Position numbers and translations under genes: made by a program. A stretch of DNA of 64,000 nt from an uncultured Veillonellaceae bacterium (GTDB lineage: Bacteria; Bacillota; Negativicutes; JARBTT01): positions 416,001 through 480,000 of the forward strand of contig CAWDTA010000002.1 in assembly GCA_963805085.1 (NCBI GenBank), read 5' to 3'. Of this stretch, positions 1-64,000 are shown piece after piece (position 1 is the stretch's first letter; every line of letters starts with the position of its first letter). The notes beneath the pieces are model-generated. The model saw only the letters and a program-made list of their open reading frames with translations, was not told where the DNA came from and did not search any database.

Positions 1-511
1 CCAGCGGCCCAAATAATTTATCCTGGCTGACATTTTCCATTTGCGACGCCACTTCACTAATTTGCGCTGTTAAATAACCCAAAACAACGCCGACTTGCGA
101 TACCAGTTGTTTTGCTTTTTCCGCAGTTTTTTGTAATTTTCTTAACCGAATCTCTAAATCATTGCGTTGCTTAATCAGATTTTGTTCTTGCTCATGCATG
201 ACTGCTAAACGCACCTGTAAATTTTTAGTTTGATCATAACACAACTTAATATCCGCTTCATTATACGTTTGAAAGTTGCCACTTACTTGCATCAGTCGCT
301 GCCGTGATTGCTTTTCCAGTTTCGTAAGTTCATCTACTTGATTTATCGTTACTTCCAGGGTTTCTTTCATCACATCAATGTCAGTTTGTACGCAGATTAC
401 TTCATTGCGTGCACCTTCGTAAATTTCAAAAATTTGCGTTTTGCTGTCTTCCATTACCTGCATCGTATTTTTGATTATACTATCCAGCTTTTTTTCATCA
501 ATGATTGCCAT
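1..511 (-). CDS. degS: DegS-like sensor histidine kinase, N-terminal part (runs off the window start)
   Basis: Not in the ORF track. Manual translation from ATG 511 gives MAIIDEKKLDSIIKNTMQVMEDSKTQIFEIYEGARNE...RQRLMQVSGNFQTYNEADIKLCYDQ...QRNDLEIRLRKL...LVSQVGVVLGYL, open to base 1; resembles the DegS coiled-coil sensor domain; AAGGA RBS upstream. Confidence 0.85.
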   Translation of the reverse strand, partial: MAIIDEKKLDSIIKNTMQVMEDSKTQIFEIYEGARNEVICVQTDIDVMKETLEVTINQVDELTKLEKQSRQRLMQVSGNFQTYNEADIKLCYDQTKNLQVRLAVMHEQEQNLIKQRNDLEIRLRKLQKTAEKAKQLVSQVGVVLGYLTAQISEVASQMENVSQDKLFGPL

Positions 512-617
512 AATTATCATCCTTAATAATTTGTATTTCTGCTAACCGTATCCATCTTTCTTCTTTTTGATTCGCTAAAAAAGTTAAAAACACCTGCAAT
601 AATTTTTCTATTGCTAG

Positions 618-748
618 TTATCAACAAAATATTATGTTGTGGATAACTCCTTATCCACATGAATTAAGGTTTATTTTTCTACATAAACTCACATTATAAC
701 GGTAGTTATCCACAATTTTATCCAGAATGTTAATAAAAAAGTGGATAA
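618..748. promoter_or_regulatory. DnaA-box cluster
   Basis: Perfect TTATCCACA at 638-646 (-), 651-659 (+), 706-714 (+); one-mismatch boxes (vs TTWTNCACA) at 618-626, 675-683, 718-726, 728-736 (-), 740-748 (-). Confidence 0.8.
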
Positions 749-750
749 CT

Positions 751-784
751 TAAAAAGTCTGTCCCCAAAAGGACAGACTTTTTA
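751..784 (-). terminator. Intrinsic terminator downstream of the decarboxylase
   Basis: TAAAAAGTCTGTCC-loop-GGACAGACTTTTTA inverted repeat with A/T tails. Confidence 0.8.
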
Positions 785-793
785 TCAATATAT

Positions 794-1933
794 TTATTTT
801 TCCGTCAAAATTTTGACATCTTCCCAGACAATCATTGGCGTTTTCGCAAAACCATTAAATTCTGTTGCGGATGCAGAAGTATAAGCACCACAATTTGGCA
901 CGAGCAATACATCGCCAATTTCAAGATCGACACTCATTTTGTCTTTAAATAAGACATCAATCGAATCACAACTTGGGCCAGCAAACGTAACTGGTTTTTT
1001 CTCCCCATCTTTAAATGGATCGAGTTCAAAATCCCAATGGTCAAAGATAATGCCCGAGAAACAACCATATACGCCTTCATCTAAGAAGTACCATTCTTGA
1101 TTATTTCTTTGGTGGGTTCCAATGACACTTGTAATCAAGTTCACTGCCGTACCACAAAGGTAACGACCCGGTTCTGCCCAGATTTCCGTATGAGGAAAAA
1201 GTTCATCTAGCTTTTCCCCAATTCCTTTGGCTATACTAAGTACGTCAACTTCAGTTTCTAACGTTGGAATCGGTAATCCTCCACCGATATCCAAAATTCG
1301 AAGATCAAAGCCTTCCTGCTCTGCTTCATCATATAGCTTACGACAAATGTTCAATGCTTCTATATGAGCTTCAGCTGTTGGTGATTGACTTCCTACATGA
1401 AAACATAAGCCGCCAACATCGAGCCCTTGATCACGTGCTATTTTTAATAACTTAATCGCATCCTCTGGAGCTGCGCCAAATTTTTTATTCAGATCAACCA
1501 ATGCTTTCGGATTGTCCACACGAATCCGCAGTAATACCATACCGCCTGGTATCGTTTGTGCCATCTTATAGATTTCGCTTTCACTATCAAAAGTAAATTT
1601 ATTTACACCCGTATTTTTAGCTACTGCAAGGCCTTTTGGCGTTTTAAATGGATTCGCATAAACCATACGGTCAGCTGAAATTCCCATTTCTGTTAACTGT
1701 AACATTTCACCGTCAGAAGCTACATCAAAATGCGACCCTAACTCAGCTAACTTTTGCACAATCCGCGCATTTGGATTTGCCTTTACCGCATAAAACACCT
1801 TAACTTTAGGCAAAACTTTTGCTAAAAATTGGTAGTTATACGTAACTTGTTCCAAGGACACCACGAGCAACGGAGTTGTATACTCCTCAGCTAGGTGGTT
1901 CACTACATCTTTTGTTAGTCGAAAACTTTTCAT
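794..1933 (-). CDS. ldc: Fold-type III PLP lysine/ornithine decarboxylase (Selenomonas Ldc/Odc type)
   Basis: FYAVKAN (PLP Lys), FDVASDGE, FHVGSQ, LDIGGG, EPGRY, GPSCDSID, GAYT motifs; start MKSFRL at 1933 after GGGAGAGGG. Confidence 0.88.
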   Translation of the reverse strand: MKSFRLTKDVVNHLAEEYTTPLLVVSLEQVTYNYQFLAKVLPKVKVFYAVKANPNARIVQKLAELGSHFDVASDGEMLQLTEMGISADRMVYANPFKTPKGLAVAKNTGVNKFTFDSESEIYKMAQTIPGGMVLLRIRVDNPKALVDLNKKFGAAPEDAIKLLKIARDQGLDVGGLCFHVGSQSPTAEAHIEALNICRKLYDEAEQEGFDLRILDIGGGLPIPTLETEVDVLSIAKGIGEKLDELFPHTEIWAEPGRYLCGTAVNLITSVIGTHQRNNQEWYFLDEGVYGCFSGIIFDHWDFELDPFKDGEKKPVTFAGPSCDSIDVLFKDKMSVDLEIGDVLLVPNCGAYTSASATEFNGFAKTPMIVWEDVKILTEK

Positions 1934-2185
1934 ATCCCTCTCCCATTCTACTTTTAAAATTTTATACTGATACAATTATTTTGTTATATCGTTATGTATT
2001 ATTTCCCGTTAAACGGGAAAATCCTGCAAAAACTTTAAGATAATCTATAAAACATTTTATGGCAAAAGTATTTTGTAGGGAAATTCACGATAAAAATCAC
2101 AAAAGCTAACAATACGCCTTATAAAATCATGTTATCTTTCCTATTTTTATCATTGTGTATTGTTAGCTATTTGTTCTAATACTAC

Positions 2186-2545
2186 CTACCTTCTCGGATA
2201 GCAGCCATACCCGTAAAAGCCATAACCATAATTAAATCCATACGGGCGACAATAGTTCCCATACCCACTATAATAAAGATATGGATAACAACCATGTCTT
2301 GGTGCACAATGATAATTACCATATCCATACGGATGGCATACACCTTTCCTTGGGCTGCACACACCAAACCCGTATGGCATTGGATAACATCCTTTTTGAT
2401 AAGTACCCACTACCACGCGCTCACCGTCACAGCCCTCAGATTCCTCGCAGTAATCCTCAGATTCCTCGCTGTAGTCCTCTTGGAAATCTTCTATCTCTGG
2501 CTGTTCCCATTTGGGCTTTTTATCGTCTTCATGCTTATTTGTCAT
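2186..2545 (-). CDS. Small protein with acidic N-half and Cys-x-Pro/Tyr-Gly repeat C-half; function unknown
   Basis: GAGGTG RBS before MTNKH at 2545; seven CxP motifs; tandem EDY[S/C]EES repeat. Confidence 0.7.
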   Translation of the reverse strand: MTNKHEDDKKPKWEQPEIEDFQEDYSEESEDYCEESEGCDGERVVVGTYQKGCYPMPYGFGVCSPRKGVCHPYGYGNYHCAPRHGCYPYLYYSGYGNYCRPYGFNYGYGFYGYGCYPRR

Positions 2546-2686
2546 ATGACACACCTCACTTATAAAATACAGAATCAACACCTACTGCATCATATGAAGC
2601 AAAACTACATTCAGTGAACCATTTTTGAAAGATAACAAACGGACTCTAGCGCCACATACCATATTCACTGCGGTTACTCTAGCAAA

Positions 2687-3529
2687 CTAACCATGTACCA
2701 GTAGCCCATTTAAAATCAAGGCAAGATGGGTAATCTTACTGTTAAAATAAACGTCCAGCAGTAAAGAAAACACAAAAGCCACTGCAACAAAGCTGGCAGC
2801 CCACCCCACAGACGACACCTTATCGAACATACTCACCATCCCGCTATTTCTACGTGGAGACACAGTTTTCATCGGTATCGGCAGTAACGCTGGCTTAGCC
2901 TCGCATGGCACAGGATACTGTTTTGTTTCATTGATCTGGTCACGAATTTTTTCAAATTCCAAATCAGCAAACTCTAGAAGTCCAGCCAGTCTCGAAAAAT
3001 GCCGGCGTGTTTCATCCGTAACATTGGCTTGATTCTTGTACTCTAAATCATGCTCAATTTCAGCCCAGGCATGTTGCAAAATAGACCGGATTTGAATTTC
3101 TACTTTACACTCTTTGAACTGCTCATATTCAGGCAATTTAGCCTGCTCAGCAGATAGATTTACAATCAAATGTAACGATAAGTAGCCAAAACGATCTGGC
3201 GCCAACATCTTTCGTTTATCTACAGAATTGTCTTCGTCAACACAAAATTCTTGGCGAATGAGCTTTGCCACTTGATCAATCTGATCTTCATAATACGTAA
3301 TAATGCGAATGCCCACTAAATCAGTAATTTTTTCTAAATGATCATATTTATGCCCAGCATTGGCAACTTTATTTTCTAAACTATCTTTTGTTTTTGTTCG
3401 ACTAGCGACTGAATGGATTGGTATATTTTGTTTATGTAAAATAAGTTCCACTAAGGATTTCATTTTATCCGTAAAAGTTTGATAAAAAGTATACTGTTCT
3501 TCATATTTTTCGATTATTTCTGTATTCAT
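2687..3529 (-). CDS. RelA/SpoT-domain small alarmone synthetase with C-terminal hydrophobic helix
   Basis: RTKTKDSL, ITDLVGIRII, GYLSLHLIV, EIQIRSILQHAWAEIEHDLEYK; tail VGWAASFVAVAFVFSLLLDVYF; GGAGG RBS before ATG 3529. Confidence 0.85.
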   Translation of the reverse strand: MNTEIIEKYEEQYTFYQTFTDKMKSLVELILHKQNIPIHSVASRTKTKDSLENKVANAGHKYDHLEKITDLVGIRIITYYEDQIDQVAKLIRQEFCVDEDNSVDKRKMLAPDRFGYLSLHLIVNLSAEQAKLPEYEQFKECKVEIQIRSILQHAWAEIEHDLEYKNQANVTDETRRHFSRLAGLLEFADLEFEKIRDQINETKQYPVPCEAKPALLPIPMKTVSPRRNSGMVSMFDKVSSVGWAASFVAVAFVFSLLLDVYFNSKITHLALILNGLLVHG

Positions 3530-3628
3530 CTCTTGCCTCCTGTAAAACGCCATTTTTATCTAGCGAATATAACTGATGAAATCAATCAAAAGCGTATAGA
3601 GCGCTTTGTTAAACTATCTATATCGTAA

Positions 3629-3683
3629 GCATACTGCTCATTTATGAAATATTTATGAAAAATTCATGAAGTTTTTATGACAA
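3629..3683 (-). promoter_or_regulatory. Four 11-bp-period direct repeats (Pho-box/OmpR-family-like) plus -10 box for the alarmone synthetase gene
   Basis: TT[T/C]ATGA[A/C] at 3641, 3652, 3663, 3674; on the minus strand the last TTCAT is followed after 10 nt by TATGCT. Confidence 0.6.
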
Positions 3684-3741
3684 AAAAATAGTTTGTTGCA
3701 TCTTTTTATCCCTATTGTGAGAAAACCTTCTTTAATATAGT

Positions 3742-3777
3742 AAAAAAAAGCCGTTGCAGATTTACAACGGCTCTTTT
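3742..3777 (-). terminator. Terminator of the met transporter operon
   Basis: AGCCGTTG-loop-CAACGGCT stem with a U8 tail on the minus strand. Confidence 0.75.
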
Positions 3778-3794
3778 GCTATACTAGCTTTCAA

Positions 3795-4625
3795 TTAAAA
3801 TGCAGGTAAAATTGCACCTTTGTATTTTTCATTGATGAATTTTTTTACTTCTTCAGATTGCATTGCTTTTACAAGTTTTTGAATTTCAGGACGATTTTCA
3901 TCACCTTGGCGAGCAACTAGGATATTTACATATGGAGAATCGCTTTGTTCAATGAATAACGCATCTTTTGAAGGTACTAATTTTGCTTCAAGTGCGTAGT
4001 TGGTATTGATCACTGCGATTGTTACATCGTCTAAAGAACGAGGAATCTGCGCAGCTTCTAATTCTTTGAAATTCAATTTTTTAGAATTTTGTACCACATC
4101 AGCAACAGTACCGTTGATCCCTACACCATCTTTTAATGTGATTAATCCTGCTTTTACTAAAAGTGCTAAAGCACGCCCACCATTTGTTGGATCATTCGGA
4201 ATAGCTACGGAACTGCCTTCTGCAAGTTCATCAAGTTTTTTAATCTTTTTAGAATAAACGCCCATTGGTTCAATATGAATACCAGCAACACTAACTAGCT
4301 TTAAGTTACGTTCTGCACAAAATTTTTCTAAGTAAGGCGTATGTTGGAAGAAGTTAGCATCCAACTCTTTATCAGACACTGCTAAGTTTGGTTGCACATA
4401 ATCGCTAAATTCCACGATTTGTAAATCAATCCCTTCTTTTGCAAGCAAAGGTTTTACAACTTCTAAAATTTCAGCATGCGGTACTGCAGTAGCACCAACT
4501 TTTAATACTGTTTTTGCGGAATTATCTGCCCCTTTATCCGCTGCTGGCGCTTCCGATTTGCCACAACCTGCTACGGCAAATACCACCATTAATAAAGTAA
4601 CAAGCACTAAACTAATTTTTTTCAT
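3795..4625 (-). CDS. metQ: MetQ/NlpA methionine ABC transporter lipoprotein (distal copy)
   Basis: Lipobox VAGC, VGATAVPHAEIL, DYVQPN, FQHTPYL, IPNDPTNGGRAL, SPYVNILV. Confidence 0.92.
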   Translation of the reverse strand: MKKISLVLVTLLMVVFAVAGCGKSEAPAADKGADNSAKTVLKVGATAVPHAEILEVVKPLLAKEGIDLQIVEFSDYVQPNLAVSDKELDANFFQHTPYLEKFCAERNLKLVSVAGIHIEPMGVYSKKIKKLDELAEGSSVAIPNDPTNGGRALALLVKAGLITLKDGVGINGTVADVVQNSKKLNFKELEAAQIPRSLDDVTIAVINTNYALEAKLVPSKDALFIEQSDSPYVNILVARQGDENRPEIQKLVKAMQSEEVKKFINEKYKGAILPAF

Positions 4626-4646
4626 TGTTTTTACCCCCATTTAAAA

Positions 4647-4779
4647 TTTATCCGATGACTAACCCGCTCTAATACTCCCGTCTTTTTCAAGCGAGAATAA
4701 AGAACGGCTAAGCCCCTGGATTCTTCCGACTAAGGTTCAGATGGAGTTAAAATTCCACCTAAACCAAGTCTTCATTTAT
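4647..4779 (-). repeat. Structured ~130-bp dispersed repeat, copy 1
   Basis: Colinear with 7405-7531 (shared TTTATCCGATGACTAA...CTCTAATACT...CCCTGGAT...CGACTAA...AACCAAGTCT); two hairpins. Confidence 0.75.
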
Positions 4780-4854
4780 CGAAAGACAAAATAGGTCTAT
4801 CCCCACTTTAAATAAGCATAAGAACCTCTTTGTCCTTAGATTACAATATCATTT

Positions 4855-5508
4855 TTATCGTTTATTCAATTTATTAGCAACATAATCACCGAGAGATTGT
4901 ACCAACTGCACCTGAATAATCAAAATAACAACGGTTGCCAGCATCACATCACCACGGAAACGTTGATAGCCATAGCGAATTGCTAAATCCCCCAAGCCAC
5001 CGCCGCCGATAGCTCCAGCCATCGCCGAGTAACCAATTAAACTAATCACCGTAATTGTCAGCCCCGAAATGAGCGAAGGCATTGCTTCGGGAATCAGCAC
5101 ATGGCAAATGATTTGCATTGGTGTTGCCCCCATCGATTTGGCTGCTTCGATAACACCATACTCTACTTCTTTTAATGAAGTTTCAACTAAACGACCCACA
5201 AAAGGAATAGCCGCAAGTGTAAGCGGTACGATTGCTGCATTCGTACCAATAGATGTACCAACGATCACTCTTGTAATTGGAATTATTGCTACCATTAAAA
5301 TAATGAAGGGTGTAGAACGCGCTGCATTGGCAACCGCGCCTAAAACACGATTCAACGCTAAATTCTCTAAGATATGCCCCTTATCGGTTGTTACCAAAAT
5401 AACTCCCAATGGAATACCGACTAGCGCGGAAATGAGGGACGATATAAATACCATATAAGTTGTTTCGCCAAGTGCCTTAACGAGCAATATGATCATGTCT
5501 TCCGACAT
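4855..5508 (-). CDS. metI: Methionine ABC transporter permease
   Basis: RSTPFIILMVAIIP, EAAKSMGA EAA loop, GGGGLGDLAIRYGYQRF. Confidence 0.93.
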   Translation of the reverse strand: MSEDMIILLVKALGETTYMVFISSLISALVGIPLGVILVTTDKGHILENLALNRVLGAVANAARSTPFIILMVAIIPITRVIVGTSIGTNAAIVPLTLAAIPFVGRLVETSLKEVEYGVIEAAKSMGATPMQIICHVLIPEAMPSLISGLTITVISLIGYSAMAGAIGGGGLGDLAIRYGYQRFRGDVMLATVVILIIQVQLVQSLGDYVANKLNKR

Positions 5509-6535
5509 AGCCAATCACCTCAATTCCTAAGTTTCTCTCTTGTAAATATTTTAAGGAGTTTTCAATATCCCCATCTCCACCAGTGATTTCAAGGACAAGT
5601 GTCCCGTAAGGCGTAGATTTAATATGATCCACATTACCATAAATAATATTGGCATCCACATTAAATCTACGAATCAAGCCTGAAATAACCGGTTCATCGG
5701 CTGATGATCCGATAAAAGATAAACGCACAAGTAAGCTGCTATCTGGAATTGGCGTTGGTGATATTTCGGCATCTTTAAACGCCTCTGGTATATCATGGTT
5801 GATTATAACACTAATAAATTCTTTGGTAATCGCAGCTTTTGGATTGGTAAATACCTCAAGTACCGTACCTTCCTCGGCGATAACACCTTTTTCAATAACC
5901 GCAACTTTATCACAAATTTCTTTGATGACTTGCATCTCATGTGTAATCAATACCACAGTTAATTGTAACTTTTGATTGATATCTTTAATCAATGCAAGAA
6001 TCGACTTTGTGGTTTGTGGATCAAGCGCTGAGGTAGCTTCATCGCAAAGTAATACTTTTGGATTACTCGCAAGCGCTCTAGCGATACCAACACGTTGTTT
6101 TTGACCACCAGAGAGCTGCGCTGGATATTGGTCGCGTTTATCCGTAAGACCAACAAGTTCCAATAATGGCGCAACCGTTTTTTCTATATCAGCTTTACTT
6201 TTACCAATCAATTTTAATGGAAATGCAATATTATCATAGACCGTTGCCGATGAAAGCAAATTAAAATGTTGGAATATCATCCCAATATTTTTACGGGCTG
6301 CTCTAAGTTCGGTAGCATTCATCGCTGTTAAATCTTGTCCATCAACAACTACCGTCCCTTGGGTTGGGCTTTCTAGCATGTTAATGCAACGGATCAAAGT
6401 ACTCTTCCCAGCACCACTAAGTCCGATCACTCCATAAATTTCACCACGTTCTACATGAAGATCTATACCTTTGATCGCATGAACTGGGCCGGACGCACCC
6501 TCATAAGTTTTTTCTATATTAGAAAGTTTAATCAC
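5477..6535 (-). CDS. metN: Methionine ABC transporter ATP-binding protein
   Basis: GLSGAGKST, LSGGQKQRVGIARAL, LLCDEATSALDP, C-terminal NIL domain. Confidence 0.94.
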   Translation of the reverse strand: MIKLSNIEKTYEGASGPVHAIKGIDLHVERGEIYGVIGLSGAGKSTLIRCINMLESPTQGTVVVDGQDLTAMNATELRAARKNIGMIFQHFNLLSSATVYDNIAFPLKLIGKSKADIEKTVAPLLELVGLTDKRDQYPAQLSGGQKQRVGIARALASNPKVLLCDEATSALDPQTTKSILALIKDINQKLQLTVVLITHEMQVIKEICDKVAVIEKGVIAEEGTVLEVFTNPKAAITKEFISVIINHDIPEAFKDAEISPTPIPDSSLLVRLSFIGSSADEPVISGLIRRFNVDANIIYGNVDHIKSTPYGTLVLEITGGDGDIENSLKYLQERNLGIEVIGYVGRHDHIAR

Positions 6536-6560
6536 TGACTTTCACTACTCCTTTAAACAG

Positions 6561-7382
6561 TTACCAAGCTGCGATTGTAGATCCTTTGAAATGCTCTTCA
6601 ATAAATTTTTTCACTTCATCGGATTGGTATGCCTTGATAAATTTTTTATAGACTGGATTATCTTTATCCTTCGTTTGAACTACAATAACATTTGCATAAG
6701 GGGAATTGCCCTCTTCAATCGCTAAAGAATCTTTTGTAGGTACCAAGCCAGCCATAATTGCAAAGTTCGTATTAATTACGGCAATATCAACATCTTTTAA
6801 TGAAAGAGGTACTTGAGCCGCTTCCAATTCTTTGATTTGCAAATTCTTAGGATTTTCAGCAATATCAGCAGCAGTTGCATTAAGGTCAACATTTGGTTTT
6901 AATTTGATCAAACCAACTTTTTGTAAGAGTAGCAACGCACGGCCACCATTAGTTGGATCATTTGGTACGGAAACGATTGCGCCATCTTTCACATCCGCAA
7001 TTGCTTTTACTTTTTGTGAATAAATCCCCATTGGAAAAATAACGGTTTTGGCAATGCTTTCGATTTTATAGCCACGATCCTTCACTTGTTCATCCAAAAA
7101 AGGTTGATGTTGATAACTGTTAAGATCAATTTCACCTTGATTTAAGGCCATGTTTGGTTGCACATAATCGTTAAACTCAACAATTTCAACTTTAAGGCCA
7201 TCTTTTTCGGCTACTTTTTTTACTTCATCCATAATTTCAGCATGAGGACCTGCGGTTACCCCAACCTTTATTGAAGTTTTTTCTGCTTTCGCAGCTTCTT
7301 GGTTGCCACCACAACCTGCAAACAATACCATGCTAACAACCGCCAGCATTGCTATTGTTAATAAAGTTAATTTTTTTGACAT
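6561..7382 (-). CDS. metQ: MetQ/NlpA methionine ABC transporter lipoprotein (proximal copy)
   Basis: Lipobox FAGC, GVTAGPHAEIM, DYVQPN, PNDPTNGGRAL. Confidence 0.92.
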   Translation of the reverse strand: MSKKLTLLTIAMLAVVSMVLFAGCGGNQEAAKAEKTSIKVGVTAGPHAEIMDEVKKVAEKDGLKVEIVEFNDYVQPNMALNQGEIDLNSYQHQPFLDEQVKDRGYKIESIAKTVIFPMGIYSQKVKAIADVKDGAIVSVPNDPTNGGRALLLLQKVGLIKLKPNVDLNATAADIAENPKNLQIKELEAAQVPLSLKDVDIAVINTNFAIMAGLVPTKDSLAIEEGNSPYANVIVVQTKDKDNPVYKKFIKAYQSDEVKKFIEEHFKGSTIAAW

Positions 7383-7404
7383 TTGTCATACCTCCAAATA
7401 AATA

Positions 7405-7531
7405 TTTATCCGATGACTAATCCTCTCTAATACTTTCTTCTTAAAGGAAGTAAAGATCAACTAAGTCCCTGGATAATTTCGACTAAAGTTCTGTAAAGTT
7501 TTAGCTGAACCTGAACCAAGTCTCCATTAAT
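7405..7531 (-). repeat. Structured ~130-bp dispersed repeat, copy 2
   Basis: Homologous to 4647-4779; lies between the SAM riboswitch terminator and the metQ RBS. Confidence 0.72.
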
Positions 7532-7540
7532 CTGCAAATA

Positions 7541-7574
7541 CAAAAAGAGCTCTTTCCCTTATGGAAAAGAGCTC
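7541..7574 (-). terminator. SAM riboswitch expression-platform terminator
   Basis: Minus strand GAGCTCTTTTCC-ATAA-GGGAAAGAGCTC followed by TTTT. Confidence 0.8.
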
Positions 7575-7594
7575 GCATATATAACGGTTCTCTT

Positions 7595-7695
7595 CTCTCA
7601 TCTTCAGGAAAATTTCCTGCTGGAATTGGCACCACTGCATTTCTGCCGGTTGCCGGGTGTCATCGGGCCAGTCCCTCGACCTCTCTTGATAAGAG
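7595..7695 (-). ncRNA. SAM-I (S-box) riboswitch
   Basis: Minus strand CTCTTATCAAGAGAGGTCGAGGGACTGGCCCGATGACACCCGGCAACC...GGTGCCAATTCC...GAAGATGAGAG, upstream of a met transporter; TTGACA-17-TAGTAT promoter just upstream. Confidence 0.95.
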
Positions 7696-8038
7696 CTTAT
7701 GTATTTAACTATGCTATTGATACTATCATTTCTATTTTGCATTGTCAATACACATTTTCCATTTTACAGAACATGTTTATGAAAACCACTTCAAGCCTCG
7801 ATTCATAAAAAATAAGTGAACTGAGCACAATTTTTAAAAGTATACATATAAGAATAATATGTTTTAAATTATAACACTTAGAATCTGAATGTCAACCTAT
7901 TTGTTTTTCAAAAAAAATAAATACACCCTGTCCATTTTATAATTAGATGTATAATAAGGAAAATCTAGTTTTTATATGACATAACCTTGCTTTTATGCTA
8001 AAATCAATTTAGAATTTAAAATAAGACTGTAAAATTTA

Positions 8039-8476
8039 ATGATAGGTGTGATTATCTTGAGTATATTTTCAAAATTCTTTTCGAAAAAGCAGGCTCCGCA
8101 AGCTGTTCTTCCGAAAAATATGATTCCGAAAGAAAAAGAAACAATCCGTAAAATGTTTGGGATCTACTGCCAGAACAAACACGGGATAGCGAATGGCAAA
8201 AAACTTTGTCCGAAATGTACCGCCCTACTCGCAACCGTAATGCTGAAAATGAATAAATGCCCTTATGGCATCACAAAACCAATTTGTGATAAATGTAAAA
8301 CGCCCTGCTTTGGCACTGCGCAAACAAAAGAATTTCTTGAAGTCATGAAAGGTGCACAAACGAGAATGTTCTTCAAGCATCCGATCATGGCAATGAAACA
8401 TATGTTATACGGCATGAGAAGAGAAGCAAAAAAAGAAGACCCCAAAGACGTGAAAAACAAAAAAGATAAAAAATAA
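8039..8476 (+). CDS. YgbA-like (nitrous oxide-stimulated promoter family) Cys-rich protein
   Basis: EKETIRKMFGIYCQNKH...LCPKC...KCPYG..KPICDKCKTPCF...MFFKHPIMAMKH; start may be TTG 8057. Confidence 0.75.
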   Translation: MIGVIILSIFSKFFSKKQAPQAVLPKNMIPKEKETIRKMFGIYCQNKHGIANGKKLCPKCTALLATVMLKMNKCPYGITKPICDKCKTPCFGTAQTKEFLEVMKGAQTRMFFKHPIMAMKHMLYGMRREAKKEDPKDVKNKKDKK

Positions 8477-8524
8477 ACACAAAGGGATATTGCAGCTGCA
8501 ATATCCCTTTGTGTTTATTTTTTA
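8467..8524. terminator. Perfect 58-bp palindrome, bidirectional terminator
   Basis: TAAAAAATAAACACAAAGGGATATTGCAG|CTGCAATATCCCTTTGTGTTTATTTTTTA between convergent genes. Confidence 0.8.
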
Positions 8525-9154
8525 GCCTTGTTTTTTGAGATGTGATTTTTCATGCTTACAAATTGGACAAACGAAATCCTCTGGTTCAGCCGTGAGATCA
8601 CCCTCATAAACGTAACCGCAAACATCACAAACATAGCGATCTTTCGCCACTTCTTCCCGGTATGTTGGCGCATTTTTAGGGGCTTTGCCTTTGATTACAT
8701 CATGATAATATTGATACGTCATCGGCGGAAAATCAATCCCCTTCATCGCATTACTTACCTGTGCTAAAATAACAAAATGCGTTTCCGTTTCTTGCATACT
8801 AAGCACATCCGCAGCAATATAGCCACAAACATTTTCCTTCACGATTGGCATCGCATCAAAATACATAAAGTCAAAACCTTCGAATTTATCCGTATCTCGT
8901 CCTGAACTAAAGCCCAATTTCGCAATGACATTTTGATTTGTTTTCTCTGATAAAATCGACACACTGAATTTTCCGGTAGCTTTGATTGCTTCATAAGTAA
9001 AATTATCTTTATTCATACTAAGTGCAATAATCGGTTGACCAACACTTGTGATTTGCACAACTGTATTGACAATGCAACCTGTTGGACGCTCATCGTCCAA
9101 TGTCCCAATTGCATACATACCATAAGAAAGTTTCCATAAAACTGATTTATCCAC
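8522..9154 (-). CDS. Flavin reductase-rubredoxin fusion (high-molecular-weight rubredoxin type)
   Basis: LSYGMYAI, GCIVNTVVQIT, GFSSGRDTDKF, PMTYQYYH..IKGKAPKNAPTY; C-terminal CDVCGYVY...CPIC. Confidence 0.85.
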   Translation of the reverse strand: MDKSVLWKLSYGMYAIGTLDDERPTGCIVNTVVQITSVGQPIIALSMNKDNFTYEAIKATGKFSVSILSEKTNQNVIAKLGFSSGRDTDKFEGFDFMYFDAMPIVKENVCGYIAADVLSMQETETHFVILAQVSNAMKGIDFPPMTYQYYHDVIKGKAPKNAPTYREEVAKDRYVCDVCGYVYEGDLTAEPEDFVCPICKHEKSHLKKQG

Positions 9155-9323
9155 TGCAAAGCCTCCTAAAAACCGCAATTTATTCCTATAATGATTGTTA
9201 ATTAAGTATTATTATATCACTATGCCATAATAACACAATTCATTTTAATTTAAAGGATTTCTAGTATCTCCCGCGAATCTCATTTTAAATCTACCAAAAT
9301 CTAACTACTATATAGGAGATCGT

Positions 9324-10256
9324 ATGAATAATTTTTTTCATGTTATACAAACCAAACTTTCCCCAATCATGTTAGCGAACATCGCCATGATGATTACTGT
9401 GATCGCTTGGGGGACTTCCTTTATTAGTACCAAAATTGTATTAGCAGAGATCCCGCCAATCACTTTAGCATTTATTCGTTTTTTTATTACTTCACTTATT
9501 TTATATACGATTATCAAAAAAACAGAACCCCATACAATCGTCGCGAAAGCAGATAAATTTAAATTAGCACTTGCAGGCTTTATCGGTATCTCTGTATATT
9601 TCTACTTTGAAAATACCGGAATAAAATTAACGACAGCTTCGAATGCTTCCCTGATCACTTCATTTGTGCCAATTTTATCGATTACCTTAAACATGCTGTT
9701 TTTCAAAGCACGATTAAATGGTTTAGAGGTCATCGGCGTTTTGATTGGTATCGTTGGTGCTTATCTCACCATTACTGCCAACGGCAACATTGACTTTAGC
9801 ACCGATAATTTTAAGGGAAACATCTACATGATCGGCGCAATGATCGCCTGGGCAGTCTACACCATTCTTAGCAAACAAATGCAACGGAACTATTCGGGCC
9901 TATTCATCATCACCTATCAAACGATCTTTGCCACGCTCACCTTACTCCCTTTTTCTTTTTTAGAGTATGACCAATGGCAAATCTTTTCATTCTCGACCTT
10001 CCTCCAAATCCTATACTTAGCAACTATTTGTTCTGGACTTGGCTATTTTCTTTACGGCTATGCTTTAAAAACCATCGATGTCGTTGTTACCACACTATAT
10101 CTTAACTGCGTTCCCGTGGTCGGCGTATTCAGTGGCTACTTCATCCTAAATGAACAAATCTTACCCATCCAAATCATCGGCGGCATCATCATTATCTTTG
10201 GAATTTTTGTAACGAATTTAGATAAGACGTTGATGTTTTTGAAGAAGAAGGGATAA
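9324..10256 (+). CDS. DMT/EamA family transporter
   Basis: WGTSFISTK, two EamA repeats, about 10 TM segments. Confidence 0.88.
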   Translation: MNNFFHVIQTKLSPIMLANIAMMITVIAWGTSFISTKIVLAEIPPITLAFIRFFITSLILYTIIKKTEPHTIVAKADKFKLALAGFIGISVYFYFENTGIKLTTASNASLITSFVPILSITLNMLFFKARLNGLEVIGVLIGIVGAYLTITANGNIDFSTDNFKGNIYMIGAMIAWAVYTILSKQMQRNYSGLFIITYQTIFATLTLLPFSFLEYDQWQIFSFSTFLQILYLATICSGLGYFLYGYALKTIDVVVTTLYLNCVPVVGVFSGYFILNEQILPIQIIGGIIIIFGIFVTNLDKTLMFLKKKG

Positions 10257-10265
10257 AGAAATACA

Positions 10266-10316
10266 TAAAAAACAAAGGGGTTGCAGCGCTAATAGCTGCA
10301 ACCCCTTTGTTTTTTA
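10266..10316. terminator. Bidirectional terminator between eamA and hsdR
   Basis: 22-bp arms TAAAAAACAAAGGGGTTGCAGC / GCTGCAACCCCTTTGTTTTTTA. Confidence 0.85.
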
Positions 10317-10321
10317 GTACT

Positions 10322-13300
10322 TTACCCTATAACCCGTTCAGCATTTTCCTTTATTTTCGATACAAGGTCTATGATACGCTGCTGTTTTGTCTTATCAAAT
10401 AGCTTGATAAAACTCCTAGGTTTATCAAATGGTGGTTTCATCAATTCTGAAATATTCTCTACATAACCATTCTGAACAACATAATCTACGATTTTTTTCA
10501 CAAAAACAATCTGTTCCTGACTTAGAGATTGATCATTGATAAACTCAGAAAATATTTCTATTGCCGCTTGATAGTCAAGTTTGGCAATTTTTCTTACCAA
10601 TAAACCTAACGGTGCATCGCCAAAAGCCTGCTTATAATCCTTGACTGTACCAAGCTCCCCCTGTAAAATCTTCTCTAAACTTTGATAATCGCTCATGGTA
10701 AGCTGTTTGTTGTGGCGAAGCTTATAAATCGCTATATGATGCTCATTTTTTTCGATATAACGATTCACTTTTATTTTATAATCGGCAAAGTCCTCACCAT
10801 AACCCAAAGGATTGCCTTCGGTAACTTTCATCACCGTATCCAATAAATTTGTATAAACAAGCATCTTCTTGTCATCCTCAAGAGCAAATCTACTTATCGC
10901 CCGCAACTCAGCTCTAACCTTTTCAAAGCTCAAAACATCGGTATTCTGCCAAAAACTATCGGTTTGTATCGTATGAATGAGCGTAATTTTTTCTTTTACT
11001 TGCGGAATTGTCATCTTTTTTTCAGATAGGATCCTGCTCATATGCAGCAATTGATTTTTATACCGTTTCACCTGTGGAGACTTCTCTATATGTGCAAGCA
11101 TCAAACTATACATAAGCTGATCAAAATTTTTTGCATACTCATCTTCATCTGCCAGATAAACCAGTGGGGCAATATGCTTAATCAAATTATGCTTATCAGA
11201 ATCAGCTAAACATAGAAACGAATTTTCATTTTTATACTTTTCCACATGTCCCAATTGCAATTTTACCGCGATAAGTTCAGCATTCAGTTCCTGAATCTGT
11301 GCCATAACACCAGCAATCAACTGTTCTCGCCATACTTGGTGCTCATCATTTACAAATGCATCACTTTGTAAATGATGTATCAATCTTATCTGCTTAGAAA
11401 AAATGGCTTCCGTTAAACTTTCCGTCTCACCAGCTTCGATTCCCTGTGGATTTTGACGGAAAAATTCAAAATTACCAAGATAATCAAAGATATAAAAACA
11501 CTGCTTGTCCTGTCCTTCGCCAAATAAATTCTCGCAAAGCCTCGTCCCACGACCGATCATCTGCCAAAACTTTGTTTTTGAACGTATCCGTTTAAAAAAG
11601 ACCAAATTGACGATTTCTCGTACATCAATTCCCGTATCGAGCATATCCACCGAAATAGCAATTTGAGGATATTTATCGGCAATTTTAAAAGTATGAATCA
11701 AATCTTGCGCGTAACTAATCTGAGTATCAATAATTTTTGCAAAACTCCCCTTATATTGCGGATACAATTTGTCAAAACGTTCTTCTATGTACTGGGCATG
11801 TTTATGGTTTGCCGCAAAGATAATCGTTTTCCCTAGTTTATCGCCACCTGCTACCTTTTGCCCTTTGTTCATCAAATCTTGCAAAACTTTGTCTACCGTA
11901 TCCTGATTAAAAATAAATTTATTTATTTTCGGAGAAGGCACAAAGTCTGGCATATCACCATCCTCATCGGTGAAATCTTCCTCAAAACGTTCTTGATCTT
12001 CTAGCGAAAGCTGGTCATAGGTAATGCCTTCTTCTAGAAATTTCGTTTGCACTTCTATATTATGATATGGCACTAGCACTTTATCTACATCAACTGCCAT
12101 TTTATAATCATACGCATACGTTGGCACACCGTTTTCTATCTCAAAAAAATCATAGGTATTGCGATCCACTTCACTTTTCGGCGTCGCTGTAAGTCCCACT
12201 AAATAGGCATCAAAATATTCAAAAATCGCACGGTACTTTTTAAAAATGCTACGATGTGCTTCATCCACGATAATCAAATCAAAATGTGCTGGCGTGAACA
12301 GTCGTTTTCCATCCTCGCTTTTTGCTGTATCAATGGCATTAAGCATCGTTGGATACGTAGAAAAGACAATACGCGCATTTTTATCCGCCTTGTTTTTTAA
12401 TAAATTACACAAAGACATATCTGGCAAATACGTTTTATAATCATCCTTCGCTTGATGAACAAGCGCAGTTCTATCAGCTAAAAATAAAATATTGGTAACA
12501 TACCCGCCACGCGATAACACATCGGTCAAACTTGATGACGTTCTTGTTTTCCCTGTACCAGTCGCCATAACGAGCAGTGACTTTCGATAGCCTTGATCAA
12601 TATTATCACAAACCGCTCGAATCGCCTCTTTTTGATAATAACGATCGGTAATACGATCTTGAATTTTGATTTCCATTAACGCTTTCCGTTGCGTACGACG
12701 CGTTATGATTTTTTCAAGATCGGACTTAGAAAACACACTGCTTACTTTACGCCTAGGGGAAACCGTATCATCCCATATATGTGTTTCAAAACCATTGGTC
12801 ATAAATAAGATTGGACGCCTGCCAGTCTTTTTCTCTAAACAATCCGCATATAACTTTGCTTGATGCATACCGTTCTTTGGATTTTTAGAAGTCCGTTTTG
12901 CTTCAATGATAGCAAGGGGGAACCCATCTTTGCCATAAAGAACATAATCCGCCTTGCCTATCCCTGCTTCATTCGGCATACCTTCAAGCGGCACTTCCTC
13001 TTTGACATCCTCGCCAAACACCCAGCCCATGAGCTTTAAATCCACATCAATATAGCGTTTGCGCGTTTGAAACTCCGAGATATCCTCTGGCGTAAATTCC
13101 CGTACTTTCTTATGCTCTTCCTTCTGCGCCGTATAGGACTGACTCATCTCAGCAATCTTGGCAAGCAGTTTTTCGATTTCTGAGTCCTTCTGTTTTATCA
13201 CACTGTCGTCAACCGCAGTCTTCTCCTGCGGTATTAAAGTTTCATCAAAATGACGTTCCTCATATTTCGCCCCATAGCAATAATCTACCCATTGGATAAA

Positions 13301-13660
13301 CTCGAAGAGTCCTCGTAAAGACAGTACCACATCACTGCGATTGACCGCTTTTTCCGTATGTACTGCCAAATTTCCCAACTTGATAATAAAGGGAAGCTTA
13401 CTCCAAGTCTGATTATCCAACGCAAACCGAAATGTTGGCTCATGAATCAACGCCTGCAAATTATTTTTATAAGGCATAGTGATCGTATCATCGGCAGAAT
13501 ACACCCACTTCACCGCAAGCTCCAAAGCCTTCCTCGCCCCCACCGCCGCCATAGTCGGTGAAGTACTAAGTACCCGCTCCGCATCCATTGCAGCTGAAGC
13601 AAACAACTGATATTCACCTTGTCCTCGTAAAAAATCAAAATTTGCACACATTTCATTCAC
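10322..13660 (-). CDS. hsdR: Type I restriction endonuclease subunit R
   Basis: Nuclease ADYVL...IIEAK; helicase MATGTGKT, DEAH, TATP, MLDTGID, QMIGRGTR; EcoEI-R-like C-terminus. Confidence 0.93.
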   Translation of the reverse strand: MNEMCANFDFLRGQGEYQLFASAAMDAERVLSTSPTMAAVGARKALELAVKWVYSADDTITMPYKNNLQALIHEPTFRFALDNQTWSKLPFIIKLGNLAVHTEKAVNRSDVVLSLRGLFEFIQWVDYCYGAKYEERHFDETLIPQEKTAVDDSVIKQKDSEIEKLLAKIAEMSQSYTAQKEEHKKVREFTPEDISEFQTRKRYIDVDLKLMGWVFGEDVKEEVPLEGMPNEAGIGKADYVLYGKDGFPLAIIEAKRTSKNPKNGMHQAKLYADCLEKKTGRRPILFMTNGFETHIWDDTVSPRRKVSSVFSKSDLEKIITRRTQRKALMEIKIQDRITDRYYQKEAIRAVCDNIDQGYRKSLLVMATGTGKTRTSSSLTDVLSRGGYVTNILFLADRTALVHQAKDDYKTYLPDMSLCNLLKNKADKNARIVFSTYPTMLNAIDTAKSEDGKRLFTPAHFDLIIVDEAHRSIFKKYRAIFEYFDAYLVGLTATPKSEVDRNTYDFFEIENGVPTYAYDYKMAVDVDKVLVPYHNIEVQTKFLEEGITYDQLSLEDQERFEEDFTDEDGDMPDFVPSPKINKFIFNQDTVDKVLQDLMNKGQKVAGGDKLGKTIIFAANHKHAQYIEERFDKLYPQYKGSFAKIIDTQISYAQDLIHTFKIADKYPQIAISVDMLDTGIDVREIVNLVFFKRIRSKTKFWQMIGRGTRLCENLFGEGQDKQCFYIFDYLGNFEFFRQNPQGIEAGETESLTEAIFSKQIRLIHHLQSDAFVNDEHQVWREQLIAGVMAQIQELNAELIAVKLQLGHVEKYKNENSFLCLADSDKHNLIKHIAPLVYLADEDEYAKNFDQLMYSLMLAHIEKSPQVKRYKNQLLHMSRILSEKKMTIPQVKEKITLIHTIQTDSFWQNTDVLSFEKVRAELRAISRFALEDDKKMLVYTNLLDTVMKVTEGNPLGYGEDFADYKIKVNRYIEKNEHHIAIYKLRHNKQLTMSDYQSLEKILQGELGTVKDYKQAFGDAPLGLLVRKIAKLDYQAAIEIFSEFINDQSLSQEQIVFVKKIVDYVVQNGYVENISELMKPPFDKPRSFIKLFDKTKQQRIIDLVSKIKENAERVIG

Positions 13661-13731
13661 CCCAATTTTAGTTTCTACTGCTATGAAATCTGCATATCGT
13701 TTTAAAATCTTGGTACATTTCAGGTTGTTAC

Positions 13732-14931
13732 CTACTCAAAATACTCACTCATTAAGCTATCAAATAAATATTGACTTTCGTCCATCGCTTTTTGCACAAG
13801 GGCTTTTTGCTCCTCAATTTTGGTAACGATTTCTGCGAATTGGTTTTGAAGAGAGAGTGGTGGAGTTATAAAATCAATTTCTTTTATAATAGGCATTGGT
13901 GGCAAATTAGGAATACCGCTTCCTCTATTTGAAGTTATATATCTATTTTTAAAAGTTGGATCTCTAAACACATATACAAAAAATATTTGATTCATTTCAT
14001 TATTATCCAAAGTTACTTTTAGTAAAGCCTGATTAATTATCCCTGGCAATGCCTCTCTCGGTACAATGGACAATTTTCCTAAATAAACACCAGAACAGCT
14101 AATAAGTATATCGCCTGCTTTCACTTCAAAATCCTTAAGTCCATTAAAAGTCTCCTGATCAATAAAATATCTTTTAAATGAGTAATCGTTATTTAATGCA
14201 TGATTCTGTTCATAAATGAGATAACCTTCATTAACAAATATTTCTTTTTTTAAAGCACCACCAAATGGACCTCTTTTCAAAGAGTTTTTTGATTTTGCAA
14301 CTAATTGAGGTAGTTTTTTTAGCACCCACCCTTTTTCATTGGTCACAGGATTACCAAACATATCGTAAAAAGTCGCTTTAATCAGATTATCCAGTTCCGC
14401 CAGTTGTCTTTTCCGAAGTGCTATCAATTCCGCTGCAACATCAAGAGTTTGGGCAATTTGTTTTTGCACATCAAGTGGGGGAAGCGAAAACATAACTTGT
14501 TTTACAATCTTAGAGTTAAGATTATTTACGACACCACCAACAGCAAGAGATTTAAATTTTGCATATGTAGACTTACTACTTAATGCATAATATAGATATT
14601 CTTTTTCAAAATGGTTCATCTTATCACGAAGAACAAGCCATCCATCATGAATACAACCATCAATCTTCAATATATATGGTCGTCCAAAACTCATTGAATT
14701 TGATAACAAAAAATCACCAGCTTGAACATACCGAGATTTTTTCATACCTTCTCGAATAATTTTTTCTTTAGTTTTAGTAATATACATTGAATCCGCCGAA
14801 GCATCCCCTATTTTTATCCAGTTAATACCATTGTTATCATCTGTAATAAATTTATCTATCGGTCTTGGAGAACCACCACGTTCTATCTCGCAAACATCAC
14901 CCAATTTCACCATTTCCCACTTACTCACCAA
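13732..14931 (-). CDS. hsdS: Type I RM specificity subunit S (two TRDs)
   Basis: WEMVKLGDV, LPPLDVQKQIA, FYDMFGNP...KGW, PPLSLQNQFAEIV conserved segments flanking two variable TRDs. Confidence 0.92.
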   Translation of the reverse strand: MVSKWEMVKLGDVCEIERGGSPRPIDKFITDDNNGINWIKIGDASADSMYITKTKEKIIREGMKKSRYVQAGDFLLSNSMSFGRPYILKIDGCIHDGWLVLRDKMNHFEKEYLYYALSSKSTYAKFKSLAVGGVVNNLNSKIVKQVMFSLPPLDVQKQIAQTLDVAAELIALRKRQLAELDNLIKATFYDMFGNPVTNEKGWVLKKLPQLVAKSKNSLKRGPFGGALKKEIFVNEGYLIYEQNHALNNDYSFKRYFIDQETFNGLKDFEVKAGDILISCSGVYLGKLSIVPREALPGIINQALLKVTLDNNEMNQIFFVYVFRDPTFKNRYITSNRGSGIPNLPPMPIIKEIDFITPPLSLQNQFAEIVTKIEEQKALVQKAMDESQYLFDSLMSEYFE

Positions 14932-16393
14932 TAAGCCCCCTTAGTTCCTCCATTTTAGAACTGATATCAAGGCTTAGTTCATCTAGGCGAGTCATGATCA
15001 CTGCAGGTGCATCGTATTCGATTTTTTCATATTCTATTTCCTTATAGCGATTGATCGAAAGGTCATAGTCATTTTTCACAATCTCGGCTTTATCTACCAA
15101 AAAGCTTTGCTCGATTTTTTTACGATCAGTTTCTGCAGCAAGCTTGTGGAACCTAGCGATAATATCGGGAATATCGCCTGCATTGCCTAAGTCAGTCCGC
15201 TTGTCATCCAGCGAAAAGCCGTCGGATTTCATATCGTAAAACCAAACTTTATCCGTACCGCCCACCCCTGTTTTCGTAAACACCAATATCGCAGTAGAAA
15301 CACCAGCATACGGCTTAAACACACCCGATGGCATCGAAATTACTGCCCGAAGTTGATGGTTTTCAACTATCTCCTTACGCAATGCTTTATGCGCCTTGGT
15401 TGCGCCAAACATAACACCGTCCGGCACGATACAAGCGCAACGACCACCAGTTTTAAGCATACGCAAAAACAGTGCCACAAATAAAAGTTCCGTTTTTTTC
15501 GTGTCGCATACCGCTTTTAAATTATCATTTATACTTTCAGTATCGACAGTGCCAGTAAACGGTGGATTGGCAAGAATAACATCAAATTCCGAAGCAATAG
15601 CATTGCTTTTTGAAACACTATCCACATAGTCAATATGAGGATTCGTAATCGAATGCATCATTAAGTTCATGGCAGAAATACGCAGCATAGTTCTGTCGGT
15701 GTCGTAACCCGTGATTAACTCACCAGCAAAATGCTCCCATTGCTCCGGCGTCATTTCGGCTTCATAGCGTTCTCTGATATATTCAGCAGAAGACACGAGA
15801 AAACCCGCTGTGCCACAAGCTGGATCAAGGATTTTATCATCAGGTGAGATATCTACCAATCGTACCATCATGTCGCGAATATGCTTTGGCGTTCTAAATT
15901 GTCCGTTTTGTCCCGCGGTAGCAAGTTTGCCTAGCATATACTCATATAGATCACCCTGCATATCGCGATCTTTGATGTCATGCTCATATAGTTCATCTAA
16001 ACCAGTAACGATTTTCTGCAATACCTGTGCGGTTGGAATTAAAAACATCGCATCTTGCATATAGCGCGAAAATGCCGAACTGTTCTCGCCATTCATTGCT
16101 TTGATAAACGGGAAAACCTTTGTCCCGACGAGCTCATAAATATCTCTAGCATCTTTATTTTTAAACTTACTCCAACGTAAAGCTTGTCCCTCTACACCCT
16201 CTGGGAAAATCTTTGGCATAGCTTCTCCACTAAGCGCTTGAAAATTTTCTGTTTCCAATTCCTTTTCATCCAGTGAACGAATAAACATCAAATAGGTCAG
16301 CTGTTCAATCACCGTCAAAGGATTGGTAATTCCCCCCGCCCACATATCCGTCCATATTTTATCTACTTTATTGCGTACTTCTCCTGTTAACAT
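14921..16393 (-). CDS. hsdM: Type I RM methyltransferase subunit M
   Basis: GQFRTP, DPACGTAGFL, NPPF amino-methyltransferase motif. Confidence 0.94.
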   Translation of the reverse strand: MLTGEVRNKVDKIWTDMWAGGITNPLTVIEQLTYLMFIRSLDEKELETENFQALSGEAMPKIFPEGVEGQALRWSKFKNKDARDIYELVGTKVFPFIKAMNGENSSAFSRYMQDAMFLIPTAQVLQKIVTGLDELYEHDIKDRDMQGDLYEYMLGKLATAGQNGQFRTPKHIRDMMVRLVDISPDDKILDPACGTAGFLVSSAEYIRERYEAEMTPEQWEHFAGELITGYDTDRTMLRISAMNLMMHSITNPHIDYVDSVSKSNAIASEFDVILANPPFTGTVDTESINDNLKAVCDTKKTELLFVALFLRMLKTGGRCACIVPDGVMFGATKAHKALRKEIVENHQLRAVISMPSGVFKPYAGVSTAILVFTKTGVGGTDKVWFYDMKSDGFSLDDKRTDLGNAGDIPDIIARFHKLAAETDRKKIEQSFLVDKAEIVKNDYDLSINRYKEIEYEKIEYDAPAVIMTRLDELSLDISSKMEELRGLIGE

Positions 16394-16426
16394 AAATCAA
16401 AACCCTTTCACGCCTTACCAATTTAT

Positions 16427-16446
16427 CGATATTTTTAAAAATATCG
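16427..16446. promoter_or_regulatory. Perfect 20-bp palindrome upstream of hsdM (putative operator)
   Basis: CGATATTTTTAAAAATATCG. Confidence 0.4.
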
Positions 16447-16713
16447 CTTAGTATCCTGCTAATACAAGCCATTTATTAAGCAATTATCGTATATTTTTGT
16501 ACCATAAACTTATACTTCTCCATCATTTCAACGATTCCCTTGTAAAAATTTGTTTTCTGCTGAAAATAAGCAATATTGGTCGAAAATTATTTTGCACCTC
16601 AAAAAATAAAACACTCCAATCAATCTGGCATAACAAAACCATTTTGATAGGAGTGTTTTATTTCACTTAGAAGTTGCACCTATAAAAATTTTCTCACGCT
16701 TACTTCTCACCCT

Positions 16714-17706
16714 TTATTTCTTTAAACTTTTATTTATTGTTTCCAATTGTTGTACATAGTGTTTTTCTATTTCAGATAATTCATCTACTGATTTTTGTTT
16801 GTATTTTTCATATTCAATTTTTGCCTTTTCAAGAGCCTGTCCAGCAGATACCTTGCCTTTATGCGACAATATCTCATGTTTAGAAAGCTTGAGAAAATCA
16901 TCCAGCAACGCAATCCAATCCTTCATATACATAGGTATCCTACGTCGTGCCTGCATATCTGCAAAATCAAGGTAAGCTGAGACCACCAAATTGAGCATCT
17001 CAATTTCTTCTTTTGACAAATAGTTTTTAGCAACAGTAGCATCTGCTTTACGCACTCGCCCTTCTGACAATACTGTCATCCCCATAAAAGGTTTACTACT
17101 ATCTGCTCGAAGCATGATAATTTCGGCAGCCGTATGTCCGTGTACCGCCCAATGCATTTTATTTTGGATAGTCTGAAAAAAATGTTTGGTGTCTTCCATA
17201 TCGGGATTGTAATCTATACTGGTGGCATAAATGTCCAGCACCTTGCGCCAAAATACTTTTTCTGAGGAACGTATATCCCTGATACGATCTAACAACTCAT
17301 CAAAATAGCTAGCACCGCCGGCTTTTTTCAATATATCATCATTGATGGTAAAACCTTTGATGATATATTCATTAAGACGCTTGGTTGCCCATATCCGAAA
17401 CTGCGTACCACGCAAGGACTTTACTCGATAGCCGACAGATATGATAACATCAAGATTATAATAGTCTACATTATACTTTTTGCCATCTGTAGCAGTTGTT
17501 CGGATTTTCCGAACAACTGCTTGCTTATCTAATTCACCTTCTTCAAAGACATGCTTGATATGCTCACTAATGTTGGATTTGCTACTATTAAACAGCTCCA
17601 CCATTTGATTAAGAGACAGCCATACCGTTTCGTTTTCCATACGAACATCAATTTTCGTCTGCCCATCTTCCGTCTGATACATAATCATTTCCGTTCTATT
17701 GTCCAT
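16714..17706 (-). CDS. rhuM: RhuM-family protein
   Basis: ETVWLS..QM.ELF, YNLDVIISVGYRVKS.RGTQFRIWAT, RIRDIRSSEK, QNKMHWAVHGHTAAE, AKNYL. Confidence 0.88.
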   Translation of the reverse strand: MDNRTEMIMYQTEDGQTKIDVRMENETVWLSLNQMVELFNSSKSNISEHIKHVFEEGELDKQAVVRKIRTTATDGKKYNVDYYNLDVIISVGYRVKSLRGTQFRIWATKRLNEYIIKGFTINDDILKKAGGASYFDELLDRIRDIRSSEKVFWRKVLDIYATSIDYNPDMEDTKHFFQTIQNKMHWAVHGHTAAEIIMLRADSSKPFMGMTVLSEGRVRKADATVAKNYLSKEEIEMLNLVVSAYLDFADMQARRRIPMYMKDWIALLDDFLKLSKHEILSHKGKVSAGQALEKAKIEYEKYKQKSVDELSEIEKHYVQQLETINKSLKK

Positions 17707-17872
17707 TATTCAAGCCTCCTTTTATAGTCAAACTCTTTTACCATACATTACTTGGTATGTTTGCTAAATAGTAACAACCATTTTTTAATATTTGAATCTA
17801 TGTGATGTCTGTGTCCCACTTTTCGTTAGGTTTATTGTTCGAAACGGACTTATCCTAGACAGGGTCAATTAC

Positions 17873-19351
17873 TTATAATTTTTTATTATTTACTGCATCG
17901 TTAAGTAACGAGCAAAGTATTTCCAGTGCTTTCGGTAAATCTTCATCGGCAAGGTTCGTCCAACAAATTCGCAGGTGATTGGTTTCGGGTTCTCCAGAAT
18001 AGAATATAGAGCCGGGGAAGAAATGTACACCGCGACGGTGGGCTTCTGGAATTAAAAAATCGGTGTGAATCCCTGCAGGCATCGATAACCATACGTAGAG
18101 TCCAGCAGTTTGTTTGGGGCGAATAATCCGAGGATCAAGAAGACGATCTAAGGTTTGAAGAACATGTTTGCGACGACGATCAAGCACAATATTCATTTTA
18201 CTTATGAAGTGAAAAAGTTGAGGATTACGAAAAAATGGGATAAGGGATTTTTGCAGCCAAAGCGGAGAACCTAGATCAGCAATTGATTTGGCTGCAAACA
18301 GTCGATTATAGATACTGCCATCTGCCGCAAGTAAACCAAGTCGCATGCCAGGAAAGAGAAATTTGCTAAAGCCTTTAAGATAAGTAACGCGTCCATCTGT
18401 ATCTAGCATCTTTAATGGCGGAGGCAAAACTAAAGATTTAATGCGATTTATTTCTAATTCACGATGTGGTTCATCTTCTAAAATGAGGGCATTATGCTCT
18501 CTAGCAAAATTTAGTAAATCTTGGCGCCTTGACATGGACATGATCGCTCCAGTGGGATTTTGTCCAGTGGGAACCGTATAAATTGCTTTAAAGCGCGTAT
18601 AGGGTGCTAGGTCTTCTAATATATCAACTCGTATTCCGTTGCTATCAACGGGGATGGGTTGCAGATTAACATGCGATAAACGAAAGGCATCAATGGCTCC
18701 CGAAAAACAAGGTGTCTCTACCGCAATCGTATCACCAGGTCCAAGAAAGGTCCGTGCAAATAGATCAATTCCTTGCTGTGTACCACTTGTTACGATTAGT
18801 TGATGGGGACTCAGATCAATAGACAATTCTTTTAAGTAGTCTACCAACGCGAATAGAAAATCCGTATCACCTTGAAAATTAGCATGCTTTCCCAAGGCAT
18901 CAGAATCACGCTCTAGTGTTTGACGAATTGAAGTTTTAATCAAGTCCATAGGTAATAAGGATGGATGTACGCAAGCGGATGCTAAGTCTAATATATTCGG
19001 AGATAGCCGTACCGTACTTTGACTCCATAAGCTAGCACGCGGGAGATAATCGGGGACTGAAAGTTGCCAATCAAATGAGGTGGAGGAATCCGCTTCATCT
19101 ATAGTATTATTTTTTGCAGCGCGCACAAAGGTTCCTTTACCACGGATGCTTTCTGTTAGATTGCTATGATCAAGCATTTTGTAAACCTGATGTGCAGTCA
19201 CTAAACTAATGCTTAATTCGTTTGCGAGTTCTCGTACTGAAGGTAGTTTGAAATCTATTTCAATCAGCCCCGAGCGGATACGTTGGGCTATTTCTAAATA
19301 AATTTGCTGGCGAATAGAAACCTTACTTTTACGATTAATAGAGATTTTCAT
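17873..19351 (-). CDS. MocR/GabR family regulator (GntR HTH plus PLP aminotransferase domain)
   Basis: LPSVRELA..LSIS..T, GKGTFV, GTQQGID, QNPTG, FSKFLFPGMRLG; GGAGG RBS before ATG 19351. Confidence 0.9.
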   Translation of the reverse strand: MKISINRKSKVSIRQQIYLEIAQRIRSGLIEIDFKLPSVRELANELSISLVTAHQVYKMLDHSNLTESIRGKGTFVRAAKNNTIDEADSSTSFDWQLSVPDYLPRASLWSQSTVRLSPNILDLASACVHPSLLPMDLIKTSIRQTLERDSDALGKHANFQGDTDFLFALVDYLKELSIDLSPHQLIVTSGTQQGIDLFARTFLGPGDTIAVETPCFSGAIDAFRLSHVNLQPIPVDSNGIRVDILEDLAPYTRFKAIYTVPTGQNPTGAIMSMSRRQDLLNFAREHNALILEDEPHRELEINRIKSLVLPPPLKMLDTDGRVTYLKGFSKFLFPGMRLGLLAADGSIYNRLFAAKSIADLGSPLWLQKSLIPFFRNPQLFHFISKMNIVLDRRRKHVLQTLDRLLDPRIIRPKQTAGLYVWLSMPAGIHTDFLIPEAHRRGVHFFPGSIFYSGEPETNHLRICWTNLADEDLPKALEILCSLLNDAVNNKKL

Positions 19352-19361
19352 AAACCCTCCA

Positions 19362-19439
19362 ACTGTTATAGCCATCGTTTGACTGTTATAGTCGACAAGT
19401 GCTTTTATAGTACTAATATACAGCAATGTTATATAACAG
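19362..19439. promoter_or_regulatory. Putative MocR operator (two direct repeats and one inverted)
   Basis: ACTGTTATAG at 19362 and 19382; inverted TATAACAG at 19432, between divergent mocR and eamA. Confidence 0.65.
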
Positions 19440-19455
19440 GAAAGAGGGAAAATTT

Positions 19456-20364
19456 ATGTATATAGTATATGGTTTGATGTGTCTGATTTTTGGCACGACG
19501 TTTTTGGCAATAAAAGTTGGAATTGACGCTGGTGCATCACCTTTTTTGTTTGCGGGCACCAGATTTTTCTTTGCGGGAATTGTCGTATTACTTGCTGTTA
19601 AATTATTACATGGTGAAATTGGTCTAAAAACAGGCAAACGCATTGATGTTTTGCTTGTTGGTATATTTATGACGACTGTTATGTTTGGCTGTTTATACTG
19701 GGGAGAACGCCATATCTCATCAAGTATTGCAGCATTGTTAGCCGCAACTACACCAATTATGATTGGTCTTGTAGAATGGTTTGAGGGAAATCGAGAAGGT
19801 AGCTCTATCAAAGGTTGTGGCTTACTGATCTCCTTTATCGGGGTCGGTATTGCCGTACTTCCTGCGCTAGGCGCTACTGTAACGAAAGAAGCATTAATGG
19901 CGGTAATTGTAATACTCGCCGCTGAAGTTGGTAACGTTTATGGTATCATAACGGCAAAAAGAGTTTTAGCTACTGGCGTAAACCCCTTCGTACTGAATGG
20001 CTGGCAGATGCTAGTTGGCGGAGCCTTTTTAATCCTTTTATCTATGGGTACAGAACCAGCGGAATTTGTGATGAACGAGAATGTACTGGTTTCATGGGCT
20101 TATCTTGTTGTCTTTGGTTCACTTGTTGGGCACGGCTCTTATTACTGGTTGGTCAATCGTGCAGGCCCTTTACTCCCATCAACATGGACCTATGTCTCAC
20201 CAGTTATTGCCCAATTTATTGGCTACTACGTCCTGTCAGAATATTTATCAGGCTATTCATTCATCGGGCTAAGTTTGGTTTTATGGGGTGTATTTTTAGT
20301 TAGTAGAGCTGTGACATTAAGAAACTGGTTAAAAAAGCTATTACAAAGTTTAGCAGCTTCTTAG
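19456..20364 (+). CDS. EamA/DMT transporter divergent from MocR
   Basis: IFGTTFLAIK...PFLFAGTRF, YLVVFGS, YVSPVIA. Confidence 0.88.
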   Translation: MYIVYGLMCLIFGTTFLAIKVGIDAGASPFLFAGTRFFFAGIVVLLAVKLLHGEIGLKTGKRIDVLLVGIFMTTVMFGCLYWGERHISSSIAALLAATTPIMIGLVEWFEGNREGSSIKGCGLLISFIGVGIAVLPALGATVTKEALMAVIVILAAEVGNVYGIITAKRVLATGVNPFVLNGWQMLVGGAFLILLSMGTEPAEFVMNENVLVSWAYLVVFGSLVGHGSYYWLVNRAGPLLPSTWTYVSPVIAQFIGYYVLSEYLSGYSFIGLSLVLWGVFLVSRAVTLRNWLKKLLQSLAAS

Positions 20365-20508
20365 AATAAATATGTTATAAGAATTGTAATACGTTAAAAG
20401 CAACTTTCTGTAATGAATATAAGTTGCTACAACCAAAGGTTTGATTGCAGTTCCTTTCTATCTATTGTAAAATAACTGCATGTGAACATTTAAAAAGTGA
20501 GGTATATT

Positions 20509-21147
20509 ATGAAGGCTGTTATATTTGATATGGATGGAGTCATCATTGATAGTGAACCAATCAACACTGGTCTTTCGATCAAAACTGTTGCCCATTTTGG
20601 CAGTAGCATTACCAGTGAGGAAATGGAAAAATATGCTGGATCAACGATGAAAATTATTTATTCTAGTATTAAGGAAGTTAAGCACCTTGCTGCCCCAGTA
20701 GAAGAAATCATTGCTTATATGCAAGCAAGTATGCTCAGAAATTTATCCGAAGAAGATATTGAACCAATTGAAGGTATCCGTGAATTACTTATTGCCTTAA
20801 AAGCAAAAAATATTCCCACAGCAATTGCTTCTTCTTCGCCAAAAAACTTAATTGAGGCTGTTGTTGAAAAATTTAAATTACAAGAGTATTTTACTTATCT
20901 TGTCAGTGGCAATGAGGTAAAGCACAGCAAACCAGATCCAGAGATTTACCTTGTAACAGCTGAAAAACTAGGTGTTGCTCCTAGCGATTGTGTCGTCATT
21001 GAAGACTCAAAAAATGGGGTAAATGCCGCGAAAAATGCTGGCATGACTTGTATCGGCTTTAGAAATCTAAATTCCGGTAAACAGGATATCTCTCGCGCCG
21101 ATGTCATTGTCGATGCGATTACTGAAATTGACCTAAGCAAATTTTAA
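20509..21147 (+). CDS. HAD-IA phosphatase (beta-PGM/CbbY-like), copy 1
   Basis: FDMDGVIIDSE, ASSS, KPDPEIY, VIEDS. Confidence 0.9.
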   Translation: MKAVIFDMDGVIIDSEPINTGLSIKTVAHFGSSITSEEMEKYAGSTMKIIYSSIKEVKHLAAPVEEIIAYMQASMLRNLSEEDIEPIEGIRELLIALKAKNIPTAIASSSPKNLIEAVVEKFKLQEYFTYLVSGNEVKHSKPDPEIYLVTAEKLGVAPSDCVVIEDSKNGVNAAKNAGMTCIGFRNLNSGKQDISRADVIVDAITEIDLSKF

Positions 21148-21176
21148 TCCTATATATTTTTAAGGGAGGGAAATTA

Positions 21177-21815
21177 ATGAAAGCTGTCATTTTTGATTTG
21201 GATGGTGTGATTATTGATAGTGAACCACTCTATCTAAAGATTAATATAAAAACGTTGAACCATTATGATATCACCGCTTCCGAGGAAGATTTTAATCAAT
21301 TTGTTGGTATGACGGATGTCGGTGTATTCACTACCTTAAAAGAAAAATATCAGTTTCCTTATACAATAGAAGAAATGCTTGCTTATCATAGCGAACTTGT
21401 TTGGGATACTTTTAATCATTTAGAAGCTGAACCAATCGAAGATATCCGTAATCTATTACAAACCTTAAAAGATCATCATATTCCCACAGCTGTTGCATCT
21501 TCTTCGCCAAAAAAGATCATCAATGTAATTCTCAGTAAATTTGAACTTGATGACTATTTTAAGCTGATTGTCAGCGGCCAAGAAGTATCTCATGGGAAAC
21601 CCGCCCCAGATATTTTCCTTGAAACCGCAAAAAGACTGCATGTTGCCCCAGCTGACTGTGTTGTTATCGAAGACTCTAAAAACGGCACCATTGCAGCAAA
21701 AAAAGCTGGTATGGAATGTATCGGCTTTCAGAATTTAAATTCTGGTAACCAAGATTTAAGCATCGCTGATGTAATTGTTGACTCAATTGCAGAAATAGAT
21801 CTTTTAAATTTATAA
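21177..21815 (+). CDS. HAD-IA phosphatase, copy 2
   Basis: FDLDGVIIDSE, ASSS, KPAPDIF, VIEDS; paralog of the preceding gene. Confidence 0.9.
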   Translation: MKAVIFDLDGVIIDSEPLYLKINIKTLNHYDITASEEDFNQFVGMTDVGVFTTLKEKYQFPYTIEEMLAYHSELVWDTFNHLEAEPIEDIRNLLQTLKDHHIPTAVASSSPKKIINVILSKFELDDYFKLIVSGQEVSHGKPAPDIFLETAKRLHVAPADCVVIEDSKNGTIAAKKAGMECIGFQNLNSGNQDLSIADVIVDSIAEIDLLNL

Positions 21816-21828
21816 ATTATCGAAAGCA

Positions 21829-21872
21829 AAAACTAGGTTATTTACAAACTTTACTGTAAGTAACCTAGTTTT
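21829..21872 (+). terminator. Terminator after the HAD pair
   Basis: AAAACTAGGTTATTTACA / TGTAAGTAACCTAGTTTT. Confidence 0.75.
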
Positions 21873-21922
21873 AATTTCATTGACTATGAAATTATCCTAT
21901 ACTATGATTAATTTTATAAAAG

Positions 21923-22043
21923 AGACTGTTACAAAATACCCATCTGCGTTGTTTCTCCTGCGAGCACTCACTCAACGTACTACATCGTACGCCCTCGCTC
22001 GCGTTCTCGCCCTTCCTAGCATTTGGGCATCTTGCAACAGTCT
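21923..22043. mobile_element. MITE-like palindromic element with ~25-bp imperfect terminal inverted repeats
   Basis: Left end AGACTGTTACAAAATACCCATCTGC vs reverse complement of right end AGACTGTTGCAAGATGCCCAAATGC; GC-rich core with CGTAC..GTACG; no transposase. Confidence 0.65.
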
Positions 22044-22105
22044 TTTGAAATTTAAGGTTGTGTGTTTTTTGAAACACACTCTAATATTAAAGAAAGTAGA
22101 TTATC

Positions 22106-23011
22106 ATGATGATAGAAAATAATCCACCAAATCAGCGTAACAAAGGAATATTTCTCGTATTATTCGGAGCCACGCTCTGGGGTGCCTCAGGCGTTGTTGC
22201 TCAATATTTATTTCATACGAAACTGCTCACGCCTGAATGGCTCGTTGTCGTCCGCCTTTTATCTTCGGGACTTTTATTACTTGCCTATGATTTTATAAAA
22301 AACCGTGACAGTATTTTTTATATTTGGAAAATAAAGCGCGACCGCAACCAATTGCTTTTTTTTAGCGTTTTCGGGATGCTCGGCGTACAGTATACCTATT
22401 TTGCTGCCATCAGCTATGGCAACGCAGCAACCGCAACTATTTTGCAATATTTAATGCCAGTAATCATTGTTTGTTATTTTGCCGTACGTTATAAAAAACG
22501 GCCGAATGGTTTAGAACTCATCTCTATTTTTTTGGCAATGCTCGGCACCTGCCTCCTTGTAACCAAAGGTGATTTTTCGAATCTTGCCATTTCTCCACTC
22601 GCTTTATTTTGGGGAATTGCCTCGGCTTTCGGTGCCGCTTTTTATACCGTACAACCGAGATATCTGCTTAGTCATTGGCGCTCCCCCCTCGTAATCGGCT
22701 GGGGGATGTTCGTTGGTGGAATCGTGATGAGCCCAGTGAATCCACCTTGGGAATTCACTGGTATTTGGGATATGAATGCCTTACTCGGGATTCTATTTAT
22801 TATCTTATTTGGCACCATTATCGCCTTTTACGCCTACCTTGAAAGCATTAAATACATTCTACCCACTGAGACCGGCACACTTGCATCCGTGGAACCACTC
22901 GCCGCAGTTATTCTTTCGATTTATTGTCTAAGTACGCCATTTGGCCTAATCGACCTCATCGGCGGCTTATCCATTATGACAACAGTATTCCTCTTGGCTA
23001 GAGCAAAATGA
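22106..23011 (+). CDS. EamA/DMT transporter (YicL-like)
   Basis: GATLWGASGVVAQYLF, VQYTYFAAI..GNAATATILQYLMP, LASVEPL. Confidence 0.88.
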   Translation: MMIENNPPNQRNKGIFLVLFGATLWGASGVVAQYLFHTKLLTPEWLVVVRLLSSGLLLLAYDFIKNRDSIFYIWKIKRDRNQLLFFSVFGMLGVQYTYFAAISYGNAATATILQYLMPVIIVCYFAVRYKKRPNGLELISIFLAMLGTCLLVTKGDFSNLAISPLALFWGIASAFGAAFYTVQPRYLLSHWRSPLVIGWGMFVGGIVMSPVNPPWEFTGIWDMNALLGILFIILFGTIIAFYAYLESIKYILPTETGTLASVEPLAAVILSIYCLSTPFGLIDLIGGLSIMTTVFLLARAK

Positions 23012-23050
23012 CCGTTCTCCTGCCAATAAACTCTCTTGCTTAGAAAACTG

Positions 23051-23863
23051 CTATTTTACAGAATCTTTCATATAACTCCGCGGTGTTATTCCCATCATTT
23101 TTTTAAAAACATTAGAAAAATGACTTTGATCTGAAAAACCTAAGGTGGTTGCAATGCCAGCAATATTATTCCCTTGTAATAGCATTTCTTTCGCCGCACG
23201 AATTCTAACCTGCTGTTGATACATATGCGGAGGTATCCCTATAGTGTTCGTAAAAACACGAATAAAATAATATGGACTTAAGCAGGCAATCTTCGCCAAA
23301 GCACTTAAGGTAAAATTTTTTTTGTAGTGTGTATCAATAAATTGTTTCACCTTATCTACCGCTTCTTTTTGTTGATACTGCATCGTGATTGGTTCAATAA
23401 ATAAAGTACATTCATTGATGATATCTCCCAAAATTTTAACCAGCATCGATTGTTTTAAAAATTCACTTTCTTTCGATATTAAAAGTTGTTCTAATTCCAA
23501 CATTTTCTCATAATGGCTATTATTTTCTAAAATTACTTTGTTAAACTTATAATTTCTCGACGGTAATATCATCTGTAATAGCTTTTTTGAAACCATAAAT
23601 GATGAGTAACTACACCCCGCTTCATTAGAAATAAACGAATGAGAAGTCTTCGGAGGAATAATAAATATATTACCAGCTACAATTTGATATTGGCTCCCCT
23701 GACAACTCAAACTACGCTTACCATCTTTAACGATACCTAAACATAAGCTTCGATGTGTATGTCTTGAAAAATCGTGTTGAATATTGTTACCAGAAACGAC
23801 TTCTACACCTATTGTTTTAGTAAAATCAAAAAAATAGATTTTCCCCGTTTCTCTCTGTTTCAT
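23051..23863 (-). CDS. AraC family transcriptional regulator
   Basis: Cupin FSRHTH; LSPYYFIRVF...GIPPH; GFSDQSHFSNVFKKMMGITP. Confidence 0.9.
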   Translation of the reverse strand: MKQRETGKIYFFDFTKTIGVEVVSGNNIQHDFSRHTHRSLCLGIVKDGKRSLSCQGSQYQIVAGNIFIIPPKTSHSFISNEAGCSYSSFMVSKKLLQMILPSRNYKFNKVILENNSHYEKMLELEQLLISKESEFLKQSMLVKILGDIINECTLFIEPITMQYQQKEAVDKVKQFIDTHYKKNFTLSALAKIACLSPYYFIRVFTNTIGIPPHMYQQQVRIRAAKEMLLQGNNIAGIATTLGFSDQSHFSNVFKKMMGITPRSYMKDSVK

Positions 23864-23986
23864 TTTTCATTCCCTCTATACAAAAATAAAACCAACCAAG
23901 TATACTTTCTATACTTCCGGTTGGTTTTTATTATTCGTAACTATTCAGAAAATTCCTGCATTAGTTAGTTGTTTTTTACAATAATA

Positions 23987-24799
23987 TTAAAAGAAATATT
24001 TTTCAATCGCATATGCAATGCCATCTTCATCATTTGATTTAGTTATATACTTTGCAGCTTGTTTTACTTCCGGTTCGGCATTTTCCATAGCAAAGGAATA
24101 CCCAGCAAGGTCCATCATGCTAATATCATTGTGGTGATCACCGAATACCGCTATTCTATCAAGTGCAAAATGATATTTTTCAGCTATAACGCTTAAAGCA
24201 ATGCCTTTACTTACCTCTTTAGCAGCGATATCCAACCCACCTTTCTCCGATGAAATAAAGGTCATTTTCTCATCAGTATTATATCGTTGTTTGATTTTAA
24301 CAACTTCTTCTTCGGAAAGTTGCCAAATAAACATTTTTAATACTTGAGTAAGCGGTAAATCCTCGACTGTTTCCATCATGTGAATCGGTATTTTGAACTC
24401 TGGCGCCATCGCCATATTATACTCATGAAAAAAACTCACCCGTTTACTATTTGCTGAACAAAACATACTATCGCAAACACTTGCAGTAAAATCATATGCA
24501 TTAGAAAAACAATAGCTAGCGATTTCTTCTACAAACTCTTTTGGCATAAATTTATGATATAAAACTTCATTGGTAATTGGACTGCGAATCAAAGCTCCAT
24601 TACAAGCAATAATGGGTTCGGTTATCCCAATTTTCATCGCCAGCCCTTTGACGTAAACATCATTTCTTCCTGTCGCTAGCACAACCTTTACACCATGCTT
24701 TTTTAGTTTTTGCAATGCTTGCAAATTGGCACTGCTTACTTCTTTACTAGAATTAAGCAAAGTACCATCAAGATCAAATACACAACAATCAATCTTCAT
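23987..24799 (-). CDS. Cof-type HAD-IIB phosphatase
   Basis: FDLDGTLL, LATGR, CNGA, SKG, FGDHHNDISM, SNDEDGIA. Confidence 0.9.
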   Translation of the reverse strand: MKIDCCVFDLDGTLLNSSKEVSSANLQALQKLKKHGVKVVLATGRNDVYVKGLAMKIGITEPIIACNGALIRSPITNEVLYHKFMPKEFVEEIASYCFSNAYDFTASVCDSMFCSANSKRVSFFHEYNMAMAPEFKIPIHMMETVEDLPLTQVLKMFIWQLSEEEVVKIKQRYNTDEKMTFISSEKGGLDIAAKEVSKGIALSVIAEKYHFALDRIAVFGDHHNDISMMDLAGYSFAMENAEPEVKQAAKYITKSNDEDGIAYAIEKYFF

Positions 24800-24823
24800 T
24801 TTTATCGACCTCATTCAATAAAG

Positions 24824-27652
24824 TTACAATTCATCTTTTACTACATTATTCTTCATTGGTAAACTGCTTAAAAAATAACAGATTTCAGCATCTGATACTT
24901 CGAGCAATAATTTAACGCCCTCACCTTGTACAATCTTTTTCAAGTATAAGAATTCGCTTTGCCGTTCAATTTGTATTTGCTCACTCCAGTCTGGTGTTTG
25001 CAATGCTTGATTGGCATGAATTCTATCGAACATACATGCTGCATGTAGATAAATACGAATCGTAGCATCCTGCGTTATCATTCCATCAAAAAATACTTGT
25101 GATATTTTTTCTACAAGATTTTTACAACAGAGACTTACCTGTTTCACCGATAAACTTTTTACAAATTTACTTAGTTGCCCTGCTAACAATTCATAGACAT
25201 CTAGCACGGCTATCTCCTGCTTATTTGGCAGTTCGCCATCAAGTGAATCTGCACTTAATAAGGTTTCAATCTGTTTTAATCCTTCTGTAGAAAATAACTC
25301 AATCACATGGATGAAGGGAACCGTTTCGATCTTCGGATCAATACTGCCAACGATTAATTGTAATTCATTGCCTAGTTTTTTCTTGATTTCTTCCACATCA
25401 CTCATGGCTCCAGCAGTAATAAAATGCATTCCTTTCATCATTGGAACATTGCTCAATAAAATTTCTTTGATCTTGGTCGCAACACCTTCGCCACTCGCAC
25501 AGGTAACCAAAATGGTGCCTTTTGCCTCCACAGTATGATTCGTATGATGCCTTCGCTGACGTAATGTCATCATATAATCATCATAAGCATGATAAATATT
25601 AGCCACTGCCTGCTCTAAGTTTTCATCTGTTGTTAGAACGCGTCTGCCTGTTTCCAATACCAATGCTGTCGTCACATTTGGAATAATTCTGATTGGTATA
25701 TTTGTTTCTTTGACCAGCATATTTTCCATCGTGACCAAAAATCCCATATCCACCAGTAAAATGACACCACTGCCTTGATTATTTTTTAAAATAACCTCTT
25801 GCAATTCTTTCACTGTTTGCGCATTACTTCTATTTAATGGAATATCATAAGCTTTTACATGATCAGTCCCCAGTAAATTATTAGCAACCTCTGCCATACT
25901 TTGCGCTGTTCCTCGCCCATGTGCTGCAATGACCATTCCAATCCTCGGTTTCAAGAGGTCATTGGAACCGTGAATTAAAAACATAGCAATAAAACCCAAC
26001 TCATCTGGTGATATTTTAATTTCAAGTCTGTTAGATAACATCTCTATATTATCTACTACTACTTGAAAATCTGTTTCATGCTCTGTTTTAATCATTTTTA
26101 GATTTGGATTATAAATAACTCGCCCAGAAATAACACGTTCTTTAAATTGTTGTAAATGGAGCGCCAATGCAACCAATGTTTTTCTGCCGTATTTTCGTTT
26201 AAGCTTACTGGCTGCATCATTTAATAAATCATTTGCTGTTTCCCATATGCTTTGGTCTATAATACTAATTGGCATATCAGCTGCATCTGCTTTTGATAAA
26301 GATTGCGCTACCGAACCAAAATATTTTTCTAAATCTTTACTAACTTGTAATTCCACTGCTTCATCAGACATGTTCATTTTACGATAACTGCTAATTTTTT
26401 TATCTACATAGCCATATAAATCACTATGCAAATCATAATCATTGACTCCCCCATGCATAATCAATTGTCCATCAGGCTCAATAAAGATTCCTTCTTTAAA
26501 TAGTTTATTAATCGAACTATCAAGTACAGTTTGATTTCTCACCATAGAGAAAACACGCTGCGGGATCGTTTCAACATCTACAATTAATTTATCATGAGAA
26601 GTTGCCAAGCAAGATAAATAGCTTTTTGCACAACATAATTGCAAGTCATTACGCAATTCCCCAATATTAGCTGGACAGTTATAATGTGTAAACGTTTCTA
26701 AGGCTTGACCTGAAACTAAAATAGGTATTCCTAGCCGAATTGCTTCTTGGCGTACAAAATGAATAATCAAATGAATTCTTTCACTGACAGGTCGTTCACT
26801 AATCCTTGGCAAAGTAATTTGTACAGGAATCCTTCTCCGGAAGGTCATCAATAGCGAACTTGAAATATCTTCTGAAGTAGCACCAATAATCATCAATTGC
26901 GCTTTTCTTTCTTCGCGTGTTTCTCCTAGACGGCGATAAATTCCCTTGTCAACCAACATAAATAATAGTTCTTGCCCCGTTGAAGGCAATCGATGAATTT
27001 CATCTAAAAATAAAATTCCACCTTTTGCCCGATCTACCACGCCTTCATGATCTTCATTGGCACCTGTAAATGCACCTTTTACATAACCAAATAACTGCGC
27101 CAGTAAAAGCTGCGCATTATCGGCATAATCGGCACAACAAAAGGTAACAAAGGGTACCACTTTTCCATGTTGCTCTACACTTGCCCACATTTCTTTTGCA
27201 TAATCCCACATCGCTTCTGCCAATAAATTTTTACCAACACCACTTTCACCACAAATCAATGTATGTAATCCATTAGGCGGGTATACAATTGCCGCTTTTG
27301 CCAATTCAATTTGCGCTTTGATACTGCCTTCACTGCCAACAATCCCAGCGAAAGCCATTGGTTTTTCTTTAGTTAAAGTTTTCTTTAAATTCCGACTTTT
27401 TTCATTAAAATGTATCTCTACCTTACTATCACGCTTCATCTTTTGAGCACTTTTACCGACCGCATAATACAATACCGGTCTAGTACCCATTTTTTTTATG
27501 CATCCTAATTTATATAATTTATTAAGATCTGCCGATGCATCACTACGATGAATATCAAGTTCCAGTGCTACTGTAGCTGCATTAACACCCTTTTTAGCCA
27601 TTTCATCCGTACAGTTCTCCACGTACTCCATTACCCTATCAATTCTAGCCAT
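24824..27652 (-). CDS. LevR/DgaR-type sigma54 activator with PRD and EIIA/EIIB domains
   Basis: GESGVGKN, GAFTGA, LDEIH, PRD (LALHL), EIIA-Man (AAHGRGTA), EIIB (TCASGEG), second PRD (YLHAAC). Confidence 0.9.
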   Translation of the reverse strand: MARIDRVMEYVENCTDEMAKKGVNAATVALELDIHRSDASADLNKLYKLGCIKKMGTRPVLYYAVGKSAQKMKRDSKVEIHFNEKSRNLKKTLTKEKPMAFAGIVGSEGSIKAQIELAKAAIVYPPNGLHTLICGESGVGKNLLAEAMWDYAKEMWASVEQHGKVVPFVTFCCADYADNAQLLLAQLFGYVKGAFTGANEDHEGVVDRAKGGILFLDEIHRLPSTGQELLFMLVDKGIYRRLGETREERKAQLMIIGATSEDISSSLLMTFRRRIPVQITLPRISERPVSERIHLIIHFVRQEAIRLGIPILVSGQALETFTHYNCPANIGELRNDLQLCCAKSYLSCLATSHDKLIVDVETIPQRVFSMVRNQTVLDSSINKLFKEGIFIEPDGQLIMHGGVNDYDLHSDLYGYVDKKISSYRKMNMSDEAVELQVSKDLEKYFGSVAQSLSKADAADMPISIIDQSIWETANDLLNDAASKLKRKYGRKTLVALALHLQQFKERVISGRVIYNPNLKMIKTEHETDFQVVVDNIEMLSNRLEIKISPDELGFIAMFLIHGSNDLLKPRIGMVIAAHGRGTAQSMAEVANNLLGTDHVKAYDIPLNRSNAQTVKELQEVILKNNQGSGVILLVDMGFLVTMENMLVKETNIPIRIIPNVTTALVLETGRRVLTTDENLEQAVANIYHAYDDYMMTLRQRRHHTNHTVEAKGTILVTCASGEGVATKIKEILLSNVPMMKGMHFITAGAMSDVEEIKKKLGNELQLIVGSIDPKIETVPFIHVIELFSTEGLKQIETLLSADSLDGELPNKQEIAVLDVYELLAGQLSKFVKSLSVKQVSLCCKNLVEKISQVFFDGMITQDATIRIYLHAACMFDRIHANQALQTPDWSEQIQIERQSEFLYLKKIVQGEGVKLLLEVSDAEICYFLSSLPMKNNVVKDEL

Positions 27653-27754
27653 TACCTGTACTCCTTAATTTTCTTTCGATGCAAAACTTCTATTTTCTTT
27701 ATAATTTAACATCGCAATATTTAATCCTGCCAAGGCATGTCTATTACCAATATT

Positions 27755-28804
27755 TTATTTATCATGTAAACTTATGCTATATTCTTCTGCTATCATCTCT
27801 AGCTCTCGTATTAATTCTTTCGAAAGCAAAATACCATTTTGTGTTAAATTCTTCTCTAATCGCTGTTCACGTTCACCAGGTAAGTATATTTCATTTACGC
27901 CTTCTGCTTTCTCTGTATTTTTAATCCCCTGACAAAACATTTCTACACGCGCATAATAGGATTCTAATGATAGAAATGCATCTGCTTTTATTAGAATAAA
28001 CAAATGTCCAACATTAGCTTCTTTTTGTCCATTCGCATAGGCCGCAACCTCTGGTCCAAACGCAGCATTCGTAAGTACACCGCTGAGAAGATCAACTGCC
28101 ATAGACAGCGCATAACCCTTAGGTCCTGCCATTGGTAAAATCATCCCTAATAAAGCTTCCTTCGGATCGGTGGTTGGTCGTCCTTTTTCGTCCATAGCCC
28201 AGCCTGTTGGTATCGTTATCCCCTTTTTTTCGGCGGAAATAATTTTACCACGAGCGACAATACTAGCTGCTAAATCCATAATAATTGGATCTTTATCCTT
28301 TCGGGGAAAGCCAAATGCAATTGGGTTTGTCCCTAAATAAGGTTTTTTACCACCCCAAGGGGCAAGCGCCGCTAACGAATTTGTCAATCCAATGCTAATG
28401 TAGTTTTGTTGTGCCGCAATATCACAATAAAATCCAGCCGCACCAAAATGATTGCTATTTTTTACCCCAACCGCACAGATACCAAATTTCTCAACTACTT
28501 GCATAGCCTCTTCTATTGCTCGGCTCATCACCACCGCACCAAGTCCATTATCACCATCTACCACGAGCAGTGCTGTCCATGGATTTTTTATCTCAATTTT
28601 AGGCATTGGATTTATTGTATTGTTCTTGATCCTCATAAGATATCTCGACAATCGACTAACACCATGCGTAGAAATGCCCCATAGTTCCGCTTTTAATAAA
28701 TTATCAGAAACTTTATGACTATCAGCTATTGGTACTCCAACTTTACAAAATGAACTAGCCATAAATTTCTTTAATTCTTCTTTAGAAAATATCATGTCAT
28801 TCAT
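27755..28804 (-). CDS. Ldh_2 (malate/L-lactate/sulfolactate/ureidoglycolate-type) oxidoreductase
   Basis: GISTHGVSRL, DGDNGLG, NSNHFGAAG, GTNPIAFG, GPKGYAL, YLPGE. Confidence 0.88.
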   Translation of the reverse strand: MNDMIFSKEELKKFMASSFCKVGVPIADSHKVSDNLLKAELWGISTHGVSRLSRYLMRIKNNTINPMPKIEIKNPWTALLVVDGDNGLGAVVMSRAIEEAMQVVEKFGICAVGVKNSNHFGAAGFYCDIAAQQNYISIGLTNSLAALAPWGGKKPYLGTNPIAFGFPRKDKDPIIMDLAASIVARGKIISAEKKGITIPTGWAMDEKGRPTTDPKEALLGMILPMAGPKGYALSMAVDLLSGVLTNAAFGPEVAAYANGQKEANVGHLFILIKADAFLSLESYYARVEMFCQGIKNTEKAEGVNEIYLPGEREQRLEKNLTQNGILLSKELIRELEMIAEEYSISLHDK

Positions 28805-28865
28805 AAAAATAACCTTCTCTCTAATTTTCACAAAGAATTACAGCTTGCAAATATACCATTATACA

Positions 28866-28908
28866 GCGGGCTAGTAATAATCAAAATAATTGATTATTAC
28901 TAGCCCGC
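28866..28908. other. 19-bp-stem intra-operon hairpin
   Basis: GCGGGCTAGTAATAATCAA / TTGATTATTACTAGCCCGC; no clear U-tract on the coding strand. Confidence 0.55.
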
Positions 28909-28920
28909 GTCATTTATATT

Positions 28921-29751
28921 TTATTTAATAAGCCCTAATGCTCCACCTGCTAATGCAAAAACAAACAACGCTAAGAGTACATTTACAACACGATACCCAC
29001 GCATAATTGCCTGCCAACTTACGATCGTAATTGCCAGTGGTAATGCTTTTGGTACAATTTTATCCATCATATCCTTGATTGCGATTTCCTTACCGCCTAA
29101 AACCGGCACCCAAGCAAAATCTACTGTGATAAACTTACATACCATAATTCCTAGAACAAACAAACCCATAATAGAAAAGAAAGTTGTTAGTTTTTTGAAC
29201 AATCCACCTTCTAAAATTGTAGTTACTGCCGAAGTACCTAATTGATACCCTTTTTTAATACTAAGTCTTGTAATCGTATAATCATAACCGAGCATTGCAC
29301 ACGCAAATACAAGTGGCCCCATAATGCTACCAGCAGCTGCCCAGCCTAAACAAATTCCGAGAACAACCGGTTTGTATAACGCACCGGAAATTGTATCACC
29401 GATACCAGCGAGCGGCCCCATTAAAGACGATTTCAAATCAATAATTGTAGATTCATCAATATCGCCACCTTTTGCTTTCTGCTCTTCCAGTGCAATAACA
29501 ATTCCATGAATTACCGCACCCCAGCGAGGTTCTGTATTAAAAAACATCATATGACGTTTTAAACCGGCAACCACTGCTTCCTGATTATTAGGATATAATT
29601 TTTTTAAAATCGGCCCCATCATGGATGCGAATCCACCAGCCTGCATTCTTTGATAGTTATAGGATAAATGGCTCATGATCCACCAACGGAAGATTGCAAA
29701 CTCAATATCCATTTTGGATAATCCCACTTCGGTTATTTTATTATCTGCCAT
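28921..29751 (-). CDS. PTS mannose/fructose/sorbose family IID
   Basis: YNYQRMQAGGF, FFNTEP, LMGPLAGIGDT. Confidence 0.92.
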   Translation of the reverse strand: MADNKITEVGLSKMDIEFAIFRWWIMSHLSYNYQRMQAGGFASMMGPILKKLYPNNQEAVVAGLKRHMMFFNTEPRWGAVIHGIVIALEEQKAKGGDIDESTIIDLKSSLMGPLAGIGDTISGALYKPVVLGICLGWAAAGSIMGPLVFACAMLGYDYTITRLSIKKGYQLGTSAVTTILEGGLFKKLTTFFSIMGLFVLGIMVCKFITVDFAWVPVLGGKEIAIKDMMDKIVPKALPLAITIVSWQAIMRGYRVVNVLLALFVFALAGGALGLIK

Positions 29752-30521
29752 TATATTTCATCCTCCTCATCATCCACCGCTGCCGATACTTTTTCTGTTG
29801 CTGGTTGCAAAGAAATATAAACATACCCCATAGCTGCACCTAAGAATGCCGCAAATAATAAATTATTCATTCCTGTATAAGCACTAATGGCAAATCCTAC
29901 ACCAAAAAAAACAAGTAAATCTTTACGCGCCATGTATTTTAATAACATTGCAATACCAACTGCTGGTAAAACTTTACCTACGGTATTGAATCCTGCAACG
30001 CCCCAAGCAGGAATTGCTGCAAGAAGTCCTTCAATGACTGGAGGTCCATAATAAGCTGCTAAAAATGCCGGAATACCTCTTACTAGAACCACAACAAATT
30101 GCGAAGGCACTGCCTGCAAAAACATCAACTTTTTTATATCCCCATTTTCCGCACATTTATCCTGTAGCGACGGAATCGCCGAATTGATCGACATGAATAA
30201 AATCCATGCATAATTGCCAATAACCCCTATAGACACTGCCATTACAACTGCTTGTTCTGTACTAATATTACTTTGGATTGCAACCGCAGTTCCTAGTAGT
30301 CCAGCTGAATACAAATCTGATGGATTTGCCCCGCCCGTACTATTCCAACCTAAGAAAGCCACATTAATTGCTGCCCCAATGATCATTCCTTCGACTGGTT
30401 TTCCATAAATTAACCCTACCCAAAAACCTGCCATAATTGGCTCACGAATCAGCCACCATCCTAATGGATTTGAGGAACTTTGCAGCCAGCCTAATATACC
30501 AATCATAATTGCCTCGATCAT
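29751..30521 (-). CDS. PTS mannose family IIC
   Basis: EPIMAGFWVGLIYG, GGANPSD, LPAVGIAMLL. Confidence 0.9.
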   Translation of the reverse strand: MIEAIMIGILGWLQSSSNPLGWWLIREPIMAGFWVGLIYGKPVEGMIIGAAINVAFLGWNSTGGANPSDLYSAGLLGTAVAIQSNISTEQAVVMAVSIGVIGNYAWILFMSINSAIPSLQDKCAENGDIKKLMFLQAVPSQFVVVLVRGIPAFLAAYYGPPVIEGLLAAIPAWGVAGFNTVGKVLPAVGIAMLLKYMARKDLLVFFGVGFAISAYTGMNNLLFAAFLGAAMGYVYISLQPATEKVSAAVDDEEDEI

Positions 30522-30606
30522 AAGTATCTCCTCCTCAATATAATTGCAAAATCTATGTACAGCTGGTGATTCATCGCGATCAATGAACCACCTGACTTCC
30601 TTAAGA

Positions 30607-31089
30607 TTAAAAAGCTACGCTTATTGCACTATAGTTCATTTTTTTATCCTCTGGGGTTGCTTGAAAGAATATTTTTACATCCTCCGCCATTTTTTTTATT
30701 AAATTATTATCTTCCTCATTTAATGTCATGTTTTGATAAACTGCTTTACGCCCTGGCCCTGCACCTAAACCACCAATTTGTAATTCTTCAATCGGAAATC
30801 CTTTTTCCCAGGTTACATGCGTCGTCAAAATATCTTTAAATAAAATCATCGCGTTACCTTCACCCAATTGGTTTTTATTCCAAGCGGCGATAAAACGCTC
30901 AATACTAACAATACTGCATTTTACCTCCGCGGGCGTCGCCATCCGATATATATTACTCATTACTGGATCTTTTGCTAAATTATCATTCACGATAATAATT
31001 TTTGTTGCTTGCGTATCTTTTAGCCATTTCGCGACTACTTGACCATGAATCAGACGAAAATCTACTCTGATTAAAGAAATTTTAGCCAT
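30607..31089 (-). CDS. PTS mannose family IIB
   Basis: RVDFRLIHGQV with phospho-acceptor His. Confidence 0.92.
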   Translation of the reverse strand: MAKISLIRVDFRLIHGQVVAKWLKDTQATKIIIVNDNLAKDPVMSNIYRMATPAEVKCSIVSIERFIAAWNKNQLGEGNAMILFKDILTTHVTWEKGFPIEELQIGGLGAGPGRKAVYQNMTLNEEDNNLIKKMAEDVKIFFQATPEDKKMNYSAISVAF

Positions 31090-31111
31090 TGTTATGCACC
31101 CTTTCTACCTT

Positions 31112-31543
31112 CTATATTGATAAATCTTCTACCGCACGCAGTTCTTTTAGAATATTTTTACAGCCTGATTGTCCAGCTTGTATTACTGCTTCAGCTAATT
31201 CTTCACCGCACATACTAAACCGTAAAGAGAGTGCTTCAATGAGCATACATAAATTTAATCCAGCAACTGCAATAACCTTATATTGACTCGCTACCGCTGC
31301 TGAAACATTAGATGGTGTCCCTCCAAATAAATCACTCATAATCACTGAACCCTCTGGCATTGTATTTAAAACAGTCTGTACATCGACAATAAAATCGGCT
31401 GGATCCATTCCTGGCATCAGTGACAAAGCCTTAACATTTTCTTGCGCACCGATAATCATCTCAGCACTTTTGATTATCTCTTCGCCAAAACTCCCATGTG
31501 TTATCACAAGAATTCCAGGAACAGCATTCTCTTCTTTTGGCAT
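31112..31543 (-). CDS. PTS mannose family IIA
   Basis: VITHGSF, DLFGGTPSN, GLNLCMLIE. Confidence 0.92.
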   Translation of the reverse strand: MPKEENAVPGILVITHGSFGEEIIKSAEMIIGAQENVKALSLMPGMDPADFIVDVQTVLNTMPEGSVIMSDLFGGTPSNVSAAVASQYKVIAVAGLNLCMLIEALSLRFSMCGEELAEAVIQAGQSGCKNILKELRAVEDLSI

Positions 31544-31571
31544 ACAGTTTTCCTCCCTACGCGCCTCTCAA

Positions 31572-32219
31572 CTATTGACGAGCTTTAACAATCGCATCTA
31601 AAAATTCTTTTGTTGCTTGCGTTACTTTGCCATAATCTCCATCTTTTTTATGTGCTTTCGAAATATAACTGCCAACACCAACAGCAACACATCCAGCCTC
31701 TAGCCATTCACCAACGTTTTCTGGCGTCACGCCACCAAAAGGAACAATTGGTGCAGTTGGCATCGGCGCCCGTAGAGTTTTTACATATTTAGGTCCATAA
31801 AATTCTGCTGGAAATAGTTTGATAATGTCAGCACCTGCAGCCATGGAATCTGAAATTTCCGTAGGCGACATCGCTCCCGATACAGTAATGGCCTGATAAC
31901 GATTTGCCATACGAATCATATCTGCACTAAAACTTGAACTTACCAACATTTCTGCTCCAGCCAAAAGAGCCGCACTAGCATTCTCAGCATCTAAAACCGT
32001 ACCAACCCCAATCACAATCCCTTGACTGCTATATTTACTGGTTAATTTTTTAATGATAGTAAGCACATCTGGAACCGCAAAAGGAAATTCCAAAGCTCTT
32101 GCCCCACCAGCAATCGCCGCTTCAGCAATTTTATACGCATCTTCTGCATCGTCAGACCGAATAATTGCGATCATTCCACATTCATCAATCGCTTTTAAAT
32201 TCTTTAATTTTTTCCACAT
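31572..32219 (-). CDS. KDPG/KHG (Eda-family) aldolase
   Basis: IAIIR, GVGTVLD, KLFPA Schiff-base Lys, PFGGV. Confidence 0.85.
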   Translation of the reverse strand: MWKKLKNLKAIDECGMIAIIRSDDAEDAYKIAEAAIAGGARALEFPFAVPDVLTIIKKLTSKYSSQGIVIGVGTVLDAENASAALLAGAEMLVSSSFSADMIRMANRYQAITVSGAMSPTEISDSMAAGADIIKLFPAEFYGPKYVKTLRAPMPTAPIVPFGGVTPENVGEWLEAGCVAVGVGSYISKAHKKDGDYGKVTQATKEFLDAIVKARQ

Positions 32220-32252
32220 AATAAATTTCTCCTTATAATTTTATATCAGATT

Positions 32253-33209
32253 CTATTTTATTACAGAATATTTTGCTTTTTCTCCCGATAAGACCCTTAC
32301 GATTTCCTCAGCTGCTATCACACCCGCATTGACAATCGCTTCTTTTGTATAAGCACCAGAATGTGCTGTCAATACAATATTGGATAAATCAACCAATTTC
32401 GAATCCACTAGCGGTTCATTTTGGTATACATCTAATGCAGCACCCGCAATCACTTCTGTACTGAGCGCTTCATATAAATCATCTTCTACAACAAGCTCAC
32501 CACGTGCTGTATTAACAATAAATGCTGTCTTTTTCATACTACGCAATCTATCTATGTTTACCATACCAATGGTATCTTTAATCGCTGGTGCATGTAAAGA
32601 TACGAAATCTGATTTTGTAAAAATATCGTCTAGACTAACATAAGTCACACCATATTGATCAATAAAATCTTGACGAGGATAAACATCATATGCCAAAATT
32701 TTCATCCCAAAAGCAAAGGCTCTCTTTGCGACTTCACCGCCGATATTCCCCATTCCCACAATACCGAGGACTTTACCTGCCAATTCAACGCCAGTATGAC
32801 GATACCAGCTTTTTTCTCTAATTTTTCTATCCATTGCCGGAACATTTCTTGCAATCGATAACATGAGACCCATTGCTAAATCTGCGACTGATTTGCTATT
32901 TGCACCTGGAGTGATGGTGACATCTATCTTTTGCTCTTTGGCTGCGACAACATCAATTGTATTGTACCCAACGCCTTGCTTTGCCACAATTTTTAAAGTC
33001 GGTGCTCCAGCCGTTAGAACAGCTGCCGTTACTTTATCACTACCTGCGATCATTCCATCAACACCTTGAATCATATCGATTAATTCAGCTTCTGTTAACG
33101 TTCGATCATAAGGATTTAAAATCAATTCATATCCTTGTTCATCCAAAATCTTCATTGCTTCTGGCGCTCTTGATCGTGCCCTTGAACCAATCAAAACTTT
33201 TTTCTTCAT
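32253..33209 (-). CDS. D-isomer-specific 2-hydroxyacid dehydrogenase
   Basis: GVGYNTID, GMGNIG, NTARG, ALDVY..EP, TAHSG. Confidence 0.88.
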   Translation of the reverse strand: MKKKVLIGSRARSRAPEAMKILDEQGYELILNPYDRTLTEAELIDMIQGVDGMIAGSDKVTAAVLTAGAPTLKIVAKQGVGYNTIDVVAAKEQKIDVTITPGANSKSVADLAMGLMLSIARNVPAMDRKIREKSWYRHTGVELAGKVLGIVGMGNIGGEVAKRAFAFGMKILAYDVYPRQDFIDQYGVTYVSLDDIFTKSDFVSLHAPAIKDTIGMVNIDRLRSMKKTAFIVNTARGELVVEDDLYEALSTEVIAGAALDVYQNEPLVDSKLVDLSNIVLTAHSGAYTKEAIVNAGVIAAEEIVRVLSGEKAKYSVIK

Positions 33210-33279
33210 CGACTCAACCCCTTGCCATAATATTTCGATTTATTTCATTATTCTTAAAATTAATCTTGACTACTATAAA

Positions 33280-33295
33280 TGCAAGAAGCGTGCCA
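33280..33295 (-). promoter_or_regulatory. Sigma54 (-24/-12) promoter of the PTS operon
   Basis: TGGCACGCTTCTTGCA, GG-N10-GC, about 70 bp upstream of the first gene. Confidence 0.88.
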
Positions 33296-33394
33296 CTACA
33301 CTAAACGCCTATAACTAATAAGAAGTTACGCAAATTATCACAACACTACACAAAAAGTATTATTTTGATGATGCTATAAACAACACTTCTCATT

Positions 33395-33456
33395 ATAAAT
33401 AAAGACCTAATTCAGATGACGTTTCAACACCACCTGAATTATAATTATCGGATAAA
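33395..33456 (+). repeat. Degenerate, internally deleted copy of the 130-bp repeat family
   Basis: ATAAATAAAGACCTAATTCAGATG...CACCTGAA...ATCGGATAAA keeps both ends and the first hairpin of the reverse complement of 4647-4779. Confidence 0.5.
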
Positions 33457-33565
33457 AAATAAAGACACTAGAAATTTAAATTCTAATGTCCTCAAATCCA
33501 AGTAAACTATTTTTTTATGATAAAAACACCTTACATAGAAATTTCTTTATAGATCAATGAAACTT

Positions 33566-34318
33566 TTAAACTGACATTCCTGACATGATAAATTTCACAC
33601 CCAGCACAAACACCACAATTGATAGTAAAATGATAATTGCTCGCGGTTTGGTTTTGCTCGCAATTTTTGCCCCAATTTGTGCCCCAAAGATTGCTCCAAT
33701 ACCGACACAAATTCCCGGAAGCCATAATACATGCCCCAAAATAAAATGTGAAATAACTCCAACAAAGCTAGATATCGCAAGTACACAAGTAGACGTTGCC
33801 GTTGCAACATGTGTAGGAAAGCCAAGCGCATAAATCATCATTGGTACGTGGATAATCCCACCCCCAATACCTAAAACGCTAGAAATAAAACCAACGCCGA
33901 CACTACTTATAATTCCTAAAGTACTATTATACTGAAACACTTTTTGATCAAAATGCTGCTGTTTTTCTTTCTTTGAAGATTTAGAGTACATCATGACCGA
34001 CATAAACACTAAAAAAAGACCAAAGGCCAGACTAAAGGTTGCCCCTGTAAAATAGTGTGCGACATAACTCCCCAAAAATGCCCCAGGAATAGTCGCTAAA
34101 CCAAACCGAATTGCTGCATGATAAAACACTTTTTTTTGCTTAATATAAGCCCAAGTTCCAGATATTGCATTGAATAAAACAATAAACAAGGAGGTCCCTA
34201 TTGTTTGTGCGGCTGAATACTCAAATCCCCATAAAAATACCGGGATCAAGATCAATCCGCCCCCGACACCTACCAATGTTCCAAAAGCACCTACCACACT
34301 ACCAAGTAAAAAAAACAT
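33566..34318 (-). CDS. TauE/SafE family (sulfite exporter-like) membrane protein
   Basis: GTLVGVGGGLILIP, GTSL, SSVLGIGGGIIHVP, ATATS; start may be ATT 34336. Confidence 0.88.
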   Translation of the reverse strand: MFFLLGSVVGAFGTLVGVGGGLILIPVFLWGFEYSAAQTIGTSLFIVLFNAISGTWAYIKQKKVFYHAAIRFGLATIPGAFLGSYVAHYFTGATFSLAFGLFLVFMSVMMYSKSSKKEKQQHFDQKVFQYNSTLGIISSVGVGFISSVLGIGGGIIHVPMMIYALGFPTHVATATSTCVLAISSFVGVISHFILGHVLWLPGICVGIGAIFGAQIGAKIASKTKPRAIIILLSIVVFVLGVKFIMSGMSV

Positions 34319-34354
34319 AAATGCTGTTATAATAATAAAAATCTCCTCCGTTTT

Positions 34355-35053
34355 CTATACAAACATGGATACGAACAAAGCTATAACCACAGAAACTAAA
34401 CCTGTTACAACAACAGCAATTCCTGCTAAAGCACCTTCCGTTTCGCCGATTTCAACTGCCTTAGAACTACCTAACGCATGGCTCGATGTCCCAATCGCAA
34501 TGCCTACGGCAATACTTTGATTGATTTTAAAGAACTTTAAAGCAAAAGGAATCAACATCGTCCCTAATATGCCTGTACAAATCACAGAGGCAACAGTAAG
34601 AGCTGGAATTCCTCCTAAAATCGTAGAAATATCGATTGCGATTGCTGCTGTTGTCGTTTTGGGTGCCATCGATAAGGCAACTTGCCTGTCAATCCCCATT
34701 GCCGAGCACAGCATGTAAATGCTATACATACTTGTGATTGAGCCAACAACCGTACCAACAATAATGGGTACGATATTATTTCGAATGGTCTGCCGCTCCT
34801 TATACATTGGCAATGCAAACATAATCGTAGCTGGACATAGTAGAATATTAATCACCACCCCCCCCTTATTGAAGGTGTCTAAAGAAATATCAAATACCTG
34901 CATGCCAAAAACAATCAATACGATTGCAACAAATAATGGATTTAATAGTTGCACATTCGTCTTTTGATAAATATAAATTCCTATTTGATATGCCAAAATA
35001 CAAATACCCAGAATTGCTATGGGTAACATTGGACTGTCACTGATAACTTCCAC
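34355..35053 (-). CDS. lrgB: LrgB/CidB family membrane protein
   Basis: LLNPLFVAI, PATIMFALPMY, SMAPKTTTAAIA, GTSSHALGS. Confidence 0.88.
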   Translation of the reverse strand: MEVISDSPMLPIAILGICILAYQIGIYIYQKTNVQLLNPLFVAIVLIVFGMQVFDISLDTFNKGGVVINILLCPATIMFALPMYKERQTIRNNIVPIIVGTVVGSITSMYSIYMLCSAMGIDRQVALSMAPKTTTAAIAIDISTILGGIPALTVASVICTGILGTMLIPFALKFFKINQSIAVGIAIGTSSHALGSSKAVEIGETEGALAGIAVVVTGLVSVVIALFVSMFV

Positions 35054-35054
35054 G

Positions 35055-35420
35055 TTAATTATTCTTCCTCATTTTATTTTGTAAGTGTAACACTAATTTC
35101 ACAGCAACTCCAGTCGTTGCAAACGTTAAGAGTGTTGAAATCAGCGTCACGATTGAATACTGAAACAAAATATTTTTGATCAAATCATATTTGCCAATAA
35201 TCGATACGCCCGCGGCGATAAAAAAGAATCCCATGTTGTGCATAAAAAAATTCGCGATATCTTCAATATAGCTTATTTTGATAATCCTTAGCATCAAACA
35301 GCTCATTAAAAGGATAATCCCGACCACACTCACTGGAATAGCAATCGGCAAAAGGCGTGAAAGAATATCAGCGCAAGCTACCAACAAAAAGACGATACCG
35401 ATTTGTACTAATATTTTCAT
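35055..35420 (-). CDS. lrgA: CidA/LrgA family membrane protein
   Basis: IPVSVVGIILL, NMGFFFIAAGV; directly upstream of lrgB. Confidence 0.85.
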   Translation of the reverse strand: MKILVQIGIVFLLVACADILSRLLPIAIPVSVVGIILLMSCLMLRIIKISYIEDIANFFMHNMGFFFIAAGVSIIGKYDLIKNILFQYSIVTLISTLLTFATTGVAVKLVLHLQNKMRKNN

Positions 35421-35447
35421 TTATATTCTTCCACTCCTGTTACCTGA

Positions 35448-36347
35448 TTAAAATTTAACTATAGATAAATCATACGATTCAATCATTTGTTCTAGATTTT
35501 TTATTTCTTCTTCGGTTGGTGTCGTGTACTCTTGTACACCAATACCAAGCGCTTCCATCTTATGCTGTCCTAACGTATGATATGGCAATAATTCAATTTG
35601 CTTAATGGTGGTTTGCGCTCTTAAAAATTCGCACATCGATCGAATATTCTTTTCAGTTGCATTGACTTCTCTAATCAAAGGGACACGGATGATGATATTT
35701 TGATGTAGCTTAGAAATCTGCTTAATGTTTTCTAAAATTTTTTGATTACTAACACCCGTAAGCGCCTGATGCATCTCATCATCCATATGCTTGATATCAA
35801 TGAAAATTGCATTTAATGCAACGATAATGTCTTGGTTTTCAGCAAAATCAAAATAAGCGCTTGTTTCTACGGCTGTATCAATTCCCATAGCATGACACTG
35901 TGAAACCAATTGACGTAAATAACTGCCTTGCATAAAGGGCTCACCGCCAGAAAAGGTAACACCACCACCAGATTCTTGATAAAAAATGCAATCTTTACGA
36001 ATCATGTGCATAACATCTTCGACGGTGACAGCTTCACCAATCTGCTTTCTCGCCCCATGCATGCATACCGCCAAACATTTTTGGCAATACACACATTTCG
36101 CATGGTCAAACTGTATTTTCCCCGATGCACTTTGCGTAATTGCGCCATGCTCACATACTGCCAAACAACTCTTACAATTTGTGCATTTTTGCTCATACAC
36201 CATGATTTCTAACTTCTGATACCAAGATTCTGGATTCGCACACCATTTGCACCTGAGCGGACACCCTTTAAAAAACGCGGTACTCCTGATTCCATCACCA
36301 TCATGAATCGACCAGCGTTGCAGTTGAAAAATATTAAAGGTTTTCAT
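35448..36347 (-). CDS. GRE activating enzyme (radical SAM with two-[4Fe-4S] insert)
   Basis: HDGDGIR, GCPLRCKWCANPES, CTNCKSCLAVC, CVYCQKCLAVC, GGGVTFSGGEP, LLPYH; start overlaps the GRE stop. Confidence 0.93.
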   Translation of the reverse strand: MKTFNIFQLQRWSIHDGDGIRSTAFFKGCPLRCKWCANPESWYQKLEIMVYEQKCTNCKSCLAVCEHGAITQSASGKIQFDHAKCVYCQKCLAVCMHGARKQIGEAVTVEDVMHMIRKDCIFYQESGGGVTFSGGEPFMQGSYLRQLVSQCHAMGIDTAVETSAYFDFAENQDIIVALNAIFIDIKHMDDEMHQALTGVSNQKILENIKQISKLHQNIIIRVPLIREVNATEKNIRSMCEFLRAQTTIKQIELLPYHTLGQHKMEALGIGVQEYTTPTEEEIKNLEQMIESYDLSIVKF

Positions 36348-38709
36348 ATGTGGTACGCTCGATGATCGCTTCTTGTGCATCACGCGACAAGTTGACGAAT
36401 TGCGTGCTGTAACCAGCCACCCGTACTAATAAATCTTTATAGTTTTCTGGCTCCGCTTGCGCTTTTCTTAATAGCTCGGTCGAAATTACATTGAACTGTA
36501 CATGGAATGCACCTAAAGCAAAATAGGCTCTGATCATCGAAGCAAGATTTCTCAGATTACGCTCTGATTTTAATAGTTCTGGTGAAAATTTAATATTGAG
36601 TAGTGTTCCGCCACTGTGAATATCATGGTTGATTTTTGCTGCAGAACGCATTGCTGCCGTTGGGCTCGTTAAATCTGTACCAGCATGTGGGGAAACACCT
36701 TCGGTTAGAGGCGACCCAGATTTTCTGCCATCCGGGGTTGCTCCAATCACAGCACCAGCGGGAATATAATTGGAGATTCCCATAAAGGCTGAATTGAATG
36801 GTGAGCCAAAGAAATCCTTATACGCAACAATTTCTTTATGATAAAAATCGGTAATTTCAATTGCAATCATATCTACATAATCATCGTCATTACCATATTT
36901 CGGACAAGTAATTGCATCTTGACGCATTGCTTCGTAGCCAACCCAATCTGCTTTCATTGCTTCGCGAATCTCGGCTAACGTATATTTCTTTTCTTCGAAT
37001 ACCAATTTTTTAATCATCGCTAGCGAATTGGCTACATCTGCTACCCCAATCCCAGTAAGCACTGGACCGAGGTTGTATTTTGCTCCGCCGCGGCTTAAAT
37101 CTTTGCCCTTTTCCATACAACCATCCACTACCATTGACAAATATGGACGTGGCACCATTTCAGCATGAATTTGTTGTGCGGTAACACTACCGATTACCGA
37201 ATGCTTAATCAGGTTTGCTAATTGGTCAAAGAAGGCTGTCTTCACCGCTTGATAACTTGTAAGATCCTCTAATGGGGTTTCTAATCCCATCACCTGACCT
37301 GTGATATTCCCCTTACCTTGATTTAAGGTATATTCAATTGCCGCTGCTAAATTGATGTTTACCGCAGACGTCCATTCGCCAATCTTTCTAAAATGTGGCA
37401 CTACACAACCGCAGTTGCTCCAATCACGGGCATCTTCTACTGAAAGACCTGCTGCCATGAGCATTTCTGATCCTACGCGATCATTATGTACCGCGGGGAA
37501 TCCTGTACCTGCACTGATTAATTTACAAACGGCCATTAAAAATTCTGGTGGACAATCAGGATGAATGCGCACACTGAGGCCTGGTTGATGGGTTTTTACA
37601 TTCTCGCTTGCTTTTAAGCACATATAGGAGATTGCATTCGTTCCGTCACGACCATCACGGCGTCTGCCACCAACGGTTAAATTTTGGAATGAATTGTAAC
37701 CAGCAAAAAACTTCGCTGTATTACTAGAGATTGCCCATACCCATTCTGACAACTTAATCCAAAGCGCTTCAATCAATTCTTGTGCTTTTTCGGCCGTGAT
37801 TTTTCCATTTTGCAAATCTGCTTCATAAAACGGATACATATATTGATCAAAACGTCCCAAATTCAGCGCCAAAGAGTTTTCTGAAAGGATAGAGCCAATT
37901 TGCGTAAACCAAACCGTTTGTATCGCTTCAGCAAAAGTAGTTGGCGGTTTTTCTGGTACGTTTTCACAAATCGCGGCGATCGCTAACAATTCAGCTTTTC
38001 TCGCTGGATTTTGTTCTGTTTCAGCAAGTTCTGCTGCTTTTTTCGCATATCGCCCGGCTAAACAAACGATGCCTTCGCAGACTAAAACTGCACTTTGGTA
38101 GAACTCAATTTTTTCAAGATTCTCTGCCGAGGTCGGCTCTAACTCTGCTAATTTTGCGCTTGCATCTTTCCGTAAGCCACCAAAGCCTTTTTTGAAAATT
38201 ACATCTTGATAATCCGCAGTGACTTCGCCAACGGCACTACGCCATTTGGAGTCATTATCGATAATTCCTGTATCGATTAAAAGTTTCGCTGTTTTTTTGT
38301 CTAAGCGGGAGAGAAAAGTTTCCTCAAGCGATTTCCCCTTCCAGTAAGGGAACACCTCGTTTCTTAAGGCTTCTTTGGCAGCCTCATCAATCACATAAGG
38401 ATCTTGGTTACGGCTTTCAAACGTATCCATCTCTTGCTCAACCCATTGCCACGAATATTCTGGACATACAATCCCATTTCTTCTGAATTCACCAATCGAA
38501 CCAACAATCAATTCTTGATCAAATATCGTAACCGGAATCGTCTGGCAAACTTCGCCAAAAGCTTTCGCTCTTCTGATAATGACCGCTTCACCCTCTGTTT
38601 TTTTATGCGATTCAGTAAAGGTGATTGCTCTTTGTACACTAATGGATGGTTTTGAGTTTACATAAATATCTTTAAATTCGTCAATCCTACTACTCATGAT
38701 GTTGTTCAT
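36334..38709 (-). CDS. Glycyl radical enzyme of unassigned class (Cys loop CGCVVP)
   Basis: Gly loop LLVRVAGYS, HVQFNV, ATPDGR, GRFDQY, FFAGYNSFQNLTVGG; start may be ATG 38697. Confidence 0.92.
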   Translation of the reverse strand: MNNIMSSRIDEFKDIYVNSKPSISVQRAITFTESHKKTEGEAVIIRRAKAFGEVCQTIPVTIFDQELIVGSIGEFRRNGIVCPEYSWQWVEQEMDTFESRNQDPYVIDEAAKEALRNEVFPYWKGKSLEETFLSRLDKKTAKLLIDTGIIDNDSKWRSAVGEVTADYQDVIFKKGFGGLRKDASAKLAELEPTSAENLEKIEFYQSAVLVCEGIVCLAGRYAKKAAELAETEQNPARKAELLAIAAICENVPEKPPTTFAEAIQTVWFTQIGSILSENSLALNLGRFDQYMYPFYEADLQNGKITAEKAQELIEALWIKLSEWVWAISSNTAKFFAGYNSFQNLTVGGRRRDGRDGTNAISYMCLKASENVKTHQPGLSVRIHPDCPPEFLMAVCKLISAGTGFPAVHNDRVGSEMLMAAGLSVEDARDWSNCGCVVPHFRKIGEWTSAVNINLAAAIEYTLNQGKGNITGQVMGLETPLEDLTSYQAVKTAFFDQLANLIKHSVIGSVTAQQIHAEMVPRPYLSMVVDGCMEKGKDLSRGGAKYNLGPVLTGIGVADVANSLAMIKKLVFEEKKYTLAEIREAMKADWVGYEAMRQDAITCPKYGNDDDYVDMIAIEITDFYHKEIVAYKDFFGSPFNSAFMGISNYIPAGAVIGATPDGRKSGSPLTEGVSPHAGTDLTSPTAAMRSAAKINHDIHSGGTLLNIKFSPELLKSERNLRNLASMIRAYFALGAFHVQFNVISTELLRKAQAEPENYKDLLVRVAGYSTQFVNLSRDAQEAIIERTTYENL

Positions 38710-39394
38710 CCTTTCTTTTTTGTTGCTTAGCGTCCAGCAAATAATTATGTAACGTTTTGCTGGCTGATTCCATATGCATTTTCAGTATCTTCTTGGCTCT
38801 CTTTATATCTTTTTGTGTGCACGCTTCCAAAAGATCCCGATGTTCCTTCTGCGACTGTGTTTGGTAGTGCATCTCTTCTAAATAAATCCGCATATAACGT
38901 TCTACATTGTTATGCAGTACTCGAATCATATCTAGTAATTTTGTTTTTCCTGAAGCTTCATAAAGATATTCATGAAACAAACAGTTGAGTTCACTCCAGC
39001 GATTGGAGTCTTCCTCTCTTTCTAATGCTTCTAAAACATGCTCCGCTTTTTGAATCCCTTCTTCAGTAATCGCTGGTATCGCAAATTCCAAAGCGCCAAG
39101 TTCGAGCAACATACGAATTTCAAAAATTTCTTGTGCTTCCTCTGCGGATAACTCGGTTACAATTGCACCTCGATTCGGATAAAACTTCACTAGTCCTTCT
39201 GACTCTAACGTTTTTAAGGCTTCACGCAACGCACTCATACTTACATTGAACTCTTGTGCGAGTACCTCTTGTTTTAACGGCATCCCACCGACAAACGTAC
39301 CTGATAATATCAATTGCCGTAATTGGTTACTGATTTTAATCGGTATCGTCATTCTTCCTAATTTCTCTGTTTGTTTAAAATAATTTGTTTTCAT
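38690..39394 (-). CDS. GntR (FadR/FCD) regulator heading the GRE operon
   Basis: LAQEFNVSMSALREAL..LESEGLV...PNRGAIV; FCD N..FH...EH. Confidence 0.9.
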   Translation of the reverse strand: MKTNYFKQTEKLGRMTIPIKISNQLRQLILSGTFVGGMPLKQEVLAQEFNVSMSALREALKTLESEGLVKFYPNRGAIVTELSAEEAQEIFEIRMLLELGALEFAIPAITEEGIQKAEHVLEALEREEDSNRWSELNCLFHEYLYEASGKTKLLDMIRVLHNNVERYMRIYLEEMHYQTQSQKEHRDLLEACTQKDIKRAKKILKMHMESASKTLHNYLLDAKQQKRKDEQHHE

Positions 39395-39436
39395 GGTTTT
39401 TAATATACTACAACTATTTTAAAAATCACAGACGAT

Positions 39437-39501
39437 TTTCGAAAGTATACAGTATTCACTTTCACCTTTGCTTTATTTGACAAATTTCGAAAGTATACAG
39501 T
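39437..39501. promoter_or_regulatory. Two identical 17-bp direct repeats, putative GntR operators
   Basis: TTTCGAAAGTATACAGT at 39437-39453 and 39485-39501. Confidence 0.65.
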
Positions 39502-39637
39502 GTACAACCTTGCTTTCATATTGACACCATAAAATTTATCATATATTATGTGTCCATGAATCAAAATCATTTGTGCCGAACAAACGCACAATCAACCAAT
39601 AGTTTACATTAAAATCTCATATGATAAAAAGCACTGA

Positions 39638-39676
39638 CGCTATTGTATCTAAAAAGATATAGTAGCGCCTTTTTTA
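39638..39676 (+). terminator. Terminator-like hairpin in the leader of the M20-yjiH-yjiG unit
   Basis: CGCTATTGTATCT-AAAA-AGATATAGTAGCG (two G-U pairs on the + strand) then CCTTTTTT; downstream of TTGACA-17-TATTAT at 39521-39549. Confidence 0.55.
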
Positions 39677-39718
39677 TTCCTATGAAAAAGCAAAATAAAT
39701 GAAAGAGAGATTACAAAA

Positions 39719-40879
39719 ATGGTCTACGATAAACAAAAAGCATTCAATTTCATCGATCTGAATAAAGCTGAAATGATCAATTTATGGGAACAGTTAGTGA
39801 ATCTAGAATGTGGCGCTCTAAATAAAGTCGGTGTTGATATCGTCGGTAAAAAAATTGAAACTATCTTAAAAGAAGTCGGCTGCAAAACACGTTTTGTCGA
39901 ATTTGAGAAATCAGGCAATATGTTAATTGCCGAATATGGTGATACCGAAAATAAACCTTGTGTTATTTTTACCGGTCACATGGATACCGTTTTTGCCGAT
40001 GGCACTGCCGCTCAGCGCCCCTTTACAATAAAAGAGGATAAAGCCTACGGCCCTGGCGTACTTGATATGAAGGGCGGCATCGTAATTCTGCTCTATGCAT
40101 TAAAAGCACTCAACGAAATCGGCTATAAAACTTTGCCAATCAAAATCGTTCTTCTTGGTGATGAAGAAAATGGCCATCTACTTTCAAATGCCGGTGATTT
40201 TATTGTGAAAGAGTCTAAAGGAGCTTTAGCGGCATTTAATTTTGAAACGGGTTTTATGGACGACGGTATCGTTGTTGCCCGAAAAGGCATGTTCCAATTT
40301 TGCCTTGAAGTATTTGGCGTAGCAGCCCACGTCGGCAATGATCCTGAAAATGGGCGTAGCGCGATCCTCGAAATCGCCCATAAAATTATTGATATCGAGA
40401 AATTAACCGATTTTGAAAAAGGCAATACCTTTAATGTCGGCGTCATTGAAGGCGGCACTGTTGCAAACGCGACTCCTGACTATGCAAAAATCACAGTTGA
40501 CCTAAGATTTCTAGATTCAGCTCACTTGCCAGATGTGATGAAACAAATTGAGAAAATCGTCAATAAAACTTATATTGATGGCACGACAACCAAATTCTCG
40601 AAAAAAGTTGAACTCAATGCGATGAAAAAAACCGATGGCTCGCTTAACTTATTTGAAGTTGTTAAAGATGTTTATGAAGAAGAAAACCTTGGCCTTCCTT
40701 ATCCTAGAACAGTTGGCGGAGCTTCCGATTCGGCTTATACCGTTTTAGCTGGTGTCCCAACAGTTTGTGCCATGGGAGTCAAAGGCGGACGCAATCATAG
40801 CAAAGATGAATTCGCCGTCGTTGAAACCTTATTTGAAAGAGCCAAGTTAACCATCGCAACTGTCCTTAAATTAAAATAA
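39719..40879 (+). CDS. M20 family metallopeptidase (glutamate carboxypeptidase-like)
   Basis: GHMDTVF, GPGVLDMKGG, DEENG, FETG, GGASD, HSKDE. Confidence 0.9.
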   Translation: MVYDKQKAFNFIDLNKAEMINLWEQLVNLECGALNKVGVDIVGKKIETILKEVGCKTRFVEFEKSGNMLIAEYGDTENKPCVIFTGHMDTVFADGTAAQRPFTIKEDKAYGPGVLDMKGGIVILLYALKALNEIGYKTLPIKIVLLGDEENGHLLSNAGDFIVKESKGALAAFNFETGFMDDGIVVARKGMFQFCLEVFGVAAHVGNDPENGRSAILEIAHKIIDIEKLTDFEKGNTFNVGVIEGGTVANATPDYAKITVDLRFLDSAHLPDVMKQIEKIVNKTYIDGTTTKFSKKVELNAMKKTDGSLNLFEVVKDVYEEENLGLPYPRTVGGASDSAYTVLAGVPTVCAMGVKGGRNHSKDEFAVVETLFERAKLTIATVLKLK

Positions 40880-40898
40880 ATAAAATCATGTATGAGGA

Positions 40899-41576
40899 GT
40901 GTTTACTATGACAGACGTCGAACACAATTTAACTTGGCGAGGTTGGTTATCCTTCGCATTTATTGCTATCTCGTTTTCTGGTGTTTTAGCAAGTGCTGGT
41001 GTTTGGAGTGCATTTGATTTCCAAACGCTCATCGGTAACTTTGGTAAAATCGGTGATTTAGGTCCCTTCTCTGGCAAAGGTGGCACAGGGGCAAGAGAAG
41101 GATTTTTATTTGGTTTAACGTTGGTTCCAACCGTTATGTTTGCTTTAGGAATGATTCGTGTTGTTGAATCTTTAGGCGCACTCTTGGCTGCTGAAAAACT
41201 AATTCGTCCGATTTTAAAACCTTTAATGGGTCTTCCTGGCGTAACCGGACTTGCCCTTGTCAGTAGTATGACAAGTTCTGATGTTGGCTCAGCCATGACG
41301 AAGCAACTCCACGATAGTGGTAAACTAACAGACGATGAACGCACTATTTTTGTATCTTATCAATATGCAGCTTCTGCAACACTTACCAATACAATCGACT
41401 GTGGTGCCCCATTATTAGGTATCGCTTTATTACCGATTGGCGCAGTTTTGGCAATTGAAATATTTGTAAAAATCTTAGGTGCTAATGTTGTAAGATTTAT
41501 TCTTGCCCGTCAAGCCGCAAAAACCCCCACAGCACAAGAAAGCGAAACAGATATTTCCATAGGAGGTGCAGCATAA
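40899..41576 (+). CDS. yjiH: YjiH-like nucleoside-recognition (Gate) membrane protein
   Basis: FDFQTLIG.FG, G.GGTGAREGFLF, LKPLMGLPG, SSDVG. Confidence 0.8.
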   Translation: MFTMTDVEHNLTWRGWLSFAFIAISFSGVLASAGVWSAFDFQTLIGNFGKIGDLGPFSGKGGTGAREGFLFGLTLVPTVMFALGMIRVVESLGALLAAEKLIRPILKPLMGLPGVTGLALVSSMTSSDVGSAMTKQLHDSGKLTDDERTIFVSYQYAASATLTNTIDCGAPLLGIALLPIGAVLAIEIFVKILGANVVRFILARQAAKTPTAQESETDISIGGAA

Positions 41577-42073
41577 TGTCAACGGAAACTTTAGCAATTA
41601 CCCCAAAAAGAACCTTAATTGAAGAATTTTGTTTTGGTGCTAAAAATGGTTTTTATCTCGGTGTAGAGAGAATTATTCCAGCAATGATTCTCGCTTATGT
41701 CTTAATTATGTGTTTAAAAATAACGGGTCTAATGACAATTGTTGGTACTGTTGTCGGTCCAGTTATGGCTATTTTCGGGCTACCTGGTGAAGCTGTTGTT
41801 TCCCTTGTTGCTGCTTTCTTTGCCAAGGCAGCTGGCGCTTCAACCGCGGCCTCCCTTTATGCCGAAGGCGTAATCAACGCTGCGCAAGTAACCATTCTGT
41901 TTCCTGCAACGATCACGATGGGAACACTCGTGGGTCACTTCGTTCGCGTCGTTGTTGCTTCTGGCGCAAATGCAAGATGGCATCCTTTACTTCTTTTTAT
42001 TCCGCTCTTCGATGCCGTTGTATCCATGCTTTTAGTCCGTGTCATATTAAACCTAATGGGCGTAGCTGCATAA
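41576..42073 (+). CDS. yjiG: YjiG-like membrane protein
   Basis: GAKNGF, IPAMILAYVLI, PVMAIFGLPGEA; coupled to yjiH. Confidence 0.78.
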   Translation: MSTETLAITPKRTLIEEFCFGAKNGFYLGVERIIPAMILAYVLIMCLKITGLMTIVGTVVGPVMAIFGLPGEAVVSLVAAFFAKAAGASTAASLYAEGVINAAQVTILFPATITMGTLVGHFVRVVVASGANARWHPLLLFIPLFDAVVSMLLVRVILNLMGVAA

Positions 42074-42147
42074 ACTTAACTTTATAAAAACCTTTCAATT
42101 TATCTATATATCTACTTAATATTCCATTCTAACTTTTAAATAGATAA

Positions 42148-42196
42148 AAAACCCTCGTATCGAAATGTAAATTAACCATTTCGATACGAGGGTTTT
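42148..42196. terminator. Bidirectional terminator
   Basis: 20-bp arms AAAACCCTCGTATCGAAATG / CATTTCGATACGAGGGTTTT. Confidence 0.85.
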
Positions 42197-42237
42197 GTGT
42201 TTTAACTCAAATATAAAAATCTTTATATGAATTGATT

Positions 42238-43527
42238 TTAAACCGCTGTTTTATCTACTTCAATATGCTTAACTTTTCCAAGTAAAAACGCATAGTTTAA
42301 AATACCAATAATCAGGAGTCCCGAAGAAAGAAGCAGTGCCATGTTAAACGAACCAGTCGCTTGCAAAATTGCCCCAGTAACAATCGGACCTACTACCCCA
42401 CCCATATTAGAAACCGAGTTTTGTAATCCAGCAACCACCGAAGTCATATTTTTCGGTGCAACGTCACCAGGAAGTGCCCACACTTGCGATGCTGCCACCG
42501 TTGTTCCCGATTTAGCAATACATAAAAGAATAACTGCCGTAATTGGGGACTCAGCAAAAGCAGCCAGACCAATACAAGATGCCATTAATAAGCCGCCAAC
42601 TAAAAACGCTTTGCGCGTTGCAGTTAAAGACAACCAACCTTTTGAATATACCTTGTCAGATGCCCACCCAGCAGCAACTTCTACAATCATAGAAATTAAC
42701 AGTGGCATCATAGCCGCGAATCCCATTGCGAGCATTCCCATTCCTTTTTCTTTAACGAGATAGGTTGGAAGCCAAGTAATAAAGAAGTAAGAAGTATAGT
42801 TAATCATAAAAAAGCCAATGCACATTGCCCAAATGTTTCTATACTTTAAGAGTTCGTACCATTTCATTGGCTGCTCATTATCAAGACCTTCTTTTTTACT
42901 CTGTCCGTCGCGAATATACTTCAGTTCAGCAGCATTCACACCCTTATGTTCTTCTGGAATATTCCGATAATACATAAACCATACAACAGACCAAACAACA
43001 CCTAAAGCACCAATAATGACAAACGTCATCTTCCAGCCAAACATGGAAATAAGCCAAACAATAAGTGGCATTGCAACTGCTCCGCCAAATTTAGAACCAC
43101 TGTCAAAAAGTCCGCCAACCGTAGCCCGCTCTTTATCCGGGAACCATTTAGACGAAATTCCGGCATTACTTGGATATGCAGCAGCTTCACCAACCCCAAG
43201 TGCTACACGAAAGCCTAAGATTGATTTAAAACCTGTGCCAAGTCCAGTCAACGCTGTAGCCACAGACCACCAAGCTACGGCAAAACCCAAAGTTATTTTC
43301 TGGCCTAGCTTATCAGCAACTATACCTGCTGGAATCTGTAGTAAAGCATAGGACCAGAAAAAGCCCGACATGATAATCCCCATCTCGCTTGGTGTGATAC
43401 TAAAATCTTTGGTCATATAAGGAGCCGAGGCAGCAAGTACAGTACGGTCAATATAATTAATGGCAATTGCTGTCCACATTAACGCAGCAACAACCCAACG
43501 TACATTTGTTTTTTTCTCATTCAACAT
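42238..43527 (-). CDS. MFS transporter, anion:cation symporter (sugar acid) family
   Basis: INYIDR, FFWSYALLQIPAG, GVGEAAAYP, WFPDKERA, TWLPTYL. Confidence 0.9.
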   Translation of the reverse strand: MLNEKKTNVRWVVAALMWTAIAINYIDRTVLAASAPYMTKDFSITPSEMGIIMSGFFWSYALLQIPAGIVADKLGQKITLGFAVAWWSVATALTGLGTGFKSILGFRVALGVGEAAAYPSNAGISSKWFPDKERATVGGLFDSGSKFGGAVAMPLIVWLISMFGWKMTFVIIGALGVVWSVVWFMYYRNIPEEHKGVNAAELKYIRDGQSKKEGLDNEQPMKWYELLKYRNIWAMCIGFFMINYTSYFFITWLPTYLVKEKGMGMLAMGFAAMMPLLISMIVEVAAGWASDKVYSKGWLSLTATRKAFLVGGLLMASCIGLAAFAESPITAVILLCIAKSGTTVAASQVWALPGDVAPKNMTSVVAGLQNSVSNMGGVVGPIVTGAILQATGSFNMALLLSSGLLIIGILNYAFLLGKVKHIEVDKTAV

Positions 43528-43735
43528 GGTAATACCTCCACTTTTTATTATGCATTAAAATAATTGGATGATAGACAAGTGCTTTTGTTGGCGAAATAAT
43601 AATTCCTTTAGTAAAATTTAGAATATTTTCACTTTTCTATTTAAATTCATAAATCAAACAATTCTAACTTTTATCTTGTTGAAATAATCGGATTACTTAG
43701 TGCAACCCGATTATTTCTATTTTTTCATTGTAGCC

Positions 43736-44896
43736 TTATAATAATTTTTTATAAATAGCCCGCATATCTTCTTTGGTAACCACTTTAGGATTGTTATCTA
43801 ATAACCGCGTTACTTTCGCCGCAGCATCAATCAAATCATCAAGAACGTCTTCATTGATTCCTTTTTCTCTTAAATCACATTTTACATTCATATCTTCAAT
43901 CATCGAATATAAATTTTCAATCATTTTTTCTGCAGCTTGTCTCGTCGTGCAATCTGTCAAATCAAGTTCCATTGCCACCGCAATGTCTTTGAATTTATCT
44001 TCACAAACGTCTAAATTAAACTTCATAACATCAGGAAGCAAAATCGCATTGGATAAACCATGTGGAATATGATATTTCCCGCCCAATGGATACGACAAGG
44101 CATGCACAGCCGTTGTACTAGATGTCGCGATAGAAATACCGCCGAAGCAGGCACCCAAAAGCATATCTTCACGTGCTTGTAGGTTTTTACCATCATTATA
44201 CGCTGTACGAATACTGCGAGAAATTAAGTTAATTGCTTTTAGTGCAAAAGTATCACTGAATGGATTTGCTTTTTTCGAAATATAACATTCTATTGCATGG
44301 CATAAAGCATCCATCCCTGTATTGGCAGTAATGTGTTTTGGCAATCCTACTGTCATTTCTGGATCTAATATTACACAATCGCAGACCATTTTTTCGCTGA
44401 CAATCCCTACTTTTAGTTCTTCTTCTGGCACTAAGACAATCGCATTTGGTGTTGCTTCTGAACCAGTTCCTGCCGTCGTCGGAACCATAAGGGTTGGTAC
44501 CCCACGACGTTTAAACTCAGCTTTTCCTTTGACTAGGTCATATAAAGTTACATCATTGGTTAATAATAATGATACTAATTTTGCAGTATCCATGGAGCTA
44601 CCGCCACCAATACCAATGATCATCTGACATTCAAAGTTTTTTGCAGCATTGAAAATAGCATTGACTTGCTCTAATGCTGGTTCTGGGGGTGTATCATTCA
44701 TAATATGAACATTAACGCCAGCATCTTCAAGGATTTTCTTTGGTTTATCAATTAAACCTGTTTGCCAAACGCCTTGATCCGTAATAACAACAACATTTTT
44801 TGCTTCAAAACTTTCTACAACATCTTTTATCTGTGCAATAGAGCCCGCACCGGCTACAATTTTTCCTATGTTTAATAACGAATATAGTTTACTCAT
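43736..44896 (-). CDS. Iron-containing alcohol dehydrogenase
   Basis: GGGSSMDTAK, PTTAGTGSEAT, DALCHAIE, VHALSYPLGG..HIPHG. Confidence 0.9.
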   Translation of the reverse strand: MSKLYSLLNIGKIVAGAGSIAQIKDVVESFEAKNVVVITDQGVWQTGLIDKPKKILEDAGVNVHIMNDTPPEPALEQVNAIFNAAKNFECQMIIGIGGGSSMDTAKLVSLLLTNDVTLYDLVKGKAEFKRRGVPTLMVPTTAGTGSEATPNAIVLVPEEELKVGIVSEKMVCDCVILDPEMTVGLPKHITANTGMDALCHAIECYISKKANPFSDTFALKAINLISRSIRTAYNDGKNLQAREDMLLGACFGGISIATSSTTAVHALSYPLGGKYHIPHGLSNAILLPDVMKFNLDVCEDKFKDIAVAMELDLTDCTTRQAAEKMIENLYSMIEDMNVKCDLREKGINEDVLDDLIDAAAKVTRLLDNNPKVVTKEDMRAIYKKLL

Positions 44897-45003
44897 GCTA
44901 CTCTCTTCTTTCTACCATTATATTCACGATATATGTTTAAACAATCATTTTACTTAATTAGAACTATCATTTTTAACTTTCATGAAAATGTACAATGCAT
45001 TTA

Positions 45004-45981
45004 TTATTTATTCCAGCGTGGATGTTCATAAGCTTTTGGATTGCAAACTTTTGGCCAACGCTCACCGTTCATTACCGCGATAACTCCTTCAGCTGCCATC
45101 GTTGCTACACCAGAAGCTGCTTCTTTGGTTTGTCCTGCCATATGTGGAGATACGATAATATTGTCATATTGGAATAACGGTTCCTCTGCAGTCACTGGCT
45201 CATTACTAAATACATCTGTTGCGGCAGTGTGTATTTGATTATTTTTCAATGCTTTTGCTAACGCAATTTCATCGATAATACCGCCACGGGAACAGTTAAT
45301 TAAAATCGCATTAGATTTCATCACACCTAGCTCAGCCGCACCAATAATATGCTTAGTTTTTGGTGTTAACGGTACATGCAAAGAAATTACATCAGCTATT
45401 TTTAAAACAGCATTCAGATCTGTTTCATGTTGATAGCCTTCTTTTTCAATCACTTCTGGTTTAACAAATGGATCATAGACAACCACTTTCATTCCAATAC
45501 TCGCTGACATTTTTGCAAGTATGCTGCCAATATTTCCATAACCGACTAGCCCTAGCGTTTTACCATATAATTCAAACGCTTTATAACTGCTTCTGATATT
45601 AAAATTGCCTTTACGAAGTTCTTTATCACTACGCACCATATCTTTCGCTGCCGCAAACATAAAAGCAAAAGCATGCTCTGCTACCGAACGGGTATTAGCT
45701 CCTGGAGCGATAACCACAGGGATTCCAAGATCCGTTGCCGCTTCTACATCAACATCATCAACCCCAACGCCAGGGCGACCAATCACTTTTAAATTTTTTG
45801 CCGCCAGCATCGTTTCCCTATCAATTGATCCAATACGAATAATAAGACCTTCTGCATCAAGCAATTCTGGTAGCATTGCCTTTGGATCACCATTATTCGT
45901 AATCGCCACTTTTACATTGGCTTTTTCTAAAACAGCCATTCCATCATCATGTAATCTATGAGAAATAACAACTTTTTTCAT
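45004..45981 (-). CDS. D-2-hydroxyacid dehydrogenase
   Basis: GVGVDDVD, GYGNIG, NCSRG, DVF..EP, SPHMAG. Confidence 0.88.
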   Translation of the reverse strand: MKKVVISHRLHDDGMAVLEKANVKVAITNNGDPKAMLPELLDAEGLIIRIGSIDRETMLAAKNLKVIGRPGVGVDDVDVEAATDLGIPVVIAPGANTRSVAEHAFAFMFAAAKDMVRSDKELRKGNFNIRSSYKAFELYGKTLGLVGYGNIGSILAKMSASIGMKVVVYDPFVKPEVIEKEGYQHETDLNAVLKIADVISLHVPLTPKTKHIIGAAELGVMKSNAILINCSRGGIIDEIALAKALKNNQIHTAATDVFSNEPVTAEEPLFQYDNIIVSPHMAGQTKEAASGVATMAAEGVIAVMNGERWPKVCNPKAYEHPRWNK

Positions 45982-46120
45982 TTAAAGCGCTCCTTATTTA
46001 AAAATCGAGAAAACCGAGAAATTCGAGCTATGAACATAGGGTGCATGTGTTTCCCTATGAATTCACCCTATGTTTTTGCTCTTCTATACAAAACTAAGGG
46101 GTAGTATTGCTCGCTATGAT

Positions 46121-46996
46121 TTATTTATATAGTTTAAAAACTTCTTGCAGCGCTGCATCGATTTCAGGTTTTGCACAGTTCGATGGTTCACGTGCTGGGC
46201 CAACTGGATAGCCAAGTAAATTCACTGCACGTTTTACAACGGAGTTTGGATTGCCCATTTGCATTACATTACGGAACGGTCTAATTTTCTTTTGTGCTTC
46301 ATTTGCTTCAGCAATTTTGCCTTCTGACCATAACTTATAAATGCTTACCATAAGTTCTGGGAATACGTTGGAACAACCGGAAATTGCCCCGCTGCCACCT
46401 GCCATTAAAGTCCAAAGAATTAAAGAATCACTGCCTGCAAGTACACTTAAACGTTCATCCGTATTTTCGATATATTTTAAGCTGTTATCAAAGTTCCCGC
46501 TGCTGTCTTTGATACCTATGATATTTTTATATTTCGCTAACTTTGCTACTGTTTTATAGTCAATGTTATTGCCTGTTCTCGCTGGGATGTTATAAAGAAG
46601 TATTGGTAAATCAACAGCTTCAGCAACCGCACTGTAATGACGATAAATATCATCTTGTGAAACGCCGACAAAATATGGGGAGATGATGGATAAAACATCT
46701 ACACCTAAATCTTTGGCAATCTTAGATAATTCAATGGTTTCTTTTGTCGTAATACAACCAGTACCTGCATATACAGGTACTCTGCCATTTACTTCCTCGA
46801 CTGCCACTTTAATAATTTCGATTTTTTCTTCTTTTGAAAACGCATAAAATTCACCATTTGTTCCTAAAGGGAAAATGCCGCTAACGCCCGCATTGATTAA
46901 GCGATTGATCTGTACACGATATTCTTTTTCATTGAATTTTTCGTCCTCAGTTAATGTAGTAAGAATTGGAGTAATAATACCTTCTGGTTTAAACAT
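46121..46996 (-). CDS. DapA/NanA-family aldolase or dehydratase
   Basis: GTNGE (not GTTGE), LYNIPARTG, GIKDSSG; catabolic context argues against a true DapA. Confidence 0.85.
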   Translation of the reverse strand: MFKPEGIITPILTTLTEDEKFNEKEYRVQINRLINAGVSGIFPLGTNGEFYAFSKEEKIEIIKVAVEEVNGRVPVYAGTGCITTKETIELSKIAKDLGVDVLSIISPYFVGVSQDDIYRHYSAVAEAVDLPILLYNIPARTGNNIDYKTVAKLAKYKNIIGIKDSSGNFDNSLKYIENTDERLSVLAGSDSLILWTLMAGGSGAISGCSNVFPELMVSIYKLWSEGKIAEANEAQKKIRPFRNVMQMGNPNSVVKRAVNLLGYPVGPAREPSNCAKPEIDAALQEVFKLYK

Positions 46997-47030
46997 AAAT
47001 AATCATCCCTTCAATTTATCATAATTTATT

Positions 47031-48041
47031 TTATTTATTTAAAAGATCAGCAAATTTTACAGTTGCCATCTGTGCACCAAGTAATAAAGATTCCGTCATA
47101 CTCCTACTGTCAGCAATACCCTGTCCAGCAACAGGGAATGCTGTCCCATGATCGACAGAAGTACGAATACAAGGTAAACCAACTGTTACATTCACGCCTG
47201 TTTCAAAGCCCAATACCTTAATTGGAATATGACCTTGGTCGTGATACATCACTACAACAATGTCAAATTCATTTTTGATAGCCGCGCGATAAAATACGCT
47301 ATCTGGTGGCACTGGACCTGTTACATCCATCCCCGCTTTTTTGGCTTCTTCCACCGCTGGCAGGATTTCAGTTTCATCTTCACTGCCAAAAAGCCCACTC
47401 TCGCCTGAATGAGGATTTAAGCCCGCAACTGCAATACGCGGTTTATCAACGCCCATCATTTTTACCGTTTCATTGGCCAAATTGATTACTTTTAAGACGC
47501 GTTCTTTTTTTACCAAGTCACAAGCTTTTCTAAGCGGCACATGTGTCGATACATGAATAACTTTTAATGCGCCACTGACAAGCATCATCGAATAATCTTT
47601 TTGCCCTGATAACGTACCCAATATTTCTGTATGACCCGGGTAGTGATTGCCACCCAGGTTTAGCGCTTCTTTGTTGAGCGGGGCAGTTACAATTGCATGA
47701 ATTTCATGCTTAAGTGCATATTTAACTGCCATTTCAATGTATTCATAAGCAGCTTTTCCCGCTCTCGCATCTACCTGCGCAAAAGGTAAATCTGCTGGTA
47801 AATTATCTAAATCAAGGATGTCAATTGTTCCATATGCATTGCCGCCAAAACTTGGATGATCAATTACATTACATTTTAACTCTGCACCAACAATTTTTAC
47901 TGCACGTTCCATTATTTTTTTATCGCCAAACACCACTGGCCTGCCGATTTCATAAATCGCACGATCAGCCAATGCTTTTACGATAATTTCAGGACCAACA
48001 CCTGCAGCATCGCCCATCGTAATTCCCAAAATTGGTTTCAT
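47031..48041 (-). CDS. pdxA2: PdxA2-type 4-phospho-tetronate dehydrogenase
   Basis: GDAAGVGPEI, TAPLNKE, GHTE, STH, LNPHSGE, MYHDQG, RTSVDHGTAF; adjacent to a DUF1537 kinase. Confidence 0.85.
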   Translation of the reverse strand: MKPILGITMGDAAGVGPEIIVKALADRAIYEIGRPVVFGDKKIMERAVKIVGAELKCNVIDHPSFGGNAYGTIDILDLDNLPADLPFAQVDARAGKAAYEYIEMAVKYALKHEIHAIVTAPLNKEALNLGGNHYPGHTEILGTLSGQKDYSMMLVSGALKVIHVSTHVPLRKACDLVKKERVLKVINLANETVKMMGVDKPRIAVAGLNPHSGESGLFGSEDETEILPAVEEAKKAGMDVTGPVPPDSVFYRAAIKNEFDIVVVMYHDQGHIPIKVLGFETGVNVTVGLPCIRTSVDHGTAFPVAGQGIADSRSMTESLLLGAQMATVKFADLLNK

Positions 48042-48055
48042 CTCTTTTTCCTCCT

Positions 48056-49381
48056 TTAATGTTTCTCTTGTATGTTATCCTCTATTTTAAATGAATTTAC
48101 TTGACGAATCGCTTTGATTGCCTGGACAAAACTTTGCTTAGTTCCGAAAGCTCCAGCTTTCGTTACAACCTGTAGTCCATCACAAACGCCACCTACTAAT
48201 TTCCCTAGCGGAATTCCAATTGCAACTTCAGCAATCACTTCTATTGCCTCCGCTTTCAGTGATCTACAAACATGAATTGCAGTATCTCCACCAGTCAGTA
48301 CCATTCCCGCTATTTTAAAAACTACCAACGACTCGGTAATTTTCCCTAGAGAAACTGCAATAACCTCGCTGACTTTTTCACTACTCATGCCATGCTTCTT
48401 ACCCGTTTCTAAGGCAACATTTACATCCTCATCATCAAGTGCACTGGCAATCAATATATCTTTATTTTCGTGTAACAATGCTTTTGCTGCTTTTATACAC
48501 CGCTCAATTTCGTCTTCCTTCTGGTTCACCAAATGAACTACATCCATTTTTATCAACGACATATTTGGCAGTTTTAACGCTTCCCCTACTTGAGCTTGGG
48601 TAGTTTTACTGACGCTGCCAGCAATAACAAGAACCGAACCTTTTGTGTCTAATATTTGCCGCTGTTCTTTTTTTTGCCACTGATAAATTGCTGGTAAACA
48701 ATCCGCTAAAGCTGCTGATCCTACGAATAAGACTTCTTGGTAGCATTTTGTTGCTTCAACGATAGCGGTTAAATGTCCATTCTCGATACTATCAAATACA
48801 ATCCATTTTTCGCCATTTGCTACACATGCTTTGATTGCTTCTTTGATTGCGTCTACCCCTTTTACAATCGTCGGCAAGGTAATCAGCCCAATTTCTCTAT
48901 TCGGTGTTTGTTTTTTCAACAACTCAATAATGCGCGATTCTTTAACTGGACTTTTAGGCGCATAGGCGATTTCTGTTAATTCAATTGGTATTCCATCCAA
49001 TAGGTGAAAACCGCCAACCGTTGTTCGCTTATTGCTAGGAAAAGCTGGAGCAATCACAGTAACTTCCGGCTGAAACACGTTCGTAATTGCTTCAATTTCA
49101 GCCCCTAAATTTCCCCGTAATGTAGAATCTACTTTTTTATAAACATGCGCAACGCCACTGTCTTGTAAAGCTTCGCATAGTTTTTTTACTTTATCATAAG
49201 CAAGTTTTGCATCAATATCTCGGCTATCTGTATCAAAAACAACCACTTCTGATGTTTCACGCAATAAATTCTTTTGATCAAAATTAATTCTCACACAGCT
49301 GCTAATATTATTTTTAGCAAATTGAACTGCCGTATCATTTGCGCCTGTAAGATCATCTGCAATGACCGCTAACTTTATCAT
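48056..49381 (-). CDS. Four-carbon acid-sugar kinase (DUF1537, DtnK/DenK-like)
   Basis: IADDLTGAND, KKVDSTLRGN, PAFP, LTGGDTA, TKAGAFG. Confidence 0.9.
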   Translation of the reverse strand: MIKLAVIADDLTGANDTAVQFAKNNISSCVRINFDQKNLLRETSEVVVFDTDSRDIDAKLAYDKVKKLCEALQDSGVAHVYKKVDSTLRGNLGAEIEAITNVFQPEVTVIAPAFPSNKRTTVGGFHLLDGIPIELTEIAYAPKSPVKESRIIELLKKQTPNREIGLITLPTIVKGVDAIKEAIKACVANGEKWIVFDSIENGHLTAIVEATKCYQEVLFVGSAALADCLPAIYQWQKKEQRQILDTKGSVLVIAGSVSKTTQAQVGEALKLPNMSLIKMDVVHLVNQKEDEIERCIKAAKALLHENKDILIASALDDEDVNVALETGKKHGMSSEKVSEVIAVSLGKITESLVVFKIAGMVLTGGDTAIHVCRSLKAEAIEVIAEVAIGIPLGKLVGGVCDGLQVVTKAGAFGTKQSFVQAIKAIRQVNSFKIEDNIQEKH

Positions 49382-49423
49382 CGATGTGTCACCTTCTCTC
49401 CTTGGTCATTTGCCTAATTATAA

Positions 49424-49440
49424 TGCAAGCAGCATGCCAA
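49424..49440 (-). promoter_or_regulatory. Sigma54 promoter of the acid-sugar operon
   Basis: TTGGCATGCTGCTTGCA, GG-N10-GC. Confidence 0.88.
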
Positions 49441-49486
49441 CTTGTTTTTGTGCAAATATACTGAATCTTTTATTTTTTCAAATAAA

Positions 49487-49537
49487 AATACGTTGCATAG
49501 TGCAACGTATTCAGTGTTATTTGCATCAAATAATACA
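49487..49537. promoter_or_regulatory. Putative activator binding sites (UAS)
   Basis: AATACGTTGCA-TAG-TGCAACGTATT palindrome and a weaker TTATTTG..CAAATAA dyad upstream of the sigma54 promoter. Confidence 0.55.
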
Positions 49538-49543
49538 ATTTGA

Positions 49544-51439
49544 TTATTTTGCATTTAGTTTTCGCCACAATGTCGTACGATGAATTCCTAAGCGTATTGC
49601 CGCACGTCCATAATTAAAGTTCTCTTCCTCTAAAACTCGCCGCAAAGTATTTTTTTCTATTTCTGCCAAATTATCTTTAGCACTATTCTCATTTCTTTGT
49701 TCTTCCTTTATTTCTATTTCTTGCTCTTCCTCATCGCGCGCTTCAATAATATCTTGTTTTGTTATCATCGGTCCATCACTGAGTAGCATCACACGCTCTA
49801 TCGTATTCGCAAGTTGTCTAATATTACCCGGCCAAGCGCATTTTTTCAAATATTCTCTTGCTTCTATACTAATACCAGTAATCTGTGAATTAACTGCATG
49901 CATTTGTTTTACTATTTTTTTTGCCAAAAGTGGAATATCATCTGCTCTTTCCTGTAATGTCGGCATATGAATTCTCAAGATATTCAAGCGATAATAAAGA
50001 TCTTGACGAAATTGCTTTTCTTCCACCATTTTGGCTAAATTCTGATTGGTAGCTGCAATAATTCTAACATCAACGGGAATCACGCTATCTCCACCTAAAT
50101 GCATCACTGCTTTTTCCTGCAATACTCTAAGAAGTCTCGATTGGAGTGCCATTGGCATTTCCCCAATTTCATCAAGAAAAATCGTTCCCCCATGTGCAAG
50201 CTCAAACAAGCCCTGCCTGCCACCTCGCTTGGCACCAGTAAACGCCCCTTCGGCGTAACCAAACAATTCACTCTCTAATAAATTTTCTGGCAATGCTGCA
50301 CAATTCACGGCAACAAACGGTCCATTAGAACGCGTGCTTATATTATGAATACTCTGTACGAGCATTTCCTTACCAGTACCAGATTCACCAGTGATTAATA
50401 TCGTCGACTGCGTCAATGCATACTTCGTAGCCTTGCGCTTCATCGCCGTACAAACTGGCGAAGTTCCTACGATATCTTCCATTTTCACACGGGCAATAAG
50501 CCCTTTTGCATGCAATTTTTTACGCACATTTTGTTCTAATTGTTGTAATTGTGATACATTTTGGAAGGTATAGATATTACCGATTGTTTCATCTTTTACC
50601 TTAATTCGGCTTTCTTTTACGGTTAATGTTTTATCCCCAATTTTTTGCACATCGTCTTCTACATTTTTTTTTGAAATCAACAGCTCGGGAATCACCTTTT
50701 TCAAAGAGTGTCCCATCACTTCTAAATGAGATAGTTTAAACATTTTTTCTGCCATCGGATTGAAAATTGTAATTTTAGCCTCCGGATCTGTGGCGATGAT
50801 CCCTTCGGCAGACTGGTCAATTACCGTGCGAAGTAGTTCTGATTTTTCTTGTTCTTCGCGACGAATCCGCGCAATAAGTTCCGCTTCCTTCATCGCTTTA
50901 TAAATAGCTTCACGCCCTGAATGAATCAACGCACCTGGTATTCCTAAATTCGTTGCAATTTTTGTTGAAATCGCATCCCCGACGATAAGTTCTACACCAT
51001 TTTTTATCGCAGTTTCAATTTTTTCCGCCGCTTCCGCTTCATCTCGCAGAGTAATTTCGCAAAACGTAATGCCAAGTAGTTTCGCCAAATCTTCACAACC
51101 ATAGATCACATTTTCAAAACCAGCAATTCCTACTTTTTCAGGATATTTACCATTTTTCATCATTGCTCGCAAAATATCGATGACTGTAACTTGAATTGGT
51201 ACAATCGGAATATTCACATTTTTTTCGATTAAAGTTGCTGTACCACCGCGACTGATGATAACCTCTACCCCATCTTCGACTTCCTGTTTTACCATTGCAA
51301 TACACTCTTGCAAATCACCTTTTACAATTTTAATGTGTTCAGCAGAATCAGCAAATTGTTCTTTTACAACTTTTTCTGCCGCTTCAACCAAATCGGTAAA
51401 AGGTGCTACAAATAGAATCCTTGCATCCACACGAATCAC
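49544..51439 (-). CDS. Sigma54-dependent activator (PrpR-N, PAS, AAA+, Fis HTH)
   Basis: IISRGGTA, GESGTGKE, GAFTGA, LDEIGE, WPGNIRQL, LGIHRTTLWRKL. Confidence 0.92.
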   Translation of the reverse strand: MIRVDARILFVAPFTDLVEAAEKVVKEQFADSAEHIKIVKGDLQECIAMVKQEVEDGVEVIISRGGTATLIEKNVNIPIVPIQVTVIDILRAMMKNGKYPEKVGIAGFENVIYGCEDLAKLLGITFCEITLRDEAEAAEKIETAIKNGVELIVGDAISTKIATNLGIPGALIHSGREAIYKAMKEAELIARIRREEQEKSELLRTVIDQSAEGIIATDPEAKITIFNPMAEKMFKLSHLEVMGHSLKKVIPELLISKKNVEDDVQKIGDKTLTVKESRIKVKDETIGNIYTFQNVSQLQQLEQNVRKKLHAKGLIARVKMEDIVGTSPVCTAMKRKATKYALTQSTILITGESGTGKEMLVQSIHNISTRSNGPFVAVNCAALPENLLESELFGYAEGAFTGAKRGGRQGLFELAHGGTIFLDEIGEMPMALQSRLLRVLQEKAVMHLGGDSVIPVDVRIIAATNQNLAKMVEEKQFRQDLYYRLNILRIHMPTLQERADDIPLLAKKIVKQMHAVNSQITGISIEAREYLKKCAWPGNIRQLANTIERVMLLSDGPMITKQDIIEARDEEEQEIEIKEEQRNENSAKDNLAEIEKNTLRRVLEEENFNYGRAAIRLGIHRTTLWRKLNAK

Positions 51440-51629
51440 CTCTATTTAAAAATGAATTCATTGTTTTTTCATCATACTAAAATTCATTCTACCACAAATA
51501 CAATAAAATTTTTAACAATTCAATTTGACTGTGTAAAAAAAACAGGAGTTCAAACCTTCTAACTAAAGGGTTGAACTCCTATTTTATCGCGCATTTTCAT
51601 TACGCAAACTGCAGTTTTCTTCTATAGTA

Positions 51630-53216
51630 TTATATAGCGTAAAAATTTACTAATTTAGCACCAAATATTCCGTCAATCGCAATGACTTCATTTAAGATAT
51701 TGCTTGGAATATCATTATCTACGGTAAGTACCATAATATTTGTTCCAGATACATCTGTTTTACCAACTTGCATTCCGGAGATGTTGATACCAGCAGCACC
51801 CATTAACGAACCCACTTTACCGATGATACCAGGGCAATTGATATGTGGGCAAATTAAGATTCTTGCATGTGGATCAACGTCTACTCTGTAATCATTGATC
51901 GCTACGATACGAGCATCTTCACCAAATAGTGTACCTTGAATCGTAATCACTTGATCTTTTTTTGCTGTAATGCGAACGGTAAGTAGATTCGCAAAGTTTT
52001 CTGATTCTTTATTTTTTACTTCTTTTACTTTAATACTACGAGATTTTGCAATAGCAGGCGCATTTACATAGTTTACAACGTCTTGCAGAATCGGATTTAA
52101 GATTCCTTTTAATACTGCAGTTGTCACCATTTTTGTGTCTAATTCAGAAATTTCACCGTTGTATGCTACTTCGACTTCACTGATCGCGCCATCTGCTAAA
52201 GAGCGCGCTGTACACCCCATTCGTTCAGCAAGCGTAAAATAAGGTTTGATCATTTTCATCACTTGCGCAGAAACTGGAGCCATATTGACTGCCGTTAAAA
52301 CAGGTTCGCCTTTTAACGCTGCGACAACACCGTGGGCAACATCAACCGCTACACCAACTTGCGCTTCTACTGTCGATGCACCAAGATGAGGCGTTAATAC
52401 GATGTTTTTCACACCAACTAATGGATGATCAAGACCAAGTGGTTCACTCGTAAACACGTCAATTGCAGCGCCGGCTACAACGCCTTCTTTCAACGCTTTA
52501 GCAAGATCTGCTTCATCAATGATTCCACCACGTGCACAGTTAACCAAACGAACACCTTTTTTCATTTTACCCATAACTTCTTTATTGATCATACCCTTGG
52601 TTTGTTGGTTAAGTGGCATATGAACCGTAATAAAGTCTGCTTTTTCATAAATTTCATCTAAAGAAACAACCTCGATACCCATACTTTTTGCTCGTTCTTC
52701 ATTAACATATGGATCATAACCAATAACATTCATATCAAAAGCAATTGCACGTGTCGCAACACCGCTACCAATACGACCTAAACCGATAACGCCAAGTGTT
52801 TTGCCCCGTAATTCTACCCCAACATATTTATTACGGTTCCATTCTCCTTGTTGCATTGTTTCATTGGCAATAGGAATATTTCTCGACATTGCCAGCATCA
52901 TTGCCATGGTGTGCTCCGTTGCCGCAATGGTATTTCCTTCTGGCGCATTGAGCACAATAACTCCCTTATCGGTTGCAGCCTGCACATCAATATTATCTAC
53001 GCCAACACCAGCGCGACCAATTACTTTTAAATTTTTAGCAACTGCTAAAACTTCTTTGGTTACCTTACTGGCACTACGTATAATTAAACCATCAAATTGA
53101 GGGATGATTTCCAACAATTCTTCGGCCGGTAATTTAGGTTTTACAACAACTTCAAACTCCTTACTTAAAATATCAATACCTTTTTGGGATACACCATCAG
53201 CAATTAAAACTTTCAT
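51630..53216 (-). CDS. serA: D-3-phosphoglycerate dehydrogenase
   Basis: RAGVGVDNID, NAPEGNT, GLGRIG, TPHLGAST.EAQ, ASB and ACT domains; Ser T-box leader. Confidence 0.95.
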   Translation of the reverse strand: MKVLIADGVSQKGIDILSKEFEVVVKPKLPAEELLEIIPQFDGLIIRSASKVTKEVLAVAKNLKVIGRAGVGVDNIDVQAATDKGVIVLNAPEGNTIAATEHTMAMMLAMSRNIPIANETMQQGEWNRNKYVGVELRGKTLGVIGLGRIGSGVATRAIAFDMNVIGYDPYVNEERAKSMGIEVVSLDEIYEKADFITVHMPLNQQTKGMINKEVMGKMKKGVRLVNCARGGIIDEADLAKALKEGVVAGAAIDVFTSEPLGLDHPLVGVKNIVLTPHLGASTVEAQVGVAVDVAHGVVAALKGEPVLTAVNMAPVSAQVMKMIKPYFTLAERMGCTARSLADGAISEVEVAYNGEISELDTKMVTTAVLKGILNPILQDVVNYVNAPAIAKSRSIKVKEVKNKESENFANLLTVRITAKKDQVITIQGTLFGEDARIVAINDYRVDVDPHARILICPHINCPGIIGKVGSLMGAAGINISGMQVGKTDVSGTNIMVLTVDNDIPSNILNEVIAIDGIFGAKLVNFYAI

Positions 53217-53282
53217 CAATCATTCTCTCCTTTTTATTTTAAAATGTTAAATTTTGTGCAAACTATGCATAAACAGACAAAA

Positions 53283-53503
53283 TAAAAAAGTTTCGCCCCA
53301 AAATCAATTGGGGCGAAACTTATAGTTCGCGGTACCACCCAGTTTGAGCGCTTTCGCGCCAACTCTAGTTCGCTGTATCGGGCGATCCCGTCATAATTCA
53401 TCATTAGCCATTCTAGGGTGGAACAAATTATCTTTTCTATCGACTTGCAGCAACCGTCGACTCTCTAAAAGACGAAAATAACTCGATTCCCTATCATCAT
53501 GTT
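53283..53503 (-). ncRNA. T-box riboswitch with Ser (UCC) specifier
   Basis: AGAGAG..GGTTGCTGCAAG stem I; specifier TCC (53420-53422); T-box AACTGGGTGGTACCGCG; terminator AAGTTTCGCCCCA..TGGGGCGAAACTTTTTT. Confidence 0.92.
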
Positions 53504-53555
53504 TTTATCAGCCTGTTTACAGGTCAATTTTTAATTTGTCATATTACTCTAGTAA

Positions 53556-53649
53556 ATTATATTTTATCCGTCATCAAACGTCAAGTGTATTTCACAAAAA
53601 AACATTTTTAAAATTTTTCTTGACGTTTAGCGAAATTCAGCGTTAGAAT
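53556..53649. promoter_or_regulatory. Back-to-back sigmaA promoters for serA and serC
   Basis: Minus strand TTGACG-17-TATAAT (53584-53556); plus strand TTGACG-18-TAGAAT (53620-53649). Confidence 0.6.
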
Positions 53650-53727
53650 ATAACACAATCACCTAATAAATGATCCAGCACCCAAATAGCTGGAAAATAA
53701 TAAAATAAATTTTTGGAGGCTATTATC

Positions 53728-54816
53728 TTGGAAAATCGTATTTTTAACTTCAATGCAGGTCCTGCCGTATTACCACTTGACGTACTAAGAGAAGCACAAG
53801 CTGAATTATTAAACTTCAAAAACAGCGGTATGTCAATTATGGAAATCAGTCATCGTTCCAAGCCTTATGAAGAAGTACACAACAACGCCATCAGAACAGT
53901 AAAAGAACTCATGGGACTTGGCGATGAGTACGAGGTATTATTCATCCAAGGCGGCGGAAGCATGCAATTTGATATGATTCCGATGAATTTCTTAACTGAG
54001 GGCAAAGTTGGCAACTATGTTGTTTCTGGTTCCTTCGCGAAAAAAGCACTAAAAGAAGGTAAATTAATTGGTGCTACCCACGTTGCTGCAACCAGTGAAG
54101 ACGAGAATTTCAATTACATTCCAAAAGCCGAAGATATCAAATTAAGCGAAAATGCCGCTTATCTTCATCTCTGTTACAACAACACTATTTTCGGAACAGA
54201 ATGGAACTACATTCCTGAAACCAACGGTGTGCCTTTAATCGCCGATATGTCTTCTGATATACTTTCCAGACCAATAGATTTCTCTAAATTTGACATGATT
54301 TACGCAGGTGTTCAAAAAAATCTTGGTCCAGCTGGCGTATGCATTGTCGTCATTCGTAAATCTATGCTGGAAAACCTACCAGAAGGTCTACCTACAATGC
54401 TTCGTTATGATACGTACTCCCAAAATAATTCCCTATACAATACCCCACCAGCTTTCAGTATCTATATCGTAGGCAAAGTTGTCAACTGGATCAAAAATAA
54501 CGGCGGTTTAGTTGCCATGGAAAAACGAAATAAAGAAAAAGCAGCCATCGTTTATGATGCAATCGATAGCAGCAACGGCTTCTATCGTGGACATGCTCAA
54601 TTGGGCAGTCGTTCTAACATGAATGTGACTTTCCGTTTACCTAGTGAAGAATTAGAAAAACAATTCATCGCTGAAGCTACCGCTGATGGACTTGGTGGTT
54701 TAAAAGGACATCGCTCAGTAGGCGGACTTCGTGCTTCAATTTATAATGCAATGCCAAAAGAAGGCTGCCAAAAATTAGCGAACTTTATGGCAGAATTTCA
54801 ACGTAAAAACAGCTAA
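53728..54816 (+). CDS. serC: Phosphoserine aminotransferase
   Basis: FNFNAGPAVLP, EISHRS, DMSS, GVQKNLGPAG, NTPP, GHRSVGGLRASIYNA; TTG start after GGAGG. Confidence 0.96.
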   Translation: MENRIFNFNAGPAVLPLDVLREAQAELLNFKNSGMSIMEISHRSKPYEEVHNNAIRTVKELMGLGDEYEVLFIQGGGSMQFDMIPMNFLTEGKVGNYVVSGSFAKKALKEGKLIGATHVAATSEDENFNYIPKAEDIKLSENAAYLHLCYNNTIFGTEWNYIPETNGVPLIADMSSDILSRPIDFSKFDMIYAGVQKNLGPAGVCIVVIRKSMLENLPEGLPTMLRYDTYSQNNSLYNTPPAFSIYIVGKVVNWIKNNGGLVAMEKRNKEKAAIVYDAIDSSNGFYRGHAQLGSRSNMNVTFRLPSEELEKQFIAEATADGLGGLKGHRSVGGLRASIYNAMPKEGCQKLANFMAEFQRKNS

Positions 54817-54883
54817 ACTAATTAACATTATGTAAAGCAAATAGGATTATGACATTGTAATTTTGTCATAGTCCTATTCGTTT

Positions 54884-55111
54884 TTATCCGTCCCCTTCTT
54901 CGCAAAAATAGTGTGGAATAATATAATAGGGTATCGCGAGTCCTACAAGCATTCCCAGCCAAAAAGAGAATGTACTACCCATGATAAGCACAAATGCTAG
55001 GATAATGACAGCACCCCAAATCGTCCAATTACTCATACATTCATCAATCGTAAAATTTACCACTTCGGCAATTTCAGCGCGATCTAACTCTTGCACTTTT
55101 TTCACCTCCAC
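54884..55111 (-). CDS. Small hypothetical membrane protein (2 TM)
   Basis: Two hydrophobic segments; fills the gap between serC and the flavin reductase gene. Confidence 0.5.
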   Translation of the reverse strand: MEVKKVQELDRAEIAEVVNFTIDECMSNWTIWGAVIILAFVLIMGSTFSFWLGMLVGLAIPYYIIPHYFCEEGDG

Positions 55112-55237
55112 TATGAATCTATATTACATAATATGTTTGAAATTCCAGCATCGTACCATTCAAAGAATAATACATGCACAGTTTGATAAAATAGAGTATA
55201 ATGACTTTTAAGTTCATCTTAGGAGGTTATCAATTTT

Positions 55238-55741
55238 ATGATTAAAGAAATTACTTACTCTGATTACGCTACAAAAGCAGTTGAAATTTTAAGCAAAGGC
55301 GCATTCTTAAATACAGCAGCGGCTGGCAAAGACAATACCATGACAATTGCTTGGGGTTCTATCGGGTTCATGTGGGGAAAACCAGTACTAACCATCATGG
55401 TGAGAAAATCCCGTCATAGTTTTGAACTACTAGAAAAAAATCCTGAATTCACCGTAAGTATTCCAGTAAACGAGATGAAAGCGGCTCTTGGTATCTGCGG
55501 ATCTAAATCTGGTCGTGATACGGATAAATTCGCTGCCGCTGGGCTCGAAAAATTAGCTGGTCAAAAAGTTTCTACTCCATCAATCAAAGGCGCGGGCTTA
55601 CATTTCGAATGTAAAGTCGTTTACAAACAAGTCATGAGCACTGCTAACCTTGATCAAACGTTTGCCGACAAATGTTATTCCGACAACGATTGGCACACCC
55701 TCTACTACGGCGAAATCGTTTCGGCCTACGTCGAAGAATAA
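55238..55741 (+). CDS. Flavin reductase family protein (flavoredoxin-like)
   Basis: NTMTIAWG, VRKSRHS, CGSKSGRDTDK, HTLYYGEI. Confidence 0.88.
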   Translation: MIKEITYSDYATKAVEILSKGAFLNTAAAGKDNTMTIAWGSIGFMWGKPVLTIMVRKSRHSFELLEKNPEFTVSIPVNEMKAALGICGSKSGRDTDKFAAAGLEKLAGQKVSTPSIKGAGLHFECKVVYKQVMSTANLDQTFADKCYSDNDWHTLYYGEIVSAYVEE

Positions 55742-55810
55742 TTTACTAGCAATACAAAAACCACAATACACACGCATATTACTGTGTATTGTGGTTTTTT
55801 CTTTTAGGAA

Positions 55811-56713
55811 CTAAAAAGAGCACACTAATCCATTTTGCAAAAATACTTCGTGATATGCTACGAGATCCTCTTCGTGAAGTTGTTTTAGATTCTTACATTG
55901 ATATTCCTTGCCTAGCAAGGAATATTTTTTTTGGCCAAATTGATGAAATGGCAGTAAATTCACTTTCTTCGCTCCTATTTTTTTCAGTAAATCGCAAAAT
56001 CCTTGCGCATCCTTTAATGCATCGTTAATCCCTGGAATCACCGGGATACGAATCACAATTTCCTTCCCTTTTGCTAAAGCTAATTTTAAATTACGAAGAA
56101 TTGGCTCGTTCGATACTTTCGTTACTGCAACATGCTTTTCATTATCATAATGTTTGAGATCAAAGAGTATTAAATCGATGTGCTCGATCAAGCTAGTGAA
56201 TGTTCCTTCATCGGCATAGCCTGTCGTTTCACACGCTGTATGAATCTGTCTCGCTTGCAGTTCTTTTAATAATGCGATAGCAAACTCGGCTTGGTCTAAT
56301 ACCTCACCACCAGACAACGTAACACCACCACCAGATTCTTCATAGAAATCTATATCTTTCATGATTTCTTCTAAAACTTTTGTTAGGGTCATCAACTCCC
56401 CTTGTACTAAAAGCGCCCCCTGCGGACAAGCTTTTACGCATTGAAAACAGCCCACACAAATTTTTTCATCAAAAATCATTCTATCCTCAAGGTATTTAAC
56501 GGCACTCTGTTTACAAGCGTGTACACAACGCATACAACGGACACACTTTTCCTCTTCCCAAGCCGCTTGCTGCGAAACGCTTTGCGACTCGGGATTGGAG
56601 CACCATAAACAAGCTAAGGGACAGCCTTTAAAAAAGACTACCGTCCGAATTCCCGGCCCATCATTTAAACTAAATTTTTGTATATTGAAAATACACGCCT
56701 GTAAATTTTCCAT
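55811..56713 (-). CDS. ybiY: GRE activating enzyme (YbiY/PflE-like)
   Basis: DGPGIRTVVFFKGCPLACLWCSNPES, ferredoxin insert, LLPFHQFG; divergent from the ybiW unit. Confidence 0.85.
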   Translation of the reverse strand: MENLQACIFNIQKFSLNDGPGIRTVVFFKGCPLACLWCSNPESQSVSQQAAWEEEKCVRCMRCVHACKQSAVKYLEDRMIFDEKICVGCFQCVKACPQGALLVQGELMTLTKVLEEIMKDIDFYEESGGGVTLSGGEVLDQAEFAIALLKELQARQIHTACETTGYADEGTFTSLIEHIDLILFDLKHYDNEKHVAVTKVSNEPILRNLKLALAKGKEIVIRIPVIPGINDALKDAQGFCDLLKKIGAKKVNLLPFHQFGQKKYSLLGKEYQCKNLKQLHEEDLVAYHEVFLQNGLVCSF

Positions 56714-56799
56714 ACGACACCTCAACTCTTTTTTATTATTTCCATAATATCATGGAACTATATTTTTCAAAACATAATTATTCATTTAAAGCCGAAATG

Positions 56800-56888
56800 A
56801 GTTTCGAATGAAATTTTTTTATTGACTTTAACCGCGTATATTTTATAATATAACTATAAGTGAAGAGCTTTTATTTTCATTTGAAACT
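56800..56888. promoter_or_regulatory. Inverted operator pair flanking a sigmaA promoter
   Basis: AGTTTCGAATGAAA (56800) and TTTCATTTGAAACT (56875) flank TTGACT-16-TATAAT. Confidence 0.6.
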
Positions 56889-56950
56889 TATTTATTTTGT
56901 TTTAAAATGTCATTATGCTATAATAAAATTAAAATTTAATTGATATAGGA

Positions 56951-57718
56951 ATGATGATAATGCTAAACAGACATGCAAAGATACTTGATCTTGTAAATAC
57001 CAATAAAAAAATTGAAGTTACAAAGCTTGCTGAAGAAATCAAAATATCCCAAGTAACGATTCGTAAAGATTTGGATATGCTCGAAAAAATAGGCTTGTTA
57101 AAGCGTGAGCACGGTTTTGCTGTCATGGTTGCCAGTGACGATATCAATAACCATCTGGCTTTTAATTATAACCTAAAACGTGAAATTGCAACAAAAGCAG
57201 CGCAGCTTGTGAGCAATGGTGAGACGATTATCATTGAATCGGGAGCATCTTGCGCACTATTAGCAGAGGAAATTGCCCTGCATAAACATGATGTTACGAT
57301 CATTACCAATTCCGCTTTTATCGCTTCTTTCATCCGCAAAGCCCCTTTTGTAAAAATCGTATTACTAGGCGGCGATTATCAAAATGAATCTCAGGTCGTT
57401 GTCGGCCCGATGGTGAAAAAATGTATCGAAAATTTCTATGTGGATAAAATGTTTGTCGGCACTGATGGCTTTCATGAAAAAATTGGGTTCACTGGAAACA
57501 ATCATATGCGTGTAGAAACACTAAAGGCTATGGCAGAACAAGCAAATAAAATTATTATCCTTACAGAGTCGTCAAAATTTGTCCAACAAGGCGTTGTGGC
57601 GCAATTTAAGCCCAATGAAGTTAACTATGTCTTTACTGACAGTAATATTCCTGAGGAAACATTAAATTTTCTTCAAGCGCAGCACGTAGACGTGCAAACG
57701 GTAGATGTTGACGCTTAA
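56951..57718 (+). CDS. DeoR/GlpR regulator (YciT-like)
   Basis: SQVTIRKDL, REHGFA...SDDI, NYNLKREIA, ESGASCALLA, LLGGDYQ. Confidence 0.88.
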   Translation: MMIMLNRHAKILDLVNTNKKIEVTKLAEEIKISQVTIRKDLDMLEKIGLLKREHGFAVMVASDDINNHLAFNYNLKREIATKAAQLVSNGETIIIESGASCALLAEEIALHKHDVTIITNSAFIASFIRKAPFVKIVLLGGDYQNESQVVVGPMVKKCIENFYVDKMFVGTDGFHEKIGFTGNNHMRVETLKAMAEQANKIIILTESSKFVQQGVVAQFKPNEVNYVFTDSNIPEETLNFLQAQHVDVQTVDVDA

Positions 57719-57741
57719 TTCAAAAAGGAGGCGTTTTATCT

Positions 57742-60147
57742 ATGAGCCATTTCGGCGACCTCGCGCCCAGAATGAATAAATTACGTGAACAATTATTAAC
57801 TGCCCATCCCATGGTTTGTGCCGAAAGAGCTCTTCTTACCACCCAAAGTTACCAAGAGCATTTTGCTGAGCCACTCGCACTGCGCCGAGCTTACATGTTA
57901 GAAAATATTCTTAGCAACATGAGCATCTATATTGAACCAGAAACCATGCTAGCAGGTAACCAAGCAAGTTCTAATCGTTCTGCTCCGATCTTTCCTGAAT
58001 ATGCGATGGATTGGGTCATCGATGAATTAGATCAATTCGAGGAACGTGATGGGGACGTATTTTACATCACAGAGAAAACCAAAAAAGAGCTAAAAAGCAT
58101 TGCGCCGTTTTGGAAAAACAATACGCTCAAAGACCGTGGCTTGGCGGCGATGCCAGCCGCTAGTAAGGTGTTTTACGATTTGGGCATCATCAAAGCCGAA
58201 GGCAATATTACCTCCGGCGACGCTCATATCGCAGTTAATTATGAACGCGTACTAAAATATGGTTTAGTCGATGCCAAAGAACGCGCAATGAAAAAATTAA
58301 ACGAATTGGATTTAACCGATTACAAAAACTTAAAAAAATCTTACTTTTATCGCGCGATTGAAATTGTAGTAGATGCAGTTGCCACTTTTGCCAAGCGCTA
58401 TGCTGAACTGGCACGTAAACAAGCGGAAACAGAAACAAATGTCACCCGCAAAGCAGAATTGTTTGAAATGAGTCGCATCTTAAATAAAGTTCCTTATGAA
58501 CCAGCCGAAACCTTTCAAGAAGCTCTACAATCCACTTGGCTTGTGCATCTCGTTCTACAAATAGAATCCAATGGTCATTCACTATCTTACGGACGTGCCG
58601 ACCAATTCTTATATCTCTACTATAAAAACGATTTAGCCACAGGTAAAATTACTGAAGATATCGCTTGCGAACTCTTAACCAATCTTTGGTTGAAAACCTT
58701 CACCATCAATAAAATCCGTAGCTGGTCACACACGAAATTCAGTGCTGGCAGTCCGCTTTATCAAAATGTTACCATCGGCGGTCAAACGACGGATAAAAGA
58801 GATGCTGTAAATCCTTTATCTTATCTCATCCTTCGCTCTGTTGCCCAAACAAAATTACCGCAACCAAACCTAACCGTTCGTTATCATCGCGGCCTAGATG
58901 ATCGCTTTATGCAAGAATGCATTGAAGTTGTCCGCCTCGGCACAGGTATGCCAGCCTTCAACAGCGATGAAATCATCATCCCTTCATTCATCGAAAAAGG
59001 AGTAGCCGAAGAGGATGCTTACAACTATAGCGCTATCGGCTGCGTAGAAGTTGCCGTCCCTGGCAAATGGGGTTACCGCTGCACTGGCATGAGTTTCTTG
59101 AACTTTCCAAAATCGTTAATGATTGCGTTAAATAATGGGACTGATCTTGATTCTGGTACTAAAGTTTGCGAAGGGGTTGGCCACTTTAAAACGATGACTT
59201 CTTTCCAGGACGTTATGGCAGCTTGGGATAAGATTATTCGTGAATTTACTCGTCACAGTGTAATTATTGACACTTGCTGCGATATGGTGCTTGAGCAAGA
59301 TACCACCGATATTCTTTGTTCTGCCCTCACCGATGACTGTATTGAGCGCGGGCTAAACCTAAAAGAAGGTGGTGCTGTCTATGACTTCATCAGCGATTTA
59401 CAAGTAGGAATCGCCAACCTCGGTGACTCGCTAGCTGCGATTAAAAAATGCGTATTTGAAGACAAACGCTTTACTACGACTGAACTTTGGGATGCCTTAG
59501 TGAACGACTTTGCTGGCGAAAACGGCCAACGCATACAAAACGTTCTGCTAAACGAGGTTCCCAAATACGGCAATGATGAAGACTATATTGACCTATTGAT
59601 TAGAGAAGCCTATGACATCTACATTGACGAAATCAGCAAATATCACAACACACGTTATGGGCGTGGCCCGATTGGCGGCACTTATTATGCTGGCACTTCC
59701 TCCATTTCAGCTAATGTGCCCCAAGGGGCTTCCACACCGGCTACTCCAGACGGCAGAAATGCCCATACGCCACTCGCCGAAGGTTGCTCCCCATCACATG
59801 CCATGGATAAAAACGGTCCAACGGCCGTATTTAAATCCGTTGCTAAATTACCAACGGACAAAATCACCGGAGGCGTACTACTCAATCAAAAAATAACACC
59901 ACAAATTCTTGCTAAAGAAGAAAACCGCAAGAAATTAATCATGCTATTGCGAACATTTTTTAACCGTTTAAAGGGCTTCCACGTGCAATACAACGTCGTA
60001 TCTCGAGAAACACTACTAGATGCTCAACTTCATCCAGAAAAGCATCGTGATTTAATCGTCCGCGTCGCTGGTTACAGTGCCTTCTTTAATGTGCTATCGA
60101 AAGAAACGCAAGATGATATCATCGAACGCACTGAACACATTTTATAA
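57742..60147 (+). CDS. ybiW: Glycyl radical enzyme YbiW/PflF (anhydro-alditol-6-phosphate isomerase type)
   Basis: EGNITSGDAHIAV, ESNGHSLSYGR, SAGSPLYQNVTIGG, AIGCVEVAVPGKWGYRCTGMS, VRVAGYSAFF; followed by fsa. Confidence 0.88.
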   Translation: MSHFGDLAPRMNKLREQLLTAHPMVCAERALLTTQSYQEHFAEPLALRRAYMLENILSNMSIYIEPETMLAGNQASSNRSAPIFPEYAMDWVIDELDQFEERDGDVFYITEKTKKELKSIAPFWKNNTLKDRGLAAMPAASKVFYDLGIIKAEGNITSGDAHIAVNYERVLKYGLVDAKERAMKKLNELDLTDYKNLKKSYFYRAIEIVVDAVATFAKRYAELARKQAETETNVTRKAELFEMSRILNKVPYEPAETFQEALQSTWLVHLVLQIESNGHSLSYGRADQFLYLYYKNDLATGKITEDIACELLTNLWLKTFTINKIRSWSHTKFSAGSPLYQNVTIGGQTTDKRDAVNPLSYLILRSVAQTKLPQPNLTVRYHRGLDDRFMQECIEVVRLGTGMPAFNSDEIIIPSFIEKGVAEEDAYNYSAIGCVEVAVPGKWGYRCTGMSFLNFPKSLMIALNNGTDLDSGTKVCEGVGHFKTMTSFQDVMAAWDKIIREFTRHSVIIDTCCDMVLEQDTTDILCSALTDDCIERGLNLKEGGAVYDFISDLQVGIANLGDSLAAIKKCVFEDKRFTTTELWDALVNDFAGENGQRIQNVLLNEVPKYGNDEDYIDLLIREAYDIYIDEISKYHNTRYGRGPIGGTYYAGTSSISANVPQGASTPATPDGRNAHTPLAEGCSPSHAMDKNGPTAVFKSVAKLPTDKITGGVLLNQKITPQILAKEENRKKLIMLLRTFFNRLKGFHVQYNVVSRETLLDAQLHPEKHRDLIVRVAGYSAFFNVLSKETQDDIIERTEHIL

Positions 60148-60177
60148 AAAATTTAAACTTGATTGGAGATTATGAAC

Positions 60178-60858
60178 ATGGAATATTTATTTGACACTGC
60201 CAATATTGAATCAATAAAAAAATATAGTGAACTTTTCCCGATTACTGGCGTTACAAGCAACCCAAGTATTATCAAACTCGAAGGTAACATCAACTTCTTT
60301 CAACATTTCAGAGAAATTCGTCAAATAATCGGCATGGATAAAACACTCCATATCCAAGTATTAGCCGAAGATGCCGAGGGCATGATTGCCGAAGCAAACG
60401 CAATCCTTGCGAATGTTGACGATAAAGTATTTATCAAAATTCCTACCACACCACAGGGTTTAAAAGCAATGCGACTGCTAAAAGCCAAAGGCGTTGGCAT
60501 CACGGCAACTGCAATCTATACAAAAATGCAAGGACTCCTCGCAATGGAAGCTGGTGCCGATTTTATCGCCCCATATTTTAACCGCATGCAAAACCTAGAT
60601 ATCAATCCTTGCGAGGTAATCACTACATTCGCCCAAATGATTGCAGAGTATCACTATTCCACCAAAATCTTAGCAGCCAGCTTTAAAAACATTGGGCAAG
60701 TAAATACAGCCTTTGAATGCGGCGCCCAAACAGTAACACTTTCCCCAGCTTTACTCGTTGATGCTTTCAAAATGCCATCCATCCAAAAAGCCGTCGATGA
60801 CTTTGCTGCCGACTGGGAAAAAATCTTTGGAAAAGTATCAATTGCTGATTTAAAATAA
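60178..60858 (+). CDS. fsaA: Fructose-6-phosphate aldolase
   Basis: GVTSNPSI, IKIP, LAASFKN; FSA-diagnostic Gln (HIQV) and Tyr (APYFNR) rather than transaldolase Glu/Phe. Confidence 0.85.
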   Translation: MEYLFDTANIESIKKYSELFPITGVTSNPSIIKLEGNINFFQHFREIRQIIGMDKTLHIQVLAEDAEGMIAEANAILANVDDKVFIKIPTTPQGLKAMRLLKAKGVGITATAIYTKMQGLLAMEAGADFIAPYFNRMQNLDINPCEVITTFAQMIAEYHYSTKILAASFKNIGQVNTAFECGAQTVTLSPALLVDAFKMPSIQKAVDDFAADWEKIFGKVSIADLK

Positions 60859-60983
60859 GGTTAATAAGAAAATAAGTATTTAAATTATAAAAGCAACTAG
60901 GCGTACAGATTTTCTGCTACACTTAGTTGCTTTTTTTGGTATACTATAGCTATGAATGATTACAAAATAAAGGGGCGTTTTCT

Positions 60984-61589
60984 ATGTGTAGAAGTAGCTT
61001 AATTCTCTATTTTATACTTAGTACTTTTCTCATTTTTACTACGACTTGTTTTGCTAGCGATAGGGTTCCCAAACGAATTGCAATACTACCAGTTATCAAT
61101 GAAACCGGCAATGCGCAGCCTGAAATCGAACAGTATATCAAAGCTGAGCTGGAAGATAAACTTCATATTCCCTTGAATGGCATACTAAACATCTACGAAT
61201 ACATTCCGAAAACCGATATTTTAAAAGTTCTCCCAGAACTAAATGGGCCCAATAAAGCTAGCAAATTCGATATGAATCGTCTAAAGGTTGCATCCGAAGA
61301 GCTATCGGCCGATTTGATTGTCGGGATTACGATAACGTCCCTCTATGAACATCAGTACCCGCATTGGGAAGAAACCATTTTAGACAGCAATGTAACCCTG
61401 CACCTAATTGGCTATGATAAAACAAAAGATGAATTCATCAACCTAAAATCCCAAGAATCCTACAATGGTGAATACATCCTCTCTGGTACAATTGATACAC
61501 TCTCCCACGAAGCACTAAACAAAGTATTCAACAAAATCGACTTTAAAAAGGATGTTTTTCCAATTATACCAACGGAAAAACTCACATAA
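60984..61589 (+). CDS. Hypothetical exported protein
   Basis: Signal-peptide-like N-terminus ending CFA; RIAILPVIN; no family recognised. Confidence 0.7.
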   Translation: MCRSSLILYFILSTFLIFTTTCFASDRVPKRIAILPVINETGNAQPEIEQYIKAELEDKLHIPLNGILNIYEYIPKTDILKVLPELNGPNKASKFDMNRLKVASEELSADLIVGITITSLYEHQYPHWEETILDSNVTLHLIGYDKTKDEFINLKSQESYNGEYILSGTIDTLSHEALNKVFNKIDFKKDVFPIIPTEKLT

Positions 61590-61888
61590 AATAGCTACCT
61601 CTTCTTTTCCTATACCCATTTTTATCTGTTTATATCTTTTGCACTGGATATTGCTAGCAACAATGATTTCGTTGCTGTCTTTTTGCCGGTTGCAGTAGTG
61701 ACCGCCTCAATTTCCTACAGAGGCGTCTGTTTCAGCGTTATCTTTATCAGCGGTAATGTTAACGTTTTTTACTCTTTAATTATAGTTTAATCAAGACAAA
61801 AAAACCATAACCTCGTCTATTCTATTAATTATCAAAAAAAAACCTTCTAGCGAAATCGCTAGAAAGCTAAAAATACTCCATTTATAAA

Positions 61889-62635
61889 TTACTTTGTATC
61901 GCCTGTCCACATGTCGAAAACTAAGTCTTTACTCCAAAAAGAATATGGCAGATAAAAATAGCCCTTATCGCCCCATTCTTTGCCCCATGAATTACGGCAA
62001 ATAACAACACTATTAGCGTTATCATAACCAACGGCTAAAACTGCATGATTACCCAACAATTTTTCTCCTTCTTCAGGGAGCGGAGCCCATCCTGTATTGG
62101 TTACATCATCCGATTCAAAAGATTCGTACACAGCAAAACCAAATACAACCGGGATATCTTCCGACAAAGACGCCTTGAGCTTTGTTAAACTAAGTATACG
62201 GCTGTATTGGCTTATTTTATACTCTGCTGCATCAGTTTCGGCTTTTGCACTTGGCTTATTAGTAAATTTGCTTATGTCATACGGAAAGTCAACCTCCGGA
62301 CATACACCAATGTTTTTCAATACTTTCATGCCGTCACGAATAGAAGCTCCTGCATCCGTGCTTACAGTCCCTTCTAAATAACGCTCATGCCAATATAAGA
62401 ATAATCTTGATAATGCTGTATAAGATACATTGTCTCTTAGTTCAAGAAATTCTCGTAACCCACTTGCCATTGCATTTGCTGTACAAGAACCTAAATCTCC
62501 CTGATCTACAACGTCAGACATTTCATCACGAAGATCAATCTTGCTAGCTAAGACTTCCTTTATTACTTCTGTCTTATAAATATAATCTCGTAAATCAGGC
62601 TCGTCCTTTTTAAGTCCATAAATTCTTTTTCCCAT
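61889..62635 (-). CDS. C1A papain-like cysteine peptidase
   Basis: DQGDLGSCTANA, NHAVLAVGY, RNSWGKEWGDKGYF; no signal peptide. Confidence 0.9.
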   Translation of the reverse strand: MGKRIYGLKKDEPDLRDYIYKTEVIKEVLASKIDLRDEMSDVVDQGDLGSCTANAMASGLREFLELRDNVSYTALSRLFLYWHERYLEGTVSTDAGASIRDGMKVLKNIGVCPEVDFPYDISKFTNKPSAKAETDAAEYKISQYSRILSLTKLKASLSEDIPVVFGFAVYESFESDDVTNTGWAPLPEEGEKLLGNHAVLAVGYDNANSVVICRNSWGKEWGDKGYFYLPYSFWSKDLVFDMWTGDTK

Positions 62636-62983
62636 TTTGTATTTCCTCCAAATTTTTATTTGAAAATCGAAATAGCCAAGGACCTCTTTTTGCTATCTGT
62701 GTATCCTGCATCTCGACCCTCATATATATATACATTTATTCAAGCTTAATTTTTAAATGGGTAAAACTAAAAATCTAAAAATCTAAGAAGGCACCTACCT
62801 CAAAAATTAGATAAATGCCCTTTGATCTGATTATATATTATTTTTGTTTAACTATTTAACTTAAAAATGTTAGCTTGATTATGCATCATGAAGTTCAAAG
62901 TAATACGCATATTAATACACAGTTAGGTAAAGATTTTGTAAGTCAGCAATGGAAGGGGCGGCTAAAAGCAACTATAAATTTGA

Positions 62984-64000
62984 TTAGCTTTTTGGAGTTA
63001 GTTTCCCCCCATCGGTCAAGGTATGGCTCTTATTCCCAAGCCAGCCGTTTGCCGTGAGGCTAGAATCGTAATAGATCGTGTATCCATTGTCATCGATGTT
63101 GGCAAGGGTGGAGTCCCCATCGGTCAGACTCGTCAAATACGAAGTCCCTGTCACACTCCAGATGCTGGTTGAATCAAGAGTTAATGCCGCCGAATTGATT
63201 GTACCTGTCAGTTTTGTACAATTTTTGATTGTAGCCGTGATTGAGCTGATGCTATCACAGATCAGATCACCAGTAAGGATTTCACCATTAGCCGTGAAGA
63301 CCGCGTTACCACCATTTTTCCCTGTATTACCCCATCTTTCAGTAGCAGCAGCTTGGATAAGTATTGCCGAAGGGAAAGTGAGCTCCACACCAGTCAGATT
63401 GATTTCCGCTGTCGTGTTTGTAACAAAGAACAAGGGTCCAGATTGCGCTGTGAGCGATCCACTGTTCATCGTAAAGGTTCCTTTTTTACCTTCAGCATCA
63501 CCAGAATCACTTTGATATATCATCACCCCCCGGTTTTTTGCGCCCAACAGGGTAGTGTCAGTCAAGGTTATAAAGTTTTCCCCTTCTATCACGGCAGCTT
63601 CTGCCCCCAAGGCTTTAATTGTGGAACTAGAAATCGTAATATCTCCCGTTGAATAAACACCTGGGGAGTCTGTCCCTGATGTCGTCGCTACAGAATTATT
63701 AGCGGTTATCACCCCATTCCCCCTGTCTGTAGCAAAAGCTGCGCAATGGGCTCCCTCAGTGCTGATACTTATGCTGTTGGCAGTTACGGTGCCGGTTAAA
63801 GTCGCATCCAAACCACGGGCAGAATCGCCTGTTGTCTTAATGTTAACGTTAGACAGAGTAATCGCCGAGTCGGCACCTGTTGCGAAAAGTGCATTGGCTC
63901 CATTGCCACTTGTAATTACCGAACAATTGGAGATGGATATTTGACTAGCCGCTTCTGCCAGCACACCAGCGTTAAGACCATAAAAATTGCTATTGTCCTC
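62984..64000 (-). CDS. Ser/Thr/Gly-rich beta-helix-like surface protein, C-terminal part (starts beyond the window)
   Basis: Frame open to 64000 (EDNSNFYGLNAGVLAE...); repeated ITTxGxxSxG turns; W.VTGTSYLTSL. Confidence 0.7.
   Translation of the reverse strand, partial: EDNSNFYGLNAGVLAEAASQISISNCSVITSGNGANALFATGADSAITLSNVNIKTTGDSARGLDATLTGTVTANSISISTEGAHCAAFATDRGNGVITANNSVATTSGTDSPGVYSTGDITISSSTIKALGAEAAVIEGENFITLTDTTLLGAKNRGVMIYQSDSGDAEGKKGTFTMNSGSLTAQSGPLFFVTNTTAEINLTGVELTFPSAILIQAAATERWGNTGKNGGNAVFTANGEILTGDLICDSISSITATIKNCTKLTGTINSAALTLDSTSIWSVTGTSYLTSLTDGDSTLANIDDNGYTIYYDSSLTANGWLGNKSHTLTDGGKLTPKS

What the first reader, a model, noticed from the sequence alone, without database searches (positions are those of the whole stretch)
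33566..39394. Unassigned glycyl radical enzyme operon (Cys loop CGCVVP, no catalytic Glu) with LrgAB and TauE transporters
Seen: gntR-GRE-activase-lrgA-lrgB-tauE are packed on one strand with overlaps or gaps under 40 bp; the Gly loop (RVAGYS) is intact; the thiyl loop at 37396-37413 reads C-G-C-V-V-P. Established: GRE eliminases (CutC, diol/glycerol dehydratases, HypD, IslA) and YbiW use a C-x-E loop whose Glu contacts the substrate hydroxyl, PFL uses adjacent CC, LrgAB/PftAB move pyruvate, and TauE proteins export sulfite or organosulfonates. Neighbouring segments (WVWAIS..TAKFFAGY, EWTS, GISN) look CutC-like, but the CutC GGGD and GCVEP signatures are absent, and the operon has no microcompartment or aldehyde/alcohol dehydrogenase genes. 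Inference: a new GRE class whose product needs no aldehyde handling, for example C-S cleavage of a sulfonated carboxylate (sulfolactate or cysteate to pyruvate plus sulfite) or dehydration/cleavage of a small hydroxy acid. The substrate is not determined by the sequence.
Basis: partly seen in the sequence, partly recalled or inferred. Interest (0 to 1): 0.88.

Follow-up and report, generated by a model that had tools for sequence, protein, structure and literature searches.

The report
Unassigned two-cysteine glycyl radical enzyme family
The operon encodes a conserved, still uncharacterised relative of choline trimethylamine-lyase that lacks the usual catalytic glutamate, but the LrgAB and TauE transporters next to it are a local addition and say little about what it acts on.

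Summary
gntR, GRE, activase, lrgA, lrgB and tauE lie on the minus strand with overlaps or gaps of at most 36 bp. The Gly loop is RVAGYS and the Cys loop is C-G-C-V-V-P at 37396-37413.

The Val is not a private mutation. All 121 close homologues and every full-length family locus carry CGCVVP, written with all four Val codons. The family is discrete: at least 55% identity inside, at most 41% to anything else. It is weakly placed as sister to CutC and falls below every NCBIfam equivalog cut-off. A 2026 review lists no such enzyme.

The lrgAB/tauE linkage is not conserved. It occurs in 3 of 37 family loci with enough downstream sequence, all close, syntenic kin. Recurrent partners are a GntR or HTH-cupin regulator, an M20 (CPG2-like) hydrolase, a YjiH/YjiG-like membrane pair, PFOR and RidA.

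My best reading, which is inferred, is a Glu-independent radical lyase acting on a small anionic amino compound and giving an imine, then pyruvate. The substrate remains undetermined.

The parts
38690..39394 (-). GntR/FCD-family transcription regulator, first gene of the operon
   Evidence: FCD 5.1e-27, GntR 7e-14. A homologue lies directly upstream of the GRE in 34 of 56 family loci.
36334..38709 (-). Glycyl radical enzyme, 791 aa (P0001), of the CGCVVP family
   Evidence: AlphaFold model: pLDDT 93.4, TM 0.98-0.99 to CutC.
37396..37413 (-). Cys loop C433-G-C435-V-V437-P. C435 aligns with CutC Cys489, V437 with Glu491 and C433 with Met487.
   Evidence: Invariant in 121 of 121 homologues.
38224..38250 (-). 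Beta-1 segment S154-K-W-R-S-A-V-G-E162. Glu162 sits at the substrate-contacting site where CutC has Asp216, IslA has Gln193 and HypD has His160.
   Evidence: Alignment. The site is described in PMC8473560. SKWRxxxGE occurs in 121 of 121 homologues.
36406..36423 (-). Glycyl radical motif R-V-A-G766-Y-S
   Evidence: Pfam Gly_radical 1.9e-33.
35448..36383 (-). GRE-activating radical SAM enzyme. The start is uncertain: GTG at 36383 or a later Met, for example at 36347.
   Evidence: TIGR02494, 342.8 bits against a cut-off of 174. CPLRCKWC (CxxxCxxC) plus two CxxCxxCxxxC ferredoxin motifs.
35055..35420 (-). LrgA-family membrane protein, a lineage-specific addition
   Evidence: 27-nt gap with GGAG ahead of the ATG. 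Present in only 3 of 56 family loci.
34355..35053 (-). LrgB-family membrane protein, a lineage-specific addition
33566..34318 (-). TauE/SafE (TSUP) family anion permease, a lineage-specific addition and the last gene of the operon
33408..33494 (-). Two terminator-like hairpins after tauE, the probable end of the operon
39438..39501 (.). Two exact copies of TTCGAAAGTATACAGT (39438-39453 and 39486-39501) in the divergent promoter region; a candidate GntR operator
   Evidence: 2 matches, 0.07 expected. Related TGTATACA palindromes lie upstream of gntR in 8 of 14 other loci examined.
39719..40879 (+). M20 metallohydrolase (carboxypeptidase-G2-like), divergently transcribed; the commonest non-regulatory partner of the family
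   Evidence: PRK06133, 246 bits, below the cut-off of 349. CPG2 1.5e-37. Present in 23 of 56 loci.
40899..42073 (+). Pair of Gate-domain membrane proteins (40899-41576 and 41576-42073), the second YjiG-like; a presumed transporter
   Evidence: NF007811, 156.6 bits against a cut-off of 111. Present in 14-15 of 56 loci.

Best explanation
SHOWN.
- The region is one GntR-headed transcription unit: gntR, GRE, activase, lrgA, lrgB, tauE.
- Its core (regulator, GRE, activase) recurs with the divergent M20-hydrolase / YjiH-YjiG-like operon in anaerobic Negativicutes. The GRE-activase pair, with a GntR or HTH-cupin regulator, also recurs in Synergistaceae and Clostridia.
- The GRE has an intact glycyl-radical motif, a catalytic Cys and a dedicated activase.
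- It belongs to a discrete, uncharacterised clade that a quick tree places weakly beside choline TMA-lyase (CutC), with the N-methyl-hydroxyproline dehydratase HpyG clade next.
- The clade invariably has Val for the general-base Glu of the C-x-E loop, a second Cys two residues before the catalytic Cys (the CutC Met487 position, listed among active-site residues), and Glu at the beta-1 site where CutC has the trimethylammonium-binding Asp216.
- Family-specific Arg157, His439, Arg441 and Arg521 are also invariant.

INFERRED.
- The enzyme is a radical lyase for a small anionic amino compound, most simply an alpha-amino acid that the M20 or other amidohydrolase partners release from an N-acyl, ureido or peptide precursor.
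- The thiyl radical abstracts the hydrogen on the carbon that bears the amino group. An alpha-amino radical needs no Glu base; HypD and HpyG are precedents for initiating next to nitrogen.
- The beta substituent, held or protonated by Glu162, leaves. Hydrogen is returned, possibly through the second Cys, giving 2-iminopropanoate or 2-aminoacrylate.
- RidA and PFOR (linked in the Sporomusa-type loci) convert this product to pyruvate and then acetyl-CoA.
- Candidate substrates, unranked by data: 2,3-diaminopropionate, cysteate, serine or threonine isomers, or an acidic amino acid cleaved at a C-C bond.
- LrgAB and TauE are additions in this lineage only. They may move pyruvate or an anionic co-product here.

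My odds: about 0.9 for the family-level statements, about 0.35-0.4 for 'amino compound to imine to pyruvate', and at most 0.15 for any single substrate.
For: - Operon structure.
- GRE membership.
- Conservation of CGCVVP and SKWRxxxGE: 121 of 121 homologues, 26 of 26 full-length genome-contig loci at 55% identity or more, 7 of 7 loci from related genomes and 20 of 20 metagenome family loci whose fragment reaches the loop. Val codons among 50 distinct loci: GTA 18, GTG 16, GTT 15, GTC 1.
- Discrete clade: at least 55% identity inside, at most 41% outside. The family is monophyletic (SH-like support 100) and sister to CutC with support of only 76; the HpyG clade joins next at 83.
- Active-site map against the 12 CutC residues named in PMC12838924. 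Five are kept: Cys489, Phe389, Phe395, Thr502, Ile700. Seven are changed: D216E, E491V, Y208S, Y506N, T334L, M487C, L698M.
- Family-specific invariant residues.
- Neighbour tally over 56 non-identical loci: activase 49, GntR 34, HTH-cupin 14, M20 23, Gate pair 14-15, PFOR 7, RidA 6, Amidohydro_3 7, HutG 4, NSAR-type racemase 4, asparaginase II 3, D-serine ammonia-lyase 2. Identities of these partners.
- By eye from their N-termini only, pta and ackA lie directly upstream of the GRE in 2 metagenome loci.
- Conserved GTATAC-type operator.
Against: - No substrate was tested, and none can be read from the sequence.
- Outside Negativicutes the neighbourhoods are heterogeneous. In 85 neighbouring ORFs from 11 loci, only the activase and an HTH-cupin regulator recur.
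- PFOR (7 of 56) and RidA (6 of 56) come mostly from closely related Sporomusa-type loci, so they are few independent observations. A D-serine ammonia-lyase present in 2 loci could explain RidA and PFOR without the GRE.
- PLP enzymes already perform most of the candidate beta-eliminations, so the need for a radical enzyme is unexplained.
- On a simple in/out alternation of the beta-1 strand, Arg157 may point away from the pocket. I could not inspect model coordinates.
- The PLP diaminopropionate ammonia-lyase shows no complementary distribution. It is over cut-off in 3 of 9 GRE-bearing and 12 of 22 GRE-lacking related genomes.
- A second loop Cys would equally suit PFL-like chemistry.
Confidence: 0.4

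Rival explanations
1. This is a C-S lyase for a sulfonated hydroxy-carboxylate such as sulfolactate, or a dehydratase or lyase for a small hydroxy acid. TauE would export sulfite and LrgAB would move pyruvate.
For: TauE and LrgAB are co-transcribed with the GRE in the window: gaps of 27, 1 and 36 nt, with no terminator until after tauE. The same arrangement occurs in two relatives. Known GRE C-S lyases exist, namely IslA/IseG and HpsG (review). Family-specific Arg and His residues could bind a sulfonate or carboxylate.
Against: TauE and LrgAB are present in only 3 of 37 loci with enough downstream sequence, all from one lineage. No blastp hit to them was found in 80 genome-contig loci. Known C-S lyases and dehydratases act through a substrate hydroxyl that the C-x-E Glu contacts or deprotonates, and that Glu is Val here. 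The beta-1 site carries Glu rather than the sulfonate-binding Gln of IslA. The HpsG equivalog scores 654 bits against a cut-off of 1000. The recurrent partners are amidohydrolases, not sulfonate enzymes.
Confidence: 0.1
2. This is a CutC-like C-N lyase releasing trimethylamine or a methylamine from a carboxylated quaternary or N-methyl amine (a betaine-type compound) rather than from choline.
For: The closest solved structures and the weakly supported sister clade are CutC. Phe389, Phe395 and Thr502 of the CutC pocket are kept, and the Asp216 position stays acidic as Glu162. The next clade, HpyG, also binds an N-methyl amine and has Glu at the same beta-1 site. Many hosts are Sporomusa-type bacteria; that Sporomusa are methyl-group-using acetogens is recalled, not from a call.
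Against: Without a hydroxyl or amino group on the neighbouring carbon there is no obvious radical route to expel an amine. Tyr208 and Tyr506 of the trimethylammonium pocket are lost. No methyltransferase or corrinoid genes were among the 25 commonest neighbour families. The M20, RidA and PFOR partners would be left unexplained.
Confidence: 0.15
3. This is a PFL-like two-cysteine C-C lyase. C435 relays the radical to C433, which attacks or quenches a fragment. A carboxylate-bearing substrate (a 2-oxo acid or an acidic amino acid) is cleaved to formate or acetate plus a C3 unit or an acyl-enzyme.
For: Two invariant Cys lie on the Cys loop. The review says that among non-RNR GREs only PFL and TdcE have two Cys there, and that both are essential. 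C433 occupies the CutC Met487 position, which is listed among active-site residues. pta-ackA lie directly upstream in 2 metagenome loci (read from N-terminal sequence by eye). Partners that yield Glu or Asp occur: HutG in 4 loci, a CPG2-like M20 in 23, asparaginase II in 3.
Against: The two Cys are separated by Gly rather than adjacent. The PFL equivalog scores 156 bits against a cut-off of 994. The family sits among eliminases, far from PFL (PFL E 3.6e-34 against CutC about 1e-200). A linked PFOR would be redundant with a formate-lyase acting on pyruvate.
Confidence: 0.15
4. This is a decayed, non-catalytic CutC paralogue: the loss of Glu491 would mark a dead enzyme.
For: Per the review, CutC Glu491 was found catalytically essential in mutagenesis studies. 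An E491A CutC structure exists as PDB 5KDP.
Against: The family keeps 55-95% identity across three bacterial groups. The Gly motif, the catalytic Cys and an adjacent activase are invariant (49 of 56 loci; the remainder are mostly truncated). All four synonymous Val codons are in use. The open frame is intact (no internal stops).
Confidence: 0.02

Closest known systems
Choline trimethylamine-lyase CutC (PDB 5A0U, 5FAU)
   Same: Best sequence and fold match: E 5e-202 to 5e-226, about 39-41% identity, TM 0.98-0.99. Weakly supported sister clade in the tree. Cys489, Phe389, Phe395, Thr502, Ile700 and the Gly loop are kept. The activase is of the same type.
   Different: Glu491 is Val, Asp216 is Glu, Tyr208 is Ser, Tyr506 is Asn, Thr334 is Leu, Met487 is Cys and Leu698 is Met. 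The CutC equivalog scores 743 bits against a cut-off of 1050. No cut-type microcompartment or aldehyde-handling genes are linked.
N-methyl-cis-4-hydroxy-L/D-proline dehydratases HpyG/HpzG (PDB 8ID1, 8IOF) and HypD
   Same: The next-closest characterised clade. HpyG orthologues carry Glu at the same beta-1 site (GWGE). According to the review, these enzymes start by H-abstraction at the carbon next to nitrogen and give an imine, which is the chemistry proposed here.
   Different: They keep C-x-E (GCVET), and the review says this Glu hydrogen-bonds the leaving hydroxyl. The family here has C-x-V and a second Cys.
Pyruvate formate-lyase / TdcE
   Same: Two Cys on the Cys loop. The review says only PFL and TdcE have this among non-RNR GREs.
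   Different: PFL has adjacent CC; here the motif is C-G-C. Similarity is distant (E 3.6e-34; TIGR01255 156 bits against 994).
Isethionate sulfite-lyase IslA/IseG and HpsG
   Same: Same fold (TM about 0.94-0.95). They release an anion from a small charged substrate. A TauE-type exporter would suit sulfite.
   Different: They use C-x-E together with an Arg/Gln/Arg sulfonate triad. Here the Gln site is Glu162 and the residue four positions upstream is Ser158.
PLP-dependent 2,3-diaminopropionate ammonia-lyase YgeX with the M20 hydrolase YgeY (reductive uric acid pathway, PMC12507026)
   Same: A functional analogy only. In that pathway an M20 hydrolase and an Amidohydro_3 enzyme release an amino acid that is cleaved to pyruvate and ammonia. 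M20, Amidohydro_3, RidA and PFOR are partners here.
   Different: The enzyme class is unrelated. The window's genome has no match over cut-off to YgeX or SsnA. No XdhD or SsnA homologues were seen beside the GRE. The distributions are not complementary.

Membership tests
Glycyl radical enzyme superfamily (PFL-like, IPR004184) | C-terminal glycyl radical motif RVxG[FWY] | tested here: met
   VRVAGYST, with Gly766. Pfam Gly_radical 1.9e-33. 121 of 121 homologues have it.
Glycyl radical enzyme superfamily (PFL-like, IPR004184) | Full-length PFL-like barrel domain and fold | tested here: met
   PF02901, profile 1-647 of 647, E 1.7e-222. AlphaFold pLDDT 93.4, TM 0.98-0.99 to CutC.
Glycyl radical enzyme superfamily (PFL-like, IPR004184) | Catalytic Cys on the Cys loop | tested here: met
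   Cys435 aligns with CutC Cys489. It is an invariant column in a 40-sequence alignment.
Glycyl radical enzyme superfamily (PFL-like, IPR004184) | Adjacent radical SAM activase with CxxxCxxC | tested here: met
   TIGR02494, 342.8 bits against a cut-off of 174. CPLRCKWC motif. Adjacent in 49 of 56 loci.
Glycyl radical enzyme superfamily (PFL-like, IPR004184) | Glycyl radical actually installed; enzyme activity | not testable with these tools
   Needs EPR and anaerobic assays.
Choline trimethylamine-lyase (CutC) | NCBIfam equivalog TIGR04394 at or above its cut-off | tested here: not met
   743.4 bits against a cut-off of 1050.
Choline trimethylamine-lyase (CutC) | Glu491 of GCVEP, described as catalytically essential | tested here: not met
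   Val437. Essentiality is stated in the review.
Choline trimethylamine-lyase (CutC) | Asp216 (GGGD), Tyr208 and Tyr506 of the trimethylammonium pocket | tested here: not met
   Glu162, Ser154 and Asn451. The residue list comes from PMC12838924.
GRE 1,2-eliminases and isomerases | C-x-E motif on the Cys loop | tested here: not met
   C-V-V here. The review says all characterised members keep C-x-E.
Formate lyases (PFL, TdcE) | Adjacent Cys-Cys on the loop and the PFL equivalog score | tested here: not met
   C-G-C rather than CC. TIGR01255 scores 156.3 bits against a cut-off of 994.
GRE C-S lyases (IslA/IseG/HpsG) | Arg and Gln on beta-1 plus Arg on beta-8 anchoring the sulfonate, together with C-x-E | tested here: not met
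   The Gln site is Glu162 and the position four residues upstream is Ser158; Arg157 lies one further. The beta-8 Arg position was not mapped. HpsG equivalog 654 bits against 1000.
LrgA / LrgB and TauE (TSUP) membrane proteins | Pfam family match above the gathering score | tested here: met
   LrgA 79.7 bits (cut-off 28), LrgB 230.6 (25), TauE 183.3 (32.6). The solutes they carry were not tested. All NCBIfam equivalogs scored below cut-off.

The most novel reading that the evidence does not exclude
The CGCVVP family founds a new GRE reaction class. It would be a glutamate-independent, two-cysteine radical lyase that starts at the amino-bearing carbon of an alpha-amino acid (for example 2,3-diaminopropionate, cysteate or an acidic amino acid). 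It expels the beta substituent or fragment and yields 2-iminopropanoate, which goes on to pyruvate. This would be a PLP-free, one-step entry of an amino acid into central metabolism in anaerobes.
Probability: 0.3. Interest if true: 0.85.

Novelty: new variant of a known kind. Interest (0 to 1): 0.62.

Why it matters
In the sections of the 2026 review that I read, every characterised GRE eliminase and isomerase uses the C-x-E glutamate, CutC is the only C-N eliminase, and only PFL and TdcE have two loop cysteines. This family breaks the first rule and bends the third. It is tightly conserved across Negativicutes, Synergistaceae and Clostridia. It appears in contigs labelled as soil, groundwater, sediment and gut in their record names, which I did not verify. 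Its closest relative is the disease-linked CutC.

Assigning its reaction would add a GRE chemistry. It would also stop these proteins being annotated as choline trimethylamine-lyase, a label some public records already carry. That matters for counting TMA-producing genes in metagenomes.

The family is only one of many unassigned GRE clades. About 36 of the 150 nearest 50%-identity representative clusters also lack C-x-E. It is therefore a good target rather than a surprise in kind.

Tried and rejected
- Private mutation or sequencing error at Val437: rejected.
- Membership of CutC or another equivalog: rejected.
- LrgAB/TauE as conserved partners: rejected. LrgB paralogues exist elsewhere in the genome and in relatives, but the GRE-linked copy occurs only in the window's genome and G004 among the 31 genomes searched.
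- Downstream 2-hydroxyacid dehydrogenase, Eda aldolase and mannose-type PTS genes as part of the unit: rejected. Terminator-like hairpins and an exact sigma-54 promoter match separate them.
- Link to the reductive uric-acid pathway. The window's genome (83% complete) has no SsnA or YgeX match over cut-off. YgeX presence shows no complementary pattern with the GRE among 31 related genomes. The idea is left as an analogy only.
- PDB 9RCO as a possible new relative: it is a propanediol dehydratase.
- ESM Atlas: only generic GRE clusters.
- Expression: no RNA holder was listed for the stretch, and read laying was not used.
- Complex prediction was not used; no binding claim is made.
- I could not inspect model coordinates, so no pocket or docking analysis was possible.
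- Literature. Nine searches found no paper on a GRE with this loop, or on a GRE linked to LrgB (0 papers), RidA or diaminopropionate. Papers read: sections 5.1, 5.3, 5.6, 5.7 and 7 plus term passages of PMC13450708 (sections 5.4, 5.5 and 5.8 were not read); passages only of PMC8473560, PMC12838924, PMC12507026 and PMC12756279. The HpyG/HpzG paper (ACS Catal 2024) is not in the library and was seen only as a citation. Supplements were not opened, so SSN tables there could name this cluster.
- Names for YjiG/YjiH, PftAB and NSAR operons are recalled, not taken from calls.

Full report
**What is there.** Six minus-strand ORFs occupy 33566-39394. Pfam and NCBIfam identify them as follows:
- a GntR/FCD regulator;
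- a 791-aa PFL-like glycyl radical enzyme (PF02901 over its full profile, E 1.7e-222; Gly_radical 1.9e-33);
- a GRE activase (TIGR02494, 342.8 bits against a cut-off of 174), with CPLRCKWC and two ferredoxin-type cluster motifs;
- LrgA, LrgB, and a TauE/TSUP permease.

The junctions are overlaps or gaps of 27, 1 and 36 nt. A GGAG precedes lrgA. The only terminator-like hairpins on this strand follow tauE at 33494-33408. An exact sigma-54 promoter match at 33295-33280 opens the next operon, which holds a 2-hydroxyacid dehydrogenase, Eda, a mannose-type PTS, Ldh_2 and a LevR-type activator. So the six genes look like one transcription unit.

The Cys loop reads C433-G-C435-V-V437-P at 37413-37396 (TGC GGT TGT GTA GTG CCA). 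The Gly loop is RVAGYS, with Gly766.

**Is the missing Glu real?** Yes.
- The query and the best 120 listed of 6065 homologues with E at or below 1e-100 all carry CGCVVP (121 of 121; 76-95% identity).
- In genome contigs, 26 of 26 full-length GREs with at least 55% identity carry NCGCVVP. So do 7 of 7 loci from related genomes and all 20 metagenome family loci whose fragment reaches the loop.
- Among 50 distinct loci, the codon for the second Val is GTA in 18, GTG in 16, GTT in 15 and GTC in 1. The residue is therefore held by selection.

**Where does the family sit?**
- Identity falls from at least 55% inside the family to at most 41% for everything else. This holds in a scan of one genome per species and in a search of 1.84 billion 50%-identity representatives, where the best full-length outsider is a CutC-type protein at 38%.
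- The best PDB matches are CutC (E 5e-226 to about 1e-187), then glycerol dehydratase and HpyG (8ID1).
- The AlphaFold model (pLDDT 93.4) superposes on CutC with TM 0.98-0.99.
- No NCBIfam equivalog is reached: CutC 743 of 1050, HpsG 654 of 1000, HypD 594 of 1100, PFL 156 of 994. Only the generic PFL2/glycerol-dehydratase subfamily model passes.
- A FastTree of 97 GREs makes the family monophyletic (SH-like support 100). It places the family beside CutC with weak support (76). The next clade to join (83) includes an orthologue of HpyG. This is a quick tree without bootstraps, so the sister relation is a lead, not a result.

**Active-site comparison.** I took the 12 residues that PMC12838924 lists around choline in D. 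alaskensis CutC and mapped them through the gap-free PDB alignment.
- Kept: Cys489, Phe389, Phe395, Thr502, Ile700.
- Changed: Asp216 to Glu162, Glu491 to Val437, Tyr208 to Ser154, Tyr506 to Asn451, Thr334 to Leu280, Met487 to Cys433, Leu698 to Met643.

Glu162 lies at the beta-1 'common site'. [quoted passage not shown] In my alignment most dehydratase-like relatives have His there, and HpyG orthologues have Glu.

Thirty-seven positions are invariant in 27 family sequences and rare in 55 other GREs. They include Trp156, Arg157, Cys433, Val437, His439, Arg441, Arg521 and the AFMG segment at 641-644. I could not look at model coordinates, so whether the Arg and His residues line the pocket is untested.

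**What the literature says.** I read sections 5.1, 5.3, 5.6, 5.7 and 7 of the 2026 review PMC13450708. It states three things:
- all eliminases and isomerases keep C-x-E;
- CutC is the only C-N eliminase;

It lists no enzyme like this one. Nine full-text searches found nothing on such a GRE. Subscription papers and supplements were not visible to me.

The family is not unique in lacking the Glu. Of the 150 nearest representative clusters plus the query, 109 have C-x-E and about 36 have another residue. Only this family has Val.

**Neighbours.** I pooled the window with loci from genome contigs, related genomes and metagenomes, removed identical copies, and scored 56 loci by tblastn against labelled reference proteins.

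| Partner | Loci (of 56) |
|---|---|
| activase | 49 (most of the rest are truncated) |
| GntR | 34 |
| HTH-cupin regulator | 14 |
| M20 hydrolase | 23 |
| Gate-domain pair | 14-15 |
| DUF5058 plus a 224-aa membrane partner | 6-7 |
| Amidohydro_3 (D-aminoacylase-like) | 7 |
| PFOR | 7 |
| RidA | 6 |
| MCP | 5 |
| formimidoylglutamase | 4 |
| NSAR/OSBS-type racemase | 4 |
| asparaginase II | 3 |
| adenine-deaminase-like protein plus permease | 3 |
| D-serine ammonia-lyase | 2 |
| M42 peptidases | 2 |
| LrgA, LrgB, TauE | 3 each |

Examples are TIGR01227 at 269 bits against 229, TIGR01928 at 346 against 200, and the RidA subfamily at 180 against 106.

The three LrgAB/TauE loci are the window, a relative with an 86% identical GRE (L093) and a metagenome contig at 95% (L100). 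They share gene order from the PTS operon to the Fe-ADH gene. Of the 37 loci with at least 3.5 kb downstream, 34 lack these genes. Some loci in the pool may still be near-duplicates, and many come from related Sporomusaceae. The counts are therefore loci, not independent events.

**Regulation.** The divergent region holds two exact 16-nt copies of TTCGAAAGTATACAGT (2 found, 0.07 expected). Palindromes built on TGTATACA lie upstream of gntR in 8 of 14 other loci I scanned. This fits one GntR-controlled regulon covering the GRE operon and the M20/Gate operon, but binding has not been tested.

**Interpretation.**
- The family is a real, active-looking GRE with altered catalytic apparatus.
- Loss of the hydroxyl-directed base argues against substrates that react through a hydroxyl.
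- The closest characterised relatives all bind amines. The beta-1 acid is retained as Glu.
- The recurrent partners are amide- or peptide-cleaving hydrolases, small-solute membrane proteins, RidA and PFOR.

The simplest scheme that uses all of this has four steps. A hydrolase releases an amino acid. The GRE abstracts hydrogen at the amino-bearing carbon, as the review describes for HypD and HpyG next to nitrogen. The beta substituent leaves. The resulting imine or enamine becomes pyruvate.

This scheme is inference. Any specific substrate (2,3-diaminopropionate, cysteate, Ser or Thr isomers, Glu or Asp by C-C cleavage) is a guess. The second loop Cys could serve to return hydrogen to a shifted radical, or could signal PFL-like chemistry. 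The sequence data cannot tell these apart.

**Against my reading.**
- Outside Negativicutes only the activase and a regulator recur.
- RidA and PFOR linkage is concentrated in a few related lineages.
- PLP enzymes already cover most of the candidate reactions.
- The PLP diaminopropionate lyase shows no complementary distribution: over cut-off in 3 of 9 GRE-bearing and 12 of 22 GRE-lacking relatives.

**Verdict.** This is a confirmed, conserved and apparently uncharacterised GRE subfamily, so a new variant of a known kind. The transporter-based substrate inference is not supported. The substrate is open, and amino-compound chemistry is the best lead.

Noticed in passing
window 55811-60858: A second GRE locus: activase (55811-56725, minus strand), DeoR-type regulator (56951-57718), an 801-aa GRE (57742-60147, 35% identical to the first; it passes only the generic PFL2 subfamily model) and a fructose-6-phosphate aldolase (60163-60858; NF009299, 323 bits against 214). 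The gene set resembles the PflD/YbiW 'anhydroglycolysis' arrangement described in the 2026 review. A third GRE lies elsewhere in the genome.
   Followed up: partly
window 24824-33295: A sigma-54 operon directly downstream of tauE. It starts with an exact TGGCAC-N5-TTGCA at 33295-33280 and continues with a D-2-hydroxyacid dehydrogenase, a KDPG/KHG aldolase, mannose-type PTS IIA/IIB/IIC/IID, an Ldh_2-family dehydrogenase and a LevR-type activator. Its substrate is unknown.
   Followed up: partly
window 42238-51439: A minus-strand cluster: MFS (galactonate-transporter-like), Fe-ADH, D-2-hydroxyacid dehydrogenase, a DHDPS-family protein, a PdxA-family protein, a four-carbon acid sugar kinase (SBD_N/NBD_C) and a PrpR-type sigma-54 activator. 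A near-consensus sigma-54 site lies at 49439-49424. It looks like an acid-sugar (threonate/erythronate-type) catabolic unit.
   Followed up: no
L037:5556-10373 and L062:5513-10373 (Synergistales/Synergistaceae MAG contigs): Tandem pairs of GRE genes, each flanked by activases. The downstream copy in L037 is a close orthologue of HpyG (8ID1, 1203 bits). The upstream copies lack the Gly that precedes the catalytic Cys in the other GREs (TNCVET).
   Followed up: partly
representative proteins P0122-P0271: About 36 of the 150 nearest 50%-identity GRE cluster representatives have a residue other than Glu two positions after the catalytic Cys (Ser, Asp, Gln, His, Thr, Ala, Asn, Gly, Tyr). Many GRE clades outside the C-x-E rule remain unassigned.
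   Followed up: no
L022:3474-4520, L111, L112, L018 (Acidaminobacter-type loci): A formimidoylglutamase (HutG, TIGR01227 269 bits against 229) lies directly after the family's activase in L022, L111 and L112, and a HutG match lies within 8 kb of the GRE in L018. This hints at a tie to histidine/glutamate catabolism in that lineage.
   Followed up: partly
L110 and L117, 6630-8872: ORFs that by their N-terminal sequences look like phosphotransacetylase and acetate kinase lie directly upstream of the family GRE, with no regulator between. They were named by eye only.
   Followed up: no
G006:C1:157918-166328: In a related 5.2-Mb genome, an LrgB homologue (35% identical) lies about 3 kb from a tandem pair of other GREs (36-37% identical to the query). 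LrgAB-GRE proximity may recur with other GRE types.
   Followed up: no
public records behind P0058, P0099, P0105: Some Sporomusa members of this family are named 'Choline trimethylamine-lyase' in public databases although they lack the CutC catalytic Glu and the Asp216. This is a likely over-annotation.
   Followed up: partly
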